Assembly (NCBI GenBank): GCA_021786315.1
Contig: JAJYNN010000002.1
Location: 398,997-462,996 of the forward strand
From: a bacterium
GTDB lineage: Bacteria; Patescibacteriota; Microgenomatia; Daviesbacterales; UBA10151
Direction: 5' to 3'
DNA length: 64,000 nt
Made by a program: the position numbers and the translations under genes. Shown piece after piece: positions 1-64,000 of the stretch. A model generated the notes under the pieces. The model had not been told where the DNA came from and ran no database searches. It saw only the letters and a list, made by a program, of their open reading frames with translations. Positions within the stretch are counted from its first letter, which is position 1. Each line of letters opens with the position of its first letter.

Positions 1-347
1 GGATGGTTTATTAGTATCGATACCGTCCAAACTACCAGTGGGTCCGATTCGATGGTGAGCCTGGCGGGCAATGTCGACTAATCCAGAATGGATCCAGCCA
101 TCTTCTTCGCTATAAGCTCCTACTAACTTTGCCCGATCGCTCATTTCGTTAATACCAAAATTATATCCGTAGTAAGCCAAAACCATCCTCAGTGAAGTTA
201 ACCCGCAAGCCTTGCGCCCGTAAAGGTTTAAGGCATCTTCTTCTTGTTGTGAATAATATGGAATTTGTAAATCCACTTTCGTTTTTGGCTCCTGCTGATC
301 TCTGCTTTCAGCTTCAAATTTCAGCATGTTTTTTTCTCTTTCTCCCA
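1..347 (-). CDS. Peptidase C39-like (papain-fold) domain protein, 5' part only; the gene runs off the window start.
   Basis: Minus-strand translation from ATG ~347 (alternative ATG ~327) gives MGEREKNMLKFEAE...YYSQQEEDALNLYGRKACGLTSLRMVLAYYGYNFG. The CG.tSL.MvLayyG pattern matches the catalytic Cys region of C39_2-type peptidases. This ORF is absent from the ORF track because it has no stop within the window. Confidence 0.4.
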
Positions 348-992
348 TAATAATGCTTTCAGTCTTCTAATGCCATCACCTTCGTCACAGTTATAGCTAA
401 AAGACTCTAAGTCTTCCGGAAGCTGGCCATTAATAATCCGGTCAGTATGCACTCCGTTTGTTTGGGTGACTCCGCTTGAATGAGCGTAGGTTATTATACT
501 ATCTTTTGTCTCCAAAATGACAACTGTGTGTAAAATATCACCGGTGCTGTTGAGCTTGATAAAATCCCCCGGCTGGATTTCGCTAAAGCTGGAAACAGGG
601 ATGCTAAATTCATCCGAGGCAAGTTTGGCTACATTAGTCCGGCCAACGTGTGGCAGCCCAAAGGCTTCTAAATTTTTGCCTTTGGCTTCCTGGACAAGAT
701 AATTGAGCATCCGGTAAGCAAAACCGGAGCAATCGATACCGAGTTTGTTTTTCCGCATAAAATCGCGGATTTCCTCTACTGAAGCTTGATCAAGATCAAA
801 ATTTTGTTCCTTGGCGAGTTTGATGGTGGTTTCTGTTAATACTTCAGGGGAACTTTTGCCCTGGAATTCAGGGCCAATTTTTTGAAAGCTGCCTACCTCA
901 TTCCTTCTGTAAGGAGAAGGGACCCTTTTCCCGCCCAAAGGAAGCAGGAATTGGTCATAAGCTTCCCAAAGGATTTTAGAGTAATCTGACAT
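321..992 (-). CDS. Putative papain-fold cysteine peptidase (NlpC/P60- or transglutaminase-like)
   Basis: 223-aa ORF with GIDCSGFAYRM (Cys nucleophile context) and a downstream GDILHTVVI (His). It lies directly upstream of the C39-like gene on the same strand. Confidence 0.4.
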   Translation of the reverse strand: MSDYSKILWEAYDQFLLPLGGKRVPSPYRRNEVGSFQKIGPEFQGKSSPEVLTETTIKLAKEQNFDLDQASVEEIRDFMRKNKLGIDCSGFAYRMLNYLVQEAKGKNLEAFGLPHVGRTNVAKLASDEFSIPVSSFSEIQPGDFIKLNSTGDILHTVVILETKDSIITYAHSSGVTQTNGVHTDRIINGQLPEDLESFSYNCDEGDGIRRLKALLWEKEKKTC

Positions 993-1001
993 GCGGATAT
1001 T

Positions 1002-1070
1002 ATAGGGCTACCTTTTGACTTCGTCAAAACGATCCTGTAATTTCTCCCCGCATTCGCGGTCGAAATTATA
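1002..1070. repeat. Two-hairpin short repeat, full copy A (intergenic)
   Basis: TATAGGGCTACCTT-TTGACTTCGTCAAA-ACGATCCTGTAATTTCTC-CCGCATTCGCGG-TCGAAATTATA. Confidence 0.75.
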
Positions 1071-1082
1071 ACTTAGTCGAGG

Positions 1083-3041
<1,959 letters not shown>

Positions 3042-3133
3042 TTAATTACCACGGTCTAGCCGTGGTCCCCTTGAAAAACAGTTTATCAGGTAAAGTTGAA
3101 TTTTGCAACTCGGGCATCGCAGATTAGGTTGTC

Positions 3134-3769
3134 CTAATGCGATAAAATGGGCATTTTAAGCATGAGGTATTCCAGGATAGCCCGAATGTTTACATTTTGG
3201 TTGGCCCACTTCTCTGCTTCTAAGATATCCTTGATAAAATCCTTATGTTTTTCTGGTTCCTTTAATAATTGTCCCTGAAAGTAAGCTGCCAAATCTTTTA
3301 AAAATTGGTCTTTTCCATCCAGTTTTTCAATAAATTTAAACCTTTCTTCTGTGCTTGCGCCTAAGAGTTTTTCTATATCCGGAAAATATTTCCCCTCTCC
3401 CCTTTTATCTTTATCCAGGTGAGTAATCTGACAGCGGGAGATAACGGTAGGTAATAATTTATCCTCTGAAGATACTCCCAAGATAATGACTGCCTCTGCC
3501 GGAGGTTCCTCCAAAGTTTTTAAAAAGGCGTTTTGGGCATCCAAAGACAGGTTGTCCGCCTGGATAGCTACAACCGCTTGGGATTTTCCCTGGTAAGGTT
3601 TTAAGGATAAAAACTCTTTGATTTTTCTTACCTGCTCAATCCCCAATTTTTCCTCATCAAGCCATAAAAGGTTGGGGTGGGAACGGCTGAGCCCGTTTTG
3701 TTCCAGGATCAAAGTTGCCTTCTCTTCCCTCTTGGATAAATCAGGATGAATCAGAAGCTGGGAAATCAT
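3134..3769 (-). CDS. holB: DNA polymerase III delta-prime-like clamp-loader subunit (N-terminally reduced)
   Basis: 211 aa with the AQNAFLKTLEEPP and TVISRCQ motifs typical of delta'/gamma clamp-loader proteins. No Walker A motif. Confidence 0.55.
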   Translation of the reverse strand: MISQLLIHPDLSKREEKATLILEQNGLSRSHPNLLWLDEEKLGIEQVRKIKEFLSLKPYQGKSQAVVAIQADNLSLDAQNAFLKTLEEPPAEAVIILGVSSEDKLLPTVISRCQITHLDKDKRGEGKYFPDIEKLLGASTEERFKFIEKLDGKDQFLKDLAAYFQGQLLKEPEKHKDFIKDILEAEKWANQNVNIRAILEYLMLKMPILSH

Positions 3770-3860
3770 TGCCCAGATTATATATCATCTTAATCTGTTA
3801 CAGAGAGTCCCATTGACCCGTTCGATCATACTCAGGGTCAATCCTGAACTTGTTGAAGGA

Positions 3861-3890
3861 TTGACACCTCTTTCCATATCTGAACATAAT
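3861..3890 (+). promoter_or_regulatory. Candidate sigma70-type promoter upstream of pilB (TTGACA-18-CATAAT)
   Basis: TTGACA at ~3861-3866 and cATAAT at ~3885-3890, in the AT-rich divergent region between holB and pilB. Confidence 0.25.
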
Positions 3891-4002
3891 GGAATAAATA
3901 GGAATTAAGAATTCAGAATTATGAATTAAGAATATTTGGCTTTAAGTCCATTTGGATGGATTTTATTCTGCATTCTGAACTCTACATTCTAGATTCACAT
4001 TT

Positions 4003-5706
4003 ATGGCACAGCCTGCTCAGTTTGGTATTGAAGATGTCTTATTCAAACAGGGTTTGTTAACCGCAAACCAGCTTTCTTCGATAAAGCTCGAGGCAATCAA
4101 TAGTGGCCAGTCTGCTGAGCAAATTATTGAATCCCATCAGTTAGTGCCTCCGGCTAAGATGGCAGCCGCCCGGTCTCAGCTTTTGGGTGTCCCCTTTATT
4201 AACCTGGAAGGCAAAGCTATTTCCCCTGAGGTTTTAAATTATATTCCTGAAGCCGTAGCTCGCCGTTACCGCTTGGTACCCTTTGACCGTAAAGCCGACA
4301 AGCTTTTTGTAGCTATGGCTGATCCTTTAGATCTCCAGGTTATCCAATTCATTGAGAAAAAATCCGGACTTTTTGTTAAGCCTTACCTGGCGGTTCCGGA
4401 AGATATCTTAAAGGCTGTCTCTGACCAGTACTCCCAGAACTTAACCAGTGAAGTTACCTCTGCCCTGAAGGAAGTAAACTCGATGCAGGCGCCGCACCAG
4501 GAGACTCCGGAAGAAAAGGCCGAGGTCCTTAAAGAGGCGCCGGTTGCCAACATTATCACCCAGCTTTTGGAATATGCTGTTAAGTCCCACGCTTCCGATA
4601 TTCATATCGAGCCTTTGGAGGATAAAACCCGTGTCCGTTACCGGATTGACGGTATTTTGCATGAAAAAGTGATTTTGCCCCGGGGAGTGCATGAGGCGGT
4701 AATTTCCAGGATTAAAATCTTGTCCAACTTAAAGATTGAGGAAAAGAGGTTGCCGCAAGACGGACGTTTTAGCTATACCTCCGGCAAATCTGTGTTTGAC
4801 CTCCGTGTTTCCACTGTCCCTACTATTTACGGTGAAAAGGTAGTGATGAGGTTGCTTCCTAAAAGTACTGTTGCTCCGACTCTGCAGGAGCTGGGACTGC
4901 GGGGTGTGGCTTTGAAAAACCTGGAATTTCAAATTACCCGGCCCCATGGAATCATCTTAATCTGTGGTCCTACAGGTTCCGGTAAAACCACTACCCTCTA
5001 CTCGATCCTGACTAAACTCTCTACCACTAAGGTTAACCTGGTCACTATTGAGGATCCGGTTGAGTACCAGATTCCCGGTGCAAACCAGGTCCAGGCCAAC
5101 CCTCAAATTGGTTTGACTTTTGCCCAAGCCCTCAGGTCTTTCCTGCGGCAAGACCCGAACGTTATCCTGGTGGGAGAGATTCGTGATGCGGAAACTGCCG
5201 ATTTGGCTATTCAGGCAGCCCTCACCGGCCACGAAGTGTTTTCTACCCTGCACACTAATACTGCCTCCGGTGCTCTCCCCAGGCTTTTAGATATGGGGAT
5301 GGAGCCATTCCTTTTAGCTTCCTCTATCAATGCCGTTGTCGGGCAGAGAATTTTAAGAAAGGTTTGCCAGACCTGTAAAGCGCCGTTTACTCCTCCGCCG
5401 GAGGTTGCCGACAATATCCGGAAAGTTTTAGGGAATCTGGTGCCTGCTAATAAACCAATTACTTTGTACAAAGGAGTCGGTTGCGCCAGTTGCGGGCATG
5501 TCGGTTACTCGGGCCGAATTGGAATTTTTGAGGCTCTGATTGTAACCCCTAAAATTATGAAGATGATTTTGGAGCGGACTTCTGCCCAGGAGATAGAAAC
5601 TGAGGCGATATCGGAGGGAATGATTACCTTAAAACAGGATGGGTACTTGAAGGCCTTAGAAGGCGTTACTACTTTAGAGGAGGTACTAAGGGTCGCCGAG
5701 GATTAA
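4003..5706 (+). CDS. pilB: Type IV pilus assembly ATPase PilB (GspE family)
   Basis: 567 aa. T2SE_N-like N-terminus, Walker A GPTGSGKTTTL, and the tetracysteine CQTC...CASCGH motif. Confidence 0.9.
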   Translation: MAQPAQFGIEDVLFKQGLLTANQLSSIKLEAINSGQSAEQIIESHQLVPPAKMAAARSQLLGVPFINLEGKAISPEVLNYIPEAVARRYRLVPFDRKADKLFVAMADPLDLQVIQFIEKKSGLFVKPYLAVPEDILKAVSDQYSQNLTSEVTSALKEVNSMQAPHQETPEEKAEVLKEAPVANIITQLLEYAVKSHASDIHIEPLEDKTRVRYRIDGILHEKVILPRGVHEAVISRIKILSNLKIEEKRLPQDGRFSYTSGKSVFDLRVSTVPTIYGEKVVMRLLPKSTVAPTLQELGLRGVALKNLEFQITRPHGIILICGPTGSGKTTTLYSILTKLSTTKVNLVTIEDPVEYQIPGANQVQANPQIGLTFAQALRSFLRQDPNVILVGEIRDAETADLAIQAALTGHEVFSTLHTNTASGALPRLLDMGMEPFLLASSINAVVGQRILRKVCQTCKAPFTPPPEVADNIRKVLGNLVPANKPITLYKGVGCASCGHVGYSGRIGIFEALIVTPKIMKMILERTSAQEIETEAISEGMITLKQDGYLKALEGVTTLEEVLRVAED

Positions 5707-5709
5707 ACA

Positions 5710-6768
5710 ATGAACATCCAACAACTGCTCGATTTGGCAATTACCCGTAATGCTTCTGATTTGCATTTAGTTGTGGGTTACCCGCCAATGCTAAGAATCC
5801 ACGGAGGCTTATCCCCCATTGCCGGAACACCGGTACTCACAGATGCGGAGATGGCGGCTTTGGTTTTGTCAGTGCTTACCCCTGTCCAAAAGCAGGTTTT
5901 GGAAAGTACTTTTGAACTTGATTTTGCTATTTCTTTTCAAAACAAAGCCAGGTTTAGGGTCAATGTCTTTAAGGAACAGAACCATCTTGCCTCAGCTTTC
6001 CGGCTTATACCCGTGGAGATTCCGGAACTGGAGAGTCTGGGACTTCCCCAGGTTATCTCCCGGTTAACAAACTTGCGCCAAGGTTTGATTTTAGTGACCG
6101 GCCCTACCGGCCATGGTAAGTCCACAACTTTGGCATCCATGATCAACCGGATAAATATGACCAGAAGATCCCATATTATCACCATTGAAGACCCTATTGA
6201 GTATGTTTACCCCAAAGCTAACGCTTTAATTTCCCAAAGGGAGATGTATCTTGACACTAAGACCTGGCCTAACGCTTTGCGGGCGGCTCTTCGTGAAGAC
6301 CCGGATGTGGTGTTGGTTGGCGAAATGCGTGATTATGAAACTATCGCCTCGACCATCACCATTGCCGAGACCGGCCATTTGGTCCTGGCTACCCTGCACA
6401 CGAATTCAGCAGCCCAGTCCGTGGACCGTATTATTGACGTTTTCCCGGAAAACCAACAGCCGCAGATTAGGATGCAGCTTTCCGCGGTGCTGGAAGCAAT
6501 TCTTTCCCAAAGGCTTATTCCGACAATTATCCCGGGACGGGTTTTGGCTGCTGAGCTGCTGCTGAAAACTCCGGCGTTATCCGAACTCATCAGAAGCTCA
6601 AAAACCCACCTTATAGATAACTTAATCCAAACATCGGGAGAGCTGGGAATGATTAATTTGGAAACGTCACTGGCGAAACTGGTTAAGGAAGGCAAAATAG
6701 CTATGGAGGTAGCTCAGAACTACTCGCTTAGGCCGGATTTATTAGCGAAGTTGATCGGAGGTATGTAG
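5710..6768 (+). CDS. pilT: Twitching-motility (retraction) ATPase PilT
   Basis: 352 aa. GPTGHGKSTTLASMI Walker A and the PilT-like AIRNLIRE-region equivalent. Follows pilB after 3 nt. Confidence 0.9.
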   Translation: MNIQQLLDLAITRNASDLHLVVGYPPMLRIHGGLSPIAGTPVLTDAEMAALVLSVLTPVQKQVLESTFELDFAISFQNKARFRVNVFKEQNHLASAFRLIPVEIPELESLGLPQVISRLTNLRQGLILVTGPTGHGKSTTLASMINRINMTRRSHIITIEDPIEYVYPKANALISQREMYLDTKTWPNALRAALREDPDVVLVGEMRDYETIASTITIAETGHLVLATLHTNSAAQSVDRIIDVFPENQQPQIRMQLSAVLEAILSQRLIPTIIPGRVLAAELLLKTPALSELIRSSKTHLIDNLIQTSGELGMINLETSLAKLVKEGKIAMEVAQNYSLRPDLLAKLIGGM

Positions 6769-6772
6769 CTTT

Positions 6773-7981
6773 ATGCCCATTTATAGTTATGTAGCCAAAG
6801 ATTTGCAGGGTGAATATCATAAAGGCGAGGTTGAGACAGCCGACGAGTACCAGGGCGCCCAACTTTTAAGAAGGAAGAAACTGATTGTTATCTCTCTTAA
6901 AGCCAAATCCCAAAACCAGAAGAAATTTCTGGAAAAACTATTATTCAGGGTTTCTTTTGCTGATGTGGTTATTATGACCCGGCAATTGGCCACCATGATT
7001 CAGGCGGGGTTGGTTTTATCCGAAGCTTTGGATATTCTTGAGGAACAGCAAACCAATAAAAAATTTAAGGAAGTTTTAGGGAAGATTTCTTCGGATGTTA
7101 AAGGAGGTTTGGATTTTGCAACCGCCATCGAAAAACACCCCGATGTCTTTCCCAGTCTTTACAGTAAATTAGTCCGTGCCGGACAGGCTTCCGGAAAGAT
7201 GGATACAATCCTGTTGGAGTTGGCAGCGAACCTGGAAAAAGAACGAAGCTTCAAAAGTAAGGTTCGGGGAGCCATGATTTATCCTATTGTGGTTATTACC
7301 ATGATGTTTGCCGTGATGCTCATTATGGTTTTCTTTGTTATGCCAAAGCTTATGAGCTTGTATAGTGAATCAGGCATCGATCTCCCCCTGCCTACCAAGA
7401 TTATGTTGGCATTTGCCAACTTAGCCATTAACTTTTGGTGGTTGGGAATAATCATTGCTGTTATGGTGGTTGCCGGAGTCAGGCGTTTTCTCTCTACTCC
7501 CACAGGGAGGCTATTTTTTGACAAAATGATACTCAAGATCCCGGTTGTCGGTAAGGTTACATCCTTGGTTATCCTGACAAATTTTACCAGGACTTTTGGT
7601 TTACTTGTTGCTTCAGGTTTACCCATGCTGGAATCAATTAAAATTGTGAGCAATATTGTTGGAAACCTGGCTTTTAAGGAAAGTTTGGATGTGGCTTACA
7701 AAGGTGTGGAAAGAGGTTTGACTTTTTCCAGCCAGCTGATGGCTTTGCCGGTGTTTCCCAGAATTATTGGCCAGATGATAAAAACTGGTGAAGAAACCGG
7801 AAAACTGGATGACATTGTTTTCCGTTTAGCCGACTACTTTGAATCTGAAGCGGACAATGCTTTAAAGAATATTACTACCCTGATTGAACCGATTATTTTG
7901 GTGGTTTTGGGTGTTGGCGTTGCCCTTTTGGTTGTTTCCATAATTCTTCCGATCTATCAATTGACTACGAGTGTGAAATAG
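6773..7981 (+). CDS. pilC: Type IV pilus inner-membrane platform protein PilC (GspF family)
   Basis: 402 aa, duplicated GspF domains with 3 TM segments. Its position after pilB/pilT supports the call. Confidence 0.85.
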   Translation: MPIYSYVAKDLQGEYHKGEVETADEYQGAQLLRRKKLIVISLKAKSQNQKKFLEKLLFRVSFADVVIMTRQLATMIQAGLVLSEALDILEEQQTNKKFKEVLGKISSDVKGGLDFATAIEKHPDVFPSLYSKLVRAGQASGKMDTILLELAANLEKERSFKSKVRGAMIYPIVVITMMFAVMLIMVFFVMPKLMSLYSESGIDLPLPTKIMLAFANLAINFWWLGIIIAVMVVAGVRRFLSTPTGRLFFDKMILKIPVVGKVTSLVILTNFTRTFGLLVASGLPMLESIKIVSNIVGNLAFKESLDVAYKGVERGLTFSSQLMALPVFPRIIGQMIKTGEETGKLDDIVFRLADYFESEADNALKNITTLIEPIILVVLGVGVALLVVSIILPIYQLTTSVK

Positions 7982-8058
7982 CCACGCCGGGCTACTTGAC
8001 GAAATTTTTAAACTATGACAACAATGGATTATCTAGCAAAAAAAGGAGGTGAGGAAAA

Positions 8059-8565
8059 TTGAAGAAAACTGCCCGAGGTTTTACACTCGTTGAGCTTCTT
8101 GTAGTTATTGCTATTATCGCCATTTTAGCTGCGGTGGTAGTGTTAATTATTAATCCTATTGAACTTACAAAACGTAGCCGAGATGCAGCCAGACTTACAG
8201 ATTTAGCTAACTTGCAGCAGGCCATTAACGTCGCTGCTCAGGAAGCAACTGCTTCTGGCGCTGCCATTCTTTGTTCAGGGACCACTGCTCCGTGTCAAGG
8301 TGACTCTAAAGCAGATGGCCGTGCCTCTGATGGTAGCGGTTGGGTGAAAGTTAATCTTTCTGCCCAAAAGAGCGTTTCAGTTCCGACTTTGCCAATTGAC
8401 CCGATCAATGACGATACATATAAGTACAGCTATTACTCCGATGGGAATGCATGGGAGATTAATGCCGTGCTTGAGTCAGATCAACAAAAAGGCAAGATGA
8501 GTACTGACGGAGGTAACAATGATAATGCTTACGAGGTCGGTTCAAACCTGACCTTGTTACCATAA
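8059..8565 (+). CDS. pilA: Type IV pilin (prepilin with class III signal peptide); likely the major pilin
   Basis: TTG start preceded by the RBS AAGGAGGTGAGG. MKKTARG|FTLVELLVVIAIIAILAAVVV N-terminus with a C-terminal Cys pair. Confidence 0.8.
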   Translation: MKKTARGFTLVELLVVIAIIAILAAVVVLIINPIELTKRSRDAARLTDLANLQQAINVAAQEATASGAAILCSGTTAPCQGDSKADGRASDGSGWVKVNLSAQKSVSVPTLPIDPINDDTYKYSYYSDGNAWEINAVLESDQQKGKMSTDGGNNDNAYEVGSNLTLLP

Positions 8566-8566
8566 T

Positions 8567-9466
8567 ATGATACCGGCAGTCTTTGGGTTTGTATTAGGAG
8601 CGGTTTTAGGAAGCTTTATTCAAGCAACTGCCGGTAGGATAATTTCTGGAAAAACGTTGAGGGGAAGGTCGTATTGTCTAAGTTGTAAGCATACCCTTAG
8701 GTGGTACGACCTCTTTCCGGTTTTGTCTTATTTAACACTGCGCGGCAGATGCCGCTATTGCCACAAAAGGATTCCGGTTGAGGATTTTTTAGTAGAGATA
8801 ATTATAGCAACGGTTTATGCTCTTCTTTTTTGGGTGAATGTTCCTCAAAGTATTATTTATAACTTCCAACCGGGTTTGTCTTTTACTCTATTCCTTTTAG
8901 ACTTAATTTTTAAAGTATTTATAACCGGAATATTTGCCTTGGTGTTTCTAATCGACCTTAAGTCGGGTCTGATACCGAATGTGGTCACTTATCCGTCTAC
9001 AGTTATAACGATTGTTTATTTACTGGTCTCAAATTTAGTTAAGACCTTAAGTTTTTATCAGGGTTTTCGGGGAAGCCCGTTGGCGAAATACTTAATGCCT
9101 CCCGAATCCAGCTATGTGTATGACCACCTGCTTCGGATTTGGACGCCGCTCGCCTGGACATCGATTGCAGCTGTCACCATAACTTTGATCTTTGTGCTTT
9201 TAATAGTGGTCACAAAAGGCCGGGGTATGGGTTGGGGTGATGTTAAATATGTTTTCTTATTAGGGTTGGCCTTGGGGTTTCCGGATATTATTCCGGCAAT
9301 CTTTATCGCCTTTTTGTCCGGAGCTGTCTTCTCATTATTCCTAATTTTGTTGAGGAAAAAGACTTTTGGCCAAACTGTACCCTTTGGTCCTTTCTTAAGT
9401 TTAGGCGCGATTATTGCTCTACTTTTTGGCACTCAGATTATCAGGATTTACATAGGGATTTTTTAA
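8567..9466 (+). CDS. pilD: Prepilin peptidase / N-methyltransferase PilD (A24 family)
   Basis: 299 aa polytopic membrane protein with the zinc-binding CLSC...CRYC motif in the first cytoplasmic loop. Confidence 0.85.
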   Translation: MIPAVFGFVLGAVLGSFIQATAGRIISGKTLRGRSYCLSCKHTLRWYDLFPVLSYLTLRGRCRYCHKRIPVEDFLVEIIIATVYALLFWVNVPQSIIYNFQPGLSFTLFLLDLIFKVFITGIFALVFLIDLKSGLIPNVVTYPSTVITIVYLLVSNLVKTLSFYQGFRGSPLAKYLMPPESSYVYDHLLRIWTPLAWTSIAAVTITLIFVLLIVVTKGRGMGWGDVKYVFLLGLALGFPDIIPAIFIAFLSGAVFSLFLILLRKKTFGQTVPFGPFLSLGAIIALLFGTQIIRIYIGIF

Positions 9467-9511
9467 AAGGTCTTGACAACTTGTTTGAAAGAATCAATAC
9501 TGGATATATAA

Positions 9512-10009
9512 ATGAAAAAATATCTGCCCAACTCCGCTAAAGGCTTCACCCTCGTTGAAATTCTCGTTGCCATAACTATTATTGCAGTTTTGGCTGCTGT
9601 GGGTATTGTGGTCTTTGGCGGGGTGCAGACTAAAGCCCGGGATGCCAGGAGAAGCCAGGATTTAGATGCAATCGCCAACGCGATTGAAGGTAAGAAACAA
9701 GCCGGAGGCATTTTTTATTCTGGGCTTACTAGCGCTGATTTTTCCAGTGGCTCTATTCCGACTGACCCGAAATCATCAACCCAAAACTATTGTTTCTGGG
9801 GTAAGACCAGTGTTCCTCCTGTAGCTCCAATTACTAAGCCAACTGCTGATTCAGTAACCTGGTCAAATTGTAGCGGTCCAAGCGCCGATTACACTGCAGT
9901 AGTTGGGGCTAACATCCCCGCTGACGCAACTAAAGTTACTTCCTGGACAATTTGCGCCAAACAAGAAGGAGTTACTGGCGGAGTTGAGTGCCGCTACTCC
10001 AAACTTTAA
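9512..10009 (+). CDS. Type IV pilin paralog
   Basis: MKKYLPNSAKG|FTLVEILVAITIIAVLAAVG prepilin N-terminus; Cys residues in the C-terminal domain. Confidence 0.75.
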   Translation: MKKYLPNSAKGFTLVEILVAITIIAVLAAVGIVVFGGVQTKARDARRSQDLDAIANAIEGKKQAGGIFYSGLTSADFSSGSIPTDPKSSTQNYCFWGKTSVPPVAPITKPTADSVTWSNCSGPSADYTAVVGANIPADATKVTSWTICAKQEGVTGGVECRYSKL

Positions 10010-10023
10010 GCGGTTTAAGTACT

Positions 10024-10458
10024 ATGTATAACGTATTAAGGGGAAATACAAAAAAACAAAGTGGATTTACGCTAGTAGAGTTGATGGTGGCAATTTCTAT
10101 TGTTGCTGTTTTGTCTGCTGTGGGGTTTACACTTTTCCAAAGTACTCAGGCTTCAGCAAGAGATGCCAAGAGACGAGCTGATGTTGATGCGATGTCTACT
10201 GCTTTAGAAACTCACTATAATGCTGAATCCGGAGTCTATGCTGCTCTGGACGATTCTTGGTTTTCTGATAAGAAAATTCCAACTGATCCGCTCAATTCCG
10301 GGGGTTATGCTTATTCAGTAACTATTTCGGGTGATAACTCTTCTTATGTTGATTGTGCAAAACTTGAAAGAGGTGGAGGTAACTACTCTGACCAGGGCGT
10401 GACTCCGGCATCGGGAACGTCAGCCGTTTACTATTGTAAACTTAACCAGCAACAATGA
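10024..10458 (+). CDS. Type IV pilin paralog (start moved to the internal ATG, in frame with track ORF 9988..10458)
   Basis: MYNVLRGNTKKQSG|FTLVELMVAISIVAVLSAVG prepilin N-terminus. Confidence 0.7.
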   Translation: MYNVLRGNTKKQSGFTLVELMVAISIVAVLSAVGFTLFQSTQASARDAKRRADVDAMSTALETHYNAESGVYAALDDSWFSDKKIPTDPLNSGGYAYSVTISGDNSSYVDCAKLERGGGNYSDQGVTPASGTSAVYYCKLNQQQ

Positions 10459-10509
10459 TATATTGACAAAGGAGATAATTAAAGAAATACTTAATATAGA
10501 ACCAAAGAA

Positions 10510-10977
10510 ATGAAAAAATACCTGCCCAAAAACACAAGAACTATTGCTGGTTTTACCCTGATTGAATTGATGGTTGCGATTGCTATTGTGGCAGTCCTTT
10601 CAGCTATTGGGTTAGTTGCTTTTTCTTCTGTCCAAAAGAATTCCCGGGACGCCCGAAGAAGGGCTGAGCTCCAGACCATTGCCTCGGCAATCGAATCAGC
10701 CAAAGATCAGGATGCCGGAACCTTTACTTTTACCGCAGCTAATTTATCTAGCGAATTTCCCGGGAATACCAAAGCTGCAGCAGGAACTGATCCCTCAAGC
10801 TACCCCTACTGTTATAAAACTCCTTTGACGGCAACTAATCCGGCAGCCTGGACAACAGGTTGTCCTGCTGGCTGGACCGCAATGAGCGGTGGAATTGCTG
10901 CTGCTGCATCTTGGACAGTTTGTACCAGTCTTGAGGCCAGCAGTACAACCTTCTGTATTTCCAGCCTGACCAGGTAA
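10510..10977 (+). CDS. Type IV pilin paralog
   Basis: MKKYLPKNTRTIAG|FTLIELMVAIAIVAVLSAIG prepilin N-terminus. Confidence 0.7.
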   Translation: MKKYLPKNTRTIAGFTLIELMVAIAIVAVLSAIGLVAFSSVQKNSRDARRRAELQTIASAIESAKDQDAGTFTFTAANLSSEFPGNTKAAAGTDPSSYPYCYKTPLTATNPAAWTTGCPAGWTAMSGGIAAAASWTVCTSLEASSTTFCISSLTR

Positions 10978-11044
10978 TGGTCCTGGAGTACTCTAATTTC
11001 TAACTTGTTTTCTCAAACGTTTACTGGTTATTATAAGTATAGAT

Positions 11045-11581
11045 ATGAATCTGCCTGAAGTATCTAAAAATTCCCGAAGATCCTGTCAAAGTGAAGCCAA
11101 AGGCTTCACTTTGATTGAGCTTATGGTGGCAATTTCTATTATTGCCCTGTTGTCTATTATTGCCCTGTCTGCATTTTCCAGTGTTCAAAAAAGTTCACGG
11201 GATGCAAAGAGGAAATCAGACTTGGGGACCGTCCGGGGAGCTTTAGAACAATACCGTGCCGACCAGCACAATTACCCGGTTAGTGGGAATGTCGGCATTG
11301 GCAACCTTTCCAGTTATTTACCTGATAAGGCTTTAACTAATCCTGCAGCCACAGTCACCTATTTGAATAAATACCCCCGTGACCCCAAATATTCTACTGG
11401 CGGCTGCAGTATTTTGCCCTGTTATAAATACTACTATCAGGCATTGCCCAATGGTTGCAATAATACTACGACTACCTGCAACAGTTATTGCCTCTTTGAC
11501 AGCACGGAAAGCAATGGCAATGCAACAATGGATCCGGCTTGCTCCAATGCCATGTTCAATTACTCAATTACTGCACCATGA
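11045..11581 (+). CDS. Type IV pilin paralog with a long leader and a Cys-rich C-terminal domain
   Basis: ...SRRSCQSEAKG|FTLIELMVAISIIALLSIIAL. The leader DNA contains AAGATCCTGTCAA, which resembles the conserved core of the two-hairpin repeat family. Confidence 0.65.
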   Translation: MNLPEVSKNSRRSCQSEAKGFTLIELMVAISIIALLSIIALSAFSSVQKSSRDAKRKSDLGTVRGALEQYRADQHNYPVSGNVGIGNLSSYLPDKALTNPAATVTYLNKYPRDPKYSTGGCSILPCYKYYYQALPNGCNNTTTTCNSYCLFDSTESNGNATMDPACSNAMFNYSITAP

Positions 11582-12156
11582 GAAAAAACGGATTTAGTGT
11601 GAAGCGCGAAGCCAAGGGTTTCACCCTTGTGGAACTAATGGTGGTAGTCGGAATAATGGGAATTTTGGCTGCTGTGTTGTTACCCCAGCTTGGCAATTTC
11701 AACCGTTTTCAAAGCCTCCAAGCTGCTGCAAACGAGCTTCAAACAAATTTTAGAAGAACGCAAAACAATGCGGCTAGCGGCGTTTCCTGTTCTGCTTCTG
11801 TAAGGGCGACAGATTGGCATTTATTGATTACCGACTCTTCGCACTACTCTATCGCTCCAACGTGTGCCGGTGCTACTTCCACCACCTATACCTTGCCCCG
11901 AGGCATAAAAATTTATAGTGCGTCTCTCGATTCCTGCGAGACTGTTGCTACCGGCAATGGCATTAATTTGTCTAATTTTGGTGTTGCCTACAATAATATT
12001 TCTGCGGCTGTAAACTTCCAAAGTGGAAATACAGGATGTTTAGTCTCCTCCTCCTCAAAACAATCGATCATAAAGTTATTTTTAGATAACGATACCAGCA
12101 AATACATTAAAGTCATAGTTGAAAGAGGCGGTTCTGTCTACTTAAGCTCCAACTAA
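11578..12156 (+). CDS. Minor pilin / pseudopilin (GspH/FimT-like); start at the internal ATG of track ORF 11539..12156
   Basis: MRKNGFSVKREAKG|FTLVELMVVVGIMGILAAV prepilin N-terminus. Confidence 0.6.
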   Translation: MRKNGFSVKREAKGFTLVELMVVVGIMGILAAVLLPQLGNFNRFQSLQAAANELQTNFRRTQNNAASGVSCSASVRATDWHLLITDSSHYSIAPTCAGATSTTYTLPRGIKIYSASLDSCETVATGNGINLSNFGVAYNNISAAVNFQSGNTGCLVSSSSKQSIIKLFLDNDTSKYIKVIVERGGSVYLSSN

Positions 12157-12232
12157 AACTAACTCAATGTTCTCTGCTATTTCCTTGAAAAACTCAGCTT
12201 GAAAATATATAGTGGATGTAGCTACCTCTATA

Positions 12233-12811
12233 ATGAAAAAAACTGCCTCAAAATTCCTCGATACTTCTGGTCAAAGCTTGGTTGAAGTTTTGGTTGCTCT
12301 CACTGTTGCGGCTTTAGTTATTTTAGCTCTGGTTGTGGTTTCGTTAATGGGGCTTAAAAATGCCCAGTTTGCCCAAAATCAGGCAAAAGTGACCAAGTAT
12401 GCCCAGGAAGCAATTGATCAAGTTAGGGCGATCAGGGATAGGAATGGGAATGTAACCTTTCAGAATAACCTGTCTAACCCGGCTTGTACTCCCTGTAGCG
12501 GCAATACTTGCGCTTTTTCCGGGTTGTGGAGCTGTCAACTTACAAAATCCAGCGGATCTCCCTGTACTTTATCTCCCGGAAATGGATGTTACTTAGTGCT
12601 TTCCGCAGATGGAACTAGCCTGAGCGAACCGAGCAGTCTAAATAATGCGAACCAAAATTTAGGTGATGGTTTTTCTAGACAGGTAATTTTGGAAGATGGT
12701 GCTCCCGCTTTGGATTATTCAAAAGAAAAACGGGTAAGGGTTGTAGTCACTTGGACGGATTCCTCAGGAACGCATGAGTCAAATGTCCAAACAATTTTAA
12801 CTAAACATTAA
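12233..12811 (+). CDS. Minor pilin (PilV-like); start at the internal ATG of track ORF 12212..12811
   Basis: MKKTASKFLDTSGQS|LVEVLVALTVAALVILAL, a prepilin-like N-terminal helix. Confidence 0.5.
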   Translation: MKKTASKFLDTSGQSLVEVLVALTVAALVILALVVVSLMGLKNAQFAQNQAKVTKYAQEAIDQVRAIRDRNGNVTFQNNLSNPACTPCSGNTCAFSGLWSCQLTKSSGSPCTLSPGNGCYLVLSADGTSLSEPSSLNNANQNLGDGFSRQVILEDGAPALDYSKEKRVRVVVTWTDSSGTHESNVQTILTKH

Positions 12812-13476
12812 TGAAGCAAAAAGGTTTTAGTGCGAAGCGCGAAGTCAAGGGCTTCACCTTGATTGAAATACTAGTAGTCATGTCTATCATGGCTGTTTTG
12901 GGCTTAATTTTTACCAATACTTTGGTACAAACTTTAAGAAACCAAAATAAAGTTCGGGTAGTAAATCAGGTAAAACAAAATGGCCAGGTTGGCCTGGACC
13001 GGATATCCAATGAGATTCGCCAGGCAGAAAGGGTTTTTTGTATTAACGATAACCAGGCAAATACAGATACTCTTATTCTTTTCCGGCAGGGAGTTTATAC
13101 AAGGATCCGCTTTGCTGCACCTTCCCCTGCAAATAACCCTACTGCTAACGGCTATATTTCCATTGATTATCCTGATGCTGCCAATGCTGACTGCAACGGC
13201 GCTCAGTCTTTACCCCAGTCCCTGACAGATCAGGACACTAAAAATGGAGTGTCTATAGACTTTAATCCCTTAACTGCTGGGTTCCCGAAACTTCGTGATC
13301 CTCTCGTTTCTGATAAGATATTTACTAAGAACTCATTGCCGGGTTACCCTGACACAATAAACATTAAGTTCAGGGCCACTAGCGGGGTGTCAGCAGGCCG
13401 GATGTTTGAAAACCTGGTGTCGGATAACGGTGTCTTATTCGATACTACGGTGGAAGTAAGAGGAGGAAGAATGTAA
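12811..13476 (+). CDS. Minor pilin (PilW-like)
   Basis: MKQKGFSAKREVKG|FTLIEILVVMSIMAVLGLIF. The leader is near-identical at DNA level to that of the 11578 gene. Confidence 0.55.
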   Translation: MKQKGFSAKREVKGFTLIEILVVMSIMAVLGLIFTNTLVQTLRNQNKVRVVNQVKQNGQVGLDRISNEIRQAERVFCINDNQANTDTLILFRQGVYTRIRFAAPSPANNPTANGYISIDYPDAANADCNGAQSLPQSLTDQDTKNGVSIDFNPLTAGFPKLRDPLVSDKIFTKNSLPGYPDTINIKFRATSGVSAGRMFENLVSDNGVLFDTTVEVRGGRM

Positions 13477-14396
13477 TGTTTCAAAAAGGACAAACAATCA
13501 TTATTTTACTTTTGGTGGTGGTTATCGCTTTGGGTATTGGTTTGACTGTGGTTGGCCGAAGCATTACTGAAATTTCTACCTCCACAAAAACAGAGGAATC
13601 TACCCGAGCCTTTGCGGCAGCAGAAGCCGGGATCGAACGCGCACTTTCAAGGAATTCCGGGATAGGCCAAGGAAGCGCCGGGAATTTGAGTTTGGGAAGC
13701 TCTGATTTGACTAATCAATCCAGTGCCGATGTCAGCTGGAACCCGCTTTTGCCTGACACCAGTTTGGCTTTAGAATACCCGCCATTCGGCAAAGAAAGTT
13801 TCGCCCAGGTTTGGCTGGCAGATCCAATCCACTCAACAAACGGATACCCGAACGCATCTTATAACCAGAATAATTTTGATATTTATTTCGGCAAGATTGA
13901 TGATACCTATTACGCAGCAAATCCTGACCAAAAACCTGCTATTGAGGTTGTGGTTGTTTACCGTGACGGAAATAATTTTAATAGTATCAGCAATTTCTAT
14001 GATTCTTATTCCGGTACGAATCCCAGCAGCAGGAACAACAGTTTTTCCGGATGCGCTGCCTTAAAGCCTGCAAGCATAGTAACTAATCAAAACTCTAATT
14101 CAGGGAGAATTTTTTATTGTCAGGTTCATATCACGGGTTTTCCTTATAACGTTGGAGCAAACCAGTATCCGGTGATGGCGAGGATAAGAGTTTTGTACAG
14201 CAATATTAGCCACCCCGTGGCTCTCCAGCCTACCGGAGGCTCATCCCTGCCACGGCAGGTTGCAATTTTCACCTCGACTGGTGAGTCCGGAGGAGCACAG
14301 AAAACTATACGAACTATCCAGGTTTTCCAGCAAAAATCCGTCATGCCTAACCTTTTTAACTATGCACTATTTTCTGCAGGAGCACTAAACAAATGA
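13476..14396 (+). CDS. PilX-like pilus assembly protein (PilX N-terminal domain)
   Basis: N-terminal TM segment followed by RAFAAAEAGIERAL, typical of PilX_N. 306 aa. Confidence 0.55.
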   Translation: MFQKGQTIIILLLVVVIALGIGLTVVGRSITEISTSTKTEESTRAFAAAEAGIERALSRNSGIGQGSAGNLSLGSSDLTNQSSADVSWNPLLPDTSLALEYPPFGKESFAQVWLADPIHSTNGYPNASYNQNNFDIYFGKIDDTYYAANPDQKPAIEVVVVYRDGNNFNSISNFYDSYSGTNPSSRNNSFSGCAALKPASIVTNQNSNSGRIFYCQVHITGFPYNVGANQYPVMARIRVLYSNISHPVALQPTGGSSLPRQVAIFTSTGESGGAQKTIRTIQVFQQKSVMPNLFNYALFSAGALNK

Positions 14397-14854
14397 CGAC
14401 AAAAAAAGAAAAGGGCTTCACCCTTGTAAGGCTACCTTCGCTTCGCGAACGATCTTGCAAGGGCTTTACCCTTGTGGAAGTGATGTTGGCGGTGGCGGCG
14501 GTTATCTTTTTAGGCTTTTTAGTTATGAGTCTGCCTTCGGCAATCTCTTCAATTAACCGGAGCAGGCACACTTCAATTGCAAAAGACATCGCCAGCCGTC
14601 AAATCGAAAAACTAAGAGAACAGACTTACGCTAATTTAGCCAACGGTACCAGCTCGTTTACCGATTCGGATTTGGATAGTCTGAATCAATCTTCTGCTTC
14701 CTACGAAATTGAAGACTGCCCCTCAAGTGTTTGTACGGACATTGGCGTTTATAAATTAAAACAGGTAAAAGCTTCAGTTTCTTGGAATGAATTAGGTGAT
14801 AATAAAAAAGTGGAGATGACTACACTTGTTGGTGAAGGAGGAATAGGACAATGA
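14393..14854 (+). CDS. Pseudopilin-like protein whose leader carries a repeat insertion that duplicates the KG|FTL site
   Basis: MTTKKEKGFTLVRLPSLRERSCKGFTLVEVMLAVAAVIFLGF. The RLPSLRERSC segment is encoded by hairpin 1 of the two-hairpin repeat. Confidence 0.5.
   Translation: MTTKKEKGFTLVRLPSLRERSCKGFTLVEVMLAVAAVIFLGFLVMSLPSAISSINRSRHTSIAKDIASRQIEKLREQTYANLANGTSSFTDSDLDSLNQSSASYEIEDCPSSVCTDIGVYKLKQVKASVSWNELGDNKKVEMTTLVGEGGIGQ
14428..14458. repeat. Two-hairpin repeat, partial copy E (hairpin 1 only) inside a pseudopilin leader, flanked by a 17-bp imperfect direct repeat
   Basis: AAGGGCTTCACCCTTGT-aAGGCTACCTTCGCTTCGCGAACGATCTTGC-AAGGGCTTTACCCTTGT. Confidence 0.6.
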
Positions 14855-15498
14855 GGAAATTTTCAATTTTCAATTTTCAATTTTCAAATTCTGGTTTTAC
14901 CTTGGCGCGAAGTGCCAAAGGGAATTCTTTGGGATTCACTTTGGTGGAAACTTTAGTCGCTTCAGGAGTGGCCTTGATAGTGGGCACCCTATTGGTAGGA
15001 ATTTTAGTCAACCACAGTGGTTTGTCTTACAAAGAAAATGCCTTGGTAAACGAAGGCTTAAGCTTAAATGATGCTATGGGTAAGATTGACAACAATATCC
15101 GGGAATCTGCAGCGGTGGCAATCGGCTACCCGGAAAGTACCCCAACTTATACAACAGGAAACTCTGTTCTAGTGCTAAAGCTTCCCGCCCTATCCTCCTC
15201 CGGAACTATAGAAAACGTTTACGATTATGCGGTTATTGCCGCAGATATAACCCAACCAAAGGTGCTCCGGCTCCAAATTTTTCCCGATTCCCAAAGTATC
15301 CGCCAGCCGGCAAATACTGTGCTCACTACCCTCCTCAATTCCGTTACATTTAATTATTTAGACAGGAATGGAAATAGTGTAACTCCGGCAGATGCTTTTA
15401 AGGTTTCGGTTAATTTATCAGTTCTTTCGCAGACTGGGTCTATTGGTTCAAGCCGGTCGTCGGTTTCGACGACATCACTGAGGAACTATTCAAAATAA
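14851..15498 (+). CDS. Pseudopilin-like protein with an extended leader
   Basis: MRKFSIFNFQFSNSGFTLARSAKGNSLG|FTLVETLVASGVALIVG. Contains four AATTTTC repeats and the palindrome TTGGCGCGAAGTGCCAA. Confidence 0.5.
   Translation: MRKFSIFNFQFSNSGFTLARSAKGNSLGFTLVETLVASGVALIVGTLLVGILVNHSGLSYKENALVNEGLSLNDAMGKIDNNIRESAAVAIGYPESTPTYTTGNSVLVLKLPALSSSGTIENVYDYAVIAADITQPKVLRLQIFPDSQSIRQPANTVLTTLLNSVTFNYLDRNGNSVTPADAFKVSVNLSVLSQTGSIGSSRSSVSTTSLRNYSK
14858..14885 (+). repeat. Perfect tandem heptanucleotide repeat (AATTTTC)x4 in codons 3-11 of the pseudopilin gene
   Basis: aattttcaattttcaattttcaattttc read directly from the sequence. A unit length of 7 means copy-number change would shift the reading frame. 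Confidence 0.8.
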
Positions 15499-17276
15499 TG
15501 AAAAAAGAATCTGGCCAGATATTAGTTTTAGCAATAGTTGTTTCCGCTTTGGTTTTAATTAACACTTTGGTTATCATTGCCGGCTCGCAGATTTTTTCTC
15601 AGAACTCAAACTACAGTGTACAGGCCGGGCAAGCTGTAGCTTTGGCTGAGGCAGGAGTAGATAAGGCTGTCGCCTCACTTAACGCTTTTGGCGGAAATTA
15701 CTCGGGAGAGCCGGAAACTGCTTTAGGGTCGGGTTCGTTTTCGGTAGTAATAACTACCCCTGATGCTAACACCAAGGTTGTTGAGTCTACGGGTTATGTC
15801 CCTTCTAAGGCTAACTATAAAGCTAAAAAAAGCGTCAAAATTGTTGTTTCTAAAGGAGTGGGTGTCGCTTTTGTTTATGGTATCCAGGCAGCTGAAGGCG
15901 GATTGCAGATGTCCAACAACAGCACCGTTAACGGTTCTGTCTACTCGAATGGGAATATTATTATGAATAATAACGCCCGAATAACCGGCGATGCATATGT
16001 TGCGGGAGGGACAACCCCTAACCCCGACCAGTCTGAAGACTGTTCCTCGACCAATTGCACCGATTTCGTTTTCGGAAAAAATATAGGCGGAGAAAACCGT
16101 TTAGATGCGGCTCAAAGCTTCCAGCCTACAGTCAGTAATGTCTTAAATAAAGTTTCCCTCAAGTTAAAAAAGACAGGGTTCCCTTCCGACATTACCGTTC
16201 GTTTACTGCAGGACAATAACGGGCAGCCAAATAAGAACCAGGTTATTGCCTCAACGGTGCTTAGCGCCGGGTTAGTTGGTAGTGACTATGGTTTTGTTGA
16301 TGTAGCGTTCCCGGCTCCACCGAGCTTAACCTCAGGAACAACTTATTGGATTGTGCTCGATGCTTCGTCCGATTCTTCAAACTATTGGTCTTGGTCAGGG
16401 GATTTACTCCAGGGTTACACCGCAGGAAAAGCAATGTGGTCTCCTGACTGGCAGGCAGGAAACCCTTCCTGGAACTCTGTTTCCCTGGACTTGGGCTTCC
16501 AGACTTATCTTGGGGGCCAAGCGACGTATATTCAGGGTGCAAACGGAATAAGTATCGGGGGGAATACGCACGCGCATAGTTTAAAGGACTTAACAATTAC
16601 CGGTGGTGCTTATTACCAAGCTGCGACAAACATAACCGCCAGTAGCTACCACCCCGGAACTCCTGACCCGGCTGTGAGATCAATGCCAATTTCTGAACCG
16701 AATATTGCTACTTGGAAAAATGTTGCTTCAGACCCGAATCAGGGAGGCGGTACCTATATTGGGGATATTACTTCTTGTAGGGCAACCTTAGGTCCTGGTA
16801 AATATGTCGGTAACGTAACTTTCTCTAACAGCTGTAATGTAACTATCAAAGGTTTGGTTTGGATTACCGGCGATTTAAATTTAAACAACAACAATATACT
16901 TCAATTGGATCCGGCGTTTGGAGTTTCGTCAGGTGTAATTATCGTAGACGGTGTGATTAATATTGATAACAACAACAAACTCAAAGGTTCAGGCACTGCC
17001 GGAAGTTACTTAATGGCTCTGTCTACCCACGACTCTACTGTAGACGGATCTGTCGCCATTAATGTCTCCAACGGGGGCAATACCGGTATTTTATATACTA
17101 ATAAAGGCATAATTAGCCTCCAGAATACCAATCACCTGACAGAGGTTAGCGGATGGCAGATTGACCTGAGCAATGGGGTAATTATTGACTATGATACCGG
17201 GCTTGCAAGCTCCTTCTTCTCTTCGGGTCCTTCAGGATCCTACTCCCTGGTTAAAGGTACATACCAGCTAAAGTAG
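15498..17276 (+). CDS. Large pilus-associated secreted protein (PilX_N-like anchor, Asn-rich beta-helix-like C-terminus); putative tip adhesin
   Basis: 592 aa. N-terminal TM followed by AVALAEAGVDKAV. Asn-rich repeats (NLNNNNILQLD, IDNNNKLKGSG). Position inside the pilus locus. Confidence 0.4.
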   Translation: MKKESGQILVLAIVVSALVLINTLVIIAGSQIFSQNSNYSVQAGQAVALAEAGVDKAVASLNAFGGNYSGEPETALGSGSFSVVITTPDANTKVVESTGYVPSKANYKAKKSVKIVVSKGVGVAFVYGIQAAEGGLQMSNNSTVNGSVYSNGNIIMNNNARITGDAYVAGGTTPNPDQSEDCSSTNCTDFVFGKNIGGENRLDAAQSFQPTVSNVLNKVSLKLKKTGFPSDITVRLLQDNNGQPNKNQVIASTVLSAGLVGSDYGFVDVAFPAPPSLTSGTTYWIVLDASSDSSNYWSWSGDLLQGYTAGKAMWSPDWQAGNPSWNSVSLDLGFQTYLGGQATYIQGANGISIGGNTHAHSLKDLTITGGAYYQAATNITASSYHPGTPDPAVRSMPISEPNIATWKNVASDPNQGGGTYIGDITSCRATLGPGKYVGNVTFSNSCNVTIKGLVWITGDLNLNNNNILQLDPAFGVSSGVIIVDGVINIDNNNKLKGSGTAGSYLMALSTHDSTVDGSVAINVSNGGNTGILYTNKGIISLQNTNHLTEVSGWQIDLSNGVIIDYDTGLASSFFSSGPSGSYSLVKGTYQLK

Positions 17277-17297
17277 ATTATGTGATACTATAATTGT

Positions 17298-18329
17298 ATG
17301 TCTGCCGAATATGCTGTTGGAGTCGATATTGGATCATCCTCAATTAAAGCTGTGGTCCTCTCCCACAAAGGCAATACTCCTAAATTAATTTCATTTGGTT
17401 CTATTGCCGCCCCTTCCCCCGGAATCACTTCGGACAATCCGGTTGACTTGGAAATGGAAGCCAAAGCGATTAAAACGTTAATTGCCTCGATCAAGTCTCC
17501 AACTACTTCTGTTGTTATAGCTCTGCCGGAATCGAAGATTTTTACCAGGGTTATTGAAGATTTGCCGTTTCTTTCAGATGAGGAATTGGCTTCAGCCATC
17601 CGCTACTCCGCCGAAGAGTTTGTTCCTTTGCCGGCTGACCAGGTAAATCTTTATTGGCAGGTAATTAACCGTTCAAAGCAGCAAAATTTTACTTCAGTTT
17701 TTGTCATTGCCTCACCTAAAAACACCGTTAATAAATACCTGAAGGTTTTAGATTTGGCAGGATTGAAGCCCCAGGCGTTAGAAACTGAGTTAATCGCCGC
17801 AACCAGGGCATTAGTCGGCAACAACCAGTATGCCCCAACTACAATGATCATTAACTTTGGCGCCGGATCGACAGATTTTGCGGTTGTTTCTAAAGGAACG
17901 ATCCAACTTACCAGATCGATTGGTACCGGTGGCTTAGCCTTAACCCGGGCAATTTCCCAATACCTTAATTTTGAGCCCATGCAAGCTGAAGAATACAAAA
18001 AAGTTTATGGACTATTGGAGGACCAGCTTGGAGGCAAAATCTACCAGGTTTTAAAACCTCTGGTGGATGTCATTGCCTCCGAAGCCCAAAGGGTGGTCCA
18101 GGCTTATCAAACAAAGAACCCCCAAAACCACATAAAACGGGTTGTTTTGGCCGGAGGAGGAGCAAAGCTTCCGGGGTTGGTCATCTATCTGGCAAATGTC
18201 TTAGGTTTGGAAATTCAGGAAGCGGATCCTTGGTATTTTATTGAAAAGGACAATAATATTCTACCCAAACAACTTGCTGAAGCTATCCAATATACTGTTG
18301 CTGTAGGGCTGGCGCTAAGAACAGAGTAG
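17298..18329 (+). CDS. pilM: Type IV pilus assembly protein PilM (actin-like ATPase fold)
   Basis: 343 aa. VGVDIGSSSIKAVVL phosphate-1 motif and GAGSTDF, the actin/HSP70 fold motifs. Confidence 0.85.
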   Translation: MSAEYAVGVDIGSSSIKAVVLSHKGNTPKLISFGSIAAPSPGITSDNPVDLEMEAKAIKTLIASIKSPTTSVVIALPESKIFTRVIEDLPFLSDEELASAIRYSAEEFVPLPADQVNLYWQVINRSKQQNFTSVFVIASPKNTVNKYLKVLDLAGLKPQALETELIAATRALVGNNQYAPTTMIINFGAGSTDFAVVSKGTIQLTRSIGTGGLALTRAISQYLNFEPMQAEEYKKVYGLLEDQLGGKIYQVLKPLVDVIASEAQRVVQAYQTKNPQNHIKRVVLAGGGAKLPGLVIYLANVLGLEIQEADPWYFIEKDNNILPKQLAEAIQYTVAVGLALRTE

Positions 18330-18331
18330 CT

Positions 18332-18925
18332 ATGATTAAGGCTCCCGCTAAACAACCAAATAAAGAATCTTCCCATATTACCAAACTGGTGGTGAATCTT
18401 TTGCCTAATGAAATCTTGCTGCAGAGGAGGCAAAGCTCGAAACTTGCGCTTATCAACAAGATAAGTGTGGCTGCTTTAGTCAGCTTAATTTTCTTTGCTT
18501 CGGCTACTTTAGGGTTACGTATTTCTCAAAACATGAGCCTAAAAAATGCTGAACAAAATTTGGCTTATGCTAAGGAAAAGGTTTCGTCTTTTCAGGATAA
18601 GGAAGCAGCAGCGGTGGTTTTAAAGCAGCGTTTGTCACAAATAAAAACCTTAATGGGTGCGGACTCAAAGATTACCACTATTTTTAATTTGATTGTTTAC
18701 CTGACCCCGGTTGATGTTCAAATTACCGAAGCGTCTGTTGATAAAAATGGGAGTATGATTATGACTCTCACGACATCCTCCCTCCCCTCCCTGGAAACAT
18801 TAATCAGCAGCTTAGGGAATAAAGAAAAAAATTCCGATCTTGTTTCTAAAGTCGAGCTGCAAGGTTTATCTTTGGGCAAGGATTCAATTTACAGGATGGT
18901 GTTAAAAATCACTCCTAAAAACTAG
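18332..18925 (+). CDS. pilN: PilN-like inner-membrane pilus alignment protein
   Basis: 197 aa. NLLPNEILLQRRQ followed by a single TM; immediately downstream of pilM. Confidence 0.6.
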   Translation: MIKAPAKQPNKESSHITKLVVNLLPNEILLQRRQSSKLALINKISVAALVSLIFFASATLGLRISQNMSLKNAEQNLAYAKEKVSSFQDKEAAAVVLKQRLSQIKTLMGADSKITTIFNLIVYLTPVDVQITEASVDKNGSMIMTLTTSSLPSLETLISSLGNKEKNSDLVSKVELQGLSLGKDSIYRMVLKITPKN

Positions 18926-18934
18926 AATAAAGAT

Positions 18935-19633
18935 ATGGATGAGCTAAAAAATATCTATAGGCAATATAAACTAATCATTTGGCCGGTGTTAAGCGGAGTG
19001 GCATCAATAATTATCCTGGCATTGGTGATAATTCCTCAGTTTATGTCTTATTTACAAGTAAAGGATGAGATAAATAAAACCCAAAACCATTCCAGTCGTT
19101 TGGAAGCAAAAGCTTCAGAGTTGGAACAATTTGATGAATCCGCCGCAAAAAAGAACCTACAGACCGCTTTCACGGTTTTGCCCGAGGACCAAGATGTACC
19201 CAAATCTTTGGCAATTTTACAATCACTGGTAAAAGCTTCCGCCTTGGAACTTAAAAATACAAATTTTATTTCAACTTCTAAAAATTCCGGAGGCAAAAGT
19301 AGCTTCCAGCTTAACCTAACTGTTGCGGGTCCCATTCCTCTGATCAGGAATTTTCTTTTAAGCCTTAAAGGTGCGCCTCAGATTTTTCAGGTTGAGTCTA
19401 TCAGTATCAAATTTGAAAACATGGGATCGGCTGTGGAGGCTACAATACCTATCTCAGTCTTTTACCAAAATGTGTCTAAGACTGTAACGAACTCAGACCA
19501 GCCGGTGCCGCAATTATCCAATGATGAGATTGAACTTTTAGACAAACTTTCTAAAATTACTGTCGGACTTGAAGCCTCAAGCAGTGCTGTATCGGCCTCT
19601 GTACCTTTGGGTAAATCAGACCCTTTTCAATAG
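18935..19633 (+). CDS. pilO: PilO-like pilus alignment protein
   Basis: 232 aa. N-terminal TM plus a coiled-coil segment; position after pilM/pilN. Confidence 0.5.
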   Translation: MDELKNIYRQYKLIIWPVLSGVASIIILALVIIPQFMSYLQVKDEINKTQNHSSRLEAKASELEQFDESAAKKNLQTAFTVLPEDQDVPKSLAILQSLVKASALELKNTNFISTSKNSGGKSSFQLNLTVAGPIPLIRNFLLSLKGAPQIFQVESISIKFENMGSAVEATIPISVFYQNVSKTVTNSDQPVPQLSNDEIELLDKLSKITVGLEASSSAVSASVPLGKSDPFQ

Positions 19634-20314
19634 ATCCGGCCTGATTGCTTTAGTTTTTTCCAGGGATTTTTGCTCACGCCATTTTTTAATTTCCTGATGG
19701 TTTCCTGATGTTAAGACATTGGGGGCTGGTTCTCCTTCAAAGGTTTCCGGGCGGGTGTATTGCGGGTATTCAAGTTGCCCGGAAAGTGCGGGCGAGAAAC
19801 TTTCTTCGGTGGCAGCCTCCTCTTTCTTTAGCACTCCCGGAAGCAGCCGGACTATTGAATCAATTACCAATAAAGCTGGAAGTTCCCCCCCCGTTAAGAC
19901 ATAATCCCCAATTGAGATTTCAGCGTCAACATATTTATCAATAAACCTTTGGTCAATGCCTTCATAATGTCCGCAAATGATAACCAGGTGCTCGATCCCG
20001 GAAAGTTCCCAAGCCTGGGTTTCGTTGTAAGGTTTCCCTGATGCAGACATTAAAACTGTATACGGTTTTCGGGAAGATAAAGAATTTTTAGTTACGGATT
20101 CCCACGCGTTTGCCAAAACATCCGCCCGGAGTATCATGCCTGGGCCTCCCCCAAACGGCCGATCGTCTACGGATTTGTGGGTGCCGATACCAAATTCACG
20201 TAAATCAACGATCTCGTATTCCACCATGCCTTTATCTTGGGCGCGGTCCAGTATAGAGGTATTTAAAAAGGGATAAAAAAGGTCAGGAAATAAAGTTATT
20301 ACAGAGATCTTCAC
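19616..20314 (-). CDS. trmD: tRNA (guanine37-N1)-methyltransferase
   Basis: 232 aa. ISVITLFPDLF, DDRPFGGGPGM and SPIRE-fold motifs characteristic of TrmD. Confidence 0.9.
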   Translation of the reverse strand: MKISVITLFPDLFYPFLNTSILDRAQDKGMVEYEIVDLREFGIGTHKSVDDRPFGGGPGMILRADVLANAWESVTKNSLSSRKPYTVLMSASGKPYNETQAWELSGIEHLVIICGHYEGIDQRFIDKYVDAEISIGDYVLTGGELPALLVIDSIVRLLPGVLKKEEAATEESFSPALSGQLEYPQYTRPETFEGEPAPNVLTSGNHQEIKKWREQKSLEKTKAIRPDLLKRV

Positions 20315-20554
20315 TTAGACTTCCTGTAAGCTAACATTGACTCTCAACCGGCTGTTTTCGGCCATTGCCCGGGCTACCAGCAGTCTTCTGATCGCTCGGA
20401 TAGTTTGGCCGGACTTGCCGATAACCATTCCCATATCTTCCGGATCAACAGTTAAGTTTAAATTTAAGGCCTCGGAAGTAGTGTCTTCCTCTATCTTTAC
20501 AGCATCCGGCTTGGAAACCAAATTTTTAACAATGTAATCTAAGAGATCTTTCAT
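20315..20554 (-). CDS. KH-domain RNA-binding protein (UPF0109/YlqC-like)
   Basis: 79 aa containing GMVIGKSGQTIRAIRRLL (the KH GxxG loop). Located between rpsP and trmD, as in many bacteria. Confidence 0.75.
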   Translation of the reverse strand: MKDLLDYIVKNLVSKPDAVKIEEDTTSEALNLNLTVDPEDMGMVIGKSGQTIRAIRRLLVARAMAENSRLRVNVSLQEV

Positions 20555-21049
20555 TTACTCGCTTTTTTCTTCAGACTCTTCAGCTGGTTCTTCCTGGGGT
20601 TGCTCAGTCTGCTCTGTTTGTTCTGCTGGTGCAGCTTCTGCCTCTGCTTTCTCTGCTGTCTCTTCCGGTTCCACTGATTCGCTGACTAACTGATTTTCAG
20701 ATTCTCCGGTTTCATCTGGTTTCATCTGATCTTCTGATTTCTCTGATTCTACTGGAGCTGCTTGTGCCGCCGGCTTTTCTTCTTTTTCTTTCTTTGGTTT
20801 TCGGGGGGGCTTTTGGGGAGCCTGCTTGGTAATCCGAAGGTATCCGTCAGAAAATACTGCTCCGTTTTTGATCCATACTTCAATGCGGTCTTTCTTTAAG
20901 ATAATCTCTTTCGGTTCAGTTAACGGATTATAGGTACCGAGAAGTTCGAGGTATTTCCCGGTGCGCTTATTTCTTTCGTCAACAGCAACGACCCGGTAAA
21001 ACGGGCGCTTCTTTGAACCGATTCTCATTAACCTAATTTTTACTGACAT
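20555..21049 (-). CDS. rpsP: 30S ribosomal protein S16 with an acidic low-complexity C-terminal tail
   Basis: MSVKIRLMRIGSKKRPFYRVVAVDERNKRTGKYLE. The C-terminal ~85 aa are E/K/P/A-rich. Confidence 0.9.
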   Translation of the reverse strand: MSVKIRLMRIGSKKRPFYRVVAVDERNKRTGKYLELLGTYNPLTEPKEIILKKDRIEVWIKNGAVFSDGYLRITKQAPQKPPRKPKKEKEEKPAAQAAPVESEKSEDQMKPDETGESENQLVSESVEPEETAEKAEAEAAPAEQTEQTEQPQEEPAEESEEKSE

Positions 21050-21141
21050 GACGGAAAGTATACCTAAAAATAGCTACAGATACAAGAGTAAGAATTGTTA
21101 CTTTTAATTTCTAATTTAAAATTATTTACAGTAGTTGGGAA

Positions 21142-21828
21142 TCAGGTTAATTTCTTGAGGGCTTCTTTGGCAGCCTCTTCCTCAGCTTGTTGCTTATTGG
21201 AACCGTTACCCTCACCTATCTGGTCTTCTCTGACAAATACCCCCACTGTAAACCTTTTGGCATGGTCCGGTCCCAAAGATGCCAGCGTTTTATACTTCGG
21301 GGAAACCTGGAACCTGCTTTGGACAAGCTCCTGTAGTTCGCTTTTGGGGTCACGGGGCGCACCTTTTTTAATTTCTTCCGAGAACAGAGGCAACAGTGCC
21401 TTATGGACAAGTGTTCTGGCTGCCTCAATTCCCTGGTCCAAGAACGTTGCCCCGAGGACTGCTTCAAAGGTATTGGCCAGTATCTGGGTATTCTCTCTGC
21501 CTCCGGAGACTTCTTCGCCTTTGGAAAGTTTTAAGTATTTACCAAGGCCTAATTTTTGGGATGCTTTGGCTAAACTGTCAGTTTTAACAATATAAGCCCG
21601 TAAATTTGTTAGAGCTCCTTCGTTGTCTTCAGTTCTTAAATTAAATAAAAATGAAGAGACGATAAAAGAAAGCACAGAATCGCCCAAAAACTCCAAACGC
21701 TCGTTGGATTCTGTTGCTTCTTTGGACTCGTTTAAATACGAACGGTGTGTGAAAGCTTTTTCGTAAATTTGCCGGTCTTTGGGTGAAAGTCCTAACTCTT
21801 TTAAAATGCCTATAAAATCATTCTCCAT
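21142..21828 (-). CDS. rnc: Ribonuclease III
   Basis: 228 aa. RNase III signature ERLEFLGDSVL, plus a dsRBD C-terminus. Confidence 0.9.
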   Translation of the reverse strand: MENDFIGILKELGLSPKDRQIYEKAFTHRSYLNESKEATESNERLEFLGDSVLSFIVSSFLFNLRTEDNEGALTNLRAYIVKTDSLAKASQKLGLGKYLKLSKGEEVSGGRENTQILANTFEAVLGATFLDQGIEAARTLVHKALLPLFSEEIKKGAPRDPKSELQELVQSRFQVSPKYKTLASLGPDHAKRFTVGVFVREDQIGEGNGSNKQQAEEEAAKEALKKLT

Positions 21829-21899
21829 ACCTTATTTTAACAGTTTTGGGCGAGGCATAGCTGTTAGATTTACTCTAGCAGCTTAGCGCGTAGCGCCAA

Positions 21900-21958
21900 T
21901 TGCTTGAGTTACTCAAGCAATTTATTGTGAAACATCAAGCTCTAGAATTTATTCTAGT
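21900..21958. terminator. Two perfect palindromes (TTGCTTGAGTTACTCAAGCAA; CTAGAATTTATTCTAG) in the ACP-like/rnc intergenic region
   Basis: Read directly from the sequence. They lie downstream of the stop of the ACP-like gene (minus strand) and upstream of rnc. They could be a terminator, a processing site or an operator. Confidence 0.3.
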
Positions 21959-22182
21959 AGCTTATCTTCAATCAAGTCTACCAAGTCACCTACCGTTTCG
22001 ATATCTTCCATCTCTCTGGGATCAAATATAATAGTAAATCTCTTGGAAAGACTGGTAAAAAGGTCTGCAATCTCTACCCTGTTTAAGCCTAAATCGTCAG
22101 AAAGATCTGAATCTAAGTCTACATCGGTAACCGGCAGGGTTAATTCTTCGGCAATTGCTTCGATAATTTCCTTTTGTGTCAT
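21949..22182 (-). CDS. Acyl carrier protein-like protein with Ser replaced by Asn at the phosphopantetheine attachment site
   Basis: 77 aa. DLGLNRVEIADLFTSLSKRF aligns to the ACP [20 protein letters not shown] motif, with N in place of the modified S. Sits in the usual acpP position next to rnc. Confidence 0.55.
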   Translation of the reverse strand: MTQKEIIEAIAEELTLPVTDVDLDSDLSDDLGLNRVEIADLFTSLSKRFTIIFDPREMEDIETVGDLVDLIEDKLLE

Positions 22183-22556
22183 GCTTTTTCCTCCTTTTCT
22201 AAATGATGAGCAGTAATTACATTGCCCAACACGCCGTTAATGAAGCTGGAGCTGGTTTCTGCGCCAAACTCTTTAGCCAGTTCTACTGCTTCATCAGCGA
22301 CAACCTTAAACGGCACGTCTTTTTTAATTATTAACTCAAAAATTGCTAAACGCAAGATGGCTAAATCAACCCTATTAATTTGGTTTATAGGCCATTCAGG
22401 GGCAGCCTTGGTAAGTTCCTCGTCGATTTCAGAGAGGTTTTCAACAATCTTTTTTGCTTCCTCAGTATCGAGCTTGTCTTTACGGAATTCCCAGGTAAAC
22501 AGATCTTGCATGGCGGCAATTCGGGCTTTGTGTCTGGGGTCATGGGAGGTTTTCAT
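22179..22556 (-). CDS. nusB: Transcription antitermination factor NusB
   Basis: 125 aa. HKARIAAMQDLF... NusB-like helical protein; 4-nt overlap with the downstream gene. Confidence 0.8.
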   Translation of the reverse strand: MKTSHDPRHKARIAAMQDLFTWEFRKDKLDTEEAKKIVENLSEIDEELTKAAPEWPINQINRVDLAILRLAIFELIIKKDVPFKVVADEAVELAKEFGAETSSSFINGVLGNVITAHHLEKEEKA

Positions 22557-22577
22557 AATTTTTTTGAGGGTCTTAAA

Positions 22578-22778
22578 TTAAGCCTTGGTAACTACTACTC
22601 CCGTTTTGGCCTTAACCTTTTTTCCTGCGTAGAAACCACAGCTCTTGCAAACCTGGTGTGGAAGGGTCGGCTTGCCGCAATTAGCACACTTTAAAAGTCC
22701 AAGACTTTCCAGCTTAATACTGGCGCGTCTGGTTCTTTTTCTAGCCTTACTGTGTCGTCTTTTTGGTTCCTGTGGCAT
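22578..22778 (-). CDS. rpmF: 50S ribosomal protein L32
   Basis: 66 aa. PKRRHSKARKRTRRA... CANCGK...CKSCG, the zinc-ribbon L32 pattern. Confidence 0.85.
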   Translation of the reverse strand: MPQEPKRRHSKARKRTRRASIKLESLGLLKCANCGKPTLPHQVCKSCGFYAGKKVKAKTGVVVTKA

Positions 22779-22787
22779 ATGTTAATT

Positions 22788-24803
22788 TTAATCTGGCATC
22801 ACATCTGATGCAAGGTCTGACAATTTTCCTCTAATTTCAGGGTATTTGTCAAGCGTAGGATCTAAATTTAAAAGTAATGCAGCCGATTTCTTGGCTTCTT
22901 CAATCAGTTTCAAGTCAAAGAAGTTAGCTATCTTTAAGTTCCACCTGCCGCTTTGGCGGAGCCCGAATACTTCTCCGGATCCGCGGATTTTAAGGTCCAG
23001 TTCGGATAACTCCAGGCCTTCATGAATTGTTTCTAAATTTTTGAGTCTTTGGACAATTTCCGGATTTTCCTGTTCACTAAAAAGAAAGGTATAAGACTGA
23101 ACTAACCCTCTTCCTACCCTACCCCGCAGCTGATGGAGCTGTGCCAAACCAAATCTTTCTGCTCCTTCGATAACCATAATAGTGGCGTTGGTGACGTCTA
23201 CCCCTACTTCGACTACGGAAGTTGAAACCAGGATATCAATCTTATGGTTTTTGAAATCATTAATGACTTGTTCTTTCTCCTTAGCCTTTAGCTTTCCGTG
23301 TAAGAGCCCCAAATGTAAATCGGGAAAGATTTTTGTTTGCAGCCTTTCGTACTCTGTTTTGGCGGCTTTGGCCGATAAATTTGTCTCCGATTCTTCAATT
23401 AACGGGGTAATGATGTATACCTGGAAACCTTGCTTAACTTGGTCTGAGATAAATTTATACCCATCATCCCTCTTTTCTGAGGGTACAAAGTGGGTCCGGA
23501 CAATTTTCCTGCCCTTTGGTAGTTCGTCAATAATCGAAAGGTCCAGATCACCGTAAAGGGTCAAGGCAACGGTCCGGGGGATTGGTGTGGCGGTCATGGT
23601 CAAAAAATGCGGAACCTTTGCCTTTTTCCTCAAAACGGTCCTTTGCTCCACCCCAAAACGTTGTTGTTCATCCACGATAACCAGCCCAACATTTTCTAAA
23701 GAGAGTTTCTCTGAAAGTAGAGCATGTGTTCCTATAATAATAGATGAGCCGGTATTGGCGGCTTTCCTGCTTCCGGTATAAAGGCCTATTTCTATTCCCA
23801 AAGGAGAAAGCAGCCTGGAAAAAGTCTCAAAATGCTGAAAAGCTAAGATTTCGGTTGGAGCCATCAGAGTGACTTTGAGCCCATTTAAGTGGACGAGATA
23901 GGCTGCCAAGGCTGCAACGACAGTTTTACCGGAACCAACCTCTCCTTGGACCAATCTATTCATTGGCTGGGTCTTCCCTAAATCCTTAATTATTTCTTCT
24001 AAGACTCTAAGTTGCGCTCCGGTTAGCTCAAAAGGTAATGATTGAATAAACTCCTCTAACCTTTTCCGGTCGATTCTTAATGGCTCAACAACTTGTTGTT
24101 TTTGCCATTCTAACCTTTTCTTCTGGGTGGCCAGCTGTAAATAAAACAGTTCGTCAAAAGATAAACGTTGCCGGGCTTTTTCCAGCTTTTCCCCGTTATC
24201 CGGGAAGTGGACCTGTTCTAAAGATTCGCTCAAAGATAGCTTATCTTTTTTAATGATATCGGGAAGCGGGTCGGAAATTTTAGGAAGCATCACCGGCAAA
24301 ACTAAAGACATCTTTTGCCTGATCCAGCGGGAGGAAACGTTAGCTGTTTCCGGATAAACCGGAACTAATCTTCCTGTGTGGAGCGATTCCATCTGAACTT
24401 CCGGCGCCTTTTCCCAGACCGGTGAAACCAAACTAACTTTTGCATGGTACTTGTCAACCTTTCCGGCTACCCTTATCCGGTCCCCTGACTTTAAAGTCTT
24501 AGTCAGCCAGGGTTGGTTAAACCAGACTAGCTCGACTGTGCCTCCCCCATCATTTAATAATGCCTTGGTGAGAATTTTGCGGTTTCGGGTATAAACATTG
24601 GAGATTGACCAAAGCTCACCGGTTAGAGTTACTTTTTCCCCAACCTGGGCTTCCGCCACTGTACTGGTGTGGGAAAGATCGTCATAACGGAAAGGATAAT
24701 GGGTGATTAAATCGCCGACATTAAAAAGCTCTAATCTTTCCAGTCTCTTGGCAAAAGATGGACCGATACCAGGGATGTTATAAAGTGGTGTCTTAAGATC
24801 CAT
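22788..24803 (-). CDS. recG: ATP-dependent DNA helicase RecG
   Basis: 671 aa. Wedge domain N-terminus, Walker A GEVGSGKT, DEQQRFG (DExH box), and helicase C motifs QLHQLRGRVGRG. Confidence 0.9.
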   Translation of the reverse strand: MDLKTPLYNIPGIGPSFAKRLERLELFNVGDLITHYPFRYDDLSHTSTVAEAQVGEKVTLTGELWSISNVYTRNRKILTKALLNDGGGTVELVWFNQPWLTKTLKSGDRIRVAGKVDKYHAKVSLVSPVWEKAPEVQMESLHTGRLVPVYPETANVSSRWIRQKMSLVLPVMLPKISDPLPDIIKKDKLSLSESLEQVHFPDNGEKLEKARQRLSFDELFYLQLATQKKRLEWQKQQVVEPLRIDRKRLEEFIQSLPFELTGAQLRVLEEIIKDLGKTQPMNRLVQGEVGSGKTVVAALAAYLVHLNGLKVTLMAPTEILAFQHFETFSRLLSPLGIEIGLYTGSRKAANTGSSIIIGTHALLSEKLSLENVGLVIVDEQQRFGVEQRTVLRKKAKVPHFLTMTATPIPRTVALTLYGDLDLSIIDELPKGRKIVRTHFVPSEKRDDGYKFISDQVKQGFQVYIITPLIEESETNLSAKAAKTEYERLQTKIFPDLHLGLLHGKLKAKEKEQVINDFKNHKIDILVSTSVVEVGVDVTNATIMVIEGAERFGLAQLHQLRGRVGRGLVQSYTFLFSEQENPEIVQRLKNLETIHEGLELSELDLKIRGSGEVFGLRQSGRWNLKIANFFDLKLIEEAKKSAALLLNLDPTLDKYPEIRGKLSDLASDVMPD

Positions 24804-24815
24804 GAAGGCATTATA

Positions 24816-27800
24816 TCAGGCTTGAGTTACGGTGAAGGTGACAGCGCCGCTTTGAGGATCGTACGTTACCGAGCTAAAGTGGCGGCCTTTTTCTTGGACT
24901 ATTTCTTTATATGCTGCAATCTTGTCCAAGTCTGTTTCGGTCAGCTTGTTTATTGAAACCGGGATTCTCAAAGTTCCGTTGGCGCCCAGAATGTTGTTTG
25001 TCATAGCGATTTTCATGCTTCCTGCCATCCGCTCATCCATGCCCTGCCAGTACCTGTCAGCATTGCCATTTCCGTTAATTCCTGCCTCTGGCTCGGTTAC
25101 TTCAGGAGAGGATAGCAGTTCCTTAATATCTGCCTGGGTCGATGTTCCGTTCTGCTTCGGAGGTGTTTTTGCTGACGGAGTACTTTGGGAATTATTTCCG
25201 GCCTCTTTTGCCTCAATTGCCCGTTGGATGTTACGGTCAGGCGTTCCATATTGCTGGTAGTGCTGGTAGGCATCGAAAAGCATTCTGGCAACTAACTTAA
25301 TTTGCATCTGGTTCAATAGCTTATTGTGCGATTCCAGTTGCAGATATTTCCCCAGATTCATTCCGTCAACATCTGTAAAGTCCGGCATTCTTAAATTAAG
25401 GTTGAGTACTTGTTCGGTGACTGGAAGGTGAGCATCTTCACCCGGCCTCAAAGATCTTTGGATCTCCGGCTCGAATAATTTGTAGAATTGGTCGCTGATT
25501 TTATAGTAGTTTTGAGAAAGGATATAAATCCTTTCAGCTACAGCGTTAGCTAAATCTTCTTCATTTTTGAAGTTTCCGCTTTTGCGGATGGAATCTGTAA
25601 GTGAACCCAGGGTGATGTCATTGTCCCCGGTGATTGTCCGTAAAACATTAATGTCGCTGACTGCGGTTTTGGCGGTAACTTCCGCTTCCCTGTCGGGAAT
25701 CAGCTGGTCATTGTCCTGGATCAACCCAAAAACCCTGGTTGTAACAGCATCTTCAAAACTACTCTCCAGCTCCTCAACTTTAGTTTCTTCTGCTATTGGC
25801 TGGTTATCTTCAATTGGTTGGGTATTCGCAAGGTTCTCGGTAGTTGTCTTTATAGGAGCTACCATTCGATCGTGATGGTCTGGATCAGGAGCATATTCAC
25901 CAATCTCCAATCCTCTCTTTTCTCTGGCGAGCATTCTATAAACTGCCATTACCTCCTTGTCGTATAAGGTGGGGTTATCAGGGCTTTTTGCATTGATCCA
26001 GGTAGCTCCGTTCTTTAGATCATTGTCAATGTTATCTAGGATTTGTTGCTCCACCTCTTCCCTGTCTCCTATGGCTTCAAAGTACTGTTCAACCAACTCT
26101 GCCTCGGAAAGATTATTTCCTATTTGGTCCGGAGCTGAATCTGCATCAATCTGTATGGATTCAGTCTGGTTCGGGTTAGAATTGGTTGGTCCAGGTTTTT
26201 GTATTGGGGCTATCATAAATTCTGGGTTGTTCGGGTCTGGTTTAAACTCTCCGATTTCTAACCCCCTTTTGTCTTTGGCCAGTTTTTGCACTGCAGCTAA
26301 TTGCTGTTTATCGTAGTCGGTTAGGTCGTCGCCATGTGCCGGTATGGAGATGGTTCCAGAGGCAACGGATTTGTCAATATTATCCAAAGCAAGAGTTTCA
26401 AACTCTTGCCGATTAGATCCAAGCAGATTATAAAATTGTTCGGCTAAGTCATTGTTTGTATCTTTAGAAGATGGATTGGTTGTTTCTGCTTGTTGTCCTG
26501 CTCTCTGTATCTTATCTGCTTCTTCTTGAGCATGATGTCTTTCGGTTTCGGGCTTATAACCCTGGTCTTTATTCGGTCCAAGCGGTTTTCTTGGCGCCAA
26601 AATAGTGGGAATAAATCCAGCTGCGGGATCAGAAGGACCGGCAATATTTGTGGGTATTGCATGAAGAATTGCATAACCAGGTGAATGGGTGGTGATAGTA
26701 TCTACACCCTGTCCGACGGAGGTGGCAACAATGGAGCGGCCTAAATTTCCGGCTGCATCATGCTCAACATGGGCAATCTCTACAAATTTCGCCAACTGGA
26801 CAACTTTGCCGTTCTCTACTTTAAAGAATTGGTTAAGGTCAGAACCGGAAGGAAGATTAATATGGCCATGGCTATCCTCACTAACTACCAATTTAATGAC
26901 ATCACGAGCCTGGTCGGCTGCATCATTGGGGGTAATTAAAATTTCGAAATTCTTGAAAGTTTTTACTCCGTCGGCTCCGGTTAAGATATCGTGGTTAATA
27001 TCCGTCGGCACGGTATTTTCCCGGATAACATTGGACATATCAATGTCTACTGTTCCGTCAGGGTTAGTGTTTAGCTGAAGCTGGAGCTCATCCCGGTCGT
27101 AGACGCCGGGAGTTCCGTTATCAATGAACCTGGTCCGGTGAGCCTTGTCCGCACTATCTTTGAAAGCATCCAAAGGGTTTTTGGTCTCCGTTTTTCCGGG
27201 GATTTCGGTGGTTGATGTATTAAAACCAGCGGCTTTGAGGTCGGACTGGAGTTTGTCAAAATCAGTCCCGGGAAGCTTGGATTGGTCAAAATCTATTTGG
27301 GCATCATTGCCAACGGTTCCGTGATACTCAACCCCGGTAGATTTATCAGTAAGCACTACCTCGTGGGTTTTCCCGATAACGGTAAGGTTCATCTTGTCGG
27401 TGGAGAAGCTTTCGGTGTTGCCGGAGGTAACAACTGTTTTAATATGGTCAGCGCTCAGCCCCGGGTTTTTGGGTGTCAACTCATGCGCTACATTGAGCCC
27501 GGCGCCGCCGATAAAATTTTGGACGGCGGCTGCTTCAGCAACGTTTGGCCGGCCAAATAAATTGCCGAGGTGTTTGGCGCCACTCTCCACCATTGTTTCG
27601 CCCATGTTTATCCCCAGGGCTCTGCCTCCTACAGCCATGACTTCCTGGGAAATCAATCCTCCCGCAAGACCCGAGATTGCTCCGAATGCCACTGCTTTTG
27701 CCGCTTCTGCCCGACGGTATTTATTAAAATTACTGGTTTGTTCTTGTTGGATATCAGCAAAGTTATTCCAGAACCTTTCATCTGCTTCTATCAACTTGCC

Positions 27801-29681
27801 TGTAATTTGTTCATCGGTTAACCCGGCACCTTTCAATTTTTCCTTGGCGATAACCTGGGCTTTAACAAGTTCCAGCTTTTCTACCTCAGTGGTGAACCGG
27901 TCAGAAAACTGGATTAAATCGACTTTATTGAGGATGCCGTAATCGATACGGGCGTCAATTTCGGCAACTTTTTCAATCAGCTTATTAATGGACAGCTCTG
28001 TAGAAAGGTCAGCATTTGTCAGTGTATCCAGTTCTGAAGATAAACCTTTGGCGGTAACCCTTTCCCCATCCTCTGAGATATTGAGGCGGAACTCATCAAG
28101 CTTAGCCCTTCTTTTGTCCGCCTTCCCTTTATCAGTTTTACCATAAGCACGGTCCCTTTCGTTAAGCTCAAAATCTCTTTTAAGGTCTGTCCATCGCCTG
28201 AGCCCGGCAAAAACTCCGCCTAGGGCTGCTCCAGCCAGAGGGAAACCTGTAGCTGCCTTTGATCCCCAGCCTAAAATCCCTTTTGCCCCAGCCCCGGCTG
28301 CCCCAAAAGCTACTCCAATAAAGAATGGGTTTGCCAGGAGTCCGCGGTATTGTCCTCCCTGCAGCCAGTTCATTGTCTTTTCCAGTTTTGAATAATCTGC
28401 CTCAGTAGTCGCGGCATTGATGGTTCGGGCAAATTGGAAATCCAATCTTTGGTCAAGGTTATCCAGTCCCTCAGTTCCCCGTTCGAAGGACAGCCGGATT
28501 TTTTGGGCAACCTCAAGAATATTGTTACCGATAAATTTAGCGTCTTTAATATAGGCTGCTACATCGGGGTTATTTTTAAGATCTTCGATCAGGGATTGAG
28601 ATTCACTGTTAAATTCATCAACCGTTATCTCTCCTTTGGTAAAACGGGTAATTAACCCGGAAACCTTATTATTAAACTCTGCATTTTCATACTTTGCGGA
28701 TTCTTCCTCTTTGTAAACCTTGCCTTCCGCAACCCGCTCCGCAACGCTGGTAGTTTGAAGTTTTTGTTTTTCCCGGGCGTCGTTTACTTCCTTCAAAGCG
28801 CCGGATAAAGAATCAATTTCGGTAAAGTAAATCCCGCTTTCAATTGCAGCCGCTTGGCATTGCTCAGCTTTAGTATATTTATAATATTGCTCCCCTAGCC
28901 TGAATTTTGCTGCCCTGAACCATTCCAGCGGGTTTAACCTGTTTTTAACATGCAGTTGTTCCCGGACATATTCCCCTGCCTGCTCCCGGGCCATCTTTTT
29001 GGCATCATCGTCGACATTGGCTACACCGATGGTATAACGCTCCACTGAAGACGGCGGTGTAGGTGGGGTTGGTGGAGGTGGGGTTGGCGGGGTTGGTGGA
29101 GGTGGCTCTTCATCCTTCGGAGGCACAAACAGCTCCCGGCGTTTTTTCAGGGTATCAATGGCAATTTCGACATTCTTGTTGTAATCTGGCGTGATTCGCC
29201 CGTCCATCCGCATACGGTAGATCTCTTCCCTTACCCTGGCTTGGTAATAACGGGGTACCCATCTCCAGGGTAAATCAAAGTAGTCCTTGGTATTTTTTCT
29301 TTGGGTTAAAGTCCGGAGTATATCCTGCAGCTCTTGGGCACGGGCCAAATCCTTATTTTTGCGCGCTTCTTTGTGTTGAGCTTCGAGATAGGTCAGCATT
29401 TCATCAACCGGGATTCCTTCTTTCTGCTCCTTGATGACTTTCCCTTTCTCATCTGCCAGTTCAAGTGTTTCCGTACCGTCGCCTCCAGCCTCCAGGTCGG
29501 CAATCCTGGTTTTTATGGTATCGAGTTCAATGCTCTGGGCTTTGGTTCTTTTGGCTTCGGGAATAGTTTCAAAAAGCGACACCCCGTTTTTAAGGGATTC
29601 CACTACCCTCTCGTGAGTTAACCTTTCTTTTCCCTTCGCAGCCTCAGGGGAGATGACAGAGATATCAGGGCTGGTGACCAT
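24816..29681 (-). CDS. Giant hypothetical protein (1621 aa) with a Pro/Thr linker, a Gly-rich hydrophobic segment and internal ~75-aa repeats
   Basis: Single uninterrupted ORF. Contains PPPPTPPTPPPPTPPTPP; GVAFGAAGAGAKGILGWGSKAATGFPLAGAALGGVFAGL; and the duplicated segments ...LAKDKRGLEIGEFKPDPNNPEFMIAPI... and ...LAREKRGLEIGEYAPDPDHHDRMVAPI.... No recognisable enzymatic motif. Confidence 0.6.
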   Translation of the reverse strand: MVTSPDISVISPEAAKGKERLTHERVVESLKNGVSLFETIPEAKRTKAQSIELDTIKTRIADLEAGGDGTETLELADEKGKVIKEQKEGIPVDEMLTYLEAQHKEARKNKDLARAQELQDILRTLTQRKNTKDYFDLPWRWVPRYYQARVREEIYRMRMDGRITPDYNKNVEIAIDTLKKRRELFVPPKDEEPPPPTPPTPPPPTPPTPPSSVERYTIGVANVDDDAKKMAREQAGEYVREQLHVKNRLNPLEWFRAAKFRLGEQYYKYTKAEQCQAAAIESGIYFTEIDSLSGALKEVNDAREKQKLQTTSVAERVAEGKVYKEEESAKYENAEFNNKVSGLITRFTKGEITVDEFNSESQSLIEDLKNNPDVAAYIKDAKFIGNNILEVAQKIRLSFERGTEGLDNLDQRLDFQFARTINAATTEADYSKLEKTMNWLQGGQYRGLLANPFFIGVAFGAAGAGAKGILGWGSKAATGFPLAGAALGGVFAGLRRWTDLKRDFELNERDRAYGKTDKGKADKRRAKLDEFRLNISEDGERVTAKGLSSELDTLTNADLSTELSINKLIEKVAEIDARIDYGILNKVDLIQFSDRFTTEVEKLELVKAQVIAKEKLKGAGLTDEQITGKLIEADERFWNNFADIQQEQTSNFNKYRRAEAAKAVAFGAISGLAGGLISQEVMAVGGRALGINMGETMVESGAKHLGNLFGRPNVAEAAAVQNFIGGAGLNVAHELTPKNPGLSADHIKTVVTSGNTESFSTDKMNLTVIGKTHEVVLTDKSTGVEYHGTVGNDAQIDFDQSKLPGTDFDKLQSDLKAAGFNTSTTEIPGKTETKNPLDAFKDSADKAHRTRFIDNGTPGVYDRDELQLQLNTNPDGTVDIDMSNVIRENTVPTDINHDILTGADGVKTFKNFEILITPNDAADQARDVIKLVVSEDSHGHINLPSGSDLNQFFKVENGKVVQLAKFVEIAHVEHDAAGNLGRSIVATSVGQGVDTITTHSPGYAILHAIPTNIAGPSDPAAGFIPTILAPRKPLGPNKDQGYKPETERHHAQEEADKIQRAGQQAETTNPSSKDTNNDLAEQFYNLLGSNRQEFETLALDNIDKSVASGTISIPAHGDDLTDYDKQQLAAVQKLAKDKRGLEIGEFKPDPNNPEFMIAPIQKPGPTNSNPNQTESIQIDADSAPDQIGNNLSEAELVEQYFEAIGDREEVEQQILDNIDNDLKNGATWINAKSPDNPTLYDKEVMAVYRMLAREKRGLEIGEYAPDPDHHDRMVAPIKTTTENLANTQPIEDNQPIAEETKVEELESSFEDAVTTRVFGLIQDNDQLIPDREAEVTAKTAVSDINVLRTITGDNDITLGSLTDSIRKSGNFKNEEDLANAVAERIYILSQNYYKISDQFYKLFEPEIQRSLRPGEDAHLPVTEQVLNLNLRMPDFTDVDGMNLGKYLQLESHNKLLNQMQIKLVARMLFDAYQHYQQYGTPDRNIQRAIEAKEAGNNSQSTPSAKTPPKQNGTSTQADIKELLSSPEVTEPEAGINGNGNADRYWQGMDERMAGSMKIAMTNNILGANGTLRIPVSINKLTETDLDKIAAYKEIVQEKGRHFSSVTYDPQSGAVTFTVTQA

Positions 29682-29686
29682 ATCTT

Positions 29687-30124
29687 TTAACTTCCGGCTG
29701 GTTGATTATCCGCTGGCTGGGGGGCTTCCGTTTGCGGAGCTGTTTGCTGGGTACCAGCTAGAAAATAAGTCCGGAAATCCACCAGGCTTTGCACAAACAC
29801 CTCTTTGGCATTAGGCAAATGGGCATTAATAAACTGCTCAATTTCCTCTTTATTTGTTGATGTCTGAATTACCTGAGTAAAAGCTTCCACGTCCTCCGGC
29901 TTCATATTTTCCATAGCATCGGCAATTAATTTCTTTTCCAGCCTTGTATAGAGGTCAAAAAGCATCGGCTCTTTCAATTCAGGTGTTAAAGTCATTCCGG
30001 CATCTTCCAGGATGTTTTCCAAAAACGCTCGAATATCCTGAGGAATCTCCGGCTGCCGGGTTGTTTCCTGTGTAGGTTGCGGTGTCGGTTGAGGAGCTGT
30101 CTGATTTGCTGTTTGGTTATCCAT
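29687..30124 (-). CDS. Hypothetical Q/P/T-rich protein, apparently co-transcribed upstream of the giant protein
   Basis: 145 aa; only a 6-nt gap to the downstream giant ORF. Confidence 0.45.
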   Translation of the reverse strand: MDNQTANQTAPQPTPQPTQETTRQPEIPQDIRAFLENILEDAGMTLTPELKEPMLFDLYTRLEKKLIADAMENMKPEDVEAFTQVIQTSTNKEEIEQFINAHLPNAKEVFVQSLVDFRTYFLAGTQQTAPQTEAPQPADNQPAGS

Positions 30125-30215
30125 TGCTCACCTTCCTTTCTTCTTGGATATATCCAGTATTTCATTTATTAATAAAAGTTGTCAATGACTTTTGGCTTGA
30201 AATATACTTAAATTA

Positions 30216-30995
30216 ATGGGATTTTCCGGGGTTATTTTAGCAGGCCTATTTTTATCAGAACTCTTTATCTTATTCTTTCTTTCTCGATTTTTAACCAAAT
30301 CACTCTCACGGGTTTTATATGCCGTGACCCGAAGCCGGAAAGTAACGGTCTATCTTCTGGCAATTATCTTTTTGCCGGGAACAATTATTCACGAGCTGGC
30401 CCACTTTTTATCTGCGGAGATGATGTTGGTGCCAACCGGAGATATTGATATTTTCCCGGAAATAGGGCTACCTTCCGACGTGCGTCGGAACGATCCTGTA
30501 ATTTCTCGAGGACTCGAAATTATTGAAGAAAAAAGTATTCGCTTGGGTAGTATCCAAGTTGGGCAAACTGATATGGTCAGAAGGTTTCTTATCGGTGTGG
30601 CACCCGTTGTTGTCGGGCTGGGTTTAATCTTTGGGGTTTTGTGGGTCATGCAGGAGCATCTTTTGGGAAGCTTGTCTTTTTGGCAACAGACGTTGGCTTT
30701 TTATACGGTTTTTGTGATTTCCAACAATATGTTTTCCAGTAAAAAGGACATGGAAGGGGCAGCAGCATTTTTAGTGGCAATATTTGCTGTCTCGGCTTTG
30801 GTTTTGGGAGTACTGTACTTTACCGGAAATCTTGATTTTGGATTTATTTTCCGGAAATTAGAAGCTTCGGAACTTGTAAATTTCTTTCAAAAGGTAGATC
30901 AGTTTTTGGTCGTTCCCTTAGGTTTGGATGTGGCAATTTTAGGATTGGCTACAGTTTTGACAGGGATAAGTCGAAAGGCAAAGAGCCTAATTTAA
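30216..30995 (+). CDS. Polytopic membrane protein with an HExxH motif (putative zinc metalloprotease-like) carrying an in-frame repeat insertion
   Basis: 259 aa. HELAH lies in a TM context. Residues 83-103 (IGLPSDVRRNDPVISRGLEII) are encoded by a full copy of the two-hairpin repeat. Confidence 0.5.
   Translation: MGFSGVILAGLFLSELFILFFLSRFLTKSLSRVLYAVTRSRKVTVYLLAIIFLPGTIIHELAHFLSAEMMLVPTGDIDIFPEIGLPSDVRRNDPVISRGLEIIEEKSIRLGSIQVGQTDMVRRFLIGVAPVVVGLGLIFGVLWVMQEHLLGSLSFWQQTLAFYTVFVISNNMFSSKKDMEGAAAFLVAIFAVSALVLGVLYFTGNLDFGFIFRKLEASELVNFFQKVDQFLVVPLGLDVAILGLATVLTGISRKAKSLI
30462..30524. repeat. Two-hairpin repeat, full copy B, in frame inside CDS 30216..30995
   Basis: ATAGGGCTACCTT-CCGACGTGCGTCGG-AACGATCCTGTAATTTCTC-GAGGACTC-GAAATTATT. 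Inserts 21 codons. Confidence 0.75.
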
Positions 30996-31163
30996 AGGCT
31001 GGAGAGAAGCGGGAGAAGTGAAAAAAGGATAATGGAAATTCCCCCAATTACCGATAAAACAATCCAAAAAACTTTAAATTTCTTTGAATACATGATTAAA
31101 AGTCCTAAGTACTAATTTCTAATTACTAAATAATTACAAAAACCCTAAGACAAGAACATTATA

Positions 31164-31526
31164 CTACGAAACTTTTTTATAAATCGAATTAAAGATTAAG
31201 TTTAATTCTTTGGCTTCGTTCCATAATTCTCGAGCTTCATCTTTAAGTTCTGGAATTGCGACTGCAATCATCCTAATGAAATGCTTTGCTTCATGAGACT
31301 CTTTTTTGCATATACCAATCTTATGCCTAAAGTCTACTTTACTTTCCGCATCATCTGCTTCACAATAATTTGCTCCTGCGCTAGTTGCACATTTTACTAA
31401 CTGATTTATTAGTGGGTCATTTAATGGGCTTCGTGGAATTTTTTGACAGAATTTAATTATTGACTCACCAAATTTAGCAGTTCTCTCTTCCAGATCAAAT
31501 CTCTTAGAACTTAGATCATTAGGCAT
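31164..31526 (-). CDS. Four-helix-bundle protein (23S rRNA intervening-sequence protein family, TIGR02436-like)
   Basis: 120 aa. Similar in pattern to IVS four-helix-bundle proteins (...CATSAGANYCEADDAESKVDFRHKIGICKKESHEAKHF...). Confidence 0.65.
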   Translation of the reverse strand: MPNDLSSKRFDLEERTAKFGESIIKFCQKIPRSPLNDPLINQLVKCATSAGANYCEADDAESKVDFRHKIGICKKESHEAKHFIRMIAVAIPELKDEARELWNEAKELNLIFNSIYKKVS

Positions 31527-31552
31527 TCTTTAGAAATTAGGTTAATTAGTAA

Positions 31553-32677
31553 TTACTTTCTTGTTAAACTTTCAACTTCTTCCAAAGCTGCTTTTCTTTT
31601 GGGATCCTCGAAATATTTTCTGGCTGGTTCCAATTTATTGATTAGCCATTCAGCTACGGCATTTTTTAAATCCATGGGGTGGAGTTTTTTCTCAGCATAA
31701 TCTTTCTCTAACTCTTCATAGGAAGTGTAAGTTAAATTCCCTCCAAACCTCTCCTCCCTTTTAACCACAAAAGAGGTGTTTAGTTCGTAAAAGATTAACC
31801 ATTTTGTCCAATCCAAAATGGGATTGAATTCAACCTCTCCCTCCGGCGCATAAGCGTGATTGATCTTTCTTTTGATTTCTTCCGGGGTATCGTTCATGTA
31901 AATACCGCTATCGGGTTTGGATTTGCTCATCTTGGCTGCCTCGAGATCCATTTCCTTACGGCCGGTTTCCGGGTTTTCAATTAGGGATGGTTGAAGAAGA
32001 CCTTGGAATAAATGGCCGTGAATAGTGATGGGCTTTTGAAAACCTAACTCATTGGCCGCATCCCGGGCAACGACATGGACATTCCTTTGGTCAGTTCCTG
32101 CCTGGGCAATGTTTACTTCCTGCATAAAGATATCCGCTGCCTGCATGGCCGGATAAATCAGCATGGCTGCATCGGAGACTTCGTTTTCCTTCCTTCCCAT
32201 GATAGTTGTGGAACGGATCATCCTGGATAATGAGGTAGCCTTGGCAACCCGGATAACGGTAGCCCAATAGCTTAAGCCTAATTTTTCATATAGTTCACTG
32301 CCTAGGACAAATTCTATCTTGTCAGGGTCGGCGCCCACACAAAGAGCGGCGGCCTTTAAAACTTCTTCCAGGTAGTCCCTTCCAAGCCTTTTGGCTGTTT
32401 CCAGCTTTCCGTCCAGCTTTTTATTTAACCAGGTGTGCCAATCAGCCAATAATATTGTGGTCTTTACTCCGGCTTCCTGCAGGTCTTTGATTTTGTGCAT
32501 AATGTAAAGTCCCTGGCCAATGTGTATTTTGCCTGAGACTTCGTAGCCGATGTAATGTTTCATGGTTTTGCCAGAGGCAATCAAATCCTCTAACTCTTCA
32601 GGGGTGATAACTTCCTCTAAGTTTCTGGTAATTAAATTAAATTTCTCTTCGTTGGTCATAAATTGATTATACACCAC
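31553..32677 (-). CDS. tyrS: Tyrosyl-tRNA synthetase, archaeal/eukaryal type
   Basis: 374 aa. HYIGYEVSGKIHIGQG (HIGH-like region) ...TILLADWHTWLN... KMSKSKPDSGIYMNDTPEEIKRKI (KMSKS). Strongly resembles archaeal TyrRS (for example the M. jannaschii [27 protein letters not shown] region). Confidence 0.8.
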   Translation of the reverse strand: MVYNQFMTNEEKFNLITRNLEEVITPEELEDLIASGKTMKHYIGYEVSGKIHIGQGLYIMHKIKDLQEAGVKTTILLADWHTWLNKKLDGKLETAKRLGRDYLEEVLKAAALCVGADPDKIEFVLGSELYEKLGLSYWATVIRVAKATSLSRMIRSTTIMGRKENEVSDAAMLIYPAMQAADIFMQEVNIAQAGTDQRNVHVVARDAANELGFQKPITIHGHLFQGLLQPSLIENPETGRKEMDLEAAKMSKSKPDSGIYMNDTPEEIKRKINHAYAPEGEVEFNPILDWTKWLIFYELNTSFVVKREERFGGNLTYTSYEELEKDYAEKKLHPMDLKNAVAEWLINKLEPARKYFEDPKRKAALEEVESLTRK

Positions 32678-32736
32678 AAAAAAACTGCCCGGCCAAAGCT
32701 ATGACCGGACAGTCTATTCAGAGGTTTTCATACCTT

Positions 32737-32967
32737 TTACTGGTTGTTTTCAACCGGCTGTTCCTCTGTTTTCGGCTGCTCTTCTCCAGCGGCTTCGGGA
32801 GCCTCTGCCTGAGGAGCTACTGCCTGAGAGTCAGTAGTCTCGGCGACTTGGCCTTCCTCTACTCCTCCGGCAACTGGTTGTACAGGTGCATCTACCGGGG
32901 CTACCGGAGCTACACCTTGACCCTGAGTTTGGTCCTGAGTGTTTTGATCATCCATGAAATTTCTCAC
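32737..32967 (-). CDS. Small acidic low-complexity protein (doubtful)
   Basis: 76-aa ORF, A/P/E/Q-rich, upstream of tyrS. No conserved motif. Confidence 0.2.
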   Translation of the reverse strand: MRNFMDDQNTQDQTQGQGVAPVAPVDAPVQPVAGGVEEGQVAETTDSQAVAPQAEAPEAAGEEQPKTEEQPVENNQ

Positions 32968-33080
32968 CCCCTCTCTTTTTGTGAAGTTCTAGACATGTTA
33001 AAGGAGAATTACAGGATTAGTCAACCCTGTCAATATTATTATAACTAATTTATTTAATATAGGTATATAGTTGTGCTAAG

Positions 33081-34916
33081 ATGAAGGGTATGCCACAAGA
33101 TCAAAAATCTCCAATGTCGAAAAAAACCAAGTTCAGAGAGACGATGTTAGTCTCAGCAAAATTGTTGGGTTTTGTCTGGGAAGTTGACCGGCTGCTTTTT
33201 GTGGGCAACCTGGTGGCAATGATCGTGCCTCCGGCAATCTCCTTTATTAACGCCTATCTTTTTAAGTTAACAATCGATTTGGTGGTTAAAAGCGTTTCCG
33301 GAGGGAATTTTGATGTTGGCAGGCTTTATTATTTGCTGGCATTAATTGCTGTTGCTTCCTTTGCCCGGGAAATATCCTATGTCTTTCAGGATTACGTAGT
33401 GAAGGCGCTTTATTTAAAGATGCCGTTAACTTTATACCAAAAGGTACTTACCAAGATTGCCTCGTTAGACCTGCAGTACTTTGAGGATGATAAATTCCGT
33501 GACCGGTTACAAAAAGTCAGGGAAAATTACGACCACCGCCCCCTGGGAATGCTGCAGAACTTGTTCCTCTTGATCCAAAGCGTGGTCCAGATGCTTATAG
33601 CCTTAGCGGCGATTCTAAAACTCAGTCCGTTTTTGGCTATCCTGCTTCTGGTGGTCTCGGTCCCGGATTTTGTTAACCGGATCTACTTCTCCAAGTTTAC
33701 CTGGTGGATCTGGAGTGAACGCGCGCCTTACCGGAAGAAATATATCTATATTACTGAGCTGATCCAAAAGAATGAAAGCGTTAAAGAGTTAAAGATCTTC
33801 CAATTGGGCAAGAGATTTCTCCACGAACTTTCCTCAATCCAGGAAGAGTTTTACCACACCAATATTAAAGTGGCCCGCCAGCAAATGGGGGTTAATTCTA
33901 TCTTTGGATTTTTGGACAGCGTGGTAATGACCGGAGTTTTGGGGTATGTGGTTTTACAGGCCTTTGTCAAAAAGATTACCGTCGGAGACATCACTTTTTA
34001 TTTTCAGGTGGTCAACAACTTTAACCAGGGTTTAGGAGGATTATTCCGGACAGCCAGCCGGGTTTTTGAGGATAGCCTTTATGTCAAAGAGGTATTTGAT
34101 CTATTGGATGTCGAACCAAAGATTGTTCCCGCGGAAAATCCGGTGAAGATTGATTACAACAAAGCCCCGAAAGTGGAGTTTAAAAACGTCACTTTTGCTT
34201 ATCCGGGAACTACCAGGAAAGTATTTCAGGACTTTTCCCTGGTTATTAACCCTGGAGAAAAGATTGCTTTGGTCGGAGAAAACGGTGCCGGAAAGACGAC
34301 TCTAATTAAGCTTTTGTCCCGTTTTTATGATGTTGACGGGGGAGAGATTTTAGTTGACGGCATTAATATTAAGAATTTAGATTTGGACACCTGGTACAAG
34401 ACTATCGGAATCTTGTTCCAGGACTTTGTCCGTTATGAATATTCAGCCAAGGATAATATCTATTTTGGTAAGGCTTGGGAAAAGGAGGATCTGGAGGGAA
34501 TTGTTGATGCTGCCCGTTCTGCCGGGGCCCACGAGATGATCCATAAGTTTGATGCCGAATACGAACAGATGTTGGGGCGGACTTTTGAGGGCGGAATGGA
34601 ACTCTCCGGCGGCCAATGGCAAAAGGTGGCCTTGTCCCGGGCTTTCTTCCGTAATGCCCCAATCCTGGTTTTGGATGAACCGACTGCGGCCATTGATGCC
34701 AAGGCGGAATCAGAAATCTTTAACCGGGTGGAAAAACTTTCCAAGGATAAAACGGTCATTATTATCTCCCACCGCTTTTCTACCGTCCGCAATGCTGACA
34801 AAATTTATGTTGTGGAAAATGGAAAGATTACTGAATCCGGTGACCACAAAGAATTAATGAAGTTAAACGGCCAATACGCCAACCTCTTTAATCTCCAGGC
34901 AAAAGGTTATCAGTAA
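33081..34916 (+). CDS. ABC exporter, fused permease and ATP-binding protein (MsbA/MdlB-like)
   Basis: 611 aa. Six TM helices, Walker A GENGAGKTTL, signature LSGGQWQKVALSRA, Walker B ILVLDEPTAAID. Confidence 0.85.
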   Translation: MKGMPQDQKSPMSKKTKFRETMLVSAKLLGFVWEVDRLLFVGNLVAMIVPPAISFINAYLFKLTIDLVVKSVSGGNFDVGRLYYLLALIAVASFAREISYVFQDYVVKALYLKMPLTLYQKVLTKIASLDLQYFEDDKFRDRLQKVRENYDHRPLGMLQNLFLLIQSVVQMLIALAAILKLSPFLAILLLVVSVPDFVNRIYFSKFTWWIWSERAPYRKKYIYITELIQKNESVKELKIFQLGKRFLHELSSIQEEFYHTNIKVARQQMGVNSIFGFLDSVVMTGVLGYVVLQAFVKKITVGDITFYFQVVNNFNQGLGGLFRTASRVFEDSLYVKEVFDLLDVEPKIVPAENPVKIDYNKAPKVEFKNVTFAYPGTTRKVFQDFSLVINPGEKIALVGENGAGKTTLIKLLSRFYDVDGGEILVDGINIKNLDLDTWYKTIGILFQDFVRYEYSAKDNIYFGKAWEKEDLEGIVDAARSAGAHEMIHKFDAEYEQMLGRTFEGGMELSGGQWQKVALSRAFFRNAPILVLDEPTAAIDAKAESEIFNRVEKLSKDKTVIIISHRFSTVRNADKIYVVENGKITESGDHKELMKLNGQYANLFNLQAKGYQ

Positions 34917-34920
34917 TATA

Positions 34921-35673
34921 TTACAGAGAGTTTTTAATTACTTGAGCCCAGAGTTGGTAACCCTTGTCTGAGGGGTGGAAGAAATCGGAAGAATACAAGC
35001 CTTGGTCGTTCTTCATGGAAGCTTGGGTAGAAGTATATAGATCGATTAACTGCAGATTATTTTTTTCGGCCAAACTTTTAATAGCTTCATTATATTTTTG
35101 AGTTCTGTAATCCACTAAATAGTTAAAGGGCGGAAGAAGTGTTTTTGATCCTAGATATGGCAAATTAATCAAGACAATTTTGGCTTGGTTATTAGTTTTT
35201 AATCCAGAGATAATTTCCTGGTAGTTTTTCTTAAAATTGTTTAGACTTTCAAAGTTATGTAGATCGTTTATACCAATAAAGATAGTAATTACAGTGGTTA
35301 AATGTGGATTTTTGGCTGGGGAAATATTTGTTTTGGCTAGATTTATTTGAGAGTTTAAGACATCTGCAGTAGTGGCCTGGGGCTGGCCAAAATTATTCAG
35401 GACGACTGACTCATATCTTTTCGCTAAACTTTGGGCAATAAGAACAGGGAAAGGCTTCATATGATCAGAAGCACCAATACCTGCAGTCAGGCTGTCTCCT
35501 AAGGCAATATAGACTAAGGTGTTTTCTCTCCCCTGCCCTTCAAAAACATAATATGTTTGATTTGGGTTAGTTAAAGGATGTGATCCGAGATAGTCATAAT
35601 AATAAGCATAGGATCGGTTGAAATAAAGAAAAACTAAACCGGCAATAATGATTGCGTAAATGAGCAGACGCAT
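34921..35673 (-). CDS. SGNH/GDSL-family hydrolase with N-terminal membrane anchor
   Basis: 250 aa. GDSLTAG block I, FIGINDL block III, and a DxxH-like C-terminal block (FHPSDKGY). Confidence 0.6.
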   Translation of the reverse strand: MRLLIYAIIIAGLVFLYFNRSYAYYYDYLGSHPLTNPNQTYYVFEGQGRENTLVYIALGDSLTAGIGASDHMKPFPVLIAQSLAKRYESVVLNNFGQPQATTADVLNSQINLAKTNISPAKNPHLTTVITIFIGINDLHNFESLNNFKKNYQEIISGLKTNNQAKIVLINLPYLGSKTLLPPFNYLVDYRTQKYNEAIKSLAEKNNLQLIDLYTSTQASMKNDQGLYSSDFFHPSDKGYQLWAQVIKNSL

Positions 35674-35749
35674 AGATTTAATATACTATATTTAAATGTC
35701 CTTGACGCACTTTTAGTTTCTCCCTTACAATATATCGTTGGAAAAAGTT

Positions 35750-35789
35750 TATAGGGCTACCTTCGCTTCGCGAACGATCCTGTATTATA
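35750..35789. repeat. Two-hairpin repeat, short copy D (hairpin 1 plus truncated core) 10 bp upstream of the atpB start
   Basis: TATAGGGCTACCTT-CGCTTCGCG-AACGATCCTGTA-TTATAA. Confidence 0.7.
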
Positions 35790-35799
35790 AAAATGTCAT

Positions 35800-36537
35800 A
35801 TGAATATTGAATTAGCAGCAGAACAAATTGGTCACATCGGTGCTTTGCCGGTTACTAACACCATGCTGATGAGCTGGGTGGTAACGGCAATCTTGAGTAT
35901 TACCGCCATTATCGTTTCCCGGAAAGTTACCCTTGTTCCGGCAGGATTACAAAACTTTTTTGAATTTGTTATTGAATATGCCTACAACATGACTGAAGAA
36001 TTGGCTCACTCCAAAGCCAAGGTATTTTTCCCGTTTATCATGACCTTCTTCCTTTTCATTATCACTTCCAACTGGCTGGGGCTTTTGCCTGGATTCGGAA
36101 CTATTGGTTTTAATGAGATTAAGGATGGCAAGGAAACTTTCATTCCCCTGCTCCGCTCCATTAACGCCGACCTGAATATGACTTTGTCCCTGGCTTTAGT
36201 CTCAGTAATAGTTACCCACTTTTTTGCGGTTAGATACTTAGGAATTAAAGATTATTTAAAGAAATGGTTTGCTTTAAACCCCATTTTTCTATTTGTTGGC
36301 CTTTTAGAGTTGGTGGGAGAAGTTACTAAAGTAGTCTCGCTTTCCTTTCGGCTTTTTGGTAATATATTTGCGGGCGAAGTTGTACTGGCAACAATTGCCG
36401 GTATTTTTGCTTTTGTGGCACCTCTCCCCTTCTATTTCTTGGAAATTATTGTGGGGTTTGTACAGGCAGCAGTCTTTATGATGCTTACCTTAACGTTTAT
36501 GGTGCTTTTAACGGAAAAACATGGTGAGGAGCATTAG
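35800..36537 (+). CDS. atpB: F-type ATP synthase F0 subunit a
   Basis: 245 aa. SLSFRLFGNIFAGEVVL contains the conserved Arg of subunit a. Confidence 0.85.
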   Translation: MNIELAAEQIGHIGALPVTNTMLMSWVVTAILSITAIIVSRKVTLVPAGLQNFFEFVIEYAYNMTEELAHSKAKVFFPFIMTFFLFIITSNWLGLLPGFGTIGFNEIKDGKETFIPLLRSINADLNMTLSLALVSVIVTHFFAVRYLGIKDYLKKWFALNPIFLFVGLLELVGEVTKVVSLSFRLFGNIFAGEVVLATIAGIFAFVAPLPFYFLEIIVGFVQAAVFMMLTLTFMVLLTEKHGEEH

Positions 36538-36679
36538 ATTTAAGATTTAAGAGGTAAGATTTAAGAATGTTAAAATTCCTAAATCCTAATTCCTAAATCT
36601 TAATTCTTGCCAATTTAGGTTTGAATTAAGTATTTAAATGGAGTTTATCTTAAAAGATAGCTCGGAAAGGAGAATTTAA

Positions 36680-36884
<205 letters not shown>

Positions 36885-36886
<2 letters not shown>

Positions 36887-36955
36887 AGTCTAGAGTCGAG
36901 AGTCCGGAGTCTGGAAATAACTTTCTAGTCACTTGACTCTAGCGACTAGACTCTG
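36885..36955 (+). promoter_or_regulatory. Long imperfect hairpin in the atpE-atpF intergenic region
   Basis: AGAGTCTAGAGTCGAGAGTC ... GACTCTAGCGACTAGACTCT form ~15 bp of pairing. Candidate mRNA processing/stability or attenuation element. Confidence 0.4.
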
Positions 36956-36961
36956 TCACAT

Positions 36962-37453
36962 ATGAATTTTTTAACTGAGTTTGGAGTCAAACCAATTTTA
37001 CTTTTGGCCCAGGTGGTCAACTTCCTGATCCTCCTTTTTATCTTAAAGAGGTTTTTGTATAAACCGATCCTGAAGGTGTTGGAAGACCGCAAGCAAAAGA
37101 TTGCCCAAGGGTTACAAGATGCCGACGAGATTGAAAAAAGACTACAGCAAATTACCGCTGAGCGCGAGGAGAAGCTAAAAGCTGCCGGTAAGGATGCCGA
37201 GGGGATCTTAAGAGAAGCTACTAAAACAGCGGAACAAATTATTGCTGAGGCACACGTTAAGGCCCAAAAGGATATTGAAAAATTAATGGAAAAATCAGAG
37301 GCCAATATGAAACTGGAAAGGGCGAAGATGCAACAGGAAATGCAGGCAGAATTAGTGGATTTGGTGGTGTTGGCTTTGGGGAAAATTACCGGCAAAGTTG
37401 TCAGCAGCAGGGATCACAAGGAGATGATTGAAAAAACACTTAAAAATCTATGA
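36962..37453 (+). CDS. atpF: F-type ATP synthase F0 subunit b
   Basis: 163 aa. N-terminal TM followed by a long charged helix (EKRLQQITAEREEKLKAAGKDAEG...). Confidence 0.75.
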   Translation: MNFLTEFGVKPILLLAQVVNFLILLFILKRFLYKPILKVLEDRKQKIAQGLQDADEIEKRLQQITAEREEKLKAAGKDAEGILREATKTAEQIIAEAHVKAQKDIEKLMEKSEANMKLERAKMQQEMQAELVDLVVLALGKITGKVVSSRDHKEMIEKTLKNL

Positions 37454-37839
37454 AATCGAAACAAATTAAAAATCTAGCCAGAAAAACAGCAGTTTTAAGT
37501 TTTAATACCCAGGGGGTAATTGATGCTGAGAGAGTGAAAAAATATACTTCTCAGATTAAAAAACTCCCCCTTTCCCAAGCTTTGCCGCTTCTTCAGGAAT
37601 ACCTTAAAGAACTTAAAAAAGAGATGATGAATCGAACCTTAAGTATTGAGTCTGTAGTGGAAATTAGTGCTGCTCAGATGGAACACATTAAAAAAGCCTT
37701 TTCCCATACTCCTGTATCCCAAATAGAAACTTCCCATAATCCGTCTCTGTTGGGCGGGGTGAAAGTCAAAATCGGTGACATGGTATATAATGATTCGTTG
37801 GCTGAAAAAATAAACCAGCTGAAGAAGGCAACAATATGA
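37450..37839 (+). CDS. atpH: F-type ATP synthase delta subunit (OSCP), unusually short
   Basis: 129 aa. C-terminal [22 protein letters not shown] matches the delta/OSCP C-terminal motif. 4-nt overlaps on both sides. Confidence 0.6.
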
Positions 37840-39428
37840 ACAACGTTATCAGCTTAGTTGAAAAAGAAATAGAAAACTTAAAAACTTCAGCCGTCATGGA
37901 AAATGTCGGAACCGTGGTGGAAGTGGGAGACGGAATCGCTAAAGTTGAAGGTTTGTCCCAGGTCCAGATGTCTGAGTTGGTAGAATTTTCCGGCGGAATC
38001 CAAGGACTAGCTTTGAATTTGGAGGAGCATTCTGTTGGTGTCATTGTTTTGGGCGACTTTACCCAGATCAAAGAAGGTGATGAGGTAAAAACCACCGGTA
38101 AATTACTTCAGGTTCCGGTGGGTGATGAATTAGCCGGCCGGGTGGTTGATGCAATGGGTAATCCTTTGGATGGTAAAGGCCCAATTAAAACCAAAAAATC
38201 CTATCCGGTGGAAAAAGTTGCTCCGGGTGTTATTACCCGAAAACACGTTTCTGTACCTCTCCAAACCGGTATCAAAGCCATTGATGCCATGATCCCCATT
38301 GGCCGGGGTCAAAGGGAGTTAATTATCGGCGACCGGAATACCGGAAAGACCACCATCGCCATTGATACCATCATCAACCAAAAAGACGTTATCTGTATTT
38401 ATGTGGCCATCGGCCAAAAGGCTTCCAAGATTGCTCAACTGGTCAACAAGCTGGAAGAAAACGGGGCCATGGAACACACCATTATTGTTTCCGCTTCCGC
38501 TGCTGATCCGGCAACTATGCAATATCTTGCTCCCTACTCCGGTTGTGCTATGGGCGAATATTTTATGGATGAAGGAAAAGATGCCTTAATCATCTATGAT
38601 GATTTGTCCAAGCACGCTTGGGCTTACCGCCAGGTTTCCTTGCTTCTCCGAAGGCCTTCCGGCCGTGAAGCTTATCCGGGAGATGTCTTTTACCTTCATT
38701 CCCGACTGCTCGAGCGGGCGGCCAGAATGGATGAAAAATATGGCGGCGGATCACTCACTGCCTTGCCGGTGATTGAAACCCAGGCAGGTGACGTTTCTGC
38801 TTACATCCCAACTAACGTTATCTCCATTACCGACGGACAAATTTATCTGGAAAGTGACCTTTTCTATGCCGGTACCAGACCTGCCTTAAACGTTGGTTTA
38901 TCTGTTTCCCGGGTGGGTGGTGACGCCCAACTGAAAGCCATGAAAGCTGTGGCCGGCAAGCTGCGTTTGGACTTGGCCCAGTTTAGGGAATTGGCTGCTT
39001 TTGCTCAATTCTCTTCGGACTTGGATCCGGCTACCAAAGCCCAAATTGACCGGGGCCGCAGAATTACCGAGATCTTAAAGCAACCGCCTTATAACCCGGT
39101 TCCGGTTGCCGAGCAAATTGCTATTCTTTGGGCTGTGACTCAGGGACATCTGGATGAGATTGAAGTGGAGAAAGTTCGGGAATTTGAAGAAAGATTCTTA
39201 ACTCACTTAAGACTCTCAGACAAAAAACTTCTTTCTGACATTACTGAAAAGAAAGTATTGGATGAGGGCTTAACAGCGCAGTTAGAAAAAGCGGTGAAGA
39301 AAGTTTTAGCACAATTTTCTGGAGCGTCAGAGTATCAGAGTGTTAGCGTATCAGAGGAGAAAAGTTCCGACACTCCGACACGCCGAAATTCTGATACGCC
39401 GAAAACAAAGAAAGGAAAGAAAAAATAA
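37836..39428 (+). CDS. atpA: F-type ATP synthase alpha subunit
   Basis: 530 aa. [18 protein letters not shown] (P-loop) and the full alpha-subunit architecture. C-terminal K/S/T-rich tail. Confidence 0.95.
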
Positions 39429-40306
39429 TGCCGAGCACCAGAGATCTAAGACGACGGATTAAATCCATTAAAAACACCAGCCAGATTACCAAGGCTATGC
39501 AGATGGTTTCGGCTACCAAGATGAGAAAGGCTCAAAACCAAGCCTTACAAGCTCGTCCCTATACTCAAACCTTATTGACAGTCCTAGCTCAAGCTCAGGG
39601 GAAAATTAATATTGAAGCTCATCCCCTGCTTTCCGGCAGTACCGGTACAAAGAGAGGGGTTCTCTTCTTCTCGACGGATAAGGGGCTTTGTGGGGCCTTA
39701 AACACGAACTTGATGAGAATTATGAATTCTGAATTACGAATTATGAATAAACAAACAATTGTTTATACTGTTGGGAAAAAAGGCAGGGATTTTGTTGTAA
39801 GAACTGGAAATGATCTAGCCGCTGATTTCGAAAACCAGGAGAAAGTTGAATTTAGACAGGCTAGTTCGTTAAGGAAGATGGTTATTGATGCCTATCTTAA
39901 GGGAGAGGTTGGTGAGGTCTATCTTCTCTACCCTCATTTTCTCTCAACACTCCGACAGGAACCCCGAATGGTGAAGATTTTGCCTATTGATCAGGGTTTA
40001 TTTAACGAATTTGTCACCCAAAATACCCAGGAACAAGGAGTTTCTTCCAGTGAATTTTTATTTGAACCCAATATGGATCAAATCCTGGATTTTGCCTTAA
40101 CTCACTTTATTGAAACCCAAATTTATCAGGCACTTTTGGAAACCAAAGCCTCAGAACATTCTGCAAGAATGATTGCCATGCAGAATGCGACAGACAATGC
40201 CAAGGATCTGGTCTCGGATCTTACTTTGGCATATAATCAAATCCGCCAAAATGCCATTACAACTGAACTTTTGGAAATTACATCAGCGGGAGCTGCCTTG
40301 GAGTAG
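39428..40306 (+). CDS. atpG: F-type ATP synthase gamma subunit
   Basis: 292 aa. IKSIKNTSQITKAMQMVSATKMRKAQ N-terminal helix. Contains an unusual MRIMNSELRIMNK insert encoded by GAATT-rich repeats. Confidence 0.85.
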   Translation: MPSTRDLRRRIKSIKNTSQITKAMQMVSATKMRKAQNQALQARPYTQTLLTVLAQAQGKINIEAHPLLSGSTGTKRGVLFFSTDKGLCGALNTNLMRIMNSELRIMNKQTIVYTVGKKGRDFVVRTGNDLAADFENQEKVEFRQASSLRKMVIDAYLKGEVGEVYLLYPHFLSTLRQEPRMVKILPIDQGLFNEFVTQNTQEQGVSSSEFLFEPNMDQILDFALTHFIETQIYQALLETKASEHSARMIAMQNATDNAKDLVSDLTLAYNQIRQNAITTELLEITSAGAALE

Positions 40307-40312
40307 AAAGTT

Positions 40313-42724
<2,412 letters not shown>

Positions 42725-42815
42725 AGGCAGATAATAACATATTCCGACCAATAAAAATATTATAGGTTAAAACCTAAGCCTTCTACATGAAAGGCACCAT
42801 CAACGAAGTTACTAC

Positions 42816-43358
42816 TTAATCAAAAAGTTTAACCAGAAAAGGAAATTCTTTGTAGGGCTGGTTATAAGTATCTGAACCCATATGTCCCTCTCCTTTTTGA
42901 ATAATTAAAGTACCTTTACCTAAATTATCTAATATGTTTCTACCCTGTTTATCGTCACATCCCCAGGGGTCATTGTCAGAATTAATAAGGATAATATCCT
43001 CTACATTTTCGCCAATTTTTTTCCAGTCATACTTATCTTGAAGTATTGATGTAGAGCCATCCGGTAAGGGAGTGGAAAACCCAGCTACTAAAATTGCTTG
43101 CTTAATCTTAACGTTAAGTTGTTCTAAAACACTTAAGATTAAAGGGCAACCTGCTGAGTGCCCAACGAGCAAGGTCTCTTCATTGTAAGCTTCTTTAAAT
43201 GCTGCCGGCAACCAGCTGGCCAAATCTGGATTGTCAGTATTGGGCAATTGAGGTATGGAAATAATATATCCTTTTTTCTCGAGTTCTAATTTTATGTAAG
43301 GAAACCAAAAAGATTCTGGTGTTTCTCCTGAACCATGCAATATTACTGCATTTTTCAT
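42816..43358 (-). CDS. Alpha/beta serine hydrolase of the RBBP9/YdeN family
   Basis: 180 aa. VGHSAG nucleophile elbow, NSDNDPW (Asp), and GEGHMG (His). Size and motif order as in YdeN-type esterases. Confidence 0.6.
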   Translation of the reverse strand: MKNAVILHGSGETPESFWFPYIKLELEKKGYIISIPQLPNTDNPDLASWLPAAFKEAYNEETLLVGHSAGCPLILSVLEQLNVKIKQAILVAGFSTPLPDGSTSILQDKYDWKKIGENVEDIILINSDNDPWGCDDKQGRNILDNLGKGTLIIQKGEGHMGSDTYNQPYKEFPFLVKLFD

Positions 43359-43484
43359 CTTGGGGATAATATATCATAAAAGGAAAAATAACTTAAAGTA
43401 GATAAACTCTTTGTTATAATCCAGATATGAATTTGTGTTTTGTGTATATTACTAATCCTAATTTAGAAGAGGCTAAGAAGGTGG

Positions 43485-43802
43485 CTAAGGATTTGGTGTA
43501 GGTAAAAGTGGCATGCCGACGTGTTTTCTGATTTGGTTGTGTTCTTCTAAATGCCGACGCTCCTTATTTCCTAAATCATCCCTTAAGGCACCCATTTCAT
43601 CCTGAAGCTGCTTTACATCCACTAATAAAGCATCCTGCTTTGTTTCCAGTCGATCTACTTTTTCTTCCAGCCGATCTAATTGTTTATAGACGGGCTCTAC
43701 GAGCCTCGTCATCTCCTCGCTAATTTGTTTAATATCATCACCAGTCATAAAGTTATAGTAAGTCTGTGGGAATAAAAACACAAGATTCCTCATGTATATC
43801 AA
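43485..43802 (-). CDS. Hypothetical coiled-coil protein
   Basis: 105-aa ORF with TTG start; an internal ATG gives MTGDDIKQISEEMTRLVEPVYKQLDRLEEKVDRLETKQ (heptad-like). Confidence 0.3.
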   Translation of the reverse strand: MIYMRNLVFLFPQTYYNFMTGDDIKQISEEMTRLVEPVYKQLDRLEEKVDRLETKQDALLVDVKQLQDEMGALRDDLGNKERRHLEEHNQIRKHVGMPLLPTPNP

Positions 43803-43911
43803 AATATCAAATCCCTACTCACTCTTTGTTGGTACACACTATTTTCTGAAAAGGCCAGATAAGTTCTCTTTCCTTTGACTTAACTCCCCAATAACCCTAT
43901 AATCTTTACCC

Positions 43912-44805
43912 ATGTCAGTTGATATAAAACCAGAATGGCTGCCTGATTTACAGGAATATAGAGCCGAACCCCGTTTGGATTCTGTGGCAAGAAGTTTTAC
44001 TTCAGCCAATCGGGGTATGTTTGTTGTCCATGCCCTAAGAGAGGAAATTTTTCCTCAACATCCCCGAAGAGTTCGATTGTTGGATGTGGGTGTTGGAAAA
44101 CAAGGATATTATTTCTATTGTTCATATGAGCCATACATGATAGCTGCAGCTTTGGAAGGAGCAGGTATCAACTATCAAATGGATATAGTTGATACTGACA
44201 GCGCAGTTATTGCTGACTTAAAAAAGCGGAGAAAAATATTTTTCCCGGCGCAGTATTTGGGGGACCTTGATCACCGGGATGCTTGGCTAAGTTATTTAGC
44301 TGCGACTAAACAAAAAGCCAGGAGCCGGGATAAATCAGACAGTGTGGAGCCTACTTCCCTTACATCCCCTGAGGATTTAAGAGCTCAGTGGGACATTATG
44401 GCAAATTTATTAGTAGCCAGAGTTCCCAATTCATTTGTGAGTAAGTTACAAGATGGCGGTATAAAACCAATTCAGGGTGATATTGCTACTGCCAGAATAG
44501 GCCAAAGAGGAAGATATAACTTAATAGCTTGTGTAAACGTATTGTATTTACTGAGTGAGTCAGGCCAAAAATTAGCCTTCTATAATATGGCCAACAGTCT
44601 GGAAAAAGACGGTTTGTTGATTATGAATGACTTAAGGAGAGGGCGAATGCCTTCAGAAACGGGGAAAGTTTTTACAACTAGCCCGATATTGGATTTTTAT
44701 GGCGGCTGGTTAACTGAAGAAAAGATGAAAGATCTGGGACTTGTTCCTTACAAGCAACTTGAATCTACCGGAGGCAACGTTACCTTCTCTTTCAAAAAAA
44801 TTTGA
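43912..44805 (+). CDS. Hypothetical protein with a possible class I SAM-methyltransferase-like fold
   Basis: 297 aa. LLDVGVGKQG (motif I-like) and MDIVDTD (acidic end of beta2). Weak support. Confidence 0.35.
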   Translation: MSVDIKPEWLPDLQEYRAEPRLDSVARSFTSANRGMFVVHALREEIFPQHPRRVRLLDVGVGKQGYYFYCSYEPYMIAAALEGAGINYQMDIVDTDSAVIADLKKRRKIFFPAQYLGDLDHRDAWLSYLAATKQKARSRDKSDSVEPTSLTSPEDLRAQWDIMANLLVARVPNSFVSKLQDGGIKPIQGDIATARIGQRGRYNLIACVNVLYLLSESGQKLAFYNMANSLEKDGLLIMNDLRRGRMPSETGKVFTTSPILDFYGGWLTEEKMKDLGLVPYKQLESTGGNVTFSFKKI

Positions 44806-44851
44806 TGGGATTTTGGGCAATTAAAGTAGATGACAAGATAAGCACAAGAAG

Positions 44852-45742
44852 TTGACATTATGGTTCTGGATGGGTACTATAAATTTAATGTCCAATTACT
44901 CCCCTTCTTCCAAAGAAACAGGTTTTGCCCATGTTCTAGTGTTGCTTGTTGCCCTAGCGGCTGCCAGTTTAATTGCTTCCTCTACAATTCAGACAACAAA
45001 TACCGTCCAGACCACAAAAGTTTTAGGAGAAGATACCCAGGCGGATGAACAAACACAAGAGGCTGCCAAACATGCCGCCGAGCAGCAGCAGGAAGCATTA
45101 AAGACCCAATCCGAAGGCCAAAAACAGGAGACGGAAGTGGAAACCGCAAATGGGCAAAAGATTAAAACCAAGGTGGAAGATAACGGTGCCGTAAAAGTTG
45201 AGATTGAGCAGGGTAAATCAAAGTTTAAATATCAATCCGAGAACGGAAAAGTGCAGCTGGAAGCCGAGGATGAGGCTAAAGTCGAAAATGAACTGGAACA
45301 GGAAGGCATTAAAGTATCCAGTTCCAGCGGGAATCTGGTGATCGCTAAAAATAAGTTTGCCGCCAAAATCAACTTCCCCCTTTCCGTTGATCCGAATACC
45401 AAACAGCTGATAGTAACCACTCCGGCCGGTCAAAAGGCTGTCACAATCCTTCCCGACCAGGCAGTACAGAATCTTTTGACCCGTAGTATCCTCAGCGAGA
45501 TCGGAAATCAGGAGGTGAGCGCTGATTTAACTAATAAACTAGGCAGCCTGGATGGTGTTGTTCAACTGGAAAGTAAAGATAATGAAGTTGTTTACAAAGT
45601 CGATGGTTTGAAAACACGCAAACTGTTAGGATTAATTCCGGTTACTGTACCGGCTACCGCTTATGTTTCTGCCCAAACCGGCAGCGTTACCTCTTTAAAC
45701 CAGTCAGTTCTTGCTAACTTACTGGATTTACTATCCCGTTAA
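44852..45742 (+). CDS. Hypothetical secreted/membrane-anchored protein
   Basis: 296 aa. N-terminal hydrophobic anchor, then a Q/E/K-rich coiled region and a beta-rich C-terminus. No motif. Confidence 0.4.
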   Translation: MTLWFWMGTINLMSNYSPSSKETGFAHVLVLLVALAAASLIASSTIQTTNTVQTTKVLGEDTQADEQTQEAAKHAAEQQQEALKTQSEGQKQETEVETANGQKIKTKVEDNGAVKVEIEQGKSKFKYQSENGKVQLEAEDEAKVENELEQEGIKVSSSSGNLVIAKNKFAAKINFPLSVDPNTKQLIVTTPAGQKAVTILPDQAVQNLLTRSILSEIGNQEVSADLTNKLGSLDGVVQLESKDNEVVYKVDGLKTRKLLGLIPVTVPATAYVSAQTGSVTSLNQSVLANLLDLLSR

Positions 45743-45764
45743 CTTTCGATTTTAACCCACTCCC

Positions 45765-45794
45765 TTGACAAGTCCTATAGTTATATGATATTTT
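45765..45794 (+). promoter_or_regulatory. Candidate promoter (TTGACA, 18-nt spacer, extended -10 TGaTATTTT) ahead of a ~230-nt leader of the ABC exporter gene
   Basis: TTGACA at ~45765 and TGATATTTT at ~45786-45794. The leader contains hairpins (CCGCCAATTTCTGGCGG) and a strong RBS AAAGGAGG 8 nt before the GTG start. Confidence 0.25.
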
Positions 45795-46028
45795 GGAGGC
45801 CGCCCGAAATTTTGGGCAAAAAAAGACAATAATGCAAAACATGAAAGTCTGGTCTAACAACTTAATACTTCAACTTCCGCCAATTTCTGGCGGACGTTGT
45901 GCTGACGCAGTTTTGGCTGCGGTTCTTGCGCGTACAAAAGTACCTCTTTAACTCCTTTTGTGTGCAGTTGCCGTAAGCCAAATGCTTGCGGAAATGCACA
46001 TTAACAAAATAAAAGGAGGCAATTCCAA

Positions 46029-47807
46029 GTGTTGTCATCACTCAGGCGTCGGTTCCAAGTACCAAGTCTTCTGGGCAGGTATTGGCGAATCCTCAAGCCA
46101 TTTCGGGGAGTTTATACAAAGTGTATCTTACTTCTTTTGGCTTACGAAGGTATCCAAATCCTAGGGTCTTACCAGATGAGCATGATGATCAGGCTCTTTG
46201 GAGATAAGGCCAACTACTGGTGGTGGGTGCTCTTTTTTGTCGGGTTGGTAATCTACGATGAAACGTTCATCCGGTTAGACAACCTGCTGGATTGGCACAT
46301 CATCATCAGGCAGAACTATCCCCTATACCGTTATTTGAAGCTGGGGGCCATCAAAAAGTTCCTGCAAATGGACATTGATTGGCACCAGAAACACAATAGC
46401 GGAGCCTTGGTGGGCAAGGTTGCCCAGGGCGTGGAAAAGGTTGAGGACATTATGGGTATGATCTGGATAGAGTTTATACCAACAACTATCCAGGCTGTCT
46501 TTTCCCTAATTCCTCTTCTCTTTATCTCACCGCTCGCAGTGGCGATCTCGGCACTTTCTTTCCTGTTGTTTGTCAGGTTCAGCCTAAAAAACAACAAAGA
46601 AAGAAGACCGTCCAAGGAAAGGCGGTTTGACCTTTACGAGACGGAATGGCATCGCTCGATTGAGATCGTCCAGTCGGTGGAAACCAACTATATGTTTGGC
46701 CAGACTGACAGGTTGATCAATGAGCAGGCAGATCTTCACCAGGAAATCATGGATATAGGCAGGAAGGAGGCACATCGCGGGATATACCACTACAACAGGC
46801 TTGAGCTACGGATTATCCGTTTTGCCCGGGTGGCAATCCTGGGAATCTGGGGGTACCAACTAATCAATGGAGGTATGGATATTCCTACTCTCATCTTTGT
46901 CTACACGCTAACCGAAAGGCTCTTTTCTAGTTTTTGGAGGTTCTCCAGACTCATTGAAAAGACATCGGAATCAGCAGAAGGGGCAAACAGATTGGCCAAT
47001 CTCCTCGAAGAGGAAACAGGCCATGAAGCGGAAGGTGAGGTTACCACGCCCAAAACTCAACCCGTGGGGGTCGAGTTGAAAGGGGTCCGTTTCACTTACA
47101 AAAAGGAATACGACGAGGAGCAAGACGGATTACATGATGTAACTCTGGATATTCCTGCAGGAAGCGTAGTGGCACTGGTTGGCCCATCAGGTGCCGGGAA
47201 GACGACAATTCGGAAAATTGTCACCGGTCTGATGGAAATCCAAGGAGGAGATATTCGTGTTGGAGGTGTAAGTGTTAAGGACTGGGACCCGGAGAAGCTG
47301 TTGGAGCAATTCTCATATGTTCCTCAAGGGGACGACGTGTTCTTATTCAACGGAACCGTCAGGGACAATATTGCCTTTGCTAGGCCCAAAGCTTCTATGG
47401 AGGAAGTTGAAAGGGCGGCGGTATTGGCAGGTATCCATGACTTTATTATGTCCATGGCAGAAGGTTACGAGACCGTCGTTGGTGAACGCGGAAAAAGGCT
47501 ATCAGGAGGACAAAAGCAAAGAGTAGCACTGGCACGGGCAATCCTAGCTGATCGGCCAGTCCTTATCTTGGACGAAGCCACAAGTGCAGTGGATGCTATT
47601 ACTGAGGAGGAAATCCAACAAAAAATGGCGGAAATTCTCCATGGAAAAACCTCCATCATTATTGCCCATAGACTTTCCACTGTTTGGGACATTGCGAATA
47701 AAATCGTTGTTCTGGAACGTGGTCGAAAAGTCGAAGAGGGCACGCATGCCGAATTGATGGCGTTAAATGGTCTCTACAGCAAAATGGCGCTGTTGCAGAC
47801 CAAATAG
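46029..47807 (+). CDS. ABC exporter, fused permease and ATP-binding protein
   Basis: 592 aa. GTG start after AAAGGAGG. Walker A GPSGAGKTT, signature LSGGQKQRVALARA, Walker B LILDEATSAVD. The stop codon is supplied by the first bases of a repeat copy. Confidence 0.85.
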   Translation: MLSSLRRRFQVPSLLGRYWRILKPFRGVYTKCILLLLAYEGIQILGSYQMSMMIRLFGDKANYWWWVLFFVGLVIYDETFIRLDNLLDWHIIIRQNYPLYRYLKLGAIKKFLQMDIDWHQKHNSGALVGKVAQGVEKVEDIMGMIWIEFIPTTIQAVFSLIPLLFISPLAVAISALSFLLFVRFSLKNNKERRPSKERRFDLYETEWHRSIEIVQSVETNYMFGQTDRLINEQADLHQEIMDIGRKEAHRGIYHYNRLELRIIRFARVAILGIWGYQLINGGMDIPTLIFVYTLTERLFSSFWRFSRLIEKTSESAEGANRLANLLEEETGHEAEGEVTTPKTQPVGVELKGVRFTYKKEYDEEQDGLHDVTLDIPAGSVVALVGPSGAGKTTIRKIVTGLMEIQGGDIRVGGVSVKDWDPEKLLEQFSYVPQGDDVFLFNGTVRDNIAFARPKASMEEVERAAVLAGIHDFIMSMAEGYETVVGERGKRLSGGQKQRVALARAILADRPVLILDEATSAVDAITEEEIQQKMAEILHGKTSIIIAHRLSTVWDIANKIVVLERGRKVEEGTHAELMALNGLYSKMALLQTK

Positions 47808-47872
47808 GGCTACCTTCGGCTTCGCCGAACGATCCTGTAATTTCTCTCCGCCAAAAGCGGATCGAAATTATG
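47805..47872. repeat. Two-hairpin repeat, full copy C; its first bases form the stop codon of the ABC exporter
   Basis: ATAGGGCTACCTT-CGGCTTCGCCG-AACGATCCTGTAATTTCTC-TCCGCCAAAAGCGGA-TCGAAATTATG. Confidence 0.75.
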
Positions 47873-47990
47873 ACGCATCTTTTAGGCAAGTAAAGCACCA
47901 GGTTGTTCGAGTAATCGAACGTAAGTCCTGGTGCTTTTTGCCATCTTGACTTTGGGTTTTTTACGGGTGTATAAATAGAACACATCTAGT

Positions 47991-48503
47991 ATGAAAGAAT
48001 CCTGGTTAAAAGAACTGGCTGATTTTATAGTTGAGGCCAATAAAAACACCTGGGCTGCCGATAAAGGTAAAGTAGAGCCTTTTTTTCCGGGTGATAAGGA
48101 GCTGGAATATAAAAGGGGTCTTTGGCATCTTCGGGATAAATTTAGCGGACATTTTCGGGCACCAGGTGAGACTGTGATTCGTTACAAAAATTTTCCAGTT
48201 TGGCAGATAAGTTATGGCGGTCATGGTATGCTTGAAGATTACTACCCTATCGCTAAACCAACGTTTCAGTTTTTACGGGCGGCTTTAATGCAGGTTAAAC
48301 CTAAACTTCCTTTTCGTGGACCTACTACGTATCAGGAGGACGAGTGGAATTATACTTTTGTAGTTAATGGAGATATGGAAGATTGTACTTGGGTAGAGAG
48401 AATAACCAAAGGCGGAGAGTTAGTTTTTACCCAAAATGGCTTTGCCGGAATTGTCATTGGCAAAACTGCGGATAAAAAACCTGTTTACCCTTGGGATTTA
48501 TAG
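47991..48503 (+). CDS. Hypothetical protein (DUF-type)
   Basis: 170 aa, no recognisable catalytic motif. W/Y/F-rich. Confidence 0.45.
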   Translation: MKESWLKELADFIVEANKNTWAADKGKVEPFFPGDKELEYKRGLWHLRDKFSGHFRAPGETVIRYKNFPVWQISYGGHGMLEDYYPIAKPTFQFLRAALMQVKPKLPFRGPTTYQEDEWNYTFVVNGDMEDCTWVERITKGGELVFTQNGFAGIVIGKTADKKPVYPWDL

Positions 48504-48506
48504 TTT

Positions 48507-48953
48507 ATGAAAGATAAGATTATTAAAGATTTACTTGAGGCAAAAGAACATCTACTGGCATCAATTAATTTAATGCCTGATGGAACAGCGGTAGATAAGT
48601 GGTCCAAGAAAGAGATTCTAGCTCATATTGCTGGGTGGTATGAAGAAGGGGTTGACGGCACTTCAAAGATCCTAAAAGGTGAAAAACCAAACTCTTTTAG
48701 ATACTCAGTGGACGGATACAATAAAAGAAGTGTCGAAAAAAGGAAGGATAAGAATATTGTAGAGATTCTTCAGGAAATGGAAGACCTTCACCGGCAATTT
48801 GTGGATCAAGTTAAGAATTTGTCGGAGGAACAGATAACCGGATATTTTGGGACCAAACTAGGAGGAGAGCCAATTAATGTTTTGTGGATGATTAATGAAT
48901 GTATCTCCCATGACCATGCTCATGCAGAAGAGTTAGAACAAAAATATAGATAA
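48507..48953 (+). CDS. ClbS/DfsB-like (DUF1706) four-helix-bundle protein
   Basis: 148 aa. WSKKEILAHIAGWYEEG resembles the conserved N-terminal W...HL..W pattern of the ClbS/DfsB family. Low-moderate support. Confidence 0.35.
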   Translation: MKDKIIKDLLEAKEHLLASINLMPDGTAVDKWSKKEILAHIAGWYEEGVDGTSKILKGEKPNSFRYSVDGYNKRSVEKRKDKNIVEILQEMEDLHRQFVDQVKNLSEEQITGYFGTKLGGEPINVLWMINECISHDHAHAEELEQKYR

Positions 48954-48954
48954 A

Positions 48955-49338
48955 ATGGATTATACAGGCGTAATCATCGAAGAGAGTTTAAAGGATGCTT
49001 CTATCCTTAAAAAGGTCAAAGTTTTGGATACTAGAATAGAGCCAGTGACAGAAGCTGACAAAACTCCGTGGCTTAAGATATGGACTTTGCATACTGTCGA
49101 AATTCCAGAAGATCAGGCTGAAAGCTATGCTGAGGAAGTAAGGCAAGCTTTGAAAATAGATCATACTGCCTGGTATGCAGATTTTAAAAATGATACCACC
49201 CATTATATTATTTTTCCCCAAAAGATCTTCAAGATTGATCGGACCAGGGCAGAAGAATATCAAGAGGCTTCAGACTATGGAATCTCTCTAGGAATTCCTT
49301 ACTATCAGGTAGATTTTTCCCAGAGCATTATCAAATAA
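48955..49338 (+). CDS. Hypothetical protein
   Basis: 127 aa. Forms a tight gene string with its neighbours (2-4 nt spacing). Confidence 0.4.
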   Translation: MDYTGVIIEESLKDASILKKVKVLDTRIEPVTEADKTPWLKIWTLHTVEIPEDQAESYAEEVRQALKIDHTAWYADFKNDTTHYIIFPQKIFKIDRTRAEEYQEASDYGISLGIPYYQVDFSQSIIK

Positions 49339-49342
49339 TTTC

Positions 49343-49699
49343 ATGATTTATGAGATGAGGTTACATCCGGCGCCGTTTGATCTTATCAAAGCCGGGAAAC
49401 AAAAGATTGAAACCAGGCTTTTTGATGAAAAAAGACGTGATCTTCAGGTGGGTGACCAGGTGATTTTCCTTAAAAGACCGGATGGCAAGGAAAGGATGAC
49501 CGTGGAAGTAACCGGCTTATCCCTTTTTAAAACTTTTGAGGAATTATTCCGTTCCATCAATAAAACTGAATTTGGATACAAACCTACCGATACCCTGGAA
49601 TACCAAATCCTTTGTATGAGGCAATACTACACCGAAGAGGACGAACAAAAGTACGGAGTAATTGGGATTCACGTTAAGCCCTTAAGTGTTTATATGTGA
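49343..49699 (+). CDS. ASCH-domain (PUA-like) protein
   Basis: 118 aa. FDLIKAGKQKIETRL...GDQVIF is the typical ASCH N-terminal pattern. Confidence 0.5.
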   Translation: MIYEMRLHPAPFDLIKAGKQKIETRLFDEKRRDLQVGDQVIFLKRPDGKERMTVEVTGLSLFKTFEELFRSINKTEFGYKPTDTLEYQILCMRQYYTEEDEQKYGVIGIHVKPLSVYM

Positions 49700-49718
49700 A
49701 TTAAGGTAAGGTAGGAAA

Positions 49719-49758
49719 GGTAACGGATTTTACCGTTTTTATTGGCAAATTTGCCAAT
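49719..49758. terminator. Candidate bidirectional terminator between convergent genes (AACGG-ATTTTA-CCGTT + T-run; perfect 16-bp palindrome TTGGCAAATTTGCCAA)
   Basis: Read directly from the sequence, in the 134-bp gap between the ASCH gene (+) and the minus-strand membrane-protein gene. Confidence 0.3.
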
Positions 49759-49833
49759 CCTACCACCTGTACCTAAGTGCTAAACTTTATGAGAAAAACG
49801 GAACTTAGATTTTTTGGTTGTCAGCCCGAAGAC

Positions 49834-50319
49834 CTAAGCGTATTCGAACCATTTCCATCCAAAGACGATGGTAACCAATAGAACTACCACCGAGGTCCAG
49901 GTTAATGGGTTTCGAATAAGGGTAAAGTACCAGGCATCGATGCTGATTTCCCGCAAAGTGCCACGCAGATCATCAAGACCAGTTTGGTACTCCACTGAGT
50001 TTTTGTGCAACTGGGCAATTTGTTTAGCCCGGTTACTCAAATCTTGCAGTGCCTCATAATCCAAAGCCACGTCGTTAACGGGGTTTCTGAAAATGAGAGC
50101 TGCATTACCTCTGGTAACGCCTCTTTTCTGCATATTGGCTAACGTTTCATCGATACGATCAGCCATCTTGCTGGCGTCTGCCGCCACCTGGGCTCGGTAC
50201 TCGACAGCATCGATTTCGCTATACGAAGTATAGGAATCGATACCGGCAATGATGAGCATTACAAGGAACACTACTGCCGCAATGATGGTTCGTACTCCCC
50301 ACTTCTCCGAGTCGTACAT
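49834..50319 (-). CDS. Hypothetical membrane protein, last gene of the Hyf/Ehr-like operon strand
   Basis: Start moved to the ATG preceded by AAAGGAGAG (track ORF extends to 50448). Two TM segments flank a soluble domain. Confidence 0.45.
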   Translation of the reverse strand: MYDSEKWGVRTIIAAVVFLVMLIIAGIDSYTSYSEIDAVEYRAQVAADASKMADRIDETLANMQKRGVTRGNAALIFRNPVNDVALDYEALQDLSNRAKQIAQLHKNSVEYQTGLDDLRGTLREISIDAWYFTLIRNPLTWTSVVVLLVTIVFGWKWFEYA

Positions 50320-50511
50320 GTCATTCTCTCCTTTGTTAGGTAAAAAATTTGCCGGGATTCGGGGTAAGCTTGATTGCCTGCTAATAGGAGCTCCTTTCTC
50401 TTTATTGTTCAGCTTAAGGTGCGAAAAATAGCGAAAATAGAATTTCAACCTCAGTCGGCTGGTCCATCTTCACTATAGGGTATAATATCACTTTGGTGAG
50501 GGGGAATCAAA

Positions 50512-52065
50512 TTAAAGGTCGTTACCGGTGTAGGATAAATTAAAGCTTTTGTTAATCAACGGGAAATCCGGAACCATGTTCCCCTGGCCTGCGTGTCCCA
50601 AGACTGTCCAGTTAATAAATGACGGATCACGGACATCAACCCGGGTGATTTGACCTTTGCTGTCAGTGGCCACAAGATAGACAATATCACCTCTCCAGCC
50701 CTCTACAACCCCGATAGAATAGGAGTTTTTCTCCAAGTTGATATCTTTTCCATCCCTCCCTTTTTCTTCCTTGGGAAGATCCCAGAGGGCTTGTTTTAAG
50801 ATCTCGATGGAATTTAAAAGCTCCTGCACCCGCACCCTGAACCTGGCGTAAACATCGCCGGAATTTTCTTTTGCCACTTCAACTTTAATCTTGTCATAAG
50901 CTGCATAAGGATAATCCACCCGGGCATCCATCTCAAAGCCCACTGCCCTGCCGGCCACCCCTAAAGCTCCGTGGTCCCGGGCAATCCTTTCGTTCAATAC
51001 CCCGGTTTTTTTCAACCTGGTAAGCAAGGACCCCGTACCCATGGCAATCTTAATTACTTCCGAAAAATCTGCCTTTAATTTTTCCAGGTCTTCCGCCAAT
51101 TTCTTGGCCTGGTCGGAAGTCAAATCAGCATTTACTCCTCCGATCTTAATCACTCCCCGGAGGAATCTGCTTCCGGTTAACTTTTCATTGATCTGCATGA
51201 CTATTTCCCTTAAACGTCCGCCCTGGGCGCCGCCAAAGTTAAACCCGGTATCGGTCATGATTGCTCCGATGTCCCCCAAGTGGTTGGCGACCCTTTCCAG
51301 CTCGGCAAAGATGACCCTTAAGTATTCTTCCCTCTCGGAAATCTCAATTTTCCCCAACTGTTCTACCGCCTGGCAGAAAGCCAAGGCGTGGGAAAAGGAG
51401 CTGTCGCCGGAGATCCTCTCAGCCAGCTTTACTTTCTCCTCCAAAGATAGAACCTCAAAAAGCTTCTCGCTCCCCTTGTGGGTATACCCCAACCTCGGTT
51501 CCAGCATCAGGATCTCCTCTCCGGCCACGCTAAACCGGAAATGCCCCGGTTCAATAATACCGGCGTGGACTGGCCCAACCGGAATTTCATAAATCCCTTC
51601 CCCGATCATCTTTCGGAATTGGAATTGGACTCCGCCTTTTTGAGGCCTTTCCTTCCAGTTAAAGCTTTTCCTTAAAGGATAAACATTGTCCGGCCAATTT
51701 TCATGAAGGATGATCGACCTTAAGCTGGGGTGGCCCTTTGGCGTTAAGCCAAAGAGGGTTTTTATTTTTCGCTCGTAATTGGAGGCTTCATGCATGATTG
51801 GTGTAACTGAAGGGAAGCTTTCTTTTACCAGAATGTAGGGCGCCAAAAATACGTGTTCTTTAGGAACGCCAAAAATGTAGATGATTTTGAATTCTTTTCC
51901 TAAATCCTGGGCAGTGATAGTTTTTAAATGTAGCTTATGGTTTACGGATAAGTCCTGGCAGACTCCCACAATGTCTTCTACCTTAACCTGAAAACAAGTC
52001 AAAGCTCCAAAGACTTCCGGTTTGTTTTTCGAAGCATGTTTTTTAATTAAATCCTGGTATTTCAT
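50512..52065 (-). CDS. NuoC-NuoD fusion / hydrogenase-4 large-subunit-like protein (HyfG/HycE-like) without [NiFe]-binding cysteines
   Basis: 517 aa. IPVGPVHAGIIEPGHFRF (NuoD/HycE motif). It has LGYTHKGSEK where hydrogenases have RxCGxCxxxH, and a DPSFIN C-terminus where they have DPCxxC. Confidence 0.8.
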   Translation of the reverse strand: MKYQDLIKKHASKNKPEVFGALTCFQVKVEDIVGVCQDLSVNHKLHLKTITAQDLGKEFKIIYIFGVPKEHVFLAPYILVKESFPSVTPIMHEASNYERKIKTLFGLTPKGHPSLRSIILHENWPDNVYPLRKSFNWKERPQKGGVQFQFRKMIGEGIYEIPVGPVHAGIIEPGHFRFSVAGEEILMLEPRLGYTHKGSEKLFEVLSLEEKVKLAERISGDSSFSHALAFCQAVEQLGKIEISEREEYLRVIFAELERVANHLGDIGAIMTDTGFNFGGAQGGRLREIVMQINEKLTGSRFLRGVIKIGGVNADLTSDQAKKLAEDLEKLKADFSEVIKIAMGTGSLLTRLKKTGVLNERIARDHGALGVAGRAVGFEMDARVDYPYAAYDKIKVEVAKENSGDVYARFRVRVQELLNSIEILKQALWDLPKEEKGRDGKDINLEKNSYSIGVVEGWRGDIVYLVATDSKGQITRVDVRDPSFINWTVLGHAGQGNMVPDFPLINKSFNLSYTGNDL

Positions 52066-52069
52066 ATTG

Positions 52070-53518
52070 CTATTTTACTAAAAGCGATGCCTGCTGAACC
52101 AGTGATTTTACCGGTTCCGGCAGGAAAATGCTGATAATAACAAACAAGCTTAAAAGAAAAATTGCCGGGATAACTGTCAGGTAATTTGATTCCCCTACCG
52201 GTACATTTTCTATATTCGGCCCCAAAGCCATATTGGTAGTATGCCTTAAAAACCCGACAAAAATAATGGCTAAAGCAATTAGGATTCCGACTACCACCAG
52301 AGGATAAGCAGCCATCCCGGAAGTTAAAATATAAAATTCCGTCATAAAAATTCCAAACGGCGGCATGCCGATAATGGCCAAAAACCCGATGAGTAGGATA
52401 ATACCGGTGATTGGTAAGACGGTAAGGGTTCCCTTGACGTTGTATATTTTGGTAGAACTGTATTTTAAGAAGATATTTCCGGCAGAGAAAAAGAGGGTTG
52501 ATTTAGTGAGTGAGTGATAGATCATGTGAAGGAGCGCGGCGAAAGTTCCCAGCCCCCCAAAACCAAACCCCAAGGCCATAATCCCCATGTGTTCGATACT
52601 GGAGTAAGCAAAGAGCCGTTTGTAGTTTTTTTGGATGACGATAATGAAAGCCGGAATGACAACCGACATGGCTCCAAAGAGTATCAGCAGGTTCTGCGAA
52701 AAAAGTGGTCCGACGGTTATATCTGCGACAGCCTTATATCTTAAAATAGCCATTAAAGCGACATTAAGCAGTGCTCCTGACAAAAGGGCGCTGACTGGGG
52801 ATGGAGCTTTACTGTGGGCATCAGGCAACCAGGTGTGCATTGGTGCCAGTCCTGCTTTGGTCCCGTAGCCGATCAGGACAAAAACGAAGGCAATTTTGGC
52901 CAGTAATGGGTTTAATAAATGGGCATTGGCCAAAAGTACTTGCCAGCTGATAAAGGAATCGGCTGCCAGATTCATGGTTGGGCTTAAGAAAAGTAATGTC
53001 CCGAAGAGCCCGAGCGAGAGCCCAATGGAGTTGATAATTAAGTATTTCCAGGCTGCTTCCATGGCTGAGGGCTTGTTGTAAAAGCTGATTAAGAAGGCAG
53101 TGGCCAATGTAGTGGCCTCAATTGAAAGCCAGGTTAAGATTGGGTTGGTGGTGGTGACGGCAAAAAACATGGCTAGCAAGAAAAGGTGGAAAAGGACAAA
53201 GTATTGTCTGACCCGGCGGAAACCGATGATCTCCTTTTGAACTTCCCGCCTTAGATAGCCAATGGAATAATATGAAGCGGCAAAGCCGACGACAACAATG
53301 GTGGAAAGGACGATAGTCCCCAGCGGATCAAGGGAAAGGAAAGATCCGAAAGAATAACTTTTTTGCCCCAGCACGGAAATCGCGGACATGATTAGCGATC
53401 CCAGCTCAATAGGCGCGGCCATGGCAGCAATTAGTTCCAAAGGCCAAATTTTCCTCGGCACCGCAAGTGAGAGCAGAACTGCGATGATCGGTGTAATCAC
53501 TAATAAAATTAAAGCCAT
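52070..53518 (-). CDS. NuoN/NuoM/MrpD-family antiporter-like subunit (HyfF/HyfD-like)
   Basis: 482 aa, ~14 TM helices of the proton-antiporter membrane-subunit family (Proton_antipo_M). Confidence 0.8.
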   Translation of the reverse strand: MALILLVITPIIAVLLSLAVPRKIWPLELIAAMAAPIELGSLIMSAISVLGQKSYSFGSFLSLDPLGTIVLSTIVVVGFAASYYSIGYLRREVQKEIIGFRRVRQYFVLFHLFLLAMFFAVTTTNPILTWLSIEATTLATAFLISFYNKPSAMEAAWKYLIINSIGLSLGLFGTLLFLSPTMNLAADSFISWQVLLANAHLLNPLLAKIAFVFVLIGYGTKAGLAPMHTWLPDAHSKAPSPVSALLSGALLNVALMAILRYKAVADITVGPLFSQNLLILFGAMSVVIPAFIIVIQKNYKRLFAYSSIEHMGIMALGFGFGGLGTFAALLHMIYHSLTKSTLFFSAGNIFLKYSSTKIYNVKGTLTVLPITGIILLIGFLAIIGMPPFGIFMTEFYILTSGMAAYPLVVVGILIALAIIFVGFLRHTTNMALGPNIENVPVGESNYLTVIPAIFLLSLFVIISIFLPEPVKSLVQQASLLVK

Positions 53519-53519
53519 A

Positions 53520-54176
53520 TTATTCTGTTAACTCCCTCATTGAGCTGACATCAAGCGAACCGAATTGGCGGAAAATCATGGTGGTAAAGATACTGGCGAT
53601 TGTGACCCAGATAAAGATACTGGCGGTAATCCCCAGTTGTAAGGCTGGGCTTTGTTCCAGGCCGGCGAATAAGGCGAATGAAACAATGCTATTTTCCAGC
53701 GATAGGACCCCTAAGGCTTGGGACAGGGCGCCTTTGCGGTTAATGCTCAAAAAGAGTGAGATTAAGATTGTGGCCATTGAAATAAACAATAGGTCCTGGC
53801 TGGAGGGAGATAGGAAGATTAGCGGTTTGAAAAAGCTGGCCTGGGTCAGGATGGAAAGAAGCACCATGACGGCAACCGTTAAGGGGGTGTTAAGAAAGGT
53901 GCTATGGGAAAAATTTGACGGATGGCGCTTAATCAGTTTCAGGAAAAAGTATGGGGCAAAAACAACCTTGACGGCGATGGTGGCGATAATGGCAATCAAA
54001 AGCAACAAGGACAGTTTCTGGAAGGAAGAAAGAAGTAATAAAATGGCGATGGCGGCGGATTGAAGCATATATAGTTTAACGGCGATTGAGTCCTTTTTTG
54101 TCAGGTTTAGAAGGACCACTGTTCCAAAGATCAGTGTGGAGAAGATTAATGAAATTTGTGGTGTTAAGTAATGCAT
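53520..54176 (-). CDS. HyfE-like small membrane subunit
   Basis: 218-aa polytopic membrane protein. Size and position match HyfE of hydrogenase-4-type operons. Confidence 0.45.
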   Translation of the reverse strand: MHYLTPQISLIFSTLIFGTVVLLNLTKKDSIAVKLYMLQSAAIAILLLLSSFQKLSLLLLIAIIATIAVKVVFAPYFFLKLIKRHPSNFSHSTFLNTPLTVAVMVLLSILTQASFFKPLIFLSPSSQDLLFISMATILISLFLSINRKGALSQALGVLSLENSIVSFALFAGLEQSPALQLGITASIFIWVTIASIFTTMIFRQFGSLDVSSMRELTE

Positions 54177-54180
54177 ATTT

Positions 54181-55131
54181 TTAGATAATTAAGATAATTG
54201 CTGCTACGCTCAGGGCAAATGAGGTAAATAACAGTTTCGGCAATTTAAAGATCCGGAGCTTGGCAATGCTGGATTCCAAAGCGGCAATGCCCAGACAAAA
54301 CAGCCCGGCTTTGACCATAAATAATAATAAAGTTACCAAAATTTGGCTGGCATTACCCGATCCGGTAATTCCCCAAGGGAAAAACATATTTACTCCCAAG
54401 GCAATAAAGATCAGGTATTTATTGGCGGAAGCCCACTCGATAAGAGCCAGCCTTTTCCCGGAGTATTCCAGGATCATGGCCTCATGGATCATGGTCAGCT
54501 CAAGATGAGTCGACGGATTATCAAACGGGTAGCGGCAGGTTTCCGCCAGAAGAGAGATGGTAAAGCTGGCAAAGGCCAAGATAACCGGGGCAAAGTTAAT
54601 AAGCGGCATGGAGGTCATGTTGTGAATAATTCCGGTAAGGTTAGTGGTGTGGCTGATTAAGGCCAGGGTCAAGATTGACAGGACCAACCCTCCTTCGGTC
54701 AAAGATGCCACTAACATCTCCCGGCTGGAACCGAAGCCGCCGAAGGCTCCCCCGGTATCAATTCCGGCCAAAGCCAAAAAGAATGTCCCAAAGGCCAAAA
54801 GATAAATAACCACCAGAAAATCACTGGTAAATATCGTTGGCAGAGTTGTAGAAAAAAGCGGGATAATGGCCCCGATAAAGATTGTGGAGGCAAAGATAAG
54901 GTATGGTGCAGCCAGGAAAACCCAGGAAGCATCATGGCTAACCACTTCATCCTTGTGAAGCAGTTTCCAAAGATCCCGGTATGGTTGGGTTATGGGTGCG
55001 CCCCGGCGGTTTTGCAATTTGGCTTTGACTTTTCTGGTTAACCCAATAAATAACGGCGATACCGCGGGAATTAAGATTATCTGGAGTAATACTAACAAAA
55101 TGTTTGTCATATATTTATAAGGCAAGGACAA
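54181..55131 (-). CDS. NuoH/HycD/HyfC-like membrane subunit
   Basis: 316 aa. KLQNRRGAPITQPYRDLWKLLHKDEV matches the conserved NuoH/HycD loop (R.GP...QP..D..K). Confidence 0.8.
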   Translation of the reverse strand: MSLPYKYMTNILLVLLQIILIPAVSPLFIGLTRKVKAKLQNRRGAPITQPYRDLWKLLHKDEVVSHDASWVFLAAPYLIFASTIFIGAIIPLFSTTLPTIFTSDFLVVIYLLAFGTFFLALAGIDTGGAFGGFGSSREMLVASLTEGGLVLSILTLALISHTTNLTGIIHNMTSMPLINFAPVILAFASFTISLLAETCRYPFDNPSTHLELTMIHEAMILEYSGKRLALIEWASANKYLIFIALGVNMFFPWGITGSGNASQILVTLLLFMVKAGLFCLGIAALESSIAKLRIFKLPKLLFTSFALSVAAIILII

Positions 55132-57139
55132 ATAATATACCGATTAAGGCAATCAGAATATAAAGAATATAAGCATTAGTGTAGCCAACCTGGATCTTTT
55201 TCATTTGTCCCGCAGTGTCTAAAACAAGCTTCCTTAATGGTTGATAAATATAGGGCATATAGATATCCTGGAGCTCCAGGTGAATGGCGTTACTTTTGGG
55301 GAAATATTTCATCCTCTCATCGTCATATTCAACTTCAGTTTCCTTCAATGGCTTTAAAACTTTTTGGAAAACCGTAATAAAGGACCGGGAAAATCCGGTG
55401 GCGGTAATTTCCATTCTTGGGGAAAGATCTGAACCGCAATCCCAGGTGATATTGCGGCTGACTTTTTGGGTTCGGGTTAGAAGGTAAGTTATCCCGGCAA
55501 CTACTGTCAGAGCTGCCACCAATCCAATGAAGATTTGGGGCATGGAAATAAAGGCAAAGTTGTTGGCAATATTTACGGATTGGGTTTGGGCATGGATCAT
55601 TGTTTCAGTTCCTGAAAGGTTAATTAAGCTTGCGGCAACTTTATTTAAGAATCCGGTCACGGTTCCGGAGAAAAACCCTAATACTATGGTTAAAGCAGCC
55701 AGCCCGGCCATTCCTGCCCTTAAAGGAACCCCGGGTTCCTTAGTATGAGCTACTTCCTGGTTTCTGGGTCTGGCTAAAAAAGTGGCTCCGAAGGCCTTAA
55801 CAAAACAGGCTGCCGCCAGCCCTCCGGTAAAAGCCAAGGCTCCGGCAGAAAGGATAAAGGTCAGTTTGGTTAAGACATCAAACCTCAAAACCCCCTGGAA
55901 AAGGGATTGGAAGGTCATCCATTCGCTGAAGAAGCCGTTGAATGGAGGCAAGGCTGAGATGGCCATCGACCCAATCAAAAAGAACAACGCAGTTTGAGGC
56001 ATATGCTTAATTAACCCCCCGTATTCCTCGATATTCCGGGTATGGGTTTCGGAAATGACTGATCCCGCCCCCATAAACAGGAGGGCTTTAAAGGTGGCGT
56101 GGTTTAAGGTGTGGTATAAGGCGGCTATCAACCCGATGGCAGCCAAGGAGTAAAGGTGGGCGGAGACAAAGACAAAAGCGCTCCCCAACCCCAATAAGAT
56201 AATGCCGATATTTTCAATACTGTGGTAGGCCAAAAGTTTTTTGATATCGTGTTCTGCCAAAGCGTAAAGTACTCCCAAAAGTGAAGAGACTGCTCCAAGA
56301 ATAAGTATCAAAAGCCCCCACCAAAGCGGAACAGCCGGCAGGAAGAAGAGGCTGAACCTAATTAACATATAGATACCTGTTTTAATCATTACGCCCGACA
56401 TTAAAGCTGAGACATGGGTTGGTGCGGCGGGATGGGCGCTGGGGAGCCAGATATGCAACGGAATAATCCCGGCTTTGGTGCCAAATCCAAAGAGGGCAAA
56501 GAGCAAAATCAAATTAGTAATTTGGGAAGGGGCATGGACAATACCTGTCTTAATGGCTTCAAACTCAAATGACCCGGTGACGCTGTACATTAACAGAAAG
56601 GCTAGGACAATGAAGGCGGTGCCGACGTGGGTCATCATGAAATAAAGCGATCCGGCCTTTATATTGTTGTGTTCCCGGTTTTCGTAAATGACCAGGAAGT
56701 AAGAGGCCAAAGACATCAATTCCCAAACGATTAAGAAAAATAAGGCATTATGGGAGGTAGCCACTAAAATCATGCTGGCGATAAAGATGTTATAGAAAAA
56801 CCCTAAAACGCCGATGTTGTACTTTTTGTAGTAATGCTTAACGTAACCTAAAGCATAAATTGAGGCCAAGGTGGCAATTGTACAGATGATCAACATAAAG
56901 TAGGTTGAAAGCTGGTCAAACTTAAAAGTAAAGGAAAGCAAGGGGAAGGCAGAAGGTACAGTTAAAATTGGGGTAGTTCCTGAAAGTAACGTTTGGATGG
57001 AAAATATCAGCCCGGCTACTGACCCAGCGATGGCAAAGAGGTTACCCCAGAGGTTGGCCGCCTGGTCTTTCTTCCCTAAAAATAATGAGCCCAGGGCTCC
57101 AATAGTAAACAATAACAAAATGCTGTAAAAATAATTCAT
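55115..57139 (-). CDS. NuoL/MrpA/HyfB-like antiporter subunit
   Basis: 674 aa (HyfB is ~672 aa). Proton_antipo_M core plus the long C-terminal extension typical of NuoL/HyfB. Confidence 0.8.
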   Translation of the reverse strand: MNYFYSILLLFTIGALGSLFLGKKDQAANLWGNLFAIAGSVAGLIFSIQTLLSGTTPILTVPSAFPLLSFTFKFDQLSTYFMLIICTIATLASIYALGYVKHYYKKYNIGVLGFFYNIFIASMILVATSHNALFFLIVWELMSLASYFLVIYENREHNNIKAGSLYFMMTHVGTAFIVLAFLLMYSVTGSFEFEAIKTGIVHAPSQITNLILLFALFGFGTKAGIIPLHIWLPSAHPAAPTHVSALMSGVMIKTGIYMLIRFSLFFLPAVPLWWGLLILILGAVSSLLGVLYALAEHDIKKLLAYHSIENIGIILLGLGSAFVFVSAHLYSLAAIGLIAALYHTLNHATFKALLFMGAGSVISETHTRNIEEYGGLIKHMPQTALFFLIGSMAISALPPFNGFFSEWMTFQSLFQGVLRFDVLTKLTFILSAGALAFTGGLAAACFVKAFGATFLARPRNQEVAHTKEPGVPLRAGMAGLAALTIVLGFFSGTVTGFLNKVAASLINLSGTETMIHAQTQSVNIANNFAFISMPQIFIGLVAALTVVAGITYLLTRTQKVSRNITWDCGSDLSPRMEITATGFSRSFITVFQKVLKPLKETEVEYDDERMKYFPKSNAIHLELQDIYMPYIYQPLRKLVLDTAGQMKKIQVGYTNAYILYILIALIGILFVLAL

Positions 57140-57672
57140 GCTTTCTTTTCCATATCACTTAATATTGTTAATAATGCTTCAATAATTTGCTTAGGTGAAG
57201 GCGGATCTCCGGGAATCTGGTAATTTACCGGGATAACACTCGCTACTCCATCCTCTACCGCATAAGAACCCTTAAAAATTCCTCCGGAGATGGCGTCATT
57301 CCCCACTGCCACCACAATTTTGGGATCAGGAGTGGCGTTATAGGTTTTAATCAAAGCTTCTTTCATGTTGCGGCTGACCGGTCCTGTGACCATTAACATA
57401 TCCGCATGCCTGGGAGAGGCCACAAAATGTACCCCGAAACGGTCAACATCGTAATAGGAATTTCCTAAGGCCACCAATTCCTGTTCGCAGGCATTGGTGG
57501 ATCCTGCGGTGACTACCCTAATAGCCAAAGACCCTTTAAAAAGTTTTTTAACCTTCTTTTGGATCTCTTTTCCTACAAGATATGCGTCCTTATCCTGGCT
57601 CAAATTAAAGGACTTTGTGTCAACTAAAGTTCCTGGTGTCTTAAAAATCTTCAAAAATAAGTTGGTTATCAC
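57136..57672 (-). CDS. NuoB/HycG-like small subunit with 3 of 4 [4Fe-4S] cysteines substituted
   Basis: 178 aa, GTG start. DVDRFGVHFVASPRHADMLMVTG core is conserved. TNACEQE replaces the CC motif, VGNDAISGG replaces GxCAxxGG, and IPGDPPSP replaces PGCPP. Confidence 0.75.
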   Translation of the reverse strand: MITNLFLKIFKTPGTLVDTKSFNLSQDKDAYLVGKEIQKKVKKLFKGSLAIRVVTAGSTNACEQELVALGNSYYDVDRFGVHFVASPRHADMLMVTGPVSRNMKEALIKTYNATPDPKIVVAVGNDAISGGIFKGSYAVEDGVASVIPVNYQIPGDPPSPKQIIEALLTILSDMEKKA

Positions 57673-57680
57673 AACTGATT

Positions 57681-57709
57681 AGTATATGCCTTTTTTAAAA
57701 GGGGGTCAA
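57681..57709 (-). promoter_or_regulatory. Candidate promoter for the Hyf/Ehr-like operon (TTGACC-17-TATACT on the minus strand)
   Basis: Reverse complement of ~57704-57709 reads TTGACC; that of ~57681-57686 reads TATACT. Spacer is 17 nt, ending ~9 nt before the GTG start. Confidence 0.3.
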
Positions 57710-57761
57710 TTGATATGTTTAAGTAGGTGTTTGATCATAAAACACATAGAATACACAGAAT

Positions 57762-58913
57762 TTAACGAGTTGGAGCCAGGGCGACAGCGTTTGAATTAAC
57801 CCGGACGAATTTATCCCAGTAATCATTTGCTGCTGCTATAGTCTTATTGGCCTCATTCTTATCGTAATTCCAGGACATAATAGTGTTAAAGATTGTTTGA
57901 TCATTTCCTCTCATATAACCTTTCATTGCCAGAAAGACCCAGGCACCGATTACTGCTGAGGTGGGGTCAAAGGGATTAAACTTTACTCCTACCCGGTCCA
58001 TTAATTGGTAAACTTTAAGGGCGTTATCAGGCATAAATTGGGGACCGATTGCTCCTCCGCTAACATCACCTTCGCCTGAATACGATCCGGGAATTTTTTC
58101 ATAATTAAAATTGATGCCGGTATCTGTACTTACCAACTCACAAAGCTTTTTTAAGGAGTCAACTCCATCGGGAAATATTTTTGGATTTATGTGGCGGATG
58201 GCGGGTTGTTCTCCGGTATTGATAAAACCAAACTTAAGTTCATTTCCTCCAAAAGAGCTGCCCGTTTCCAGCGCCATCAGCATGGCCATTCCGCCCGGAT
58301 TCATCATTACCGTTTCTGGATCAATTTTCTGGTTGGCTAGTGAGGGTCTAAGAGTAGGCAACAAAGTTTTAATTACTTCCAGGGCTTGAGGATAAGCCTC
58401 TTTACAGATCGCCAATACCTCGGGCTGAAGCTTCTGGCTGATTGCCCATTCCATTTCCTGAGGAGAGAGATTTTTAGGTAGATCTCCTTTTGTTCGGAGT
58501 TCAGTTCGAGCATCAAGTAAACAAGCGCGTAGATCTTTACTGGTTACAGCCCAAAAGCCTTGGTTGATTTGCTCCTTTGTTTGTGCTAAAGCAACATAAG
58601 CCGCTTCTTTTCTGACTCTTTTGGGTGTATAGGGATCAAGAGAGAGGATCTCGTTAAGAAATGCTTTAAGGTCTGTTTTTTCTACGGTTTTTGGAACTTC
58701 CTTGGTGGTAGCGTTTGTGGTTGGGGTTTCTTTGGTAGCCACAGGAGTTGTGGCTGGTGCAGGTGCTTCTGTAGCCGAGGAAGTAGACGTATTCAAAGCT
58801 CGACCGGCAATTGCACCAAGTATCCCTCCACCGGCAATATAGAGGCCAGCTTTAACTAATCTCCTTCTTGTTGCGTCATATTCATGCGGATTAGGATTGT
58901 CTTTGTTATCCAC
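57762..58913 (-). CDS. Lytic murein transglycosylase (MltB/SLT_2-like) with a twin-arginine signal peptide
   Basis: 383 aa. N-terminal ATRRRLVKAGLYIAGGGILGAIAG (Tat motif T-R-R-x-L-V-K plus an h-region). SGGAIGPQFMP matches the GxMGxxQFMP motif of MltB-type transglycosylases. Confidence 0.5.
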   Translation of the reverse strand: MDNKDNPNPHEYDATRRRLVKAGLYIAGGGILGAIAGRALNTSTSSATEAPAPATTPVATKETPTTNATTKEVPKTVEKTDLKAFLNEILSLDPYTPKRVRKEAAYVALAQTKEQINQGFWAVTSKDLRACLLDARTELRTKGDLPKNLSPQEMEWAISQKLQPEVLAICKEAYPQALEVIKTLLPTLRPSLANQKIDPETVMMNPGGMAMLMALETGSSFGGNELKFGFINTGEQPAIRHINPKIFPDGVDSLKKLCELVSTDTGINFNYEKIPGSYSGEGDVSGGAIGPQFMPDNALKVYQLMDRVGVKFNPFDPTSAVIGAWVFLAMKGYMRGNDQTIFNTIMSWNYDKNEANKTIAAANDYWDKFVRVNSNAVALAPTR

Positions 58914-58940
58914 TTATTTCATGGTAGAATTTACTCTCGT

Positions 58941-59351
58941 ATGAGTCAACTACATCTAAAGATTGTCACTCCGGAAAAAGAAATCTATGATTCTGAGGTG
59001 GATATGGTAACCGTCACTACTCCTGATGGAGAAATTGGGGTACTCCCCCACCACGCCAATTTAATGGCCCAGGTTATCCCAGGCGAGCTGAAAGTAAAAA
59101 TTGGTGATAAGGAAACTCATATGGCTACCGGAAGCGGTTTGCTGCAGATGATAAACAATACCTTAATTATAGCTACTGATTTGGCAGAAAGAGCGGAAGA
59201 TATTGATGAGAAAGCTGTGGAAGAGGCAAAAGCTCGGGCCCAAGCTGCTTTAGAACAGACACTAACTGATGAGGAATATGCTACGGCTGCTGCAGCTTTG
59301 GAAAAGGCATTAGCCCAGCTTAAAGTTAAACGCCGCCACCGAGTTTCCTAG
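58941..59351 (+). CDS. atpC: F-type ATP synthase epsilon subunit, separated from atpD by ~17 kb
   Basis: MSQLHLKIVTPEKEIYDSEVDMVTVTTPDGEIGVLPHHANLMAQVIPGELKV is the canonical epsilon N-terminal beta-sandwich. Start moved to the internal ATG of track ORF 58884..59351. Confidence 0.8.
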   Translation: MSQLHLKIVTPEKEIYDSEVDMVTVTTPDGEIGVLPHHANLMAQVIPGELKVKIGDKETHMATGSGLLQMINNTLIIATDLAERAEDIDEKAVEEAKARAQAALEQTLTDEEYATAAAALEKALAQLKVKRRHRVS

Positions 59352-59781
59352 TAGCTACCAATAAGGAAATAAAACTGCCTGTCCCTTCAGCGATACTTGG
59401 AAGAAATAACGCACCTTGTCCGTCTCTTTGGGCAATCATGTCAATTGCGGCTGCAAAATCATGGGTGGGAAGTGAGTTCCAGGCTAGGATTCCGAGCCCA
59501 ACAGCAGCGAGTATAAAAGGGCCCCGATATTTAGCAAAAGATTTAACATCCTTCCAACCAAACCTGTTTTCTGCCCTTAAATTCCTAACGTCTTTAACAC
59601 TTTGAAGGTACTTGGTCCAATTTTCAAGGGCTTGTTCGGAGGGCTCTTTGCTGGGATCCGTTAGTTCATTCCAAGTATCATAATTAAGGGGGCGGATGGC
59701 ATAGTGGCGTGAATGTAAGACTCTTGTCCTTTTATCGGAACCGGAAAACGAATAGGTTTCTGAACCTTCGACATTTGGCAT
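59326..59781 (-). CDS. Hypothetical protein with one TM segment
   Basis: 151-aa ORF convergent with atpC, no motif. Confidence 0.3.
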   Translation of the reverse strand: MPNVEGSETYSFSGSDKRTRVLHSRHYAIRPLNYDTWNELTDPSKEPSEQALENWTKYLQSVKDVRNLRAENRFGWKDVKSFAKYRGPFILAAVGLGILAWNSLPTHDFAAAIDMIAQRDGQGALFLPSIAEGTGSFISLLVATRKLGGGV

Positions 59782-59830
59782 AATAGGTAAATTATACCTT
59801 TATTCTATCCCTCTGTCAAAGACTATCGGT

Positions 59831-60844
59831 CTAAAAAAGAGGTAATGCCAGTTGGCCGGTCTGCAAGATTGCTTCGATTTTTCTCTGGGTTACCGCTAAA
59901 GAACCATTTGCCCATCTCCCGACGTCTGTCGGGTCAAACAGGCCATCCCTGTCCATTGGTTCCCTGGATATCAAGCTGCTGCACATGGTAGACAAGGGGC
60001 AGAGATGGTGCCAGTAATTATTACAACATGTACTACCTATAAGCCATAATGTTTCTGACACGCGGGATGGTAAAAGTTTATTTTCTCTGCACAAGTCTTC
60101 AAATAAGGGTACTAATCGTTGGTCCACTACATGATGTTTGTGTGTTGGCCCGTCAAGCTTTACCCCTCCTGTTTGAATAGCCAGTCGCGCAACTTGGAAG
60201 TCGACAGGAATACCAATACTTTCTGCCTCAAAAATTGTGGCTAAATCATATTGCGAAACCCATTGTAAAAATAACCTACCTATTTTAGGTCCGAATCTTT
60301 GAAACCCTCCCCACCCTTCTTTCCTTTTAGGACCGACAAGTTCTGCCAGGATTGCCGGAGCATGATCTTGGTACTCGGAAAAGAAGTTTTTTAAATCTCC
60401 GCCGTATTTGTCACAAAGTACTTGGGCATTGTGTTGCCACCTGTAAAGCGCAATTTTGTTTATTCCGGGTCTTAACAAATCTTGTGCCGTCTGAATAACC
60501 TCCTGCTCATCTCTTTGAACAATATCCTCCGGCTTAAAAATCCAAGCGTGATCATTCAGATGCAAACGTTTGTTGAAGCTTTTTAATTGTTTGGCGGAAT
60601 CATCCGCAAAAAGTGAAGTGACCGTAAAAAAAACTCCATGTAAGGCAAAACTCTCTATATTATTATTTCGTCCATAAGCTTTTAGCCTGGTGATAAACGT
60701 TTCCTCAGGCGGTTTAACTCCGAGTCCAAAGATCCCCTCCCCTTTGTCTCGGGAATCCAGGGCATGCTTCACAATCTCCAAGATTCTTTCCCTATCCACA
60801 GTTACCCTGGAAGAATTATCCGCTTCGGTCATACCTGTGCCCAA
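59831..60844 (-). CDS. Hypothetical protein with a C-terminal Cys cluster; possibly a distant HhH DNA-glycosylase-like fold
   Basis: 337 aa. RFGPKIGRLFLQW (HhH-like GxG loop). STCCNNYWHHLCPLSTMCSS Cys cluster. Weak support. Confidence 0.35.
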   Translation of the reverse strand: MGTGMTEADNSSRVTVDRERILEIVKHALDSRDKGEGIFGLGVKPPEETFITRLKAYGRNNNIESFALHGVFFTVTSLFADDSAKQLKSFNKRLHLNDHAWIFKPEDIVQRDEQEVIQTAQDLLRPGINKIALYRWQHNAQVLCDKYGGDLKNFFSEYQDHAPAILAELVGPKRKEGWGGFQRFGPKIGRLFLQWVSQYDLATIFEAESIGIPVDFQVARLAIQTGGVKLDGPTHKHHVVDQRLVPLFEDLCRENKLLPSRVSETLWLIGSTCCNNYWHHLCPLSTMCSSLISREPMDRDGLFDPTDVGRWANGSLAVTQRKIEAILQTGQLALPLF

Positions 60845-60898
60845 TTATGCCTGAATTCCTTACAGATTCGCAAGCCTTAAAAGTGCTAGACTGGATAT

Positions 60899-61459
60899 AT
60901 GGATATCTTGCTGGACAACCTAAATTGGATGTCCTTTAATGTAGCCTTGGCTTTGATGGCCGTGATTTTTGGCTATCTTTTCCTTCATTCGAGGAATTTG
61001 TACGCAAGGATATTATTTTTTGTCCTCTGGATACTTTTTATTCCCAACACAATTTACTTGGTTACGGATTTAAAGTGGCTGCCGGAACAATTCCCAAAAT
61101 TGGATTTGCAAAACCAGTTAATTCTTGTTGCCCAATATCTTGTCCTTTTGCTTACCGGGTTGGTTACCTTTTTCTTTGGGTTACGTCCCCTGGAAGAGGT
61201 TTTATCCAAGCCCAAACACAGAATTAATATTCCAGTTCCTGTAATTATTTTCCTGGCTAATTACCTAATTGCCTTTGGAGTGGTTTTGGGGAGGGTGGAA
61301 AGGATCAACTCCTGGGATGTCTTTACCCGGCCATCAACAGTTTTTACGAGTGCCAGCAATATCTTTAATTCCCAAGAGGATCTAATCTTCATTCTTCTTT
61401 TTGGAACCTTGTCCAACTTAATTTATTTTGCATGGAAGCAATTTTTAAAGTTTAATTAG
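60899..61459 (+). CDS. DUF1361-family membrane protein
   Basis: 186 aa, 5 TM helices. RVERINSWDVFTRP matches the conserved R.NSWD motif of DUF1361. Confidence 0.6.
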   Translation: MDILLDNLNWMSFNVALALMAVIFGYLFLHSRNLYARILFFVLWILFIPNTIYLVTDLKWLPEQFPKLDLQNQLILVAQYLVLLLTGLVTFFFGLRPLEEVLSKPKHRINIPVPVIIFLANYLIAFGVVLGRVERINSWDVFTRPSTVFTSASNIFNSQEDLIFILLFGTLSNLIYFAWKQFLKFN

Positions 61460-61533
61460 CAAAGTTATTCTCCTGGTTTAACTTACTATTATAGGTGGTT
61501 TTTGCCTACAGGGATTGATATAATATCTCGTGA

Positions 61534-61606
61534 CCTGAGGTGGCCGAACGGTTGAGGCGACAGTCTGTAAAACTGTTTTAAGTAGGTTCGACTCCTACCC
61601 TCAGGA
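61534..61606 (+). tRNA. tRNA-Tyr (anticodon GTA), class I (5-nt variable loop), C1:G72, A73, no encoded CCA
   Basis: Manual fold: acceptor CCTGAGG/CCTCAGG (7 bp); D stem GCC/GGC; anticodon stem ACAGT/ACTGT with loop CTGTAAA (U33, GUA, A37); variable TTTAA; T stem GTAGG/CCTAC with loop TTCGACT; discriminator A. Confidence 0.8.
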
Positions 61607-61698
61607 CAAAGACGGAGTTTTTGGTATGAGGGCAAGCTCTGCTTACCCTCAGGGCTAAGTATACTGAGTATGGGAAAAACTGCTATACTTTACTTAAT

Positions 61699-64000
61699 AT
61701 GCCGCTGAAACGCTTGCATGGAGGCTACTCCAATCATTCTTATTCCCGGGCGAAGTTTTTATCTAAATTCTCCAGTTTTACTTTGGCCGCTATCTTAATA
61801 TTCCTGGTGCTTTGTGTGATTGGTGTGGTGGTATTTATGTTCCAGGTCCCCTCTCCCCAGTCGCTCTCTAACCGGGATGTGGCCCAAGCCACAAAAATTT
61901 ACGACCGTAACGGGGAGCTCCTTTATGATATCTTTCAAAATGAAAACCGGACACCGGTTAAGCTTAACGACGTTCCCCCTTATGTAAAACAAGCCACAAT
62001 TTCTATTGAGGATAAAGACTTTTATAAACACCAGGGTTTTTCCGTAACCGGTATTATCCGCTCCATGCTCGATTTGGTTATCCACCGCCAGGTTGAGGGA
62101 GGAGGTTCTACCTTAACCCAGCAGCTGGTCAAGAATGCGCTGCTTTCCCCGGAGAGAACAATTACCCGAAAAATTAAAGAATTTATTTTAGCTATTCAGG
62201 TTGAAAGAGCCTATTCCAAGGACCAGATTTTAGAAATGTACCTTAATGAAATTCCTTATGGTGGTACGGCCTATGGTATCGAAGCGGCAGCAAATTTGTA
62301 TTTTGGCAAGCACGCCAAGGATTTGGATTTAGCGGAAAGTGCGCTACTCGCCGGGCTTCCCCAGATGCCTTCTGTTTATTCCCCTTATGGGACTCACCCG
62401 GAGCTTTCTAAAGTCCGGCAGGCGGAGGTTTTGCGCCGGATGGAAGAGGATGGGTATATAACGAAGGAACAAGAAGCAGCCGCTAAAGCGGAAACCTTAA
62501 CTTACCGAACATCACAAAATGAGCTTGGCTTTAAAGCTCCCCACTTCGTGCTTTATGTTAAACAAAAGTTAATCGAACAATATGGTGACAAGATGGTGGA
62601 ACAAGGCGGGTTAAAGGTTACCACAACTTTGGATTACAAGTTACAAGAAAAGGCGGAAAAAATTGTTAAGGATGAGATCGGTAAGCTAAAGGCTGACCAT
62701 GTAGGCAACGGAGCGGCGGTAGTGATGAACCCTCAAAATGGGCAGATCTTAGCTTTAGTAGGCAGTAAGGACTACTTTGGCAAATCCGAACCTGATGGTT
62801 GTGAGGAAGGCAAAACATGTACCTTTGAACCAAATGTAGATGCTGCATTGTCTCCGAGGCAGCCGGGATCGGCAACTAAACCGATCACCTACTCAGTTGG
62901 TTTGCAGAAGGGTTATACTGCGGCTACAGTTTTAATGGATGTGAAGACAGAATTTCCCGGAGGTGCCGGCCAGCCGTCTTACATGCCGGTTGATTACGAC
63001 GGCCAGTGGCATGGACCGGTGGAGGCACGTTATGCGCTGGGTAACTCCTTAAATATTCCCGCTGTGAAGATGTTGGCTTTGGCCGGAGTAAAAAATGTGA
63101 TGGATTTAGGATTTAGAATGGGCCTTTCAACCTGGGAGCCGACTGACGAAAATATCAGCAGTGTTGGGCTTTCTCTGACCTTGGGCGGTCGTGAAGTAAG
63201 GCTGTTGGATTTGACCTCGGCTTACGCTGTTTTTGCTGATGCCGGTGTCAAGCAAGAACCCATTTCTATCTTAAAAGTTGAAGATTCTAAAGGTAAAGTT
63301 TTATATGACTACAAACAATCTGATGGCACTAAAGTTTTGGATCCGGGAATAGCCTTCATTATTTCTAATATTTTATCGGACAACGGCGCCCGAACTATGG
63401 CTTTCGGAACTAACTCTGTTTTAAACATTCCCGGTAAAACAGTTTCAGTAAAAACCGGAACTACTGATGAAAAAAGGGATAACTGGGCTGTAGGATTCAC
63501 TCCTTCTGTGGTGGTTGGTGTCTGGGTAGGAAATAATAACAACGATAAGATGAATCCGGCTATTGCTTCCGGTATTACCGGGGCTTCCCCGATTTGGCAA
63601 AAAATCATGACGGCGGCCCTAAAGGACAAGTCGGATGAAAAACCGCAGCAGCCGGATAACGTTTCCTATGTTGATGTGGATGGCCTAATGGGAGGAAAAC
63701 CTCACGACGGTTCACCGACCAGGAAGGAGTATTTTATTAAGGGCACTGAGCCAACCAATACGTCTTGGGCTTACCAAAACCAAAAGGTTTGTCAAAATAA
63801 TCCTCACAGGCTGGCAAACGACGGTGAACCGGCAGACCAAAAAGATGTCATTGTCTTGAAAGAGGATGATCCAACAGGTGCCAATAAATGGCAGGCTGGA
63901 ATTGACCAGTGGGTGCTGACGGCTCCTAATCCGCTTCTAGTAGGTATGGGCCGGGGTTGTAACGGAATTCCCGGATTTTCCGGTGGTTCAACGGGTGGAG
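61699..64000 (+). CDS. Class A penicillin-binding protein (bifunctional glycosyltransferase/transpeptidase, PBP1A-like), 3' partial
   Basis: No stop before the window end, so it is absent from the ORF track. N-terminal TM. GT51 motifs EDKDFYKHQGF, GGSTLTQQLVKN, RKIKEFILAIQVE. Transpeptidase motifs SATKP (SxxK), SLN (SxN) and KTGTT (KTG). Confidence 0.85.
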   Translation, partial: MPLKRLHGGYSNHSYSRAKFLSKFSSFTLAAILIFLVLCVIGVVVFMFQVPSPQSLSNRDVAQATKIYDRNGELLYDIFQNENRTPVKLNDVPPYVKQATISIEDKDFYKHQGFSVTGIIRSMLDLVIHRQVEGGGSTLTQQLVKNALLSPERTITRKIKEFILAIQVERAYSKDQILEMYLNEIPYGGTAYGIEAAANLYFGKHAKDLDLAESALLAGLPQMPSVYSPYGTHPELSKVRQAEVLRRMEEDGYITKEQEAAAKAETLTYRTSQNELGFKAPHFVLYVKQKLIEQYGDKMVEQGGLKVTTTLDYKLQEKAEKIVKDEIGKLKADHVGNGAAVVMNPQNGQILALVGSKDYFGKSEPDGCEEGKTCTFEPNVDAALSPRQPGSATKPITYSVGLQKGYTAATVLMDVKTEFPGGAGQPSYMPVDYDGQWHGPVEARYALGNSLNIPAVKMLALAGVKNVMDLGFRMGLSTWEPTDENISSVGLSLTLGGREVRLLDLTSAYAVFADAGVKQEPISILKVEDSKGKVLYDYKQSDGTKVLDPGIAFIISNILSDNGARTMAFGTNSVLNIPGKTVSVKTGTTDEKRDNWAVGFTPSVVVGVWVGNNNNDKMNPAIASGITGASPIWQKIMTAALKDKSDEKPQQPDNVSYVDVDGLMGGKPHDGSPTRKEYFIKGTEPTNTSWAYQNQKVCQNNPHRLANDGEPADQKDVIVLKEDDPTGANKWQAGIDQWVLTAPNPLLVGMGRGCNGIPGFSGGSTGG

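Follow-up and report, generated by a model that had tools for sequence, protein, structure and literature searches.

The TyrRS/tRNA-Tyr pair is the textbook example of tRNA identity being governed by different rules in different domains. Due to this difference in tyrosine identity, archaeal pairs are orthogonal in E. coli, and the TyrRS/tRNA-Tyr of M. jannaschii serves as the standard orthogonal pair when the genetic code is expanded. Recognition by archaeal and eukaryal TyrRS relies on C1-G72, A73, and the anticodon. Bacterial TyrRS recognizes A73 and the anticodon together with a long arm of the tRNA that is bound by an S4-like domain (PMC5370408, PMC1934993). In the M. jannaschii enzyme, C1-G72 is read by Arg132, Arg174, and Lys175, with Lys175 contacting G72; yeast TyrRS reads G72 by its equivalent of Arg132 (PMC1934993).

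The archaeal identity has already been described in bacteria. Under the title 'Bioinformatic Analysis Reveals Archaeal tRNATyr and tRNATrp Identities in Bacteria', Mukai, Reynolds, Crnkovic, and Soll (2017, Life 7:8; PMC5370408) reported C1-G72 tRNA-Tyr together with an archaeal-type TyrRS in Microgenomates. Daviesbacteria form one of the major bacterial TyrRS groups of their tree, and a Daviesbacteria TyrRS serves as a reference point. Many of the C1-G72 tRNA-Tyr of the CPR keep the long arm, which was taken as a sign of bacterial descent, and forms without the long arm also occur. DPANN archaea were inferred as the donors of the TyrRS (all PMC5370408).

The locus described here is contained in a window of 64 kb, meaning the whole stretch of DNA that was analysed, which includes both a tRNA-Tyr gene and tyrS at a distance of 29 kb from each other. 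As judged from the sequence, the window very probably belongs to a CPR bacterium that runs on archaeal/eukaryal tyrosine identity rules by means of an acquired TyrRS and a matching tRNA. The matched pair as such is already known, and the window adds a further genome of the lineage already described. An earlier note on this DNA had pointed to an archaeal-type TyrRS with a matching tRNA in a bacterial lineage, and the same pair has been published for that lineage (PMC5370408). As both the phenomenon and the lineage were published in 2017, the finding is a correct rediscovery.

The tRNA-Tyr gene

ARAGORN detects a sole tRNA in the 64-kb window, a tRNA-Tyr with the anticodon gta at 61534-61607 on the plus strand. 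The gene itself, tRNA-Tyr(GUA), is located at 61534..61606 (+), is 73 nt long, and belongs to class I according to ARAGORN, Rfam, the minimum-free-energy fold, and the alignment discussed below. The acceptor stem is formed by CCTGAGG and CCTCAGG, resulting in the pairs C1:G72 (61534/61605) and C2:G71, and is followed by the discriminator A73 (61606); CCA is not encoded in the gene. The D-arm, GCCGAACGGTTGAGGC, has a 3-bp stem GCC/GGC and in addition G13.A22. In the anticodon arm, ACAGT-CTGTAAA-ACTGT, the GTA occupies 61567-61569 and A37 is present. A variable loop of 5 nt, TTTAA (61577-61581), lies between the anticodon stem and the T stem, and the T-arm reads GTAGG-TTCGACT-CCTAC with the T-loop TTCGACT. 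The single-sequence minimum-free-energy fold is a cloverleaf, and RF00005 covers 61534-61606 with the full model at a score of 61.5 bits (gathering score 29).

The archaeal/eukaryal identity set, consisting of C1:G72, A73, and GUA, is thereby present in the tRNA by sequence, by ARAGORN, and by the Rfam alignment. The earlier note had described a class I tRNA-Tyr(GUA) with C1:G72 and a 5-nt variable loop, and this description is borne out by ARAGORN, Rfam, and the reading of the sequence. The GUA anticodon and the short variable loop were also upheld by the covariance model.

Two further features were recorded around the gene. A tentative extended -10 promoter element, TGATATAAT, was read by eye at 61516..61524 (+). 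It ends 10 nt before the 5' end of the tRNA and might, as a weak inference, give a leader of about 3 nt. A sigma-70 two-hexamer promoter scan of 61300-61800 gave no match upstream of the tRNA-Tyr. A repeat search revealed a direct repeat (family D1) at 61596..61659 (+). Its first copy, TACCCTCAGGACAAAG (61596-61611), comprises the last 11 nt of the tRNA-Tyr and 5 nt downstream, and its second copy, TACCCTCAGGGCTAAG (61644-61659), is located 48 nt downstream with 14 of 16 positions identical to TACCCTCAGGACAAAG.

Relatives of the tRNA were collected by scanning one genome per prokaryotic species with a pattern for a bacterial-body tRNA-Tyr ending in G72-A73. Ten class-I C1:G72 relatives were obtained among the 120 matches listed, carrying the labels Shapirobacteria, Patescibacteria, and a few doubtful ones; no Daviesbacteria genome was found among these 120 matches. 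All six of the class-I relatives that were scanned with ARAGORN were called tRNA-Tyr. Nine class-I relatives of CPR origin were then aligned with the window tRNA-Tyr. Standard pairs occupy 200 of 200 pair cells in this alignment, and both sides change in 7 of the 20 pairs, compared with 0-1 in a control in which the structures were slid by 1-3 columns. Compensatory changes preserve the cloverleaf across the nine relatives. C1 (10/10) and C2:G71 are invariant and neither was demanded by the search pattern, whereas G72 and A73 were imposed by it.

The tyrosyl-tRNA synthetase

The gene tyrS encodes an archaeal/eukaryal-type tyrosyl-tRNA synthetase at 31553..32677 on the minus strand, assigned from its ORF, the models NF006330 and PF00579, and the ranking of PDB matches. 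Read from a GTG codon, the ORF comprises 374 aa. An identical database protein, P0001 (100%), begins at the ATG at 32659, six codons in, and has 368 aa. This ATG is the likely start of tyrS, giving a protein of 368 aa.

NF006330, the NCBIfam equivalog of the archaeal-type enzyme (PRK08560), matches residues 7-365 with 424 bits (cut-off 220). PF00579, the class Ic catalytic domain, scores 152 bits and is the sole Pfam domain over the 374 aa; no S4-like C-terminal domain was found by Pfam over this length. The best PDB match is 2cyc from P. horikoshii, with 358 bits and an E-value of 5e-106. It is followed by 7fg6, the enzymes of A. pernix (300 bits) and A. fulgidus, enzymes of eukaryotic parasites, that of M. 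jannaschii (197 bits), and the human and yeast enzymes (146-160 bits). Bacterial TyrRS reach 38-48 bits and match the window enzyme at about 1e-8 to 1e-11, with 1h3e at 7e-9.

The M. jannaschii TyrRS used as the reference for residue mapping is identical to chain A of 1j1u and shares 47% identity with the window TyrRS over the alignment. Of the class I signatures, HIGH appears as HIGQ at residues 52-55, and KMSKS is found at 249-253. In the tyrosine pocket, Y32, Q155, D158, and Q173 of M. jannaschii are kept as Y42, Q179, D182, and Q197, and the C1-reading arginines Arg132 and Arg174 are kept as Arg155 and Arg198. H283 and D286 of the anticodon region are also conserved, the latter as Asp336. 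In M. jannaschii, G34 is read by Asp286. Lys175 is replaced by Asn199, both in the window TyrRS and in four homologs from Daviesbacteria/Microgenomates. This change weighs against the proposed pairing but may be harmless, because yeast TyrRS reads G72 by the equivalent of Arg132.

An ORF on the minus strand occupies exactly the coordinates at which the earlier note had placed tyrS. Its archaeal/eukaryal type is confirmed by the 424 bits to NF006330, by PF00579 without S4, and by P. horikoshii as the top PDB match. The likeness to the M. jannaschii TyrRS around KMSKS was correctly noted as well; the enzyme is nonetheless of a longer, P. horikoshii-like form.

Host and chromosomal neighbourhood

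The pair lies in bacterial surroundings, as had been claimed. The window encodes GyrB, DNA polymerase III delta' (holB), and RecG, along with a type IV pilus set consisting of PilB, PilT, PilC, PilM, and a prepilin peptidase (PilD) with a bacterial N-terminal domain. The a, alpha, and beta subunits of an F-type ATP synthase and a complex-I-like module are also present. The GC content is even across the window at 41-46%.

The best 120 homologs of the TyrRS are 66-100% identical to it, and all the named ones among them belong to Candidatus Daviesbacteria or Microgenomates. Some are located on contigs of 0.5-1.02 Mb. The identical TyrRS P0001 is found on three contigs, one of which has 942,606 bp. 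In the two relatives L128 and L129, whose TyrRS show identities of 79% and 74%, tyrS is situated between the F-ATPase operon and recG, and the gene order ATPase-tyrS-recG-L32-NusB-RNase III-S16-TrmD-PilM is common to both of them and the window. By gene content and nearest homologs, the DNA of the window is that of a CPR bacterium of the Microgenomates group, Daviesbacteria-like. Contamination is unlikely, because the nearest TyrRS homologs are from Daviesbacteria and the position of tyrS is the same in two relatives. The bacterial context and the shared synteny therefore identify tyrS as a stable resident of a bacterial chromosome and not as an archaeal contamination.

Related loci outside the CPR

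Most matches of the tRNA pattern scan came from Family XIII Clostridia (Anaerovoracaceae), which account for about 100 of the 120 matches listed. These include Emergencia timonensis, [Eubacterium] infirmum, Mogibacterium, Anaerovorax odorimutans, and the complete Eubacterium sp. F2. The tRNA-Tyr of Family XIII follows the form CGAGGGA...TCCCTCG-A-CCA, i.e., C1:G72 with a normal long arm. No TyrRS was found in the 8-kb Family XIII loci that were fetched.

In five other loci, an armed C1:G72 tRNA-Tyr immediately precedes an archaeal-type tyrS, namely in L022 and L064 from Omnitrophota and in L028, L057, and L068 from other bacteria. The TyrRS of these five cassettes share 68-79% identity among themselves and 43-46% with the window TyrRS. 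Their nearest named relatives are from Candidatus Hinthialibacter and Omnitrophota, and TyrRS of Woesearchaeota, Nanoarchaeota, and Pacearchaeota show 56-62% identity to them. These identities would fit an independent acquisition from DPANN by bacteria that do not belong to the CPR.

In Caldisericia-labelled loci, an archaeal-type TyrRS, a radical-SAM gene, an amidohydrolase, and a bacterial-type TyrRS occur within 4.6 kb. The bacterial-type TyrRS of L125 has 402 aa and combines PF00579 with S4, in contrast to the window TyrRS.

A matched archaeal-type pair

In the proposed explanation, the archaeal-type TyrRS would have been gained by an old horizontal transfer and thereafter inherited vertically at a fixed site between the F-ATPase operon and recG. 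The homologous M. jannaschii complex suggests that C1 is read by Arg155 and Arg198. Asp336 would read G34 by homology with M. jannaschii Asp286, and A73 would serve as the discriminator. An enzyme with the C1 arginines and without S4, and a tRNA with C1:G72 and A73 and without the arm, would fit each other and not bacterial partners. The window TyrRS presumably charges the window tRNA-Tyr, and the pair would be the only tyrosine system of the cell. Within the 64-kb window, the tRNA-Tyr is the only tRNA detected, and no further TyrRS, whether archaeal-type or bacterial-type, was found.

The pair could instead be an auxiliary one, which would provide the cell with a second, orthogonal way of charging tyrosine in addition to a normal bacterial-type TyrRS/tRNA-Tyr from another part of the genome. 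The two enzyme types can share a genome neighbourhood, as they lie 2.3 kb apart in L125-L127 of another lineage, and a Beckwithbacteria genome holds coexisting bacterial and archaeal TrpRS/tRNA-Trp pairs (PMC5370408). The inspection for a second tyrosine system covered 64 kb of a 942,606-bp contig. Neither in these 64 kb nor up to 10 kb away from tyrS in two relatives was a bacterial-type TyrRS or a second tRNA-Tyr found, and tyrS is placed among housekeeping genes in conserved synteny. Furthermore, CPR genomes of about 0.94 Mb, which is the size of the contig, usually keep a single copy of each synthetase. The auxiliary arrangement is considered improbable and is kept in view because both enzyme types coexist in L125-L127. 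By far the least credible reading is an artefact, in which tyrS or the tRNA would be archaeal (DPANN) DNA that was mis-assembled or mis-binned into a bacterial contig. CPR and DPANN do co-occur, and cross-contamination of their bins is known (PMC5370408). Both genes, however, lie in one contiguous window with bacterial genes on either side, and the TyrRS protein is present on three contigs, including the one of 942,606 bp. Contamination or a chimera was rejected in view of this gene context, of the even GC content across the window, and of the synteny around tyrS, which is the same in the independent assemblies L128 and L129.

Origin of the tRNA

While the matched pair with its acquired enzyme is very probable, the descent of its tRNA allows more than one reading. 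The D-arm motif GCCGAAYGG, the 3-bp D-stem with G13.A22, and A37 are as in bacterial class-II tRNA-Tyr. Features of an archaeal body as in wild-type M. jannaschii tRNA-Tyr, namely a 4-bp D-stem and G37, are absent, which bears on the descent of the tRNA and not on its identity set. For a comparison of the cores, the acceptor stem and the variable region were left out. The core of the window tRNA is 81% identical to that of L028, an armed C1:G72 tRNA adjoining an archaeal-type tyrS, and likewise 81% identical to that of L045, an ordinary Holosporaceae tRNA-Tyr; identities of 81-85% stem from sequences that were fetched with patterns fixing about half of the compared positions. The corresponding values are 72% for E. 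coli tRNA-Tyr, 69% for yeast tRNA-Tyr (sequence from PMC12168002), and 59% for the tRNA-Tyr of M. jannaschii, which is the only archaeal reference in this comparison (body checked in PMC6337575). Yeast tRNA-Tyr is about as similar as that of E. coli, with the same T-loop TTCGACT and a similar 3-bp D-stem. A bacterial origin of the tRNA is not claimed from the identities of 81-85%, as the patterns fixed about half of the positions and yeast scores like E. coli. In a metagenome scan for armed relatives sharing the T-loop of the window tRNA, nearly all matches were class-II forms with G1:C72. Among the five closest metagenome matches examined for tRNA genes, three belong to phage-like tRNA arrays, and no link of the matches to the CPR was found by protein similarity to the window.

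According to the earlier note, the enzyme and its tRNA had apparently been replaced together. This holds insofar as the enzyme and the identity set of the tRNA changed in concert. For the tRNA gene itself, the D-stem with G13.A22 and A37 look bacterial (or eukaryote-like), and remodelling in place therefore appears at least as likely as replacement. The assessment leans slightly towards a remodelled resident bacterial class-II tRNA-Tyr, in which the 1:72 pair would have flipped before the arm was lost. A more specific version is put forward tentatively: the window tRNA may be the endpoint of a stepwise conversion from a G1:C72 armed via a C1:G72 armed to a C1:G72 armless form, with natural intermediates surviving outside the CPR. 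The armed C1:G72 tRNA-Tyr at the five non-CPR loci are plausible intermediates, and that of cultured Family XIII Clostridia may represent another kind. An import of the tRNA-Tyr together with tyrS is somewhat unlikely. The donor would have been archaeal (DPANN-like) or eukaryote-like, the imported tRNA would have displaced the resident gene, and the two genes would later have parted by 29 kb. Such a co-transfer is in line with the full archaeal/eukaryal identity set and the class-I shape of the tRNA, and with its T-loop TTCGACT and D-arm, which resemble those of yeast tRNA-Tyr (69% core identity). Archaeal origins have also been allowed for some such tRNAs (PMC5370408). The linked tRNA-Tyr/tyrS cassettes of Omnitrophota-type loci imply that the pair can move as a unit, but the tRNA bodies in these cassettes are armed and clearly bacterial-type. 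A37 and the 3-bp D-stem with G13.A22 are, moreover, unlike M. jannaschii (59% core identity), and no tRNA-Tyr was found within 10 kb of tyrS in the DPANN loci examined.

Significance

As bacteria that natively operate on the archaeal rule demonstrate, no identity set is permanently bound to one domain, and a synthetase can pass from one domain to another provided that the tRNA adapts. For the CPR, including Daviesbacteria, this point was established in 2017, and the window locus is a further example and adds no new principle. Its remaining value concerns how the tRNA adapted and whether the swap reaches bacteria outside the CPR. If the stepwise conversion of the resident tRNA is true, the identity switch would extend further among bacteria than was stated in 2017, and the evolutionary path of the switch could be reconstructed.

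Comparison with known systems

Compared with a canonical bacterial pair, the window pair shares parts of both molecules. The D-arm architecture, A37, and the anticodon loop of the tRNA resemble those of bacterial tRNA-Tyr such as that of E. coli. Bacterial tRNA-Tyr, however, has G1:C72 and a variable arm of 13-14 nt, whereas in the window tRNA the first pair is inverted and the arm is absent. Both TyrRS belong to class Ic (PF00579), but the bacterial enzyme, exemplified by 1h3e from T. thermophilus, has an S4-like C-terminal domain that the window TyrRS does not contain.

The M. jannaschii pair (1j1u) has the tyrosine pocket, Arg132, Arg174, and Asp286 in common with the window TyrRS, and its tRNA-Tyr shares C1:G72, A73, GUA, and the 5-nt variable loop with the window tRNA. 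With 374 aa compared to 306 aa, the window TyrRS is longer and has additional residues inserted ahead of KMSKS as well as an extended C-terminus, and it is closer to the long form of P. horikoshii and A. pernix than to M. jannaschii. The tRNA bodies also differ, as the window tRNA has a 3-bp D-stem, G13.A22, and A37, while the D-stem of M. jannaschii tRNA-Tyr consists of 4 Watson-Crick base pairs.

A parallel for tryptophan is provided by the tRNA-Trp(A73)-TrpRS-A operons of Microgenomates, which likewise combine an archaeal-type class Ic synthetase with an identity-matched tRNA. There, the two genes are linked in an operon and coexist with a bacterial pair (PMC5370408). The genes of the window pair, in contrast, are 29 kb apart, with no bacterial-type partner within the window.

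The closest counterparts are the CPR systems of Mukai et al. (2017). Many of the CPR tRNAs described there are armed, whereas the window tRNA and its Shapirobacteria relatives found here are without the arm. A Roizmanbacteria genome is reported to contain both the armed and the armless form. A Microgenomates genome, a TyrRS of the archaeal/eukaryal type, and a C1-G72 tRNA-Tyr are common to those systems and to the window, which differs from them in nothing essential.

Surroundings of the archaeal-type tyrS gene and the tRNA-Tyr gene

The archaeal-type tyrS gene of the window (31553–32677, minus strand) is separated from recG by an ORF of 1621 aa (24816–29681, minus strand), for which no Pfam match was obtained at E ≤ 0.01. 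On the strand of tyrS and starting 27 nt downstream of it, a small gene (31164–31526, minus strand) encodes a four-helix-bundle protein of PF05635, named "23S rRNA-intervening sequence protein". This gene is not found at the corresponding position in the relatives L128 and L129.

The last 11 nt of the tRNA-Tyr(GUA), together with the next 5 nt (61596–61611), recur 48 nt onward at 61644–61659, with 14 of the 16 positions being identical. This repeat may have been left behind by an integration or a duplication event, or it may have arisen by chance. The second copy falls just within the open frame of a large ORF of more than 790 aa, which lies directly 3' of the tRNA (61630–64000, plus strand), continues past the end of the window, and likely starts at an ATG at 61700. 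A match with 31% identity to this ORF is present in the metagenome locus L226.

The window also contains a membrane module resembling complex I or group-4 hydrogenases (50512–57672, minus strand), which is located downstream of an F-type ATPase operon. Its subunits comprise a fused 30-kDa and 49-kDa protein (517 aa), two antiporter-like proteins (482 and 674 aa), a NuoH-like protein (316 aa), and a NuoB-like 20-kDa protein (178 aa). Respiratory complexes are usually absent from CPR genomes, and the module therefore seems unusual for a genome of this group.

tRNA arrays in metagenome contigs

Dense arrays of 11 to 19 tRNA genes were observed on three metagenome contigs, namely L222 (248–10445), L231 (1259–7723), and L238 (179–3188), which are probably derived from phages. 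The class-II tRNA-Tyr genes of these arrays share the T-loop TTCGACT and a short D-loop with the tRNA-Tyr of the window. The array of L222 also contains a tRNA with a CUA anticodon, assigned as "Pyl" by ARAGORN.

Tyrosyl-tRNA synthetases and tRNA-Tyr in other lineages

In L125 (10001–14644), and likewise in L126 and L127, whose TyrRS cluster is labelled Caldisericia, four genes are contained in 4.6 kb. Three of them code for an archaeal-type TyrRS (376 aa), a radical-SAM protein, and an amidohydrolase, whereas the fourth, located on the opposite strand, codes for a bacterial-type TyrRS of 402 aa with PF00579 and S4. No tRNA-Tyr was found within 10 kb in these three loci. The Nanoarchaeota contigs L123 and L124 carry two class Ic synthetase genes 6 kb apart (372 and 376 aa; 2905–4023 and 10001–11131), both assigned to PF00579, one of which encodes a TyrRS.

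The genome scan also revealed a C1:G72 tRNA-Tyr (CGAGGGA...TCCCTCG-A-CCA) in Family XIII Clostridia (Anaerovoracaceae), which retains the bacterial long variable arm. This set includes L007 (tRNA at 4610–4681, minus strand), L036, L098, L116, and at least about 100 more loci among the matches listed, with cultured carriers such as Emergencia timonensis, [Eubacterium] infirmum, Mogibacterium, Anaerovorax odorimutans, and Eubacterium sp. F2. The 8-kb Family XIII loci contain no TyrRS gene.

In Omnitrophota and other non-CPR bacteria, a long-arm C1:G72 tRNA-Tyr lies 40 to 210 nt upstream of, and on the same strand as, a gene for an archaeal-type TyrRS of 380 to 396 aa (L022, 6338–7602; L064, 72–1347; L057, 3554–4979; L068, 4887–6126; L028, 2078–3335). 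This arrangement looks like a linked tRNA-Tyr/tyrS cassette. The closest named relatives of the cassette TyrRS are those of Ca. Hinthialibacter and Omnitrophota, followed by DPANN archaea, with 56–62% identity. The phyla bearing these cassettes are absent from the 2017 report of archaeal tRNA-Tyr identity in CPR bacteria (Mukai et al., PMC5370408).
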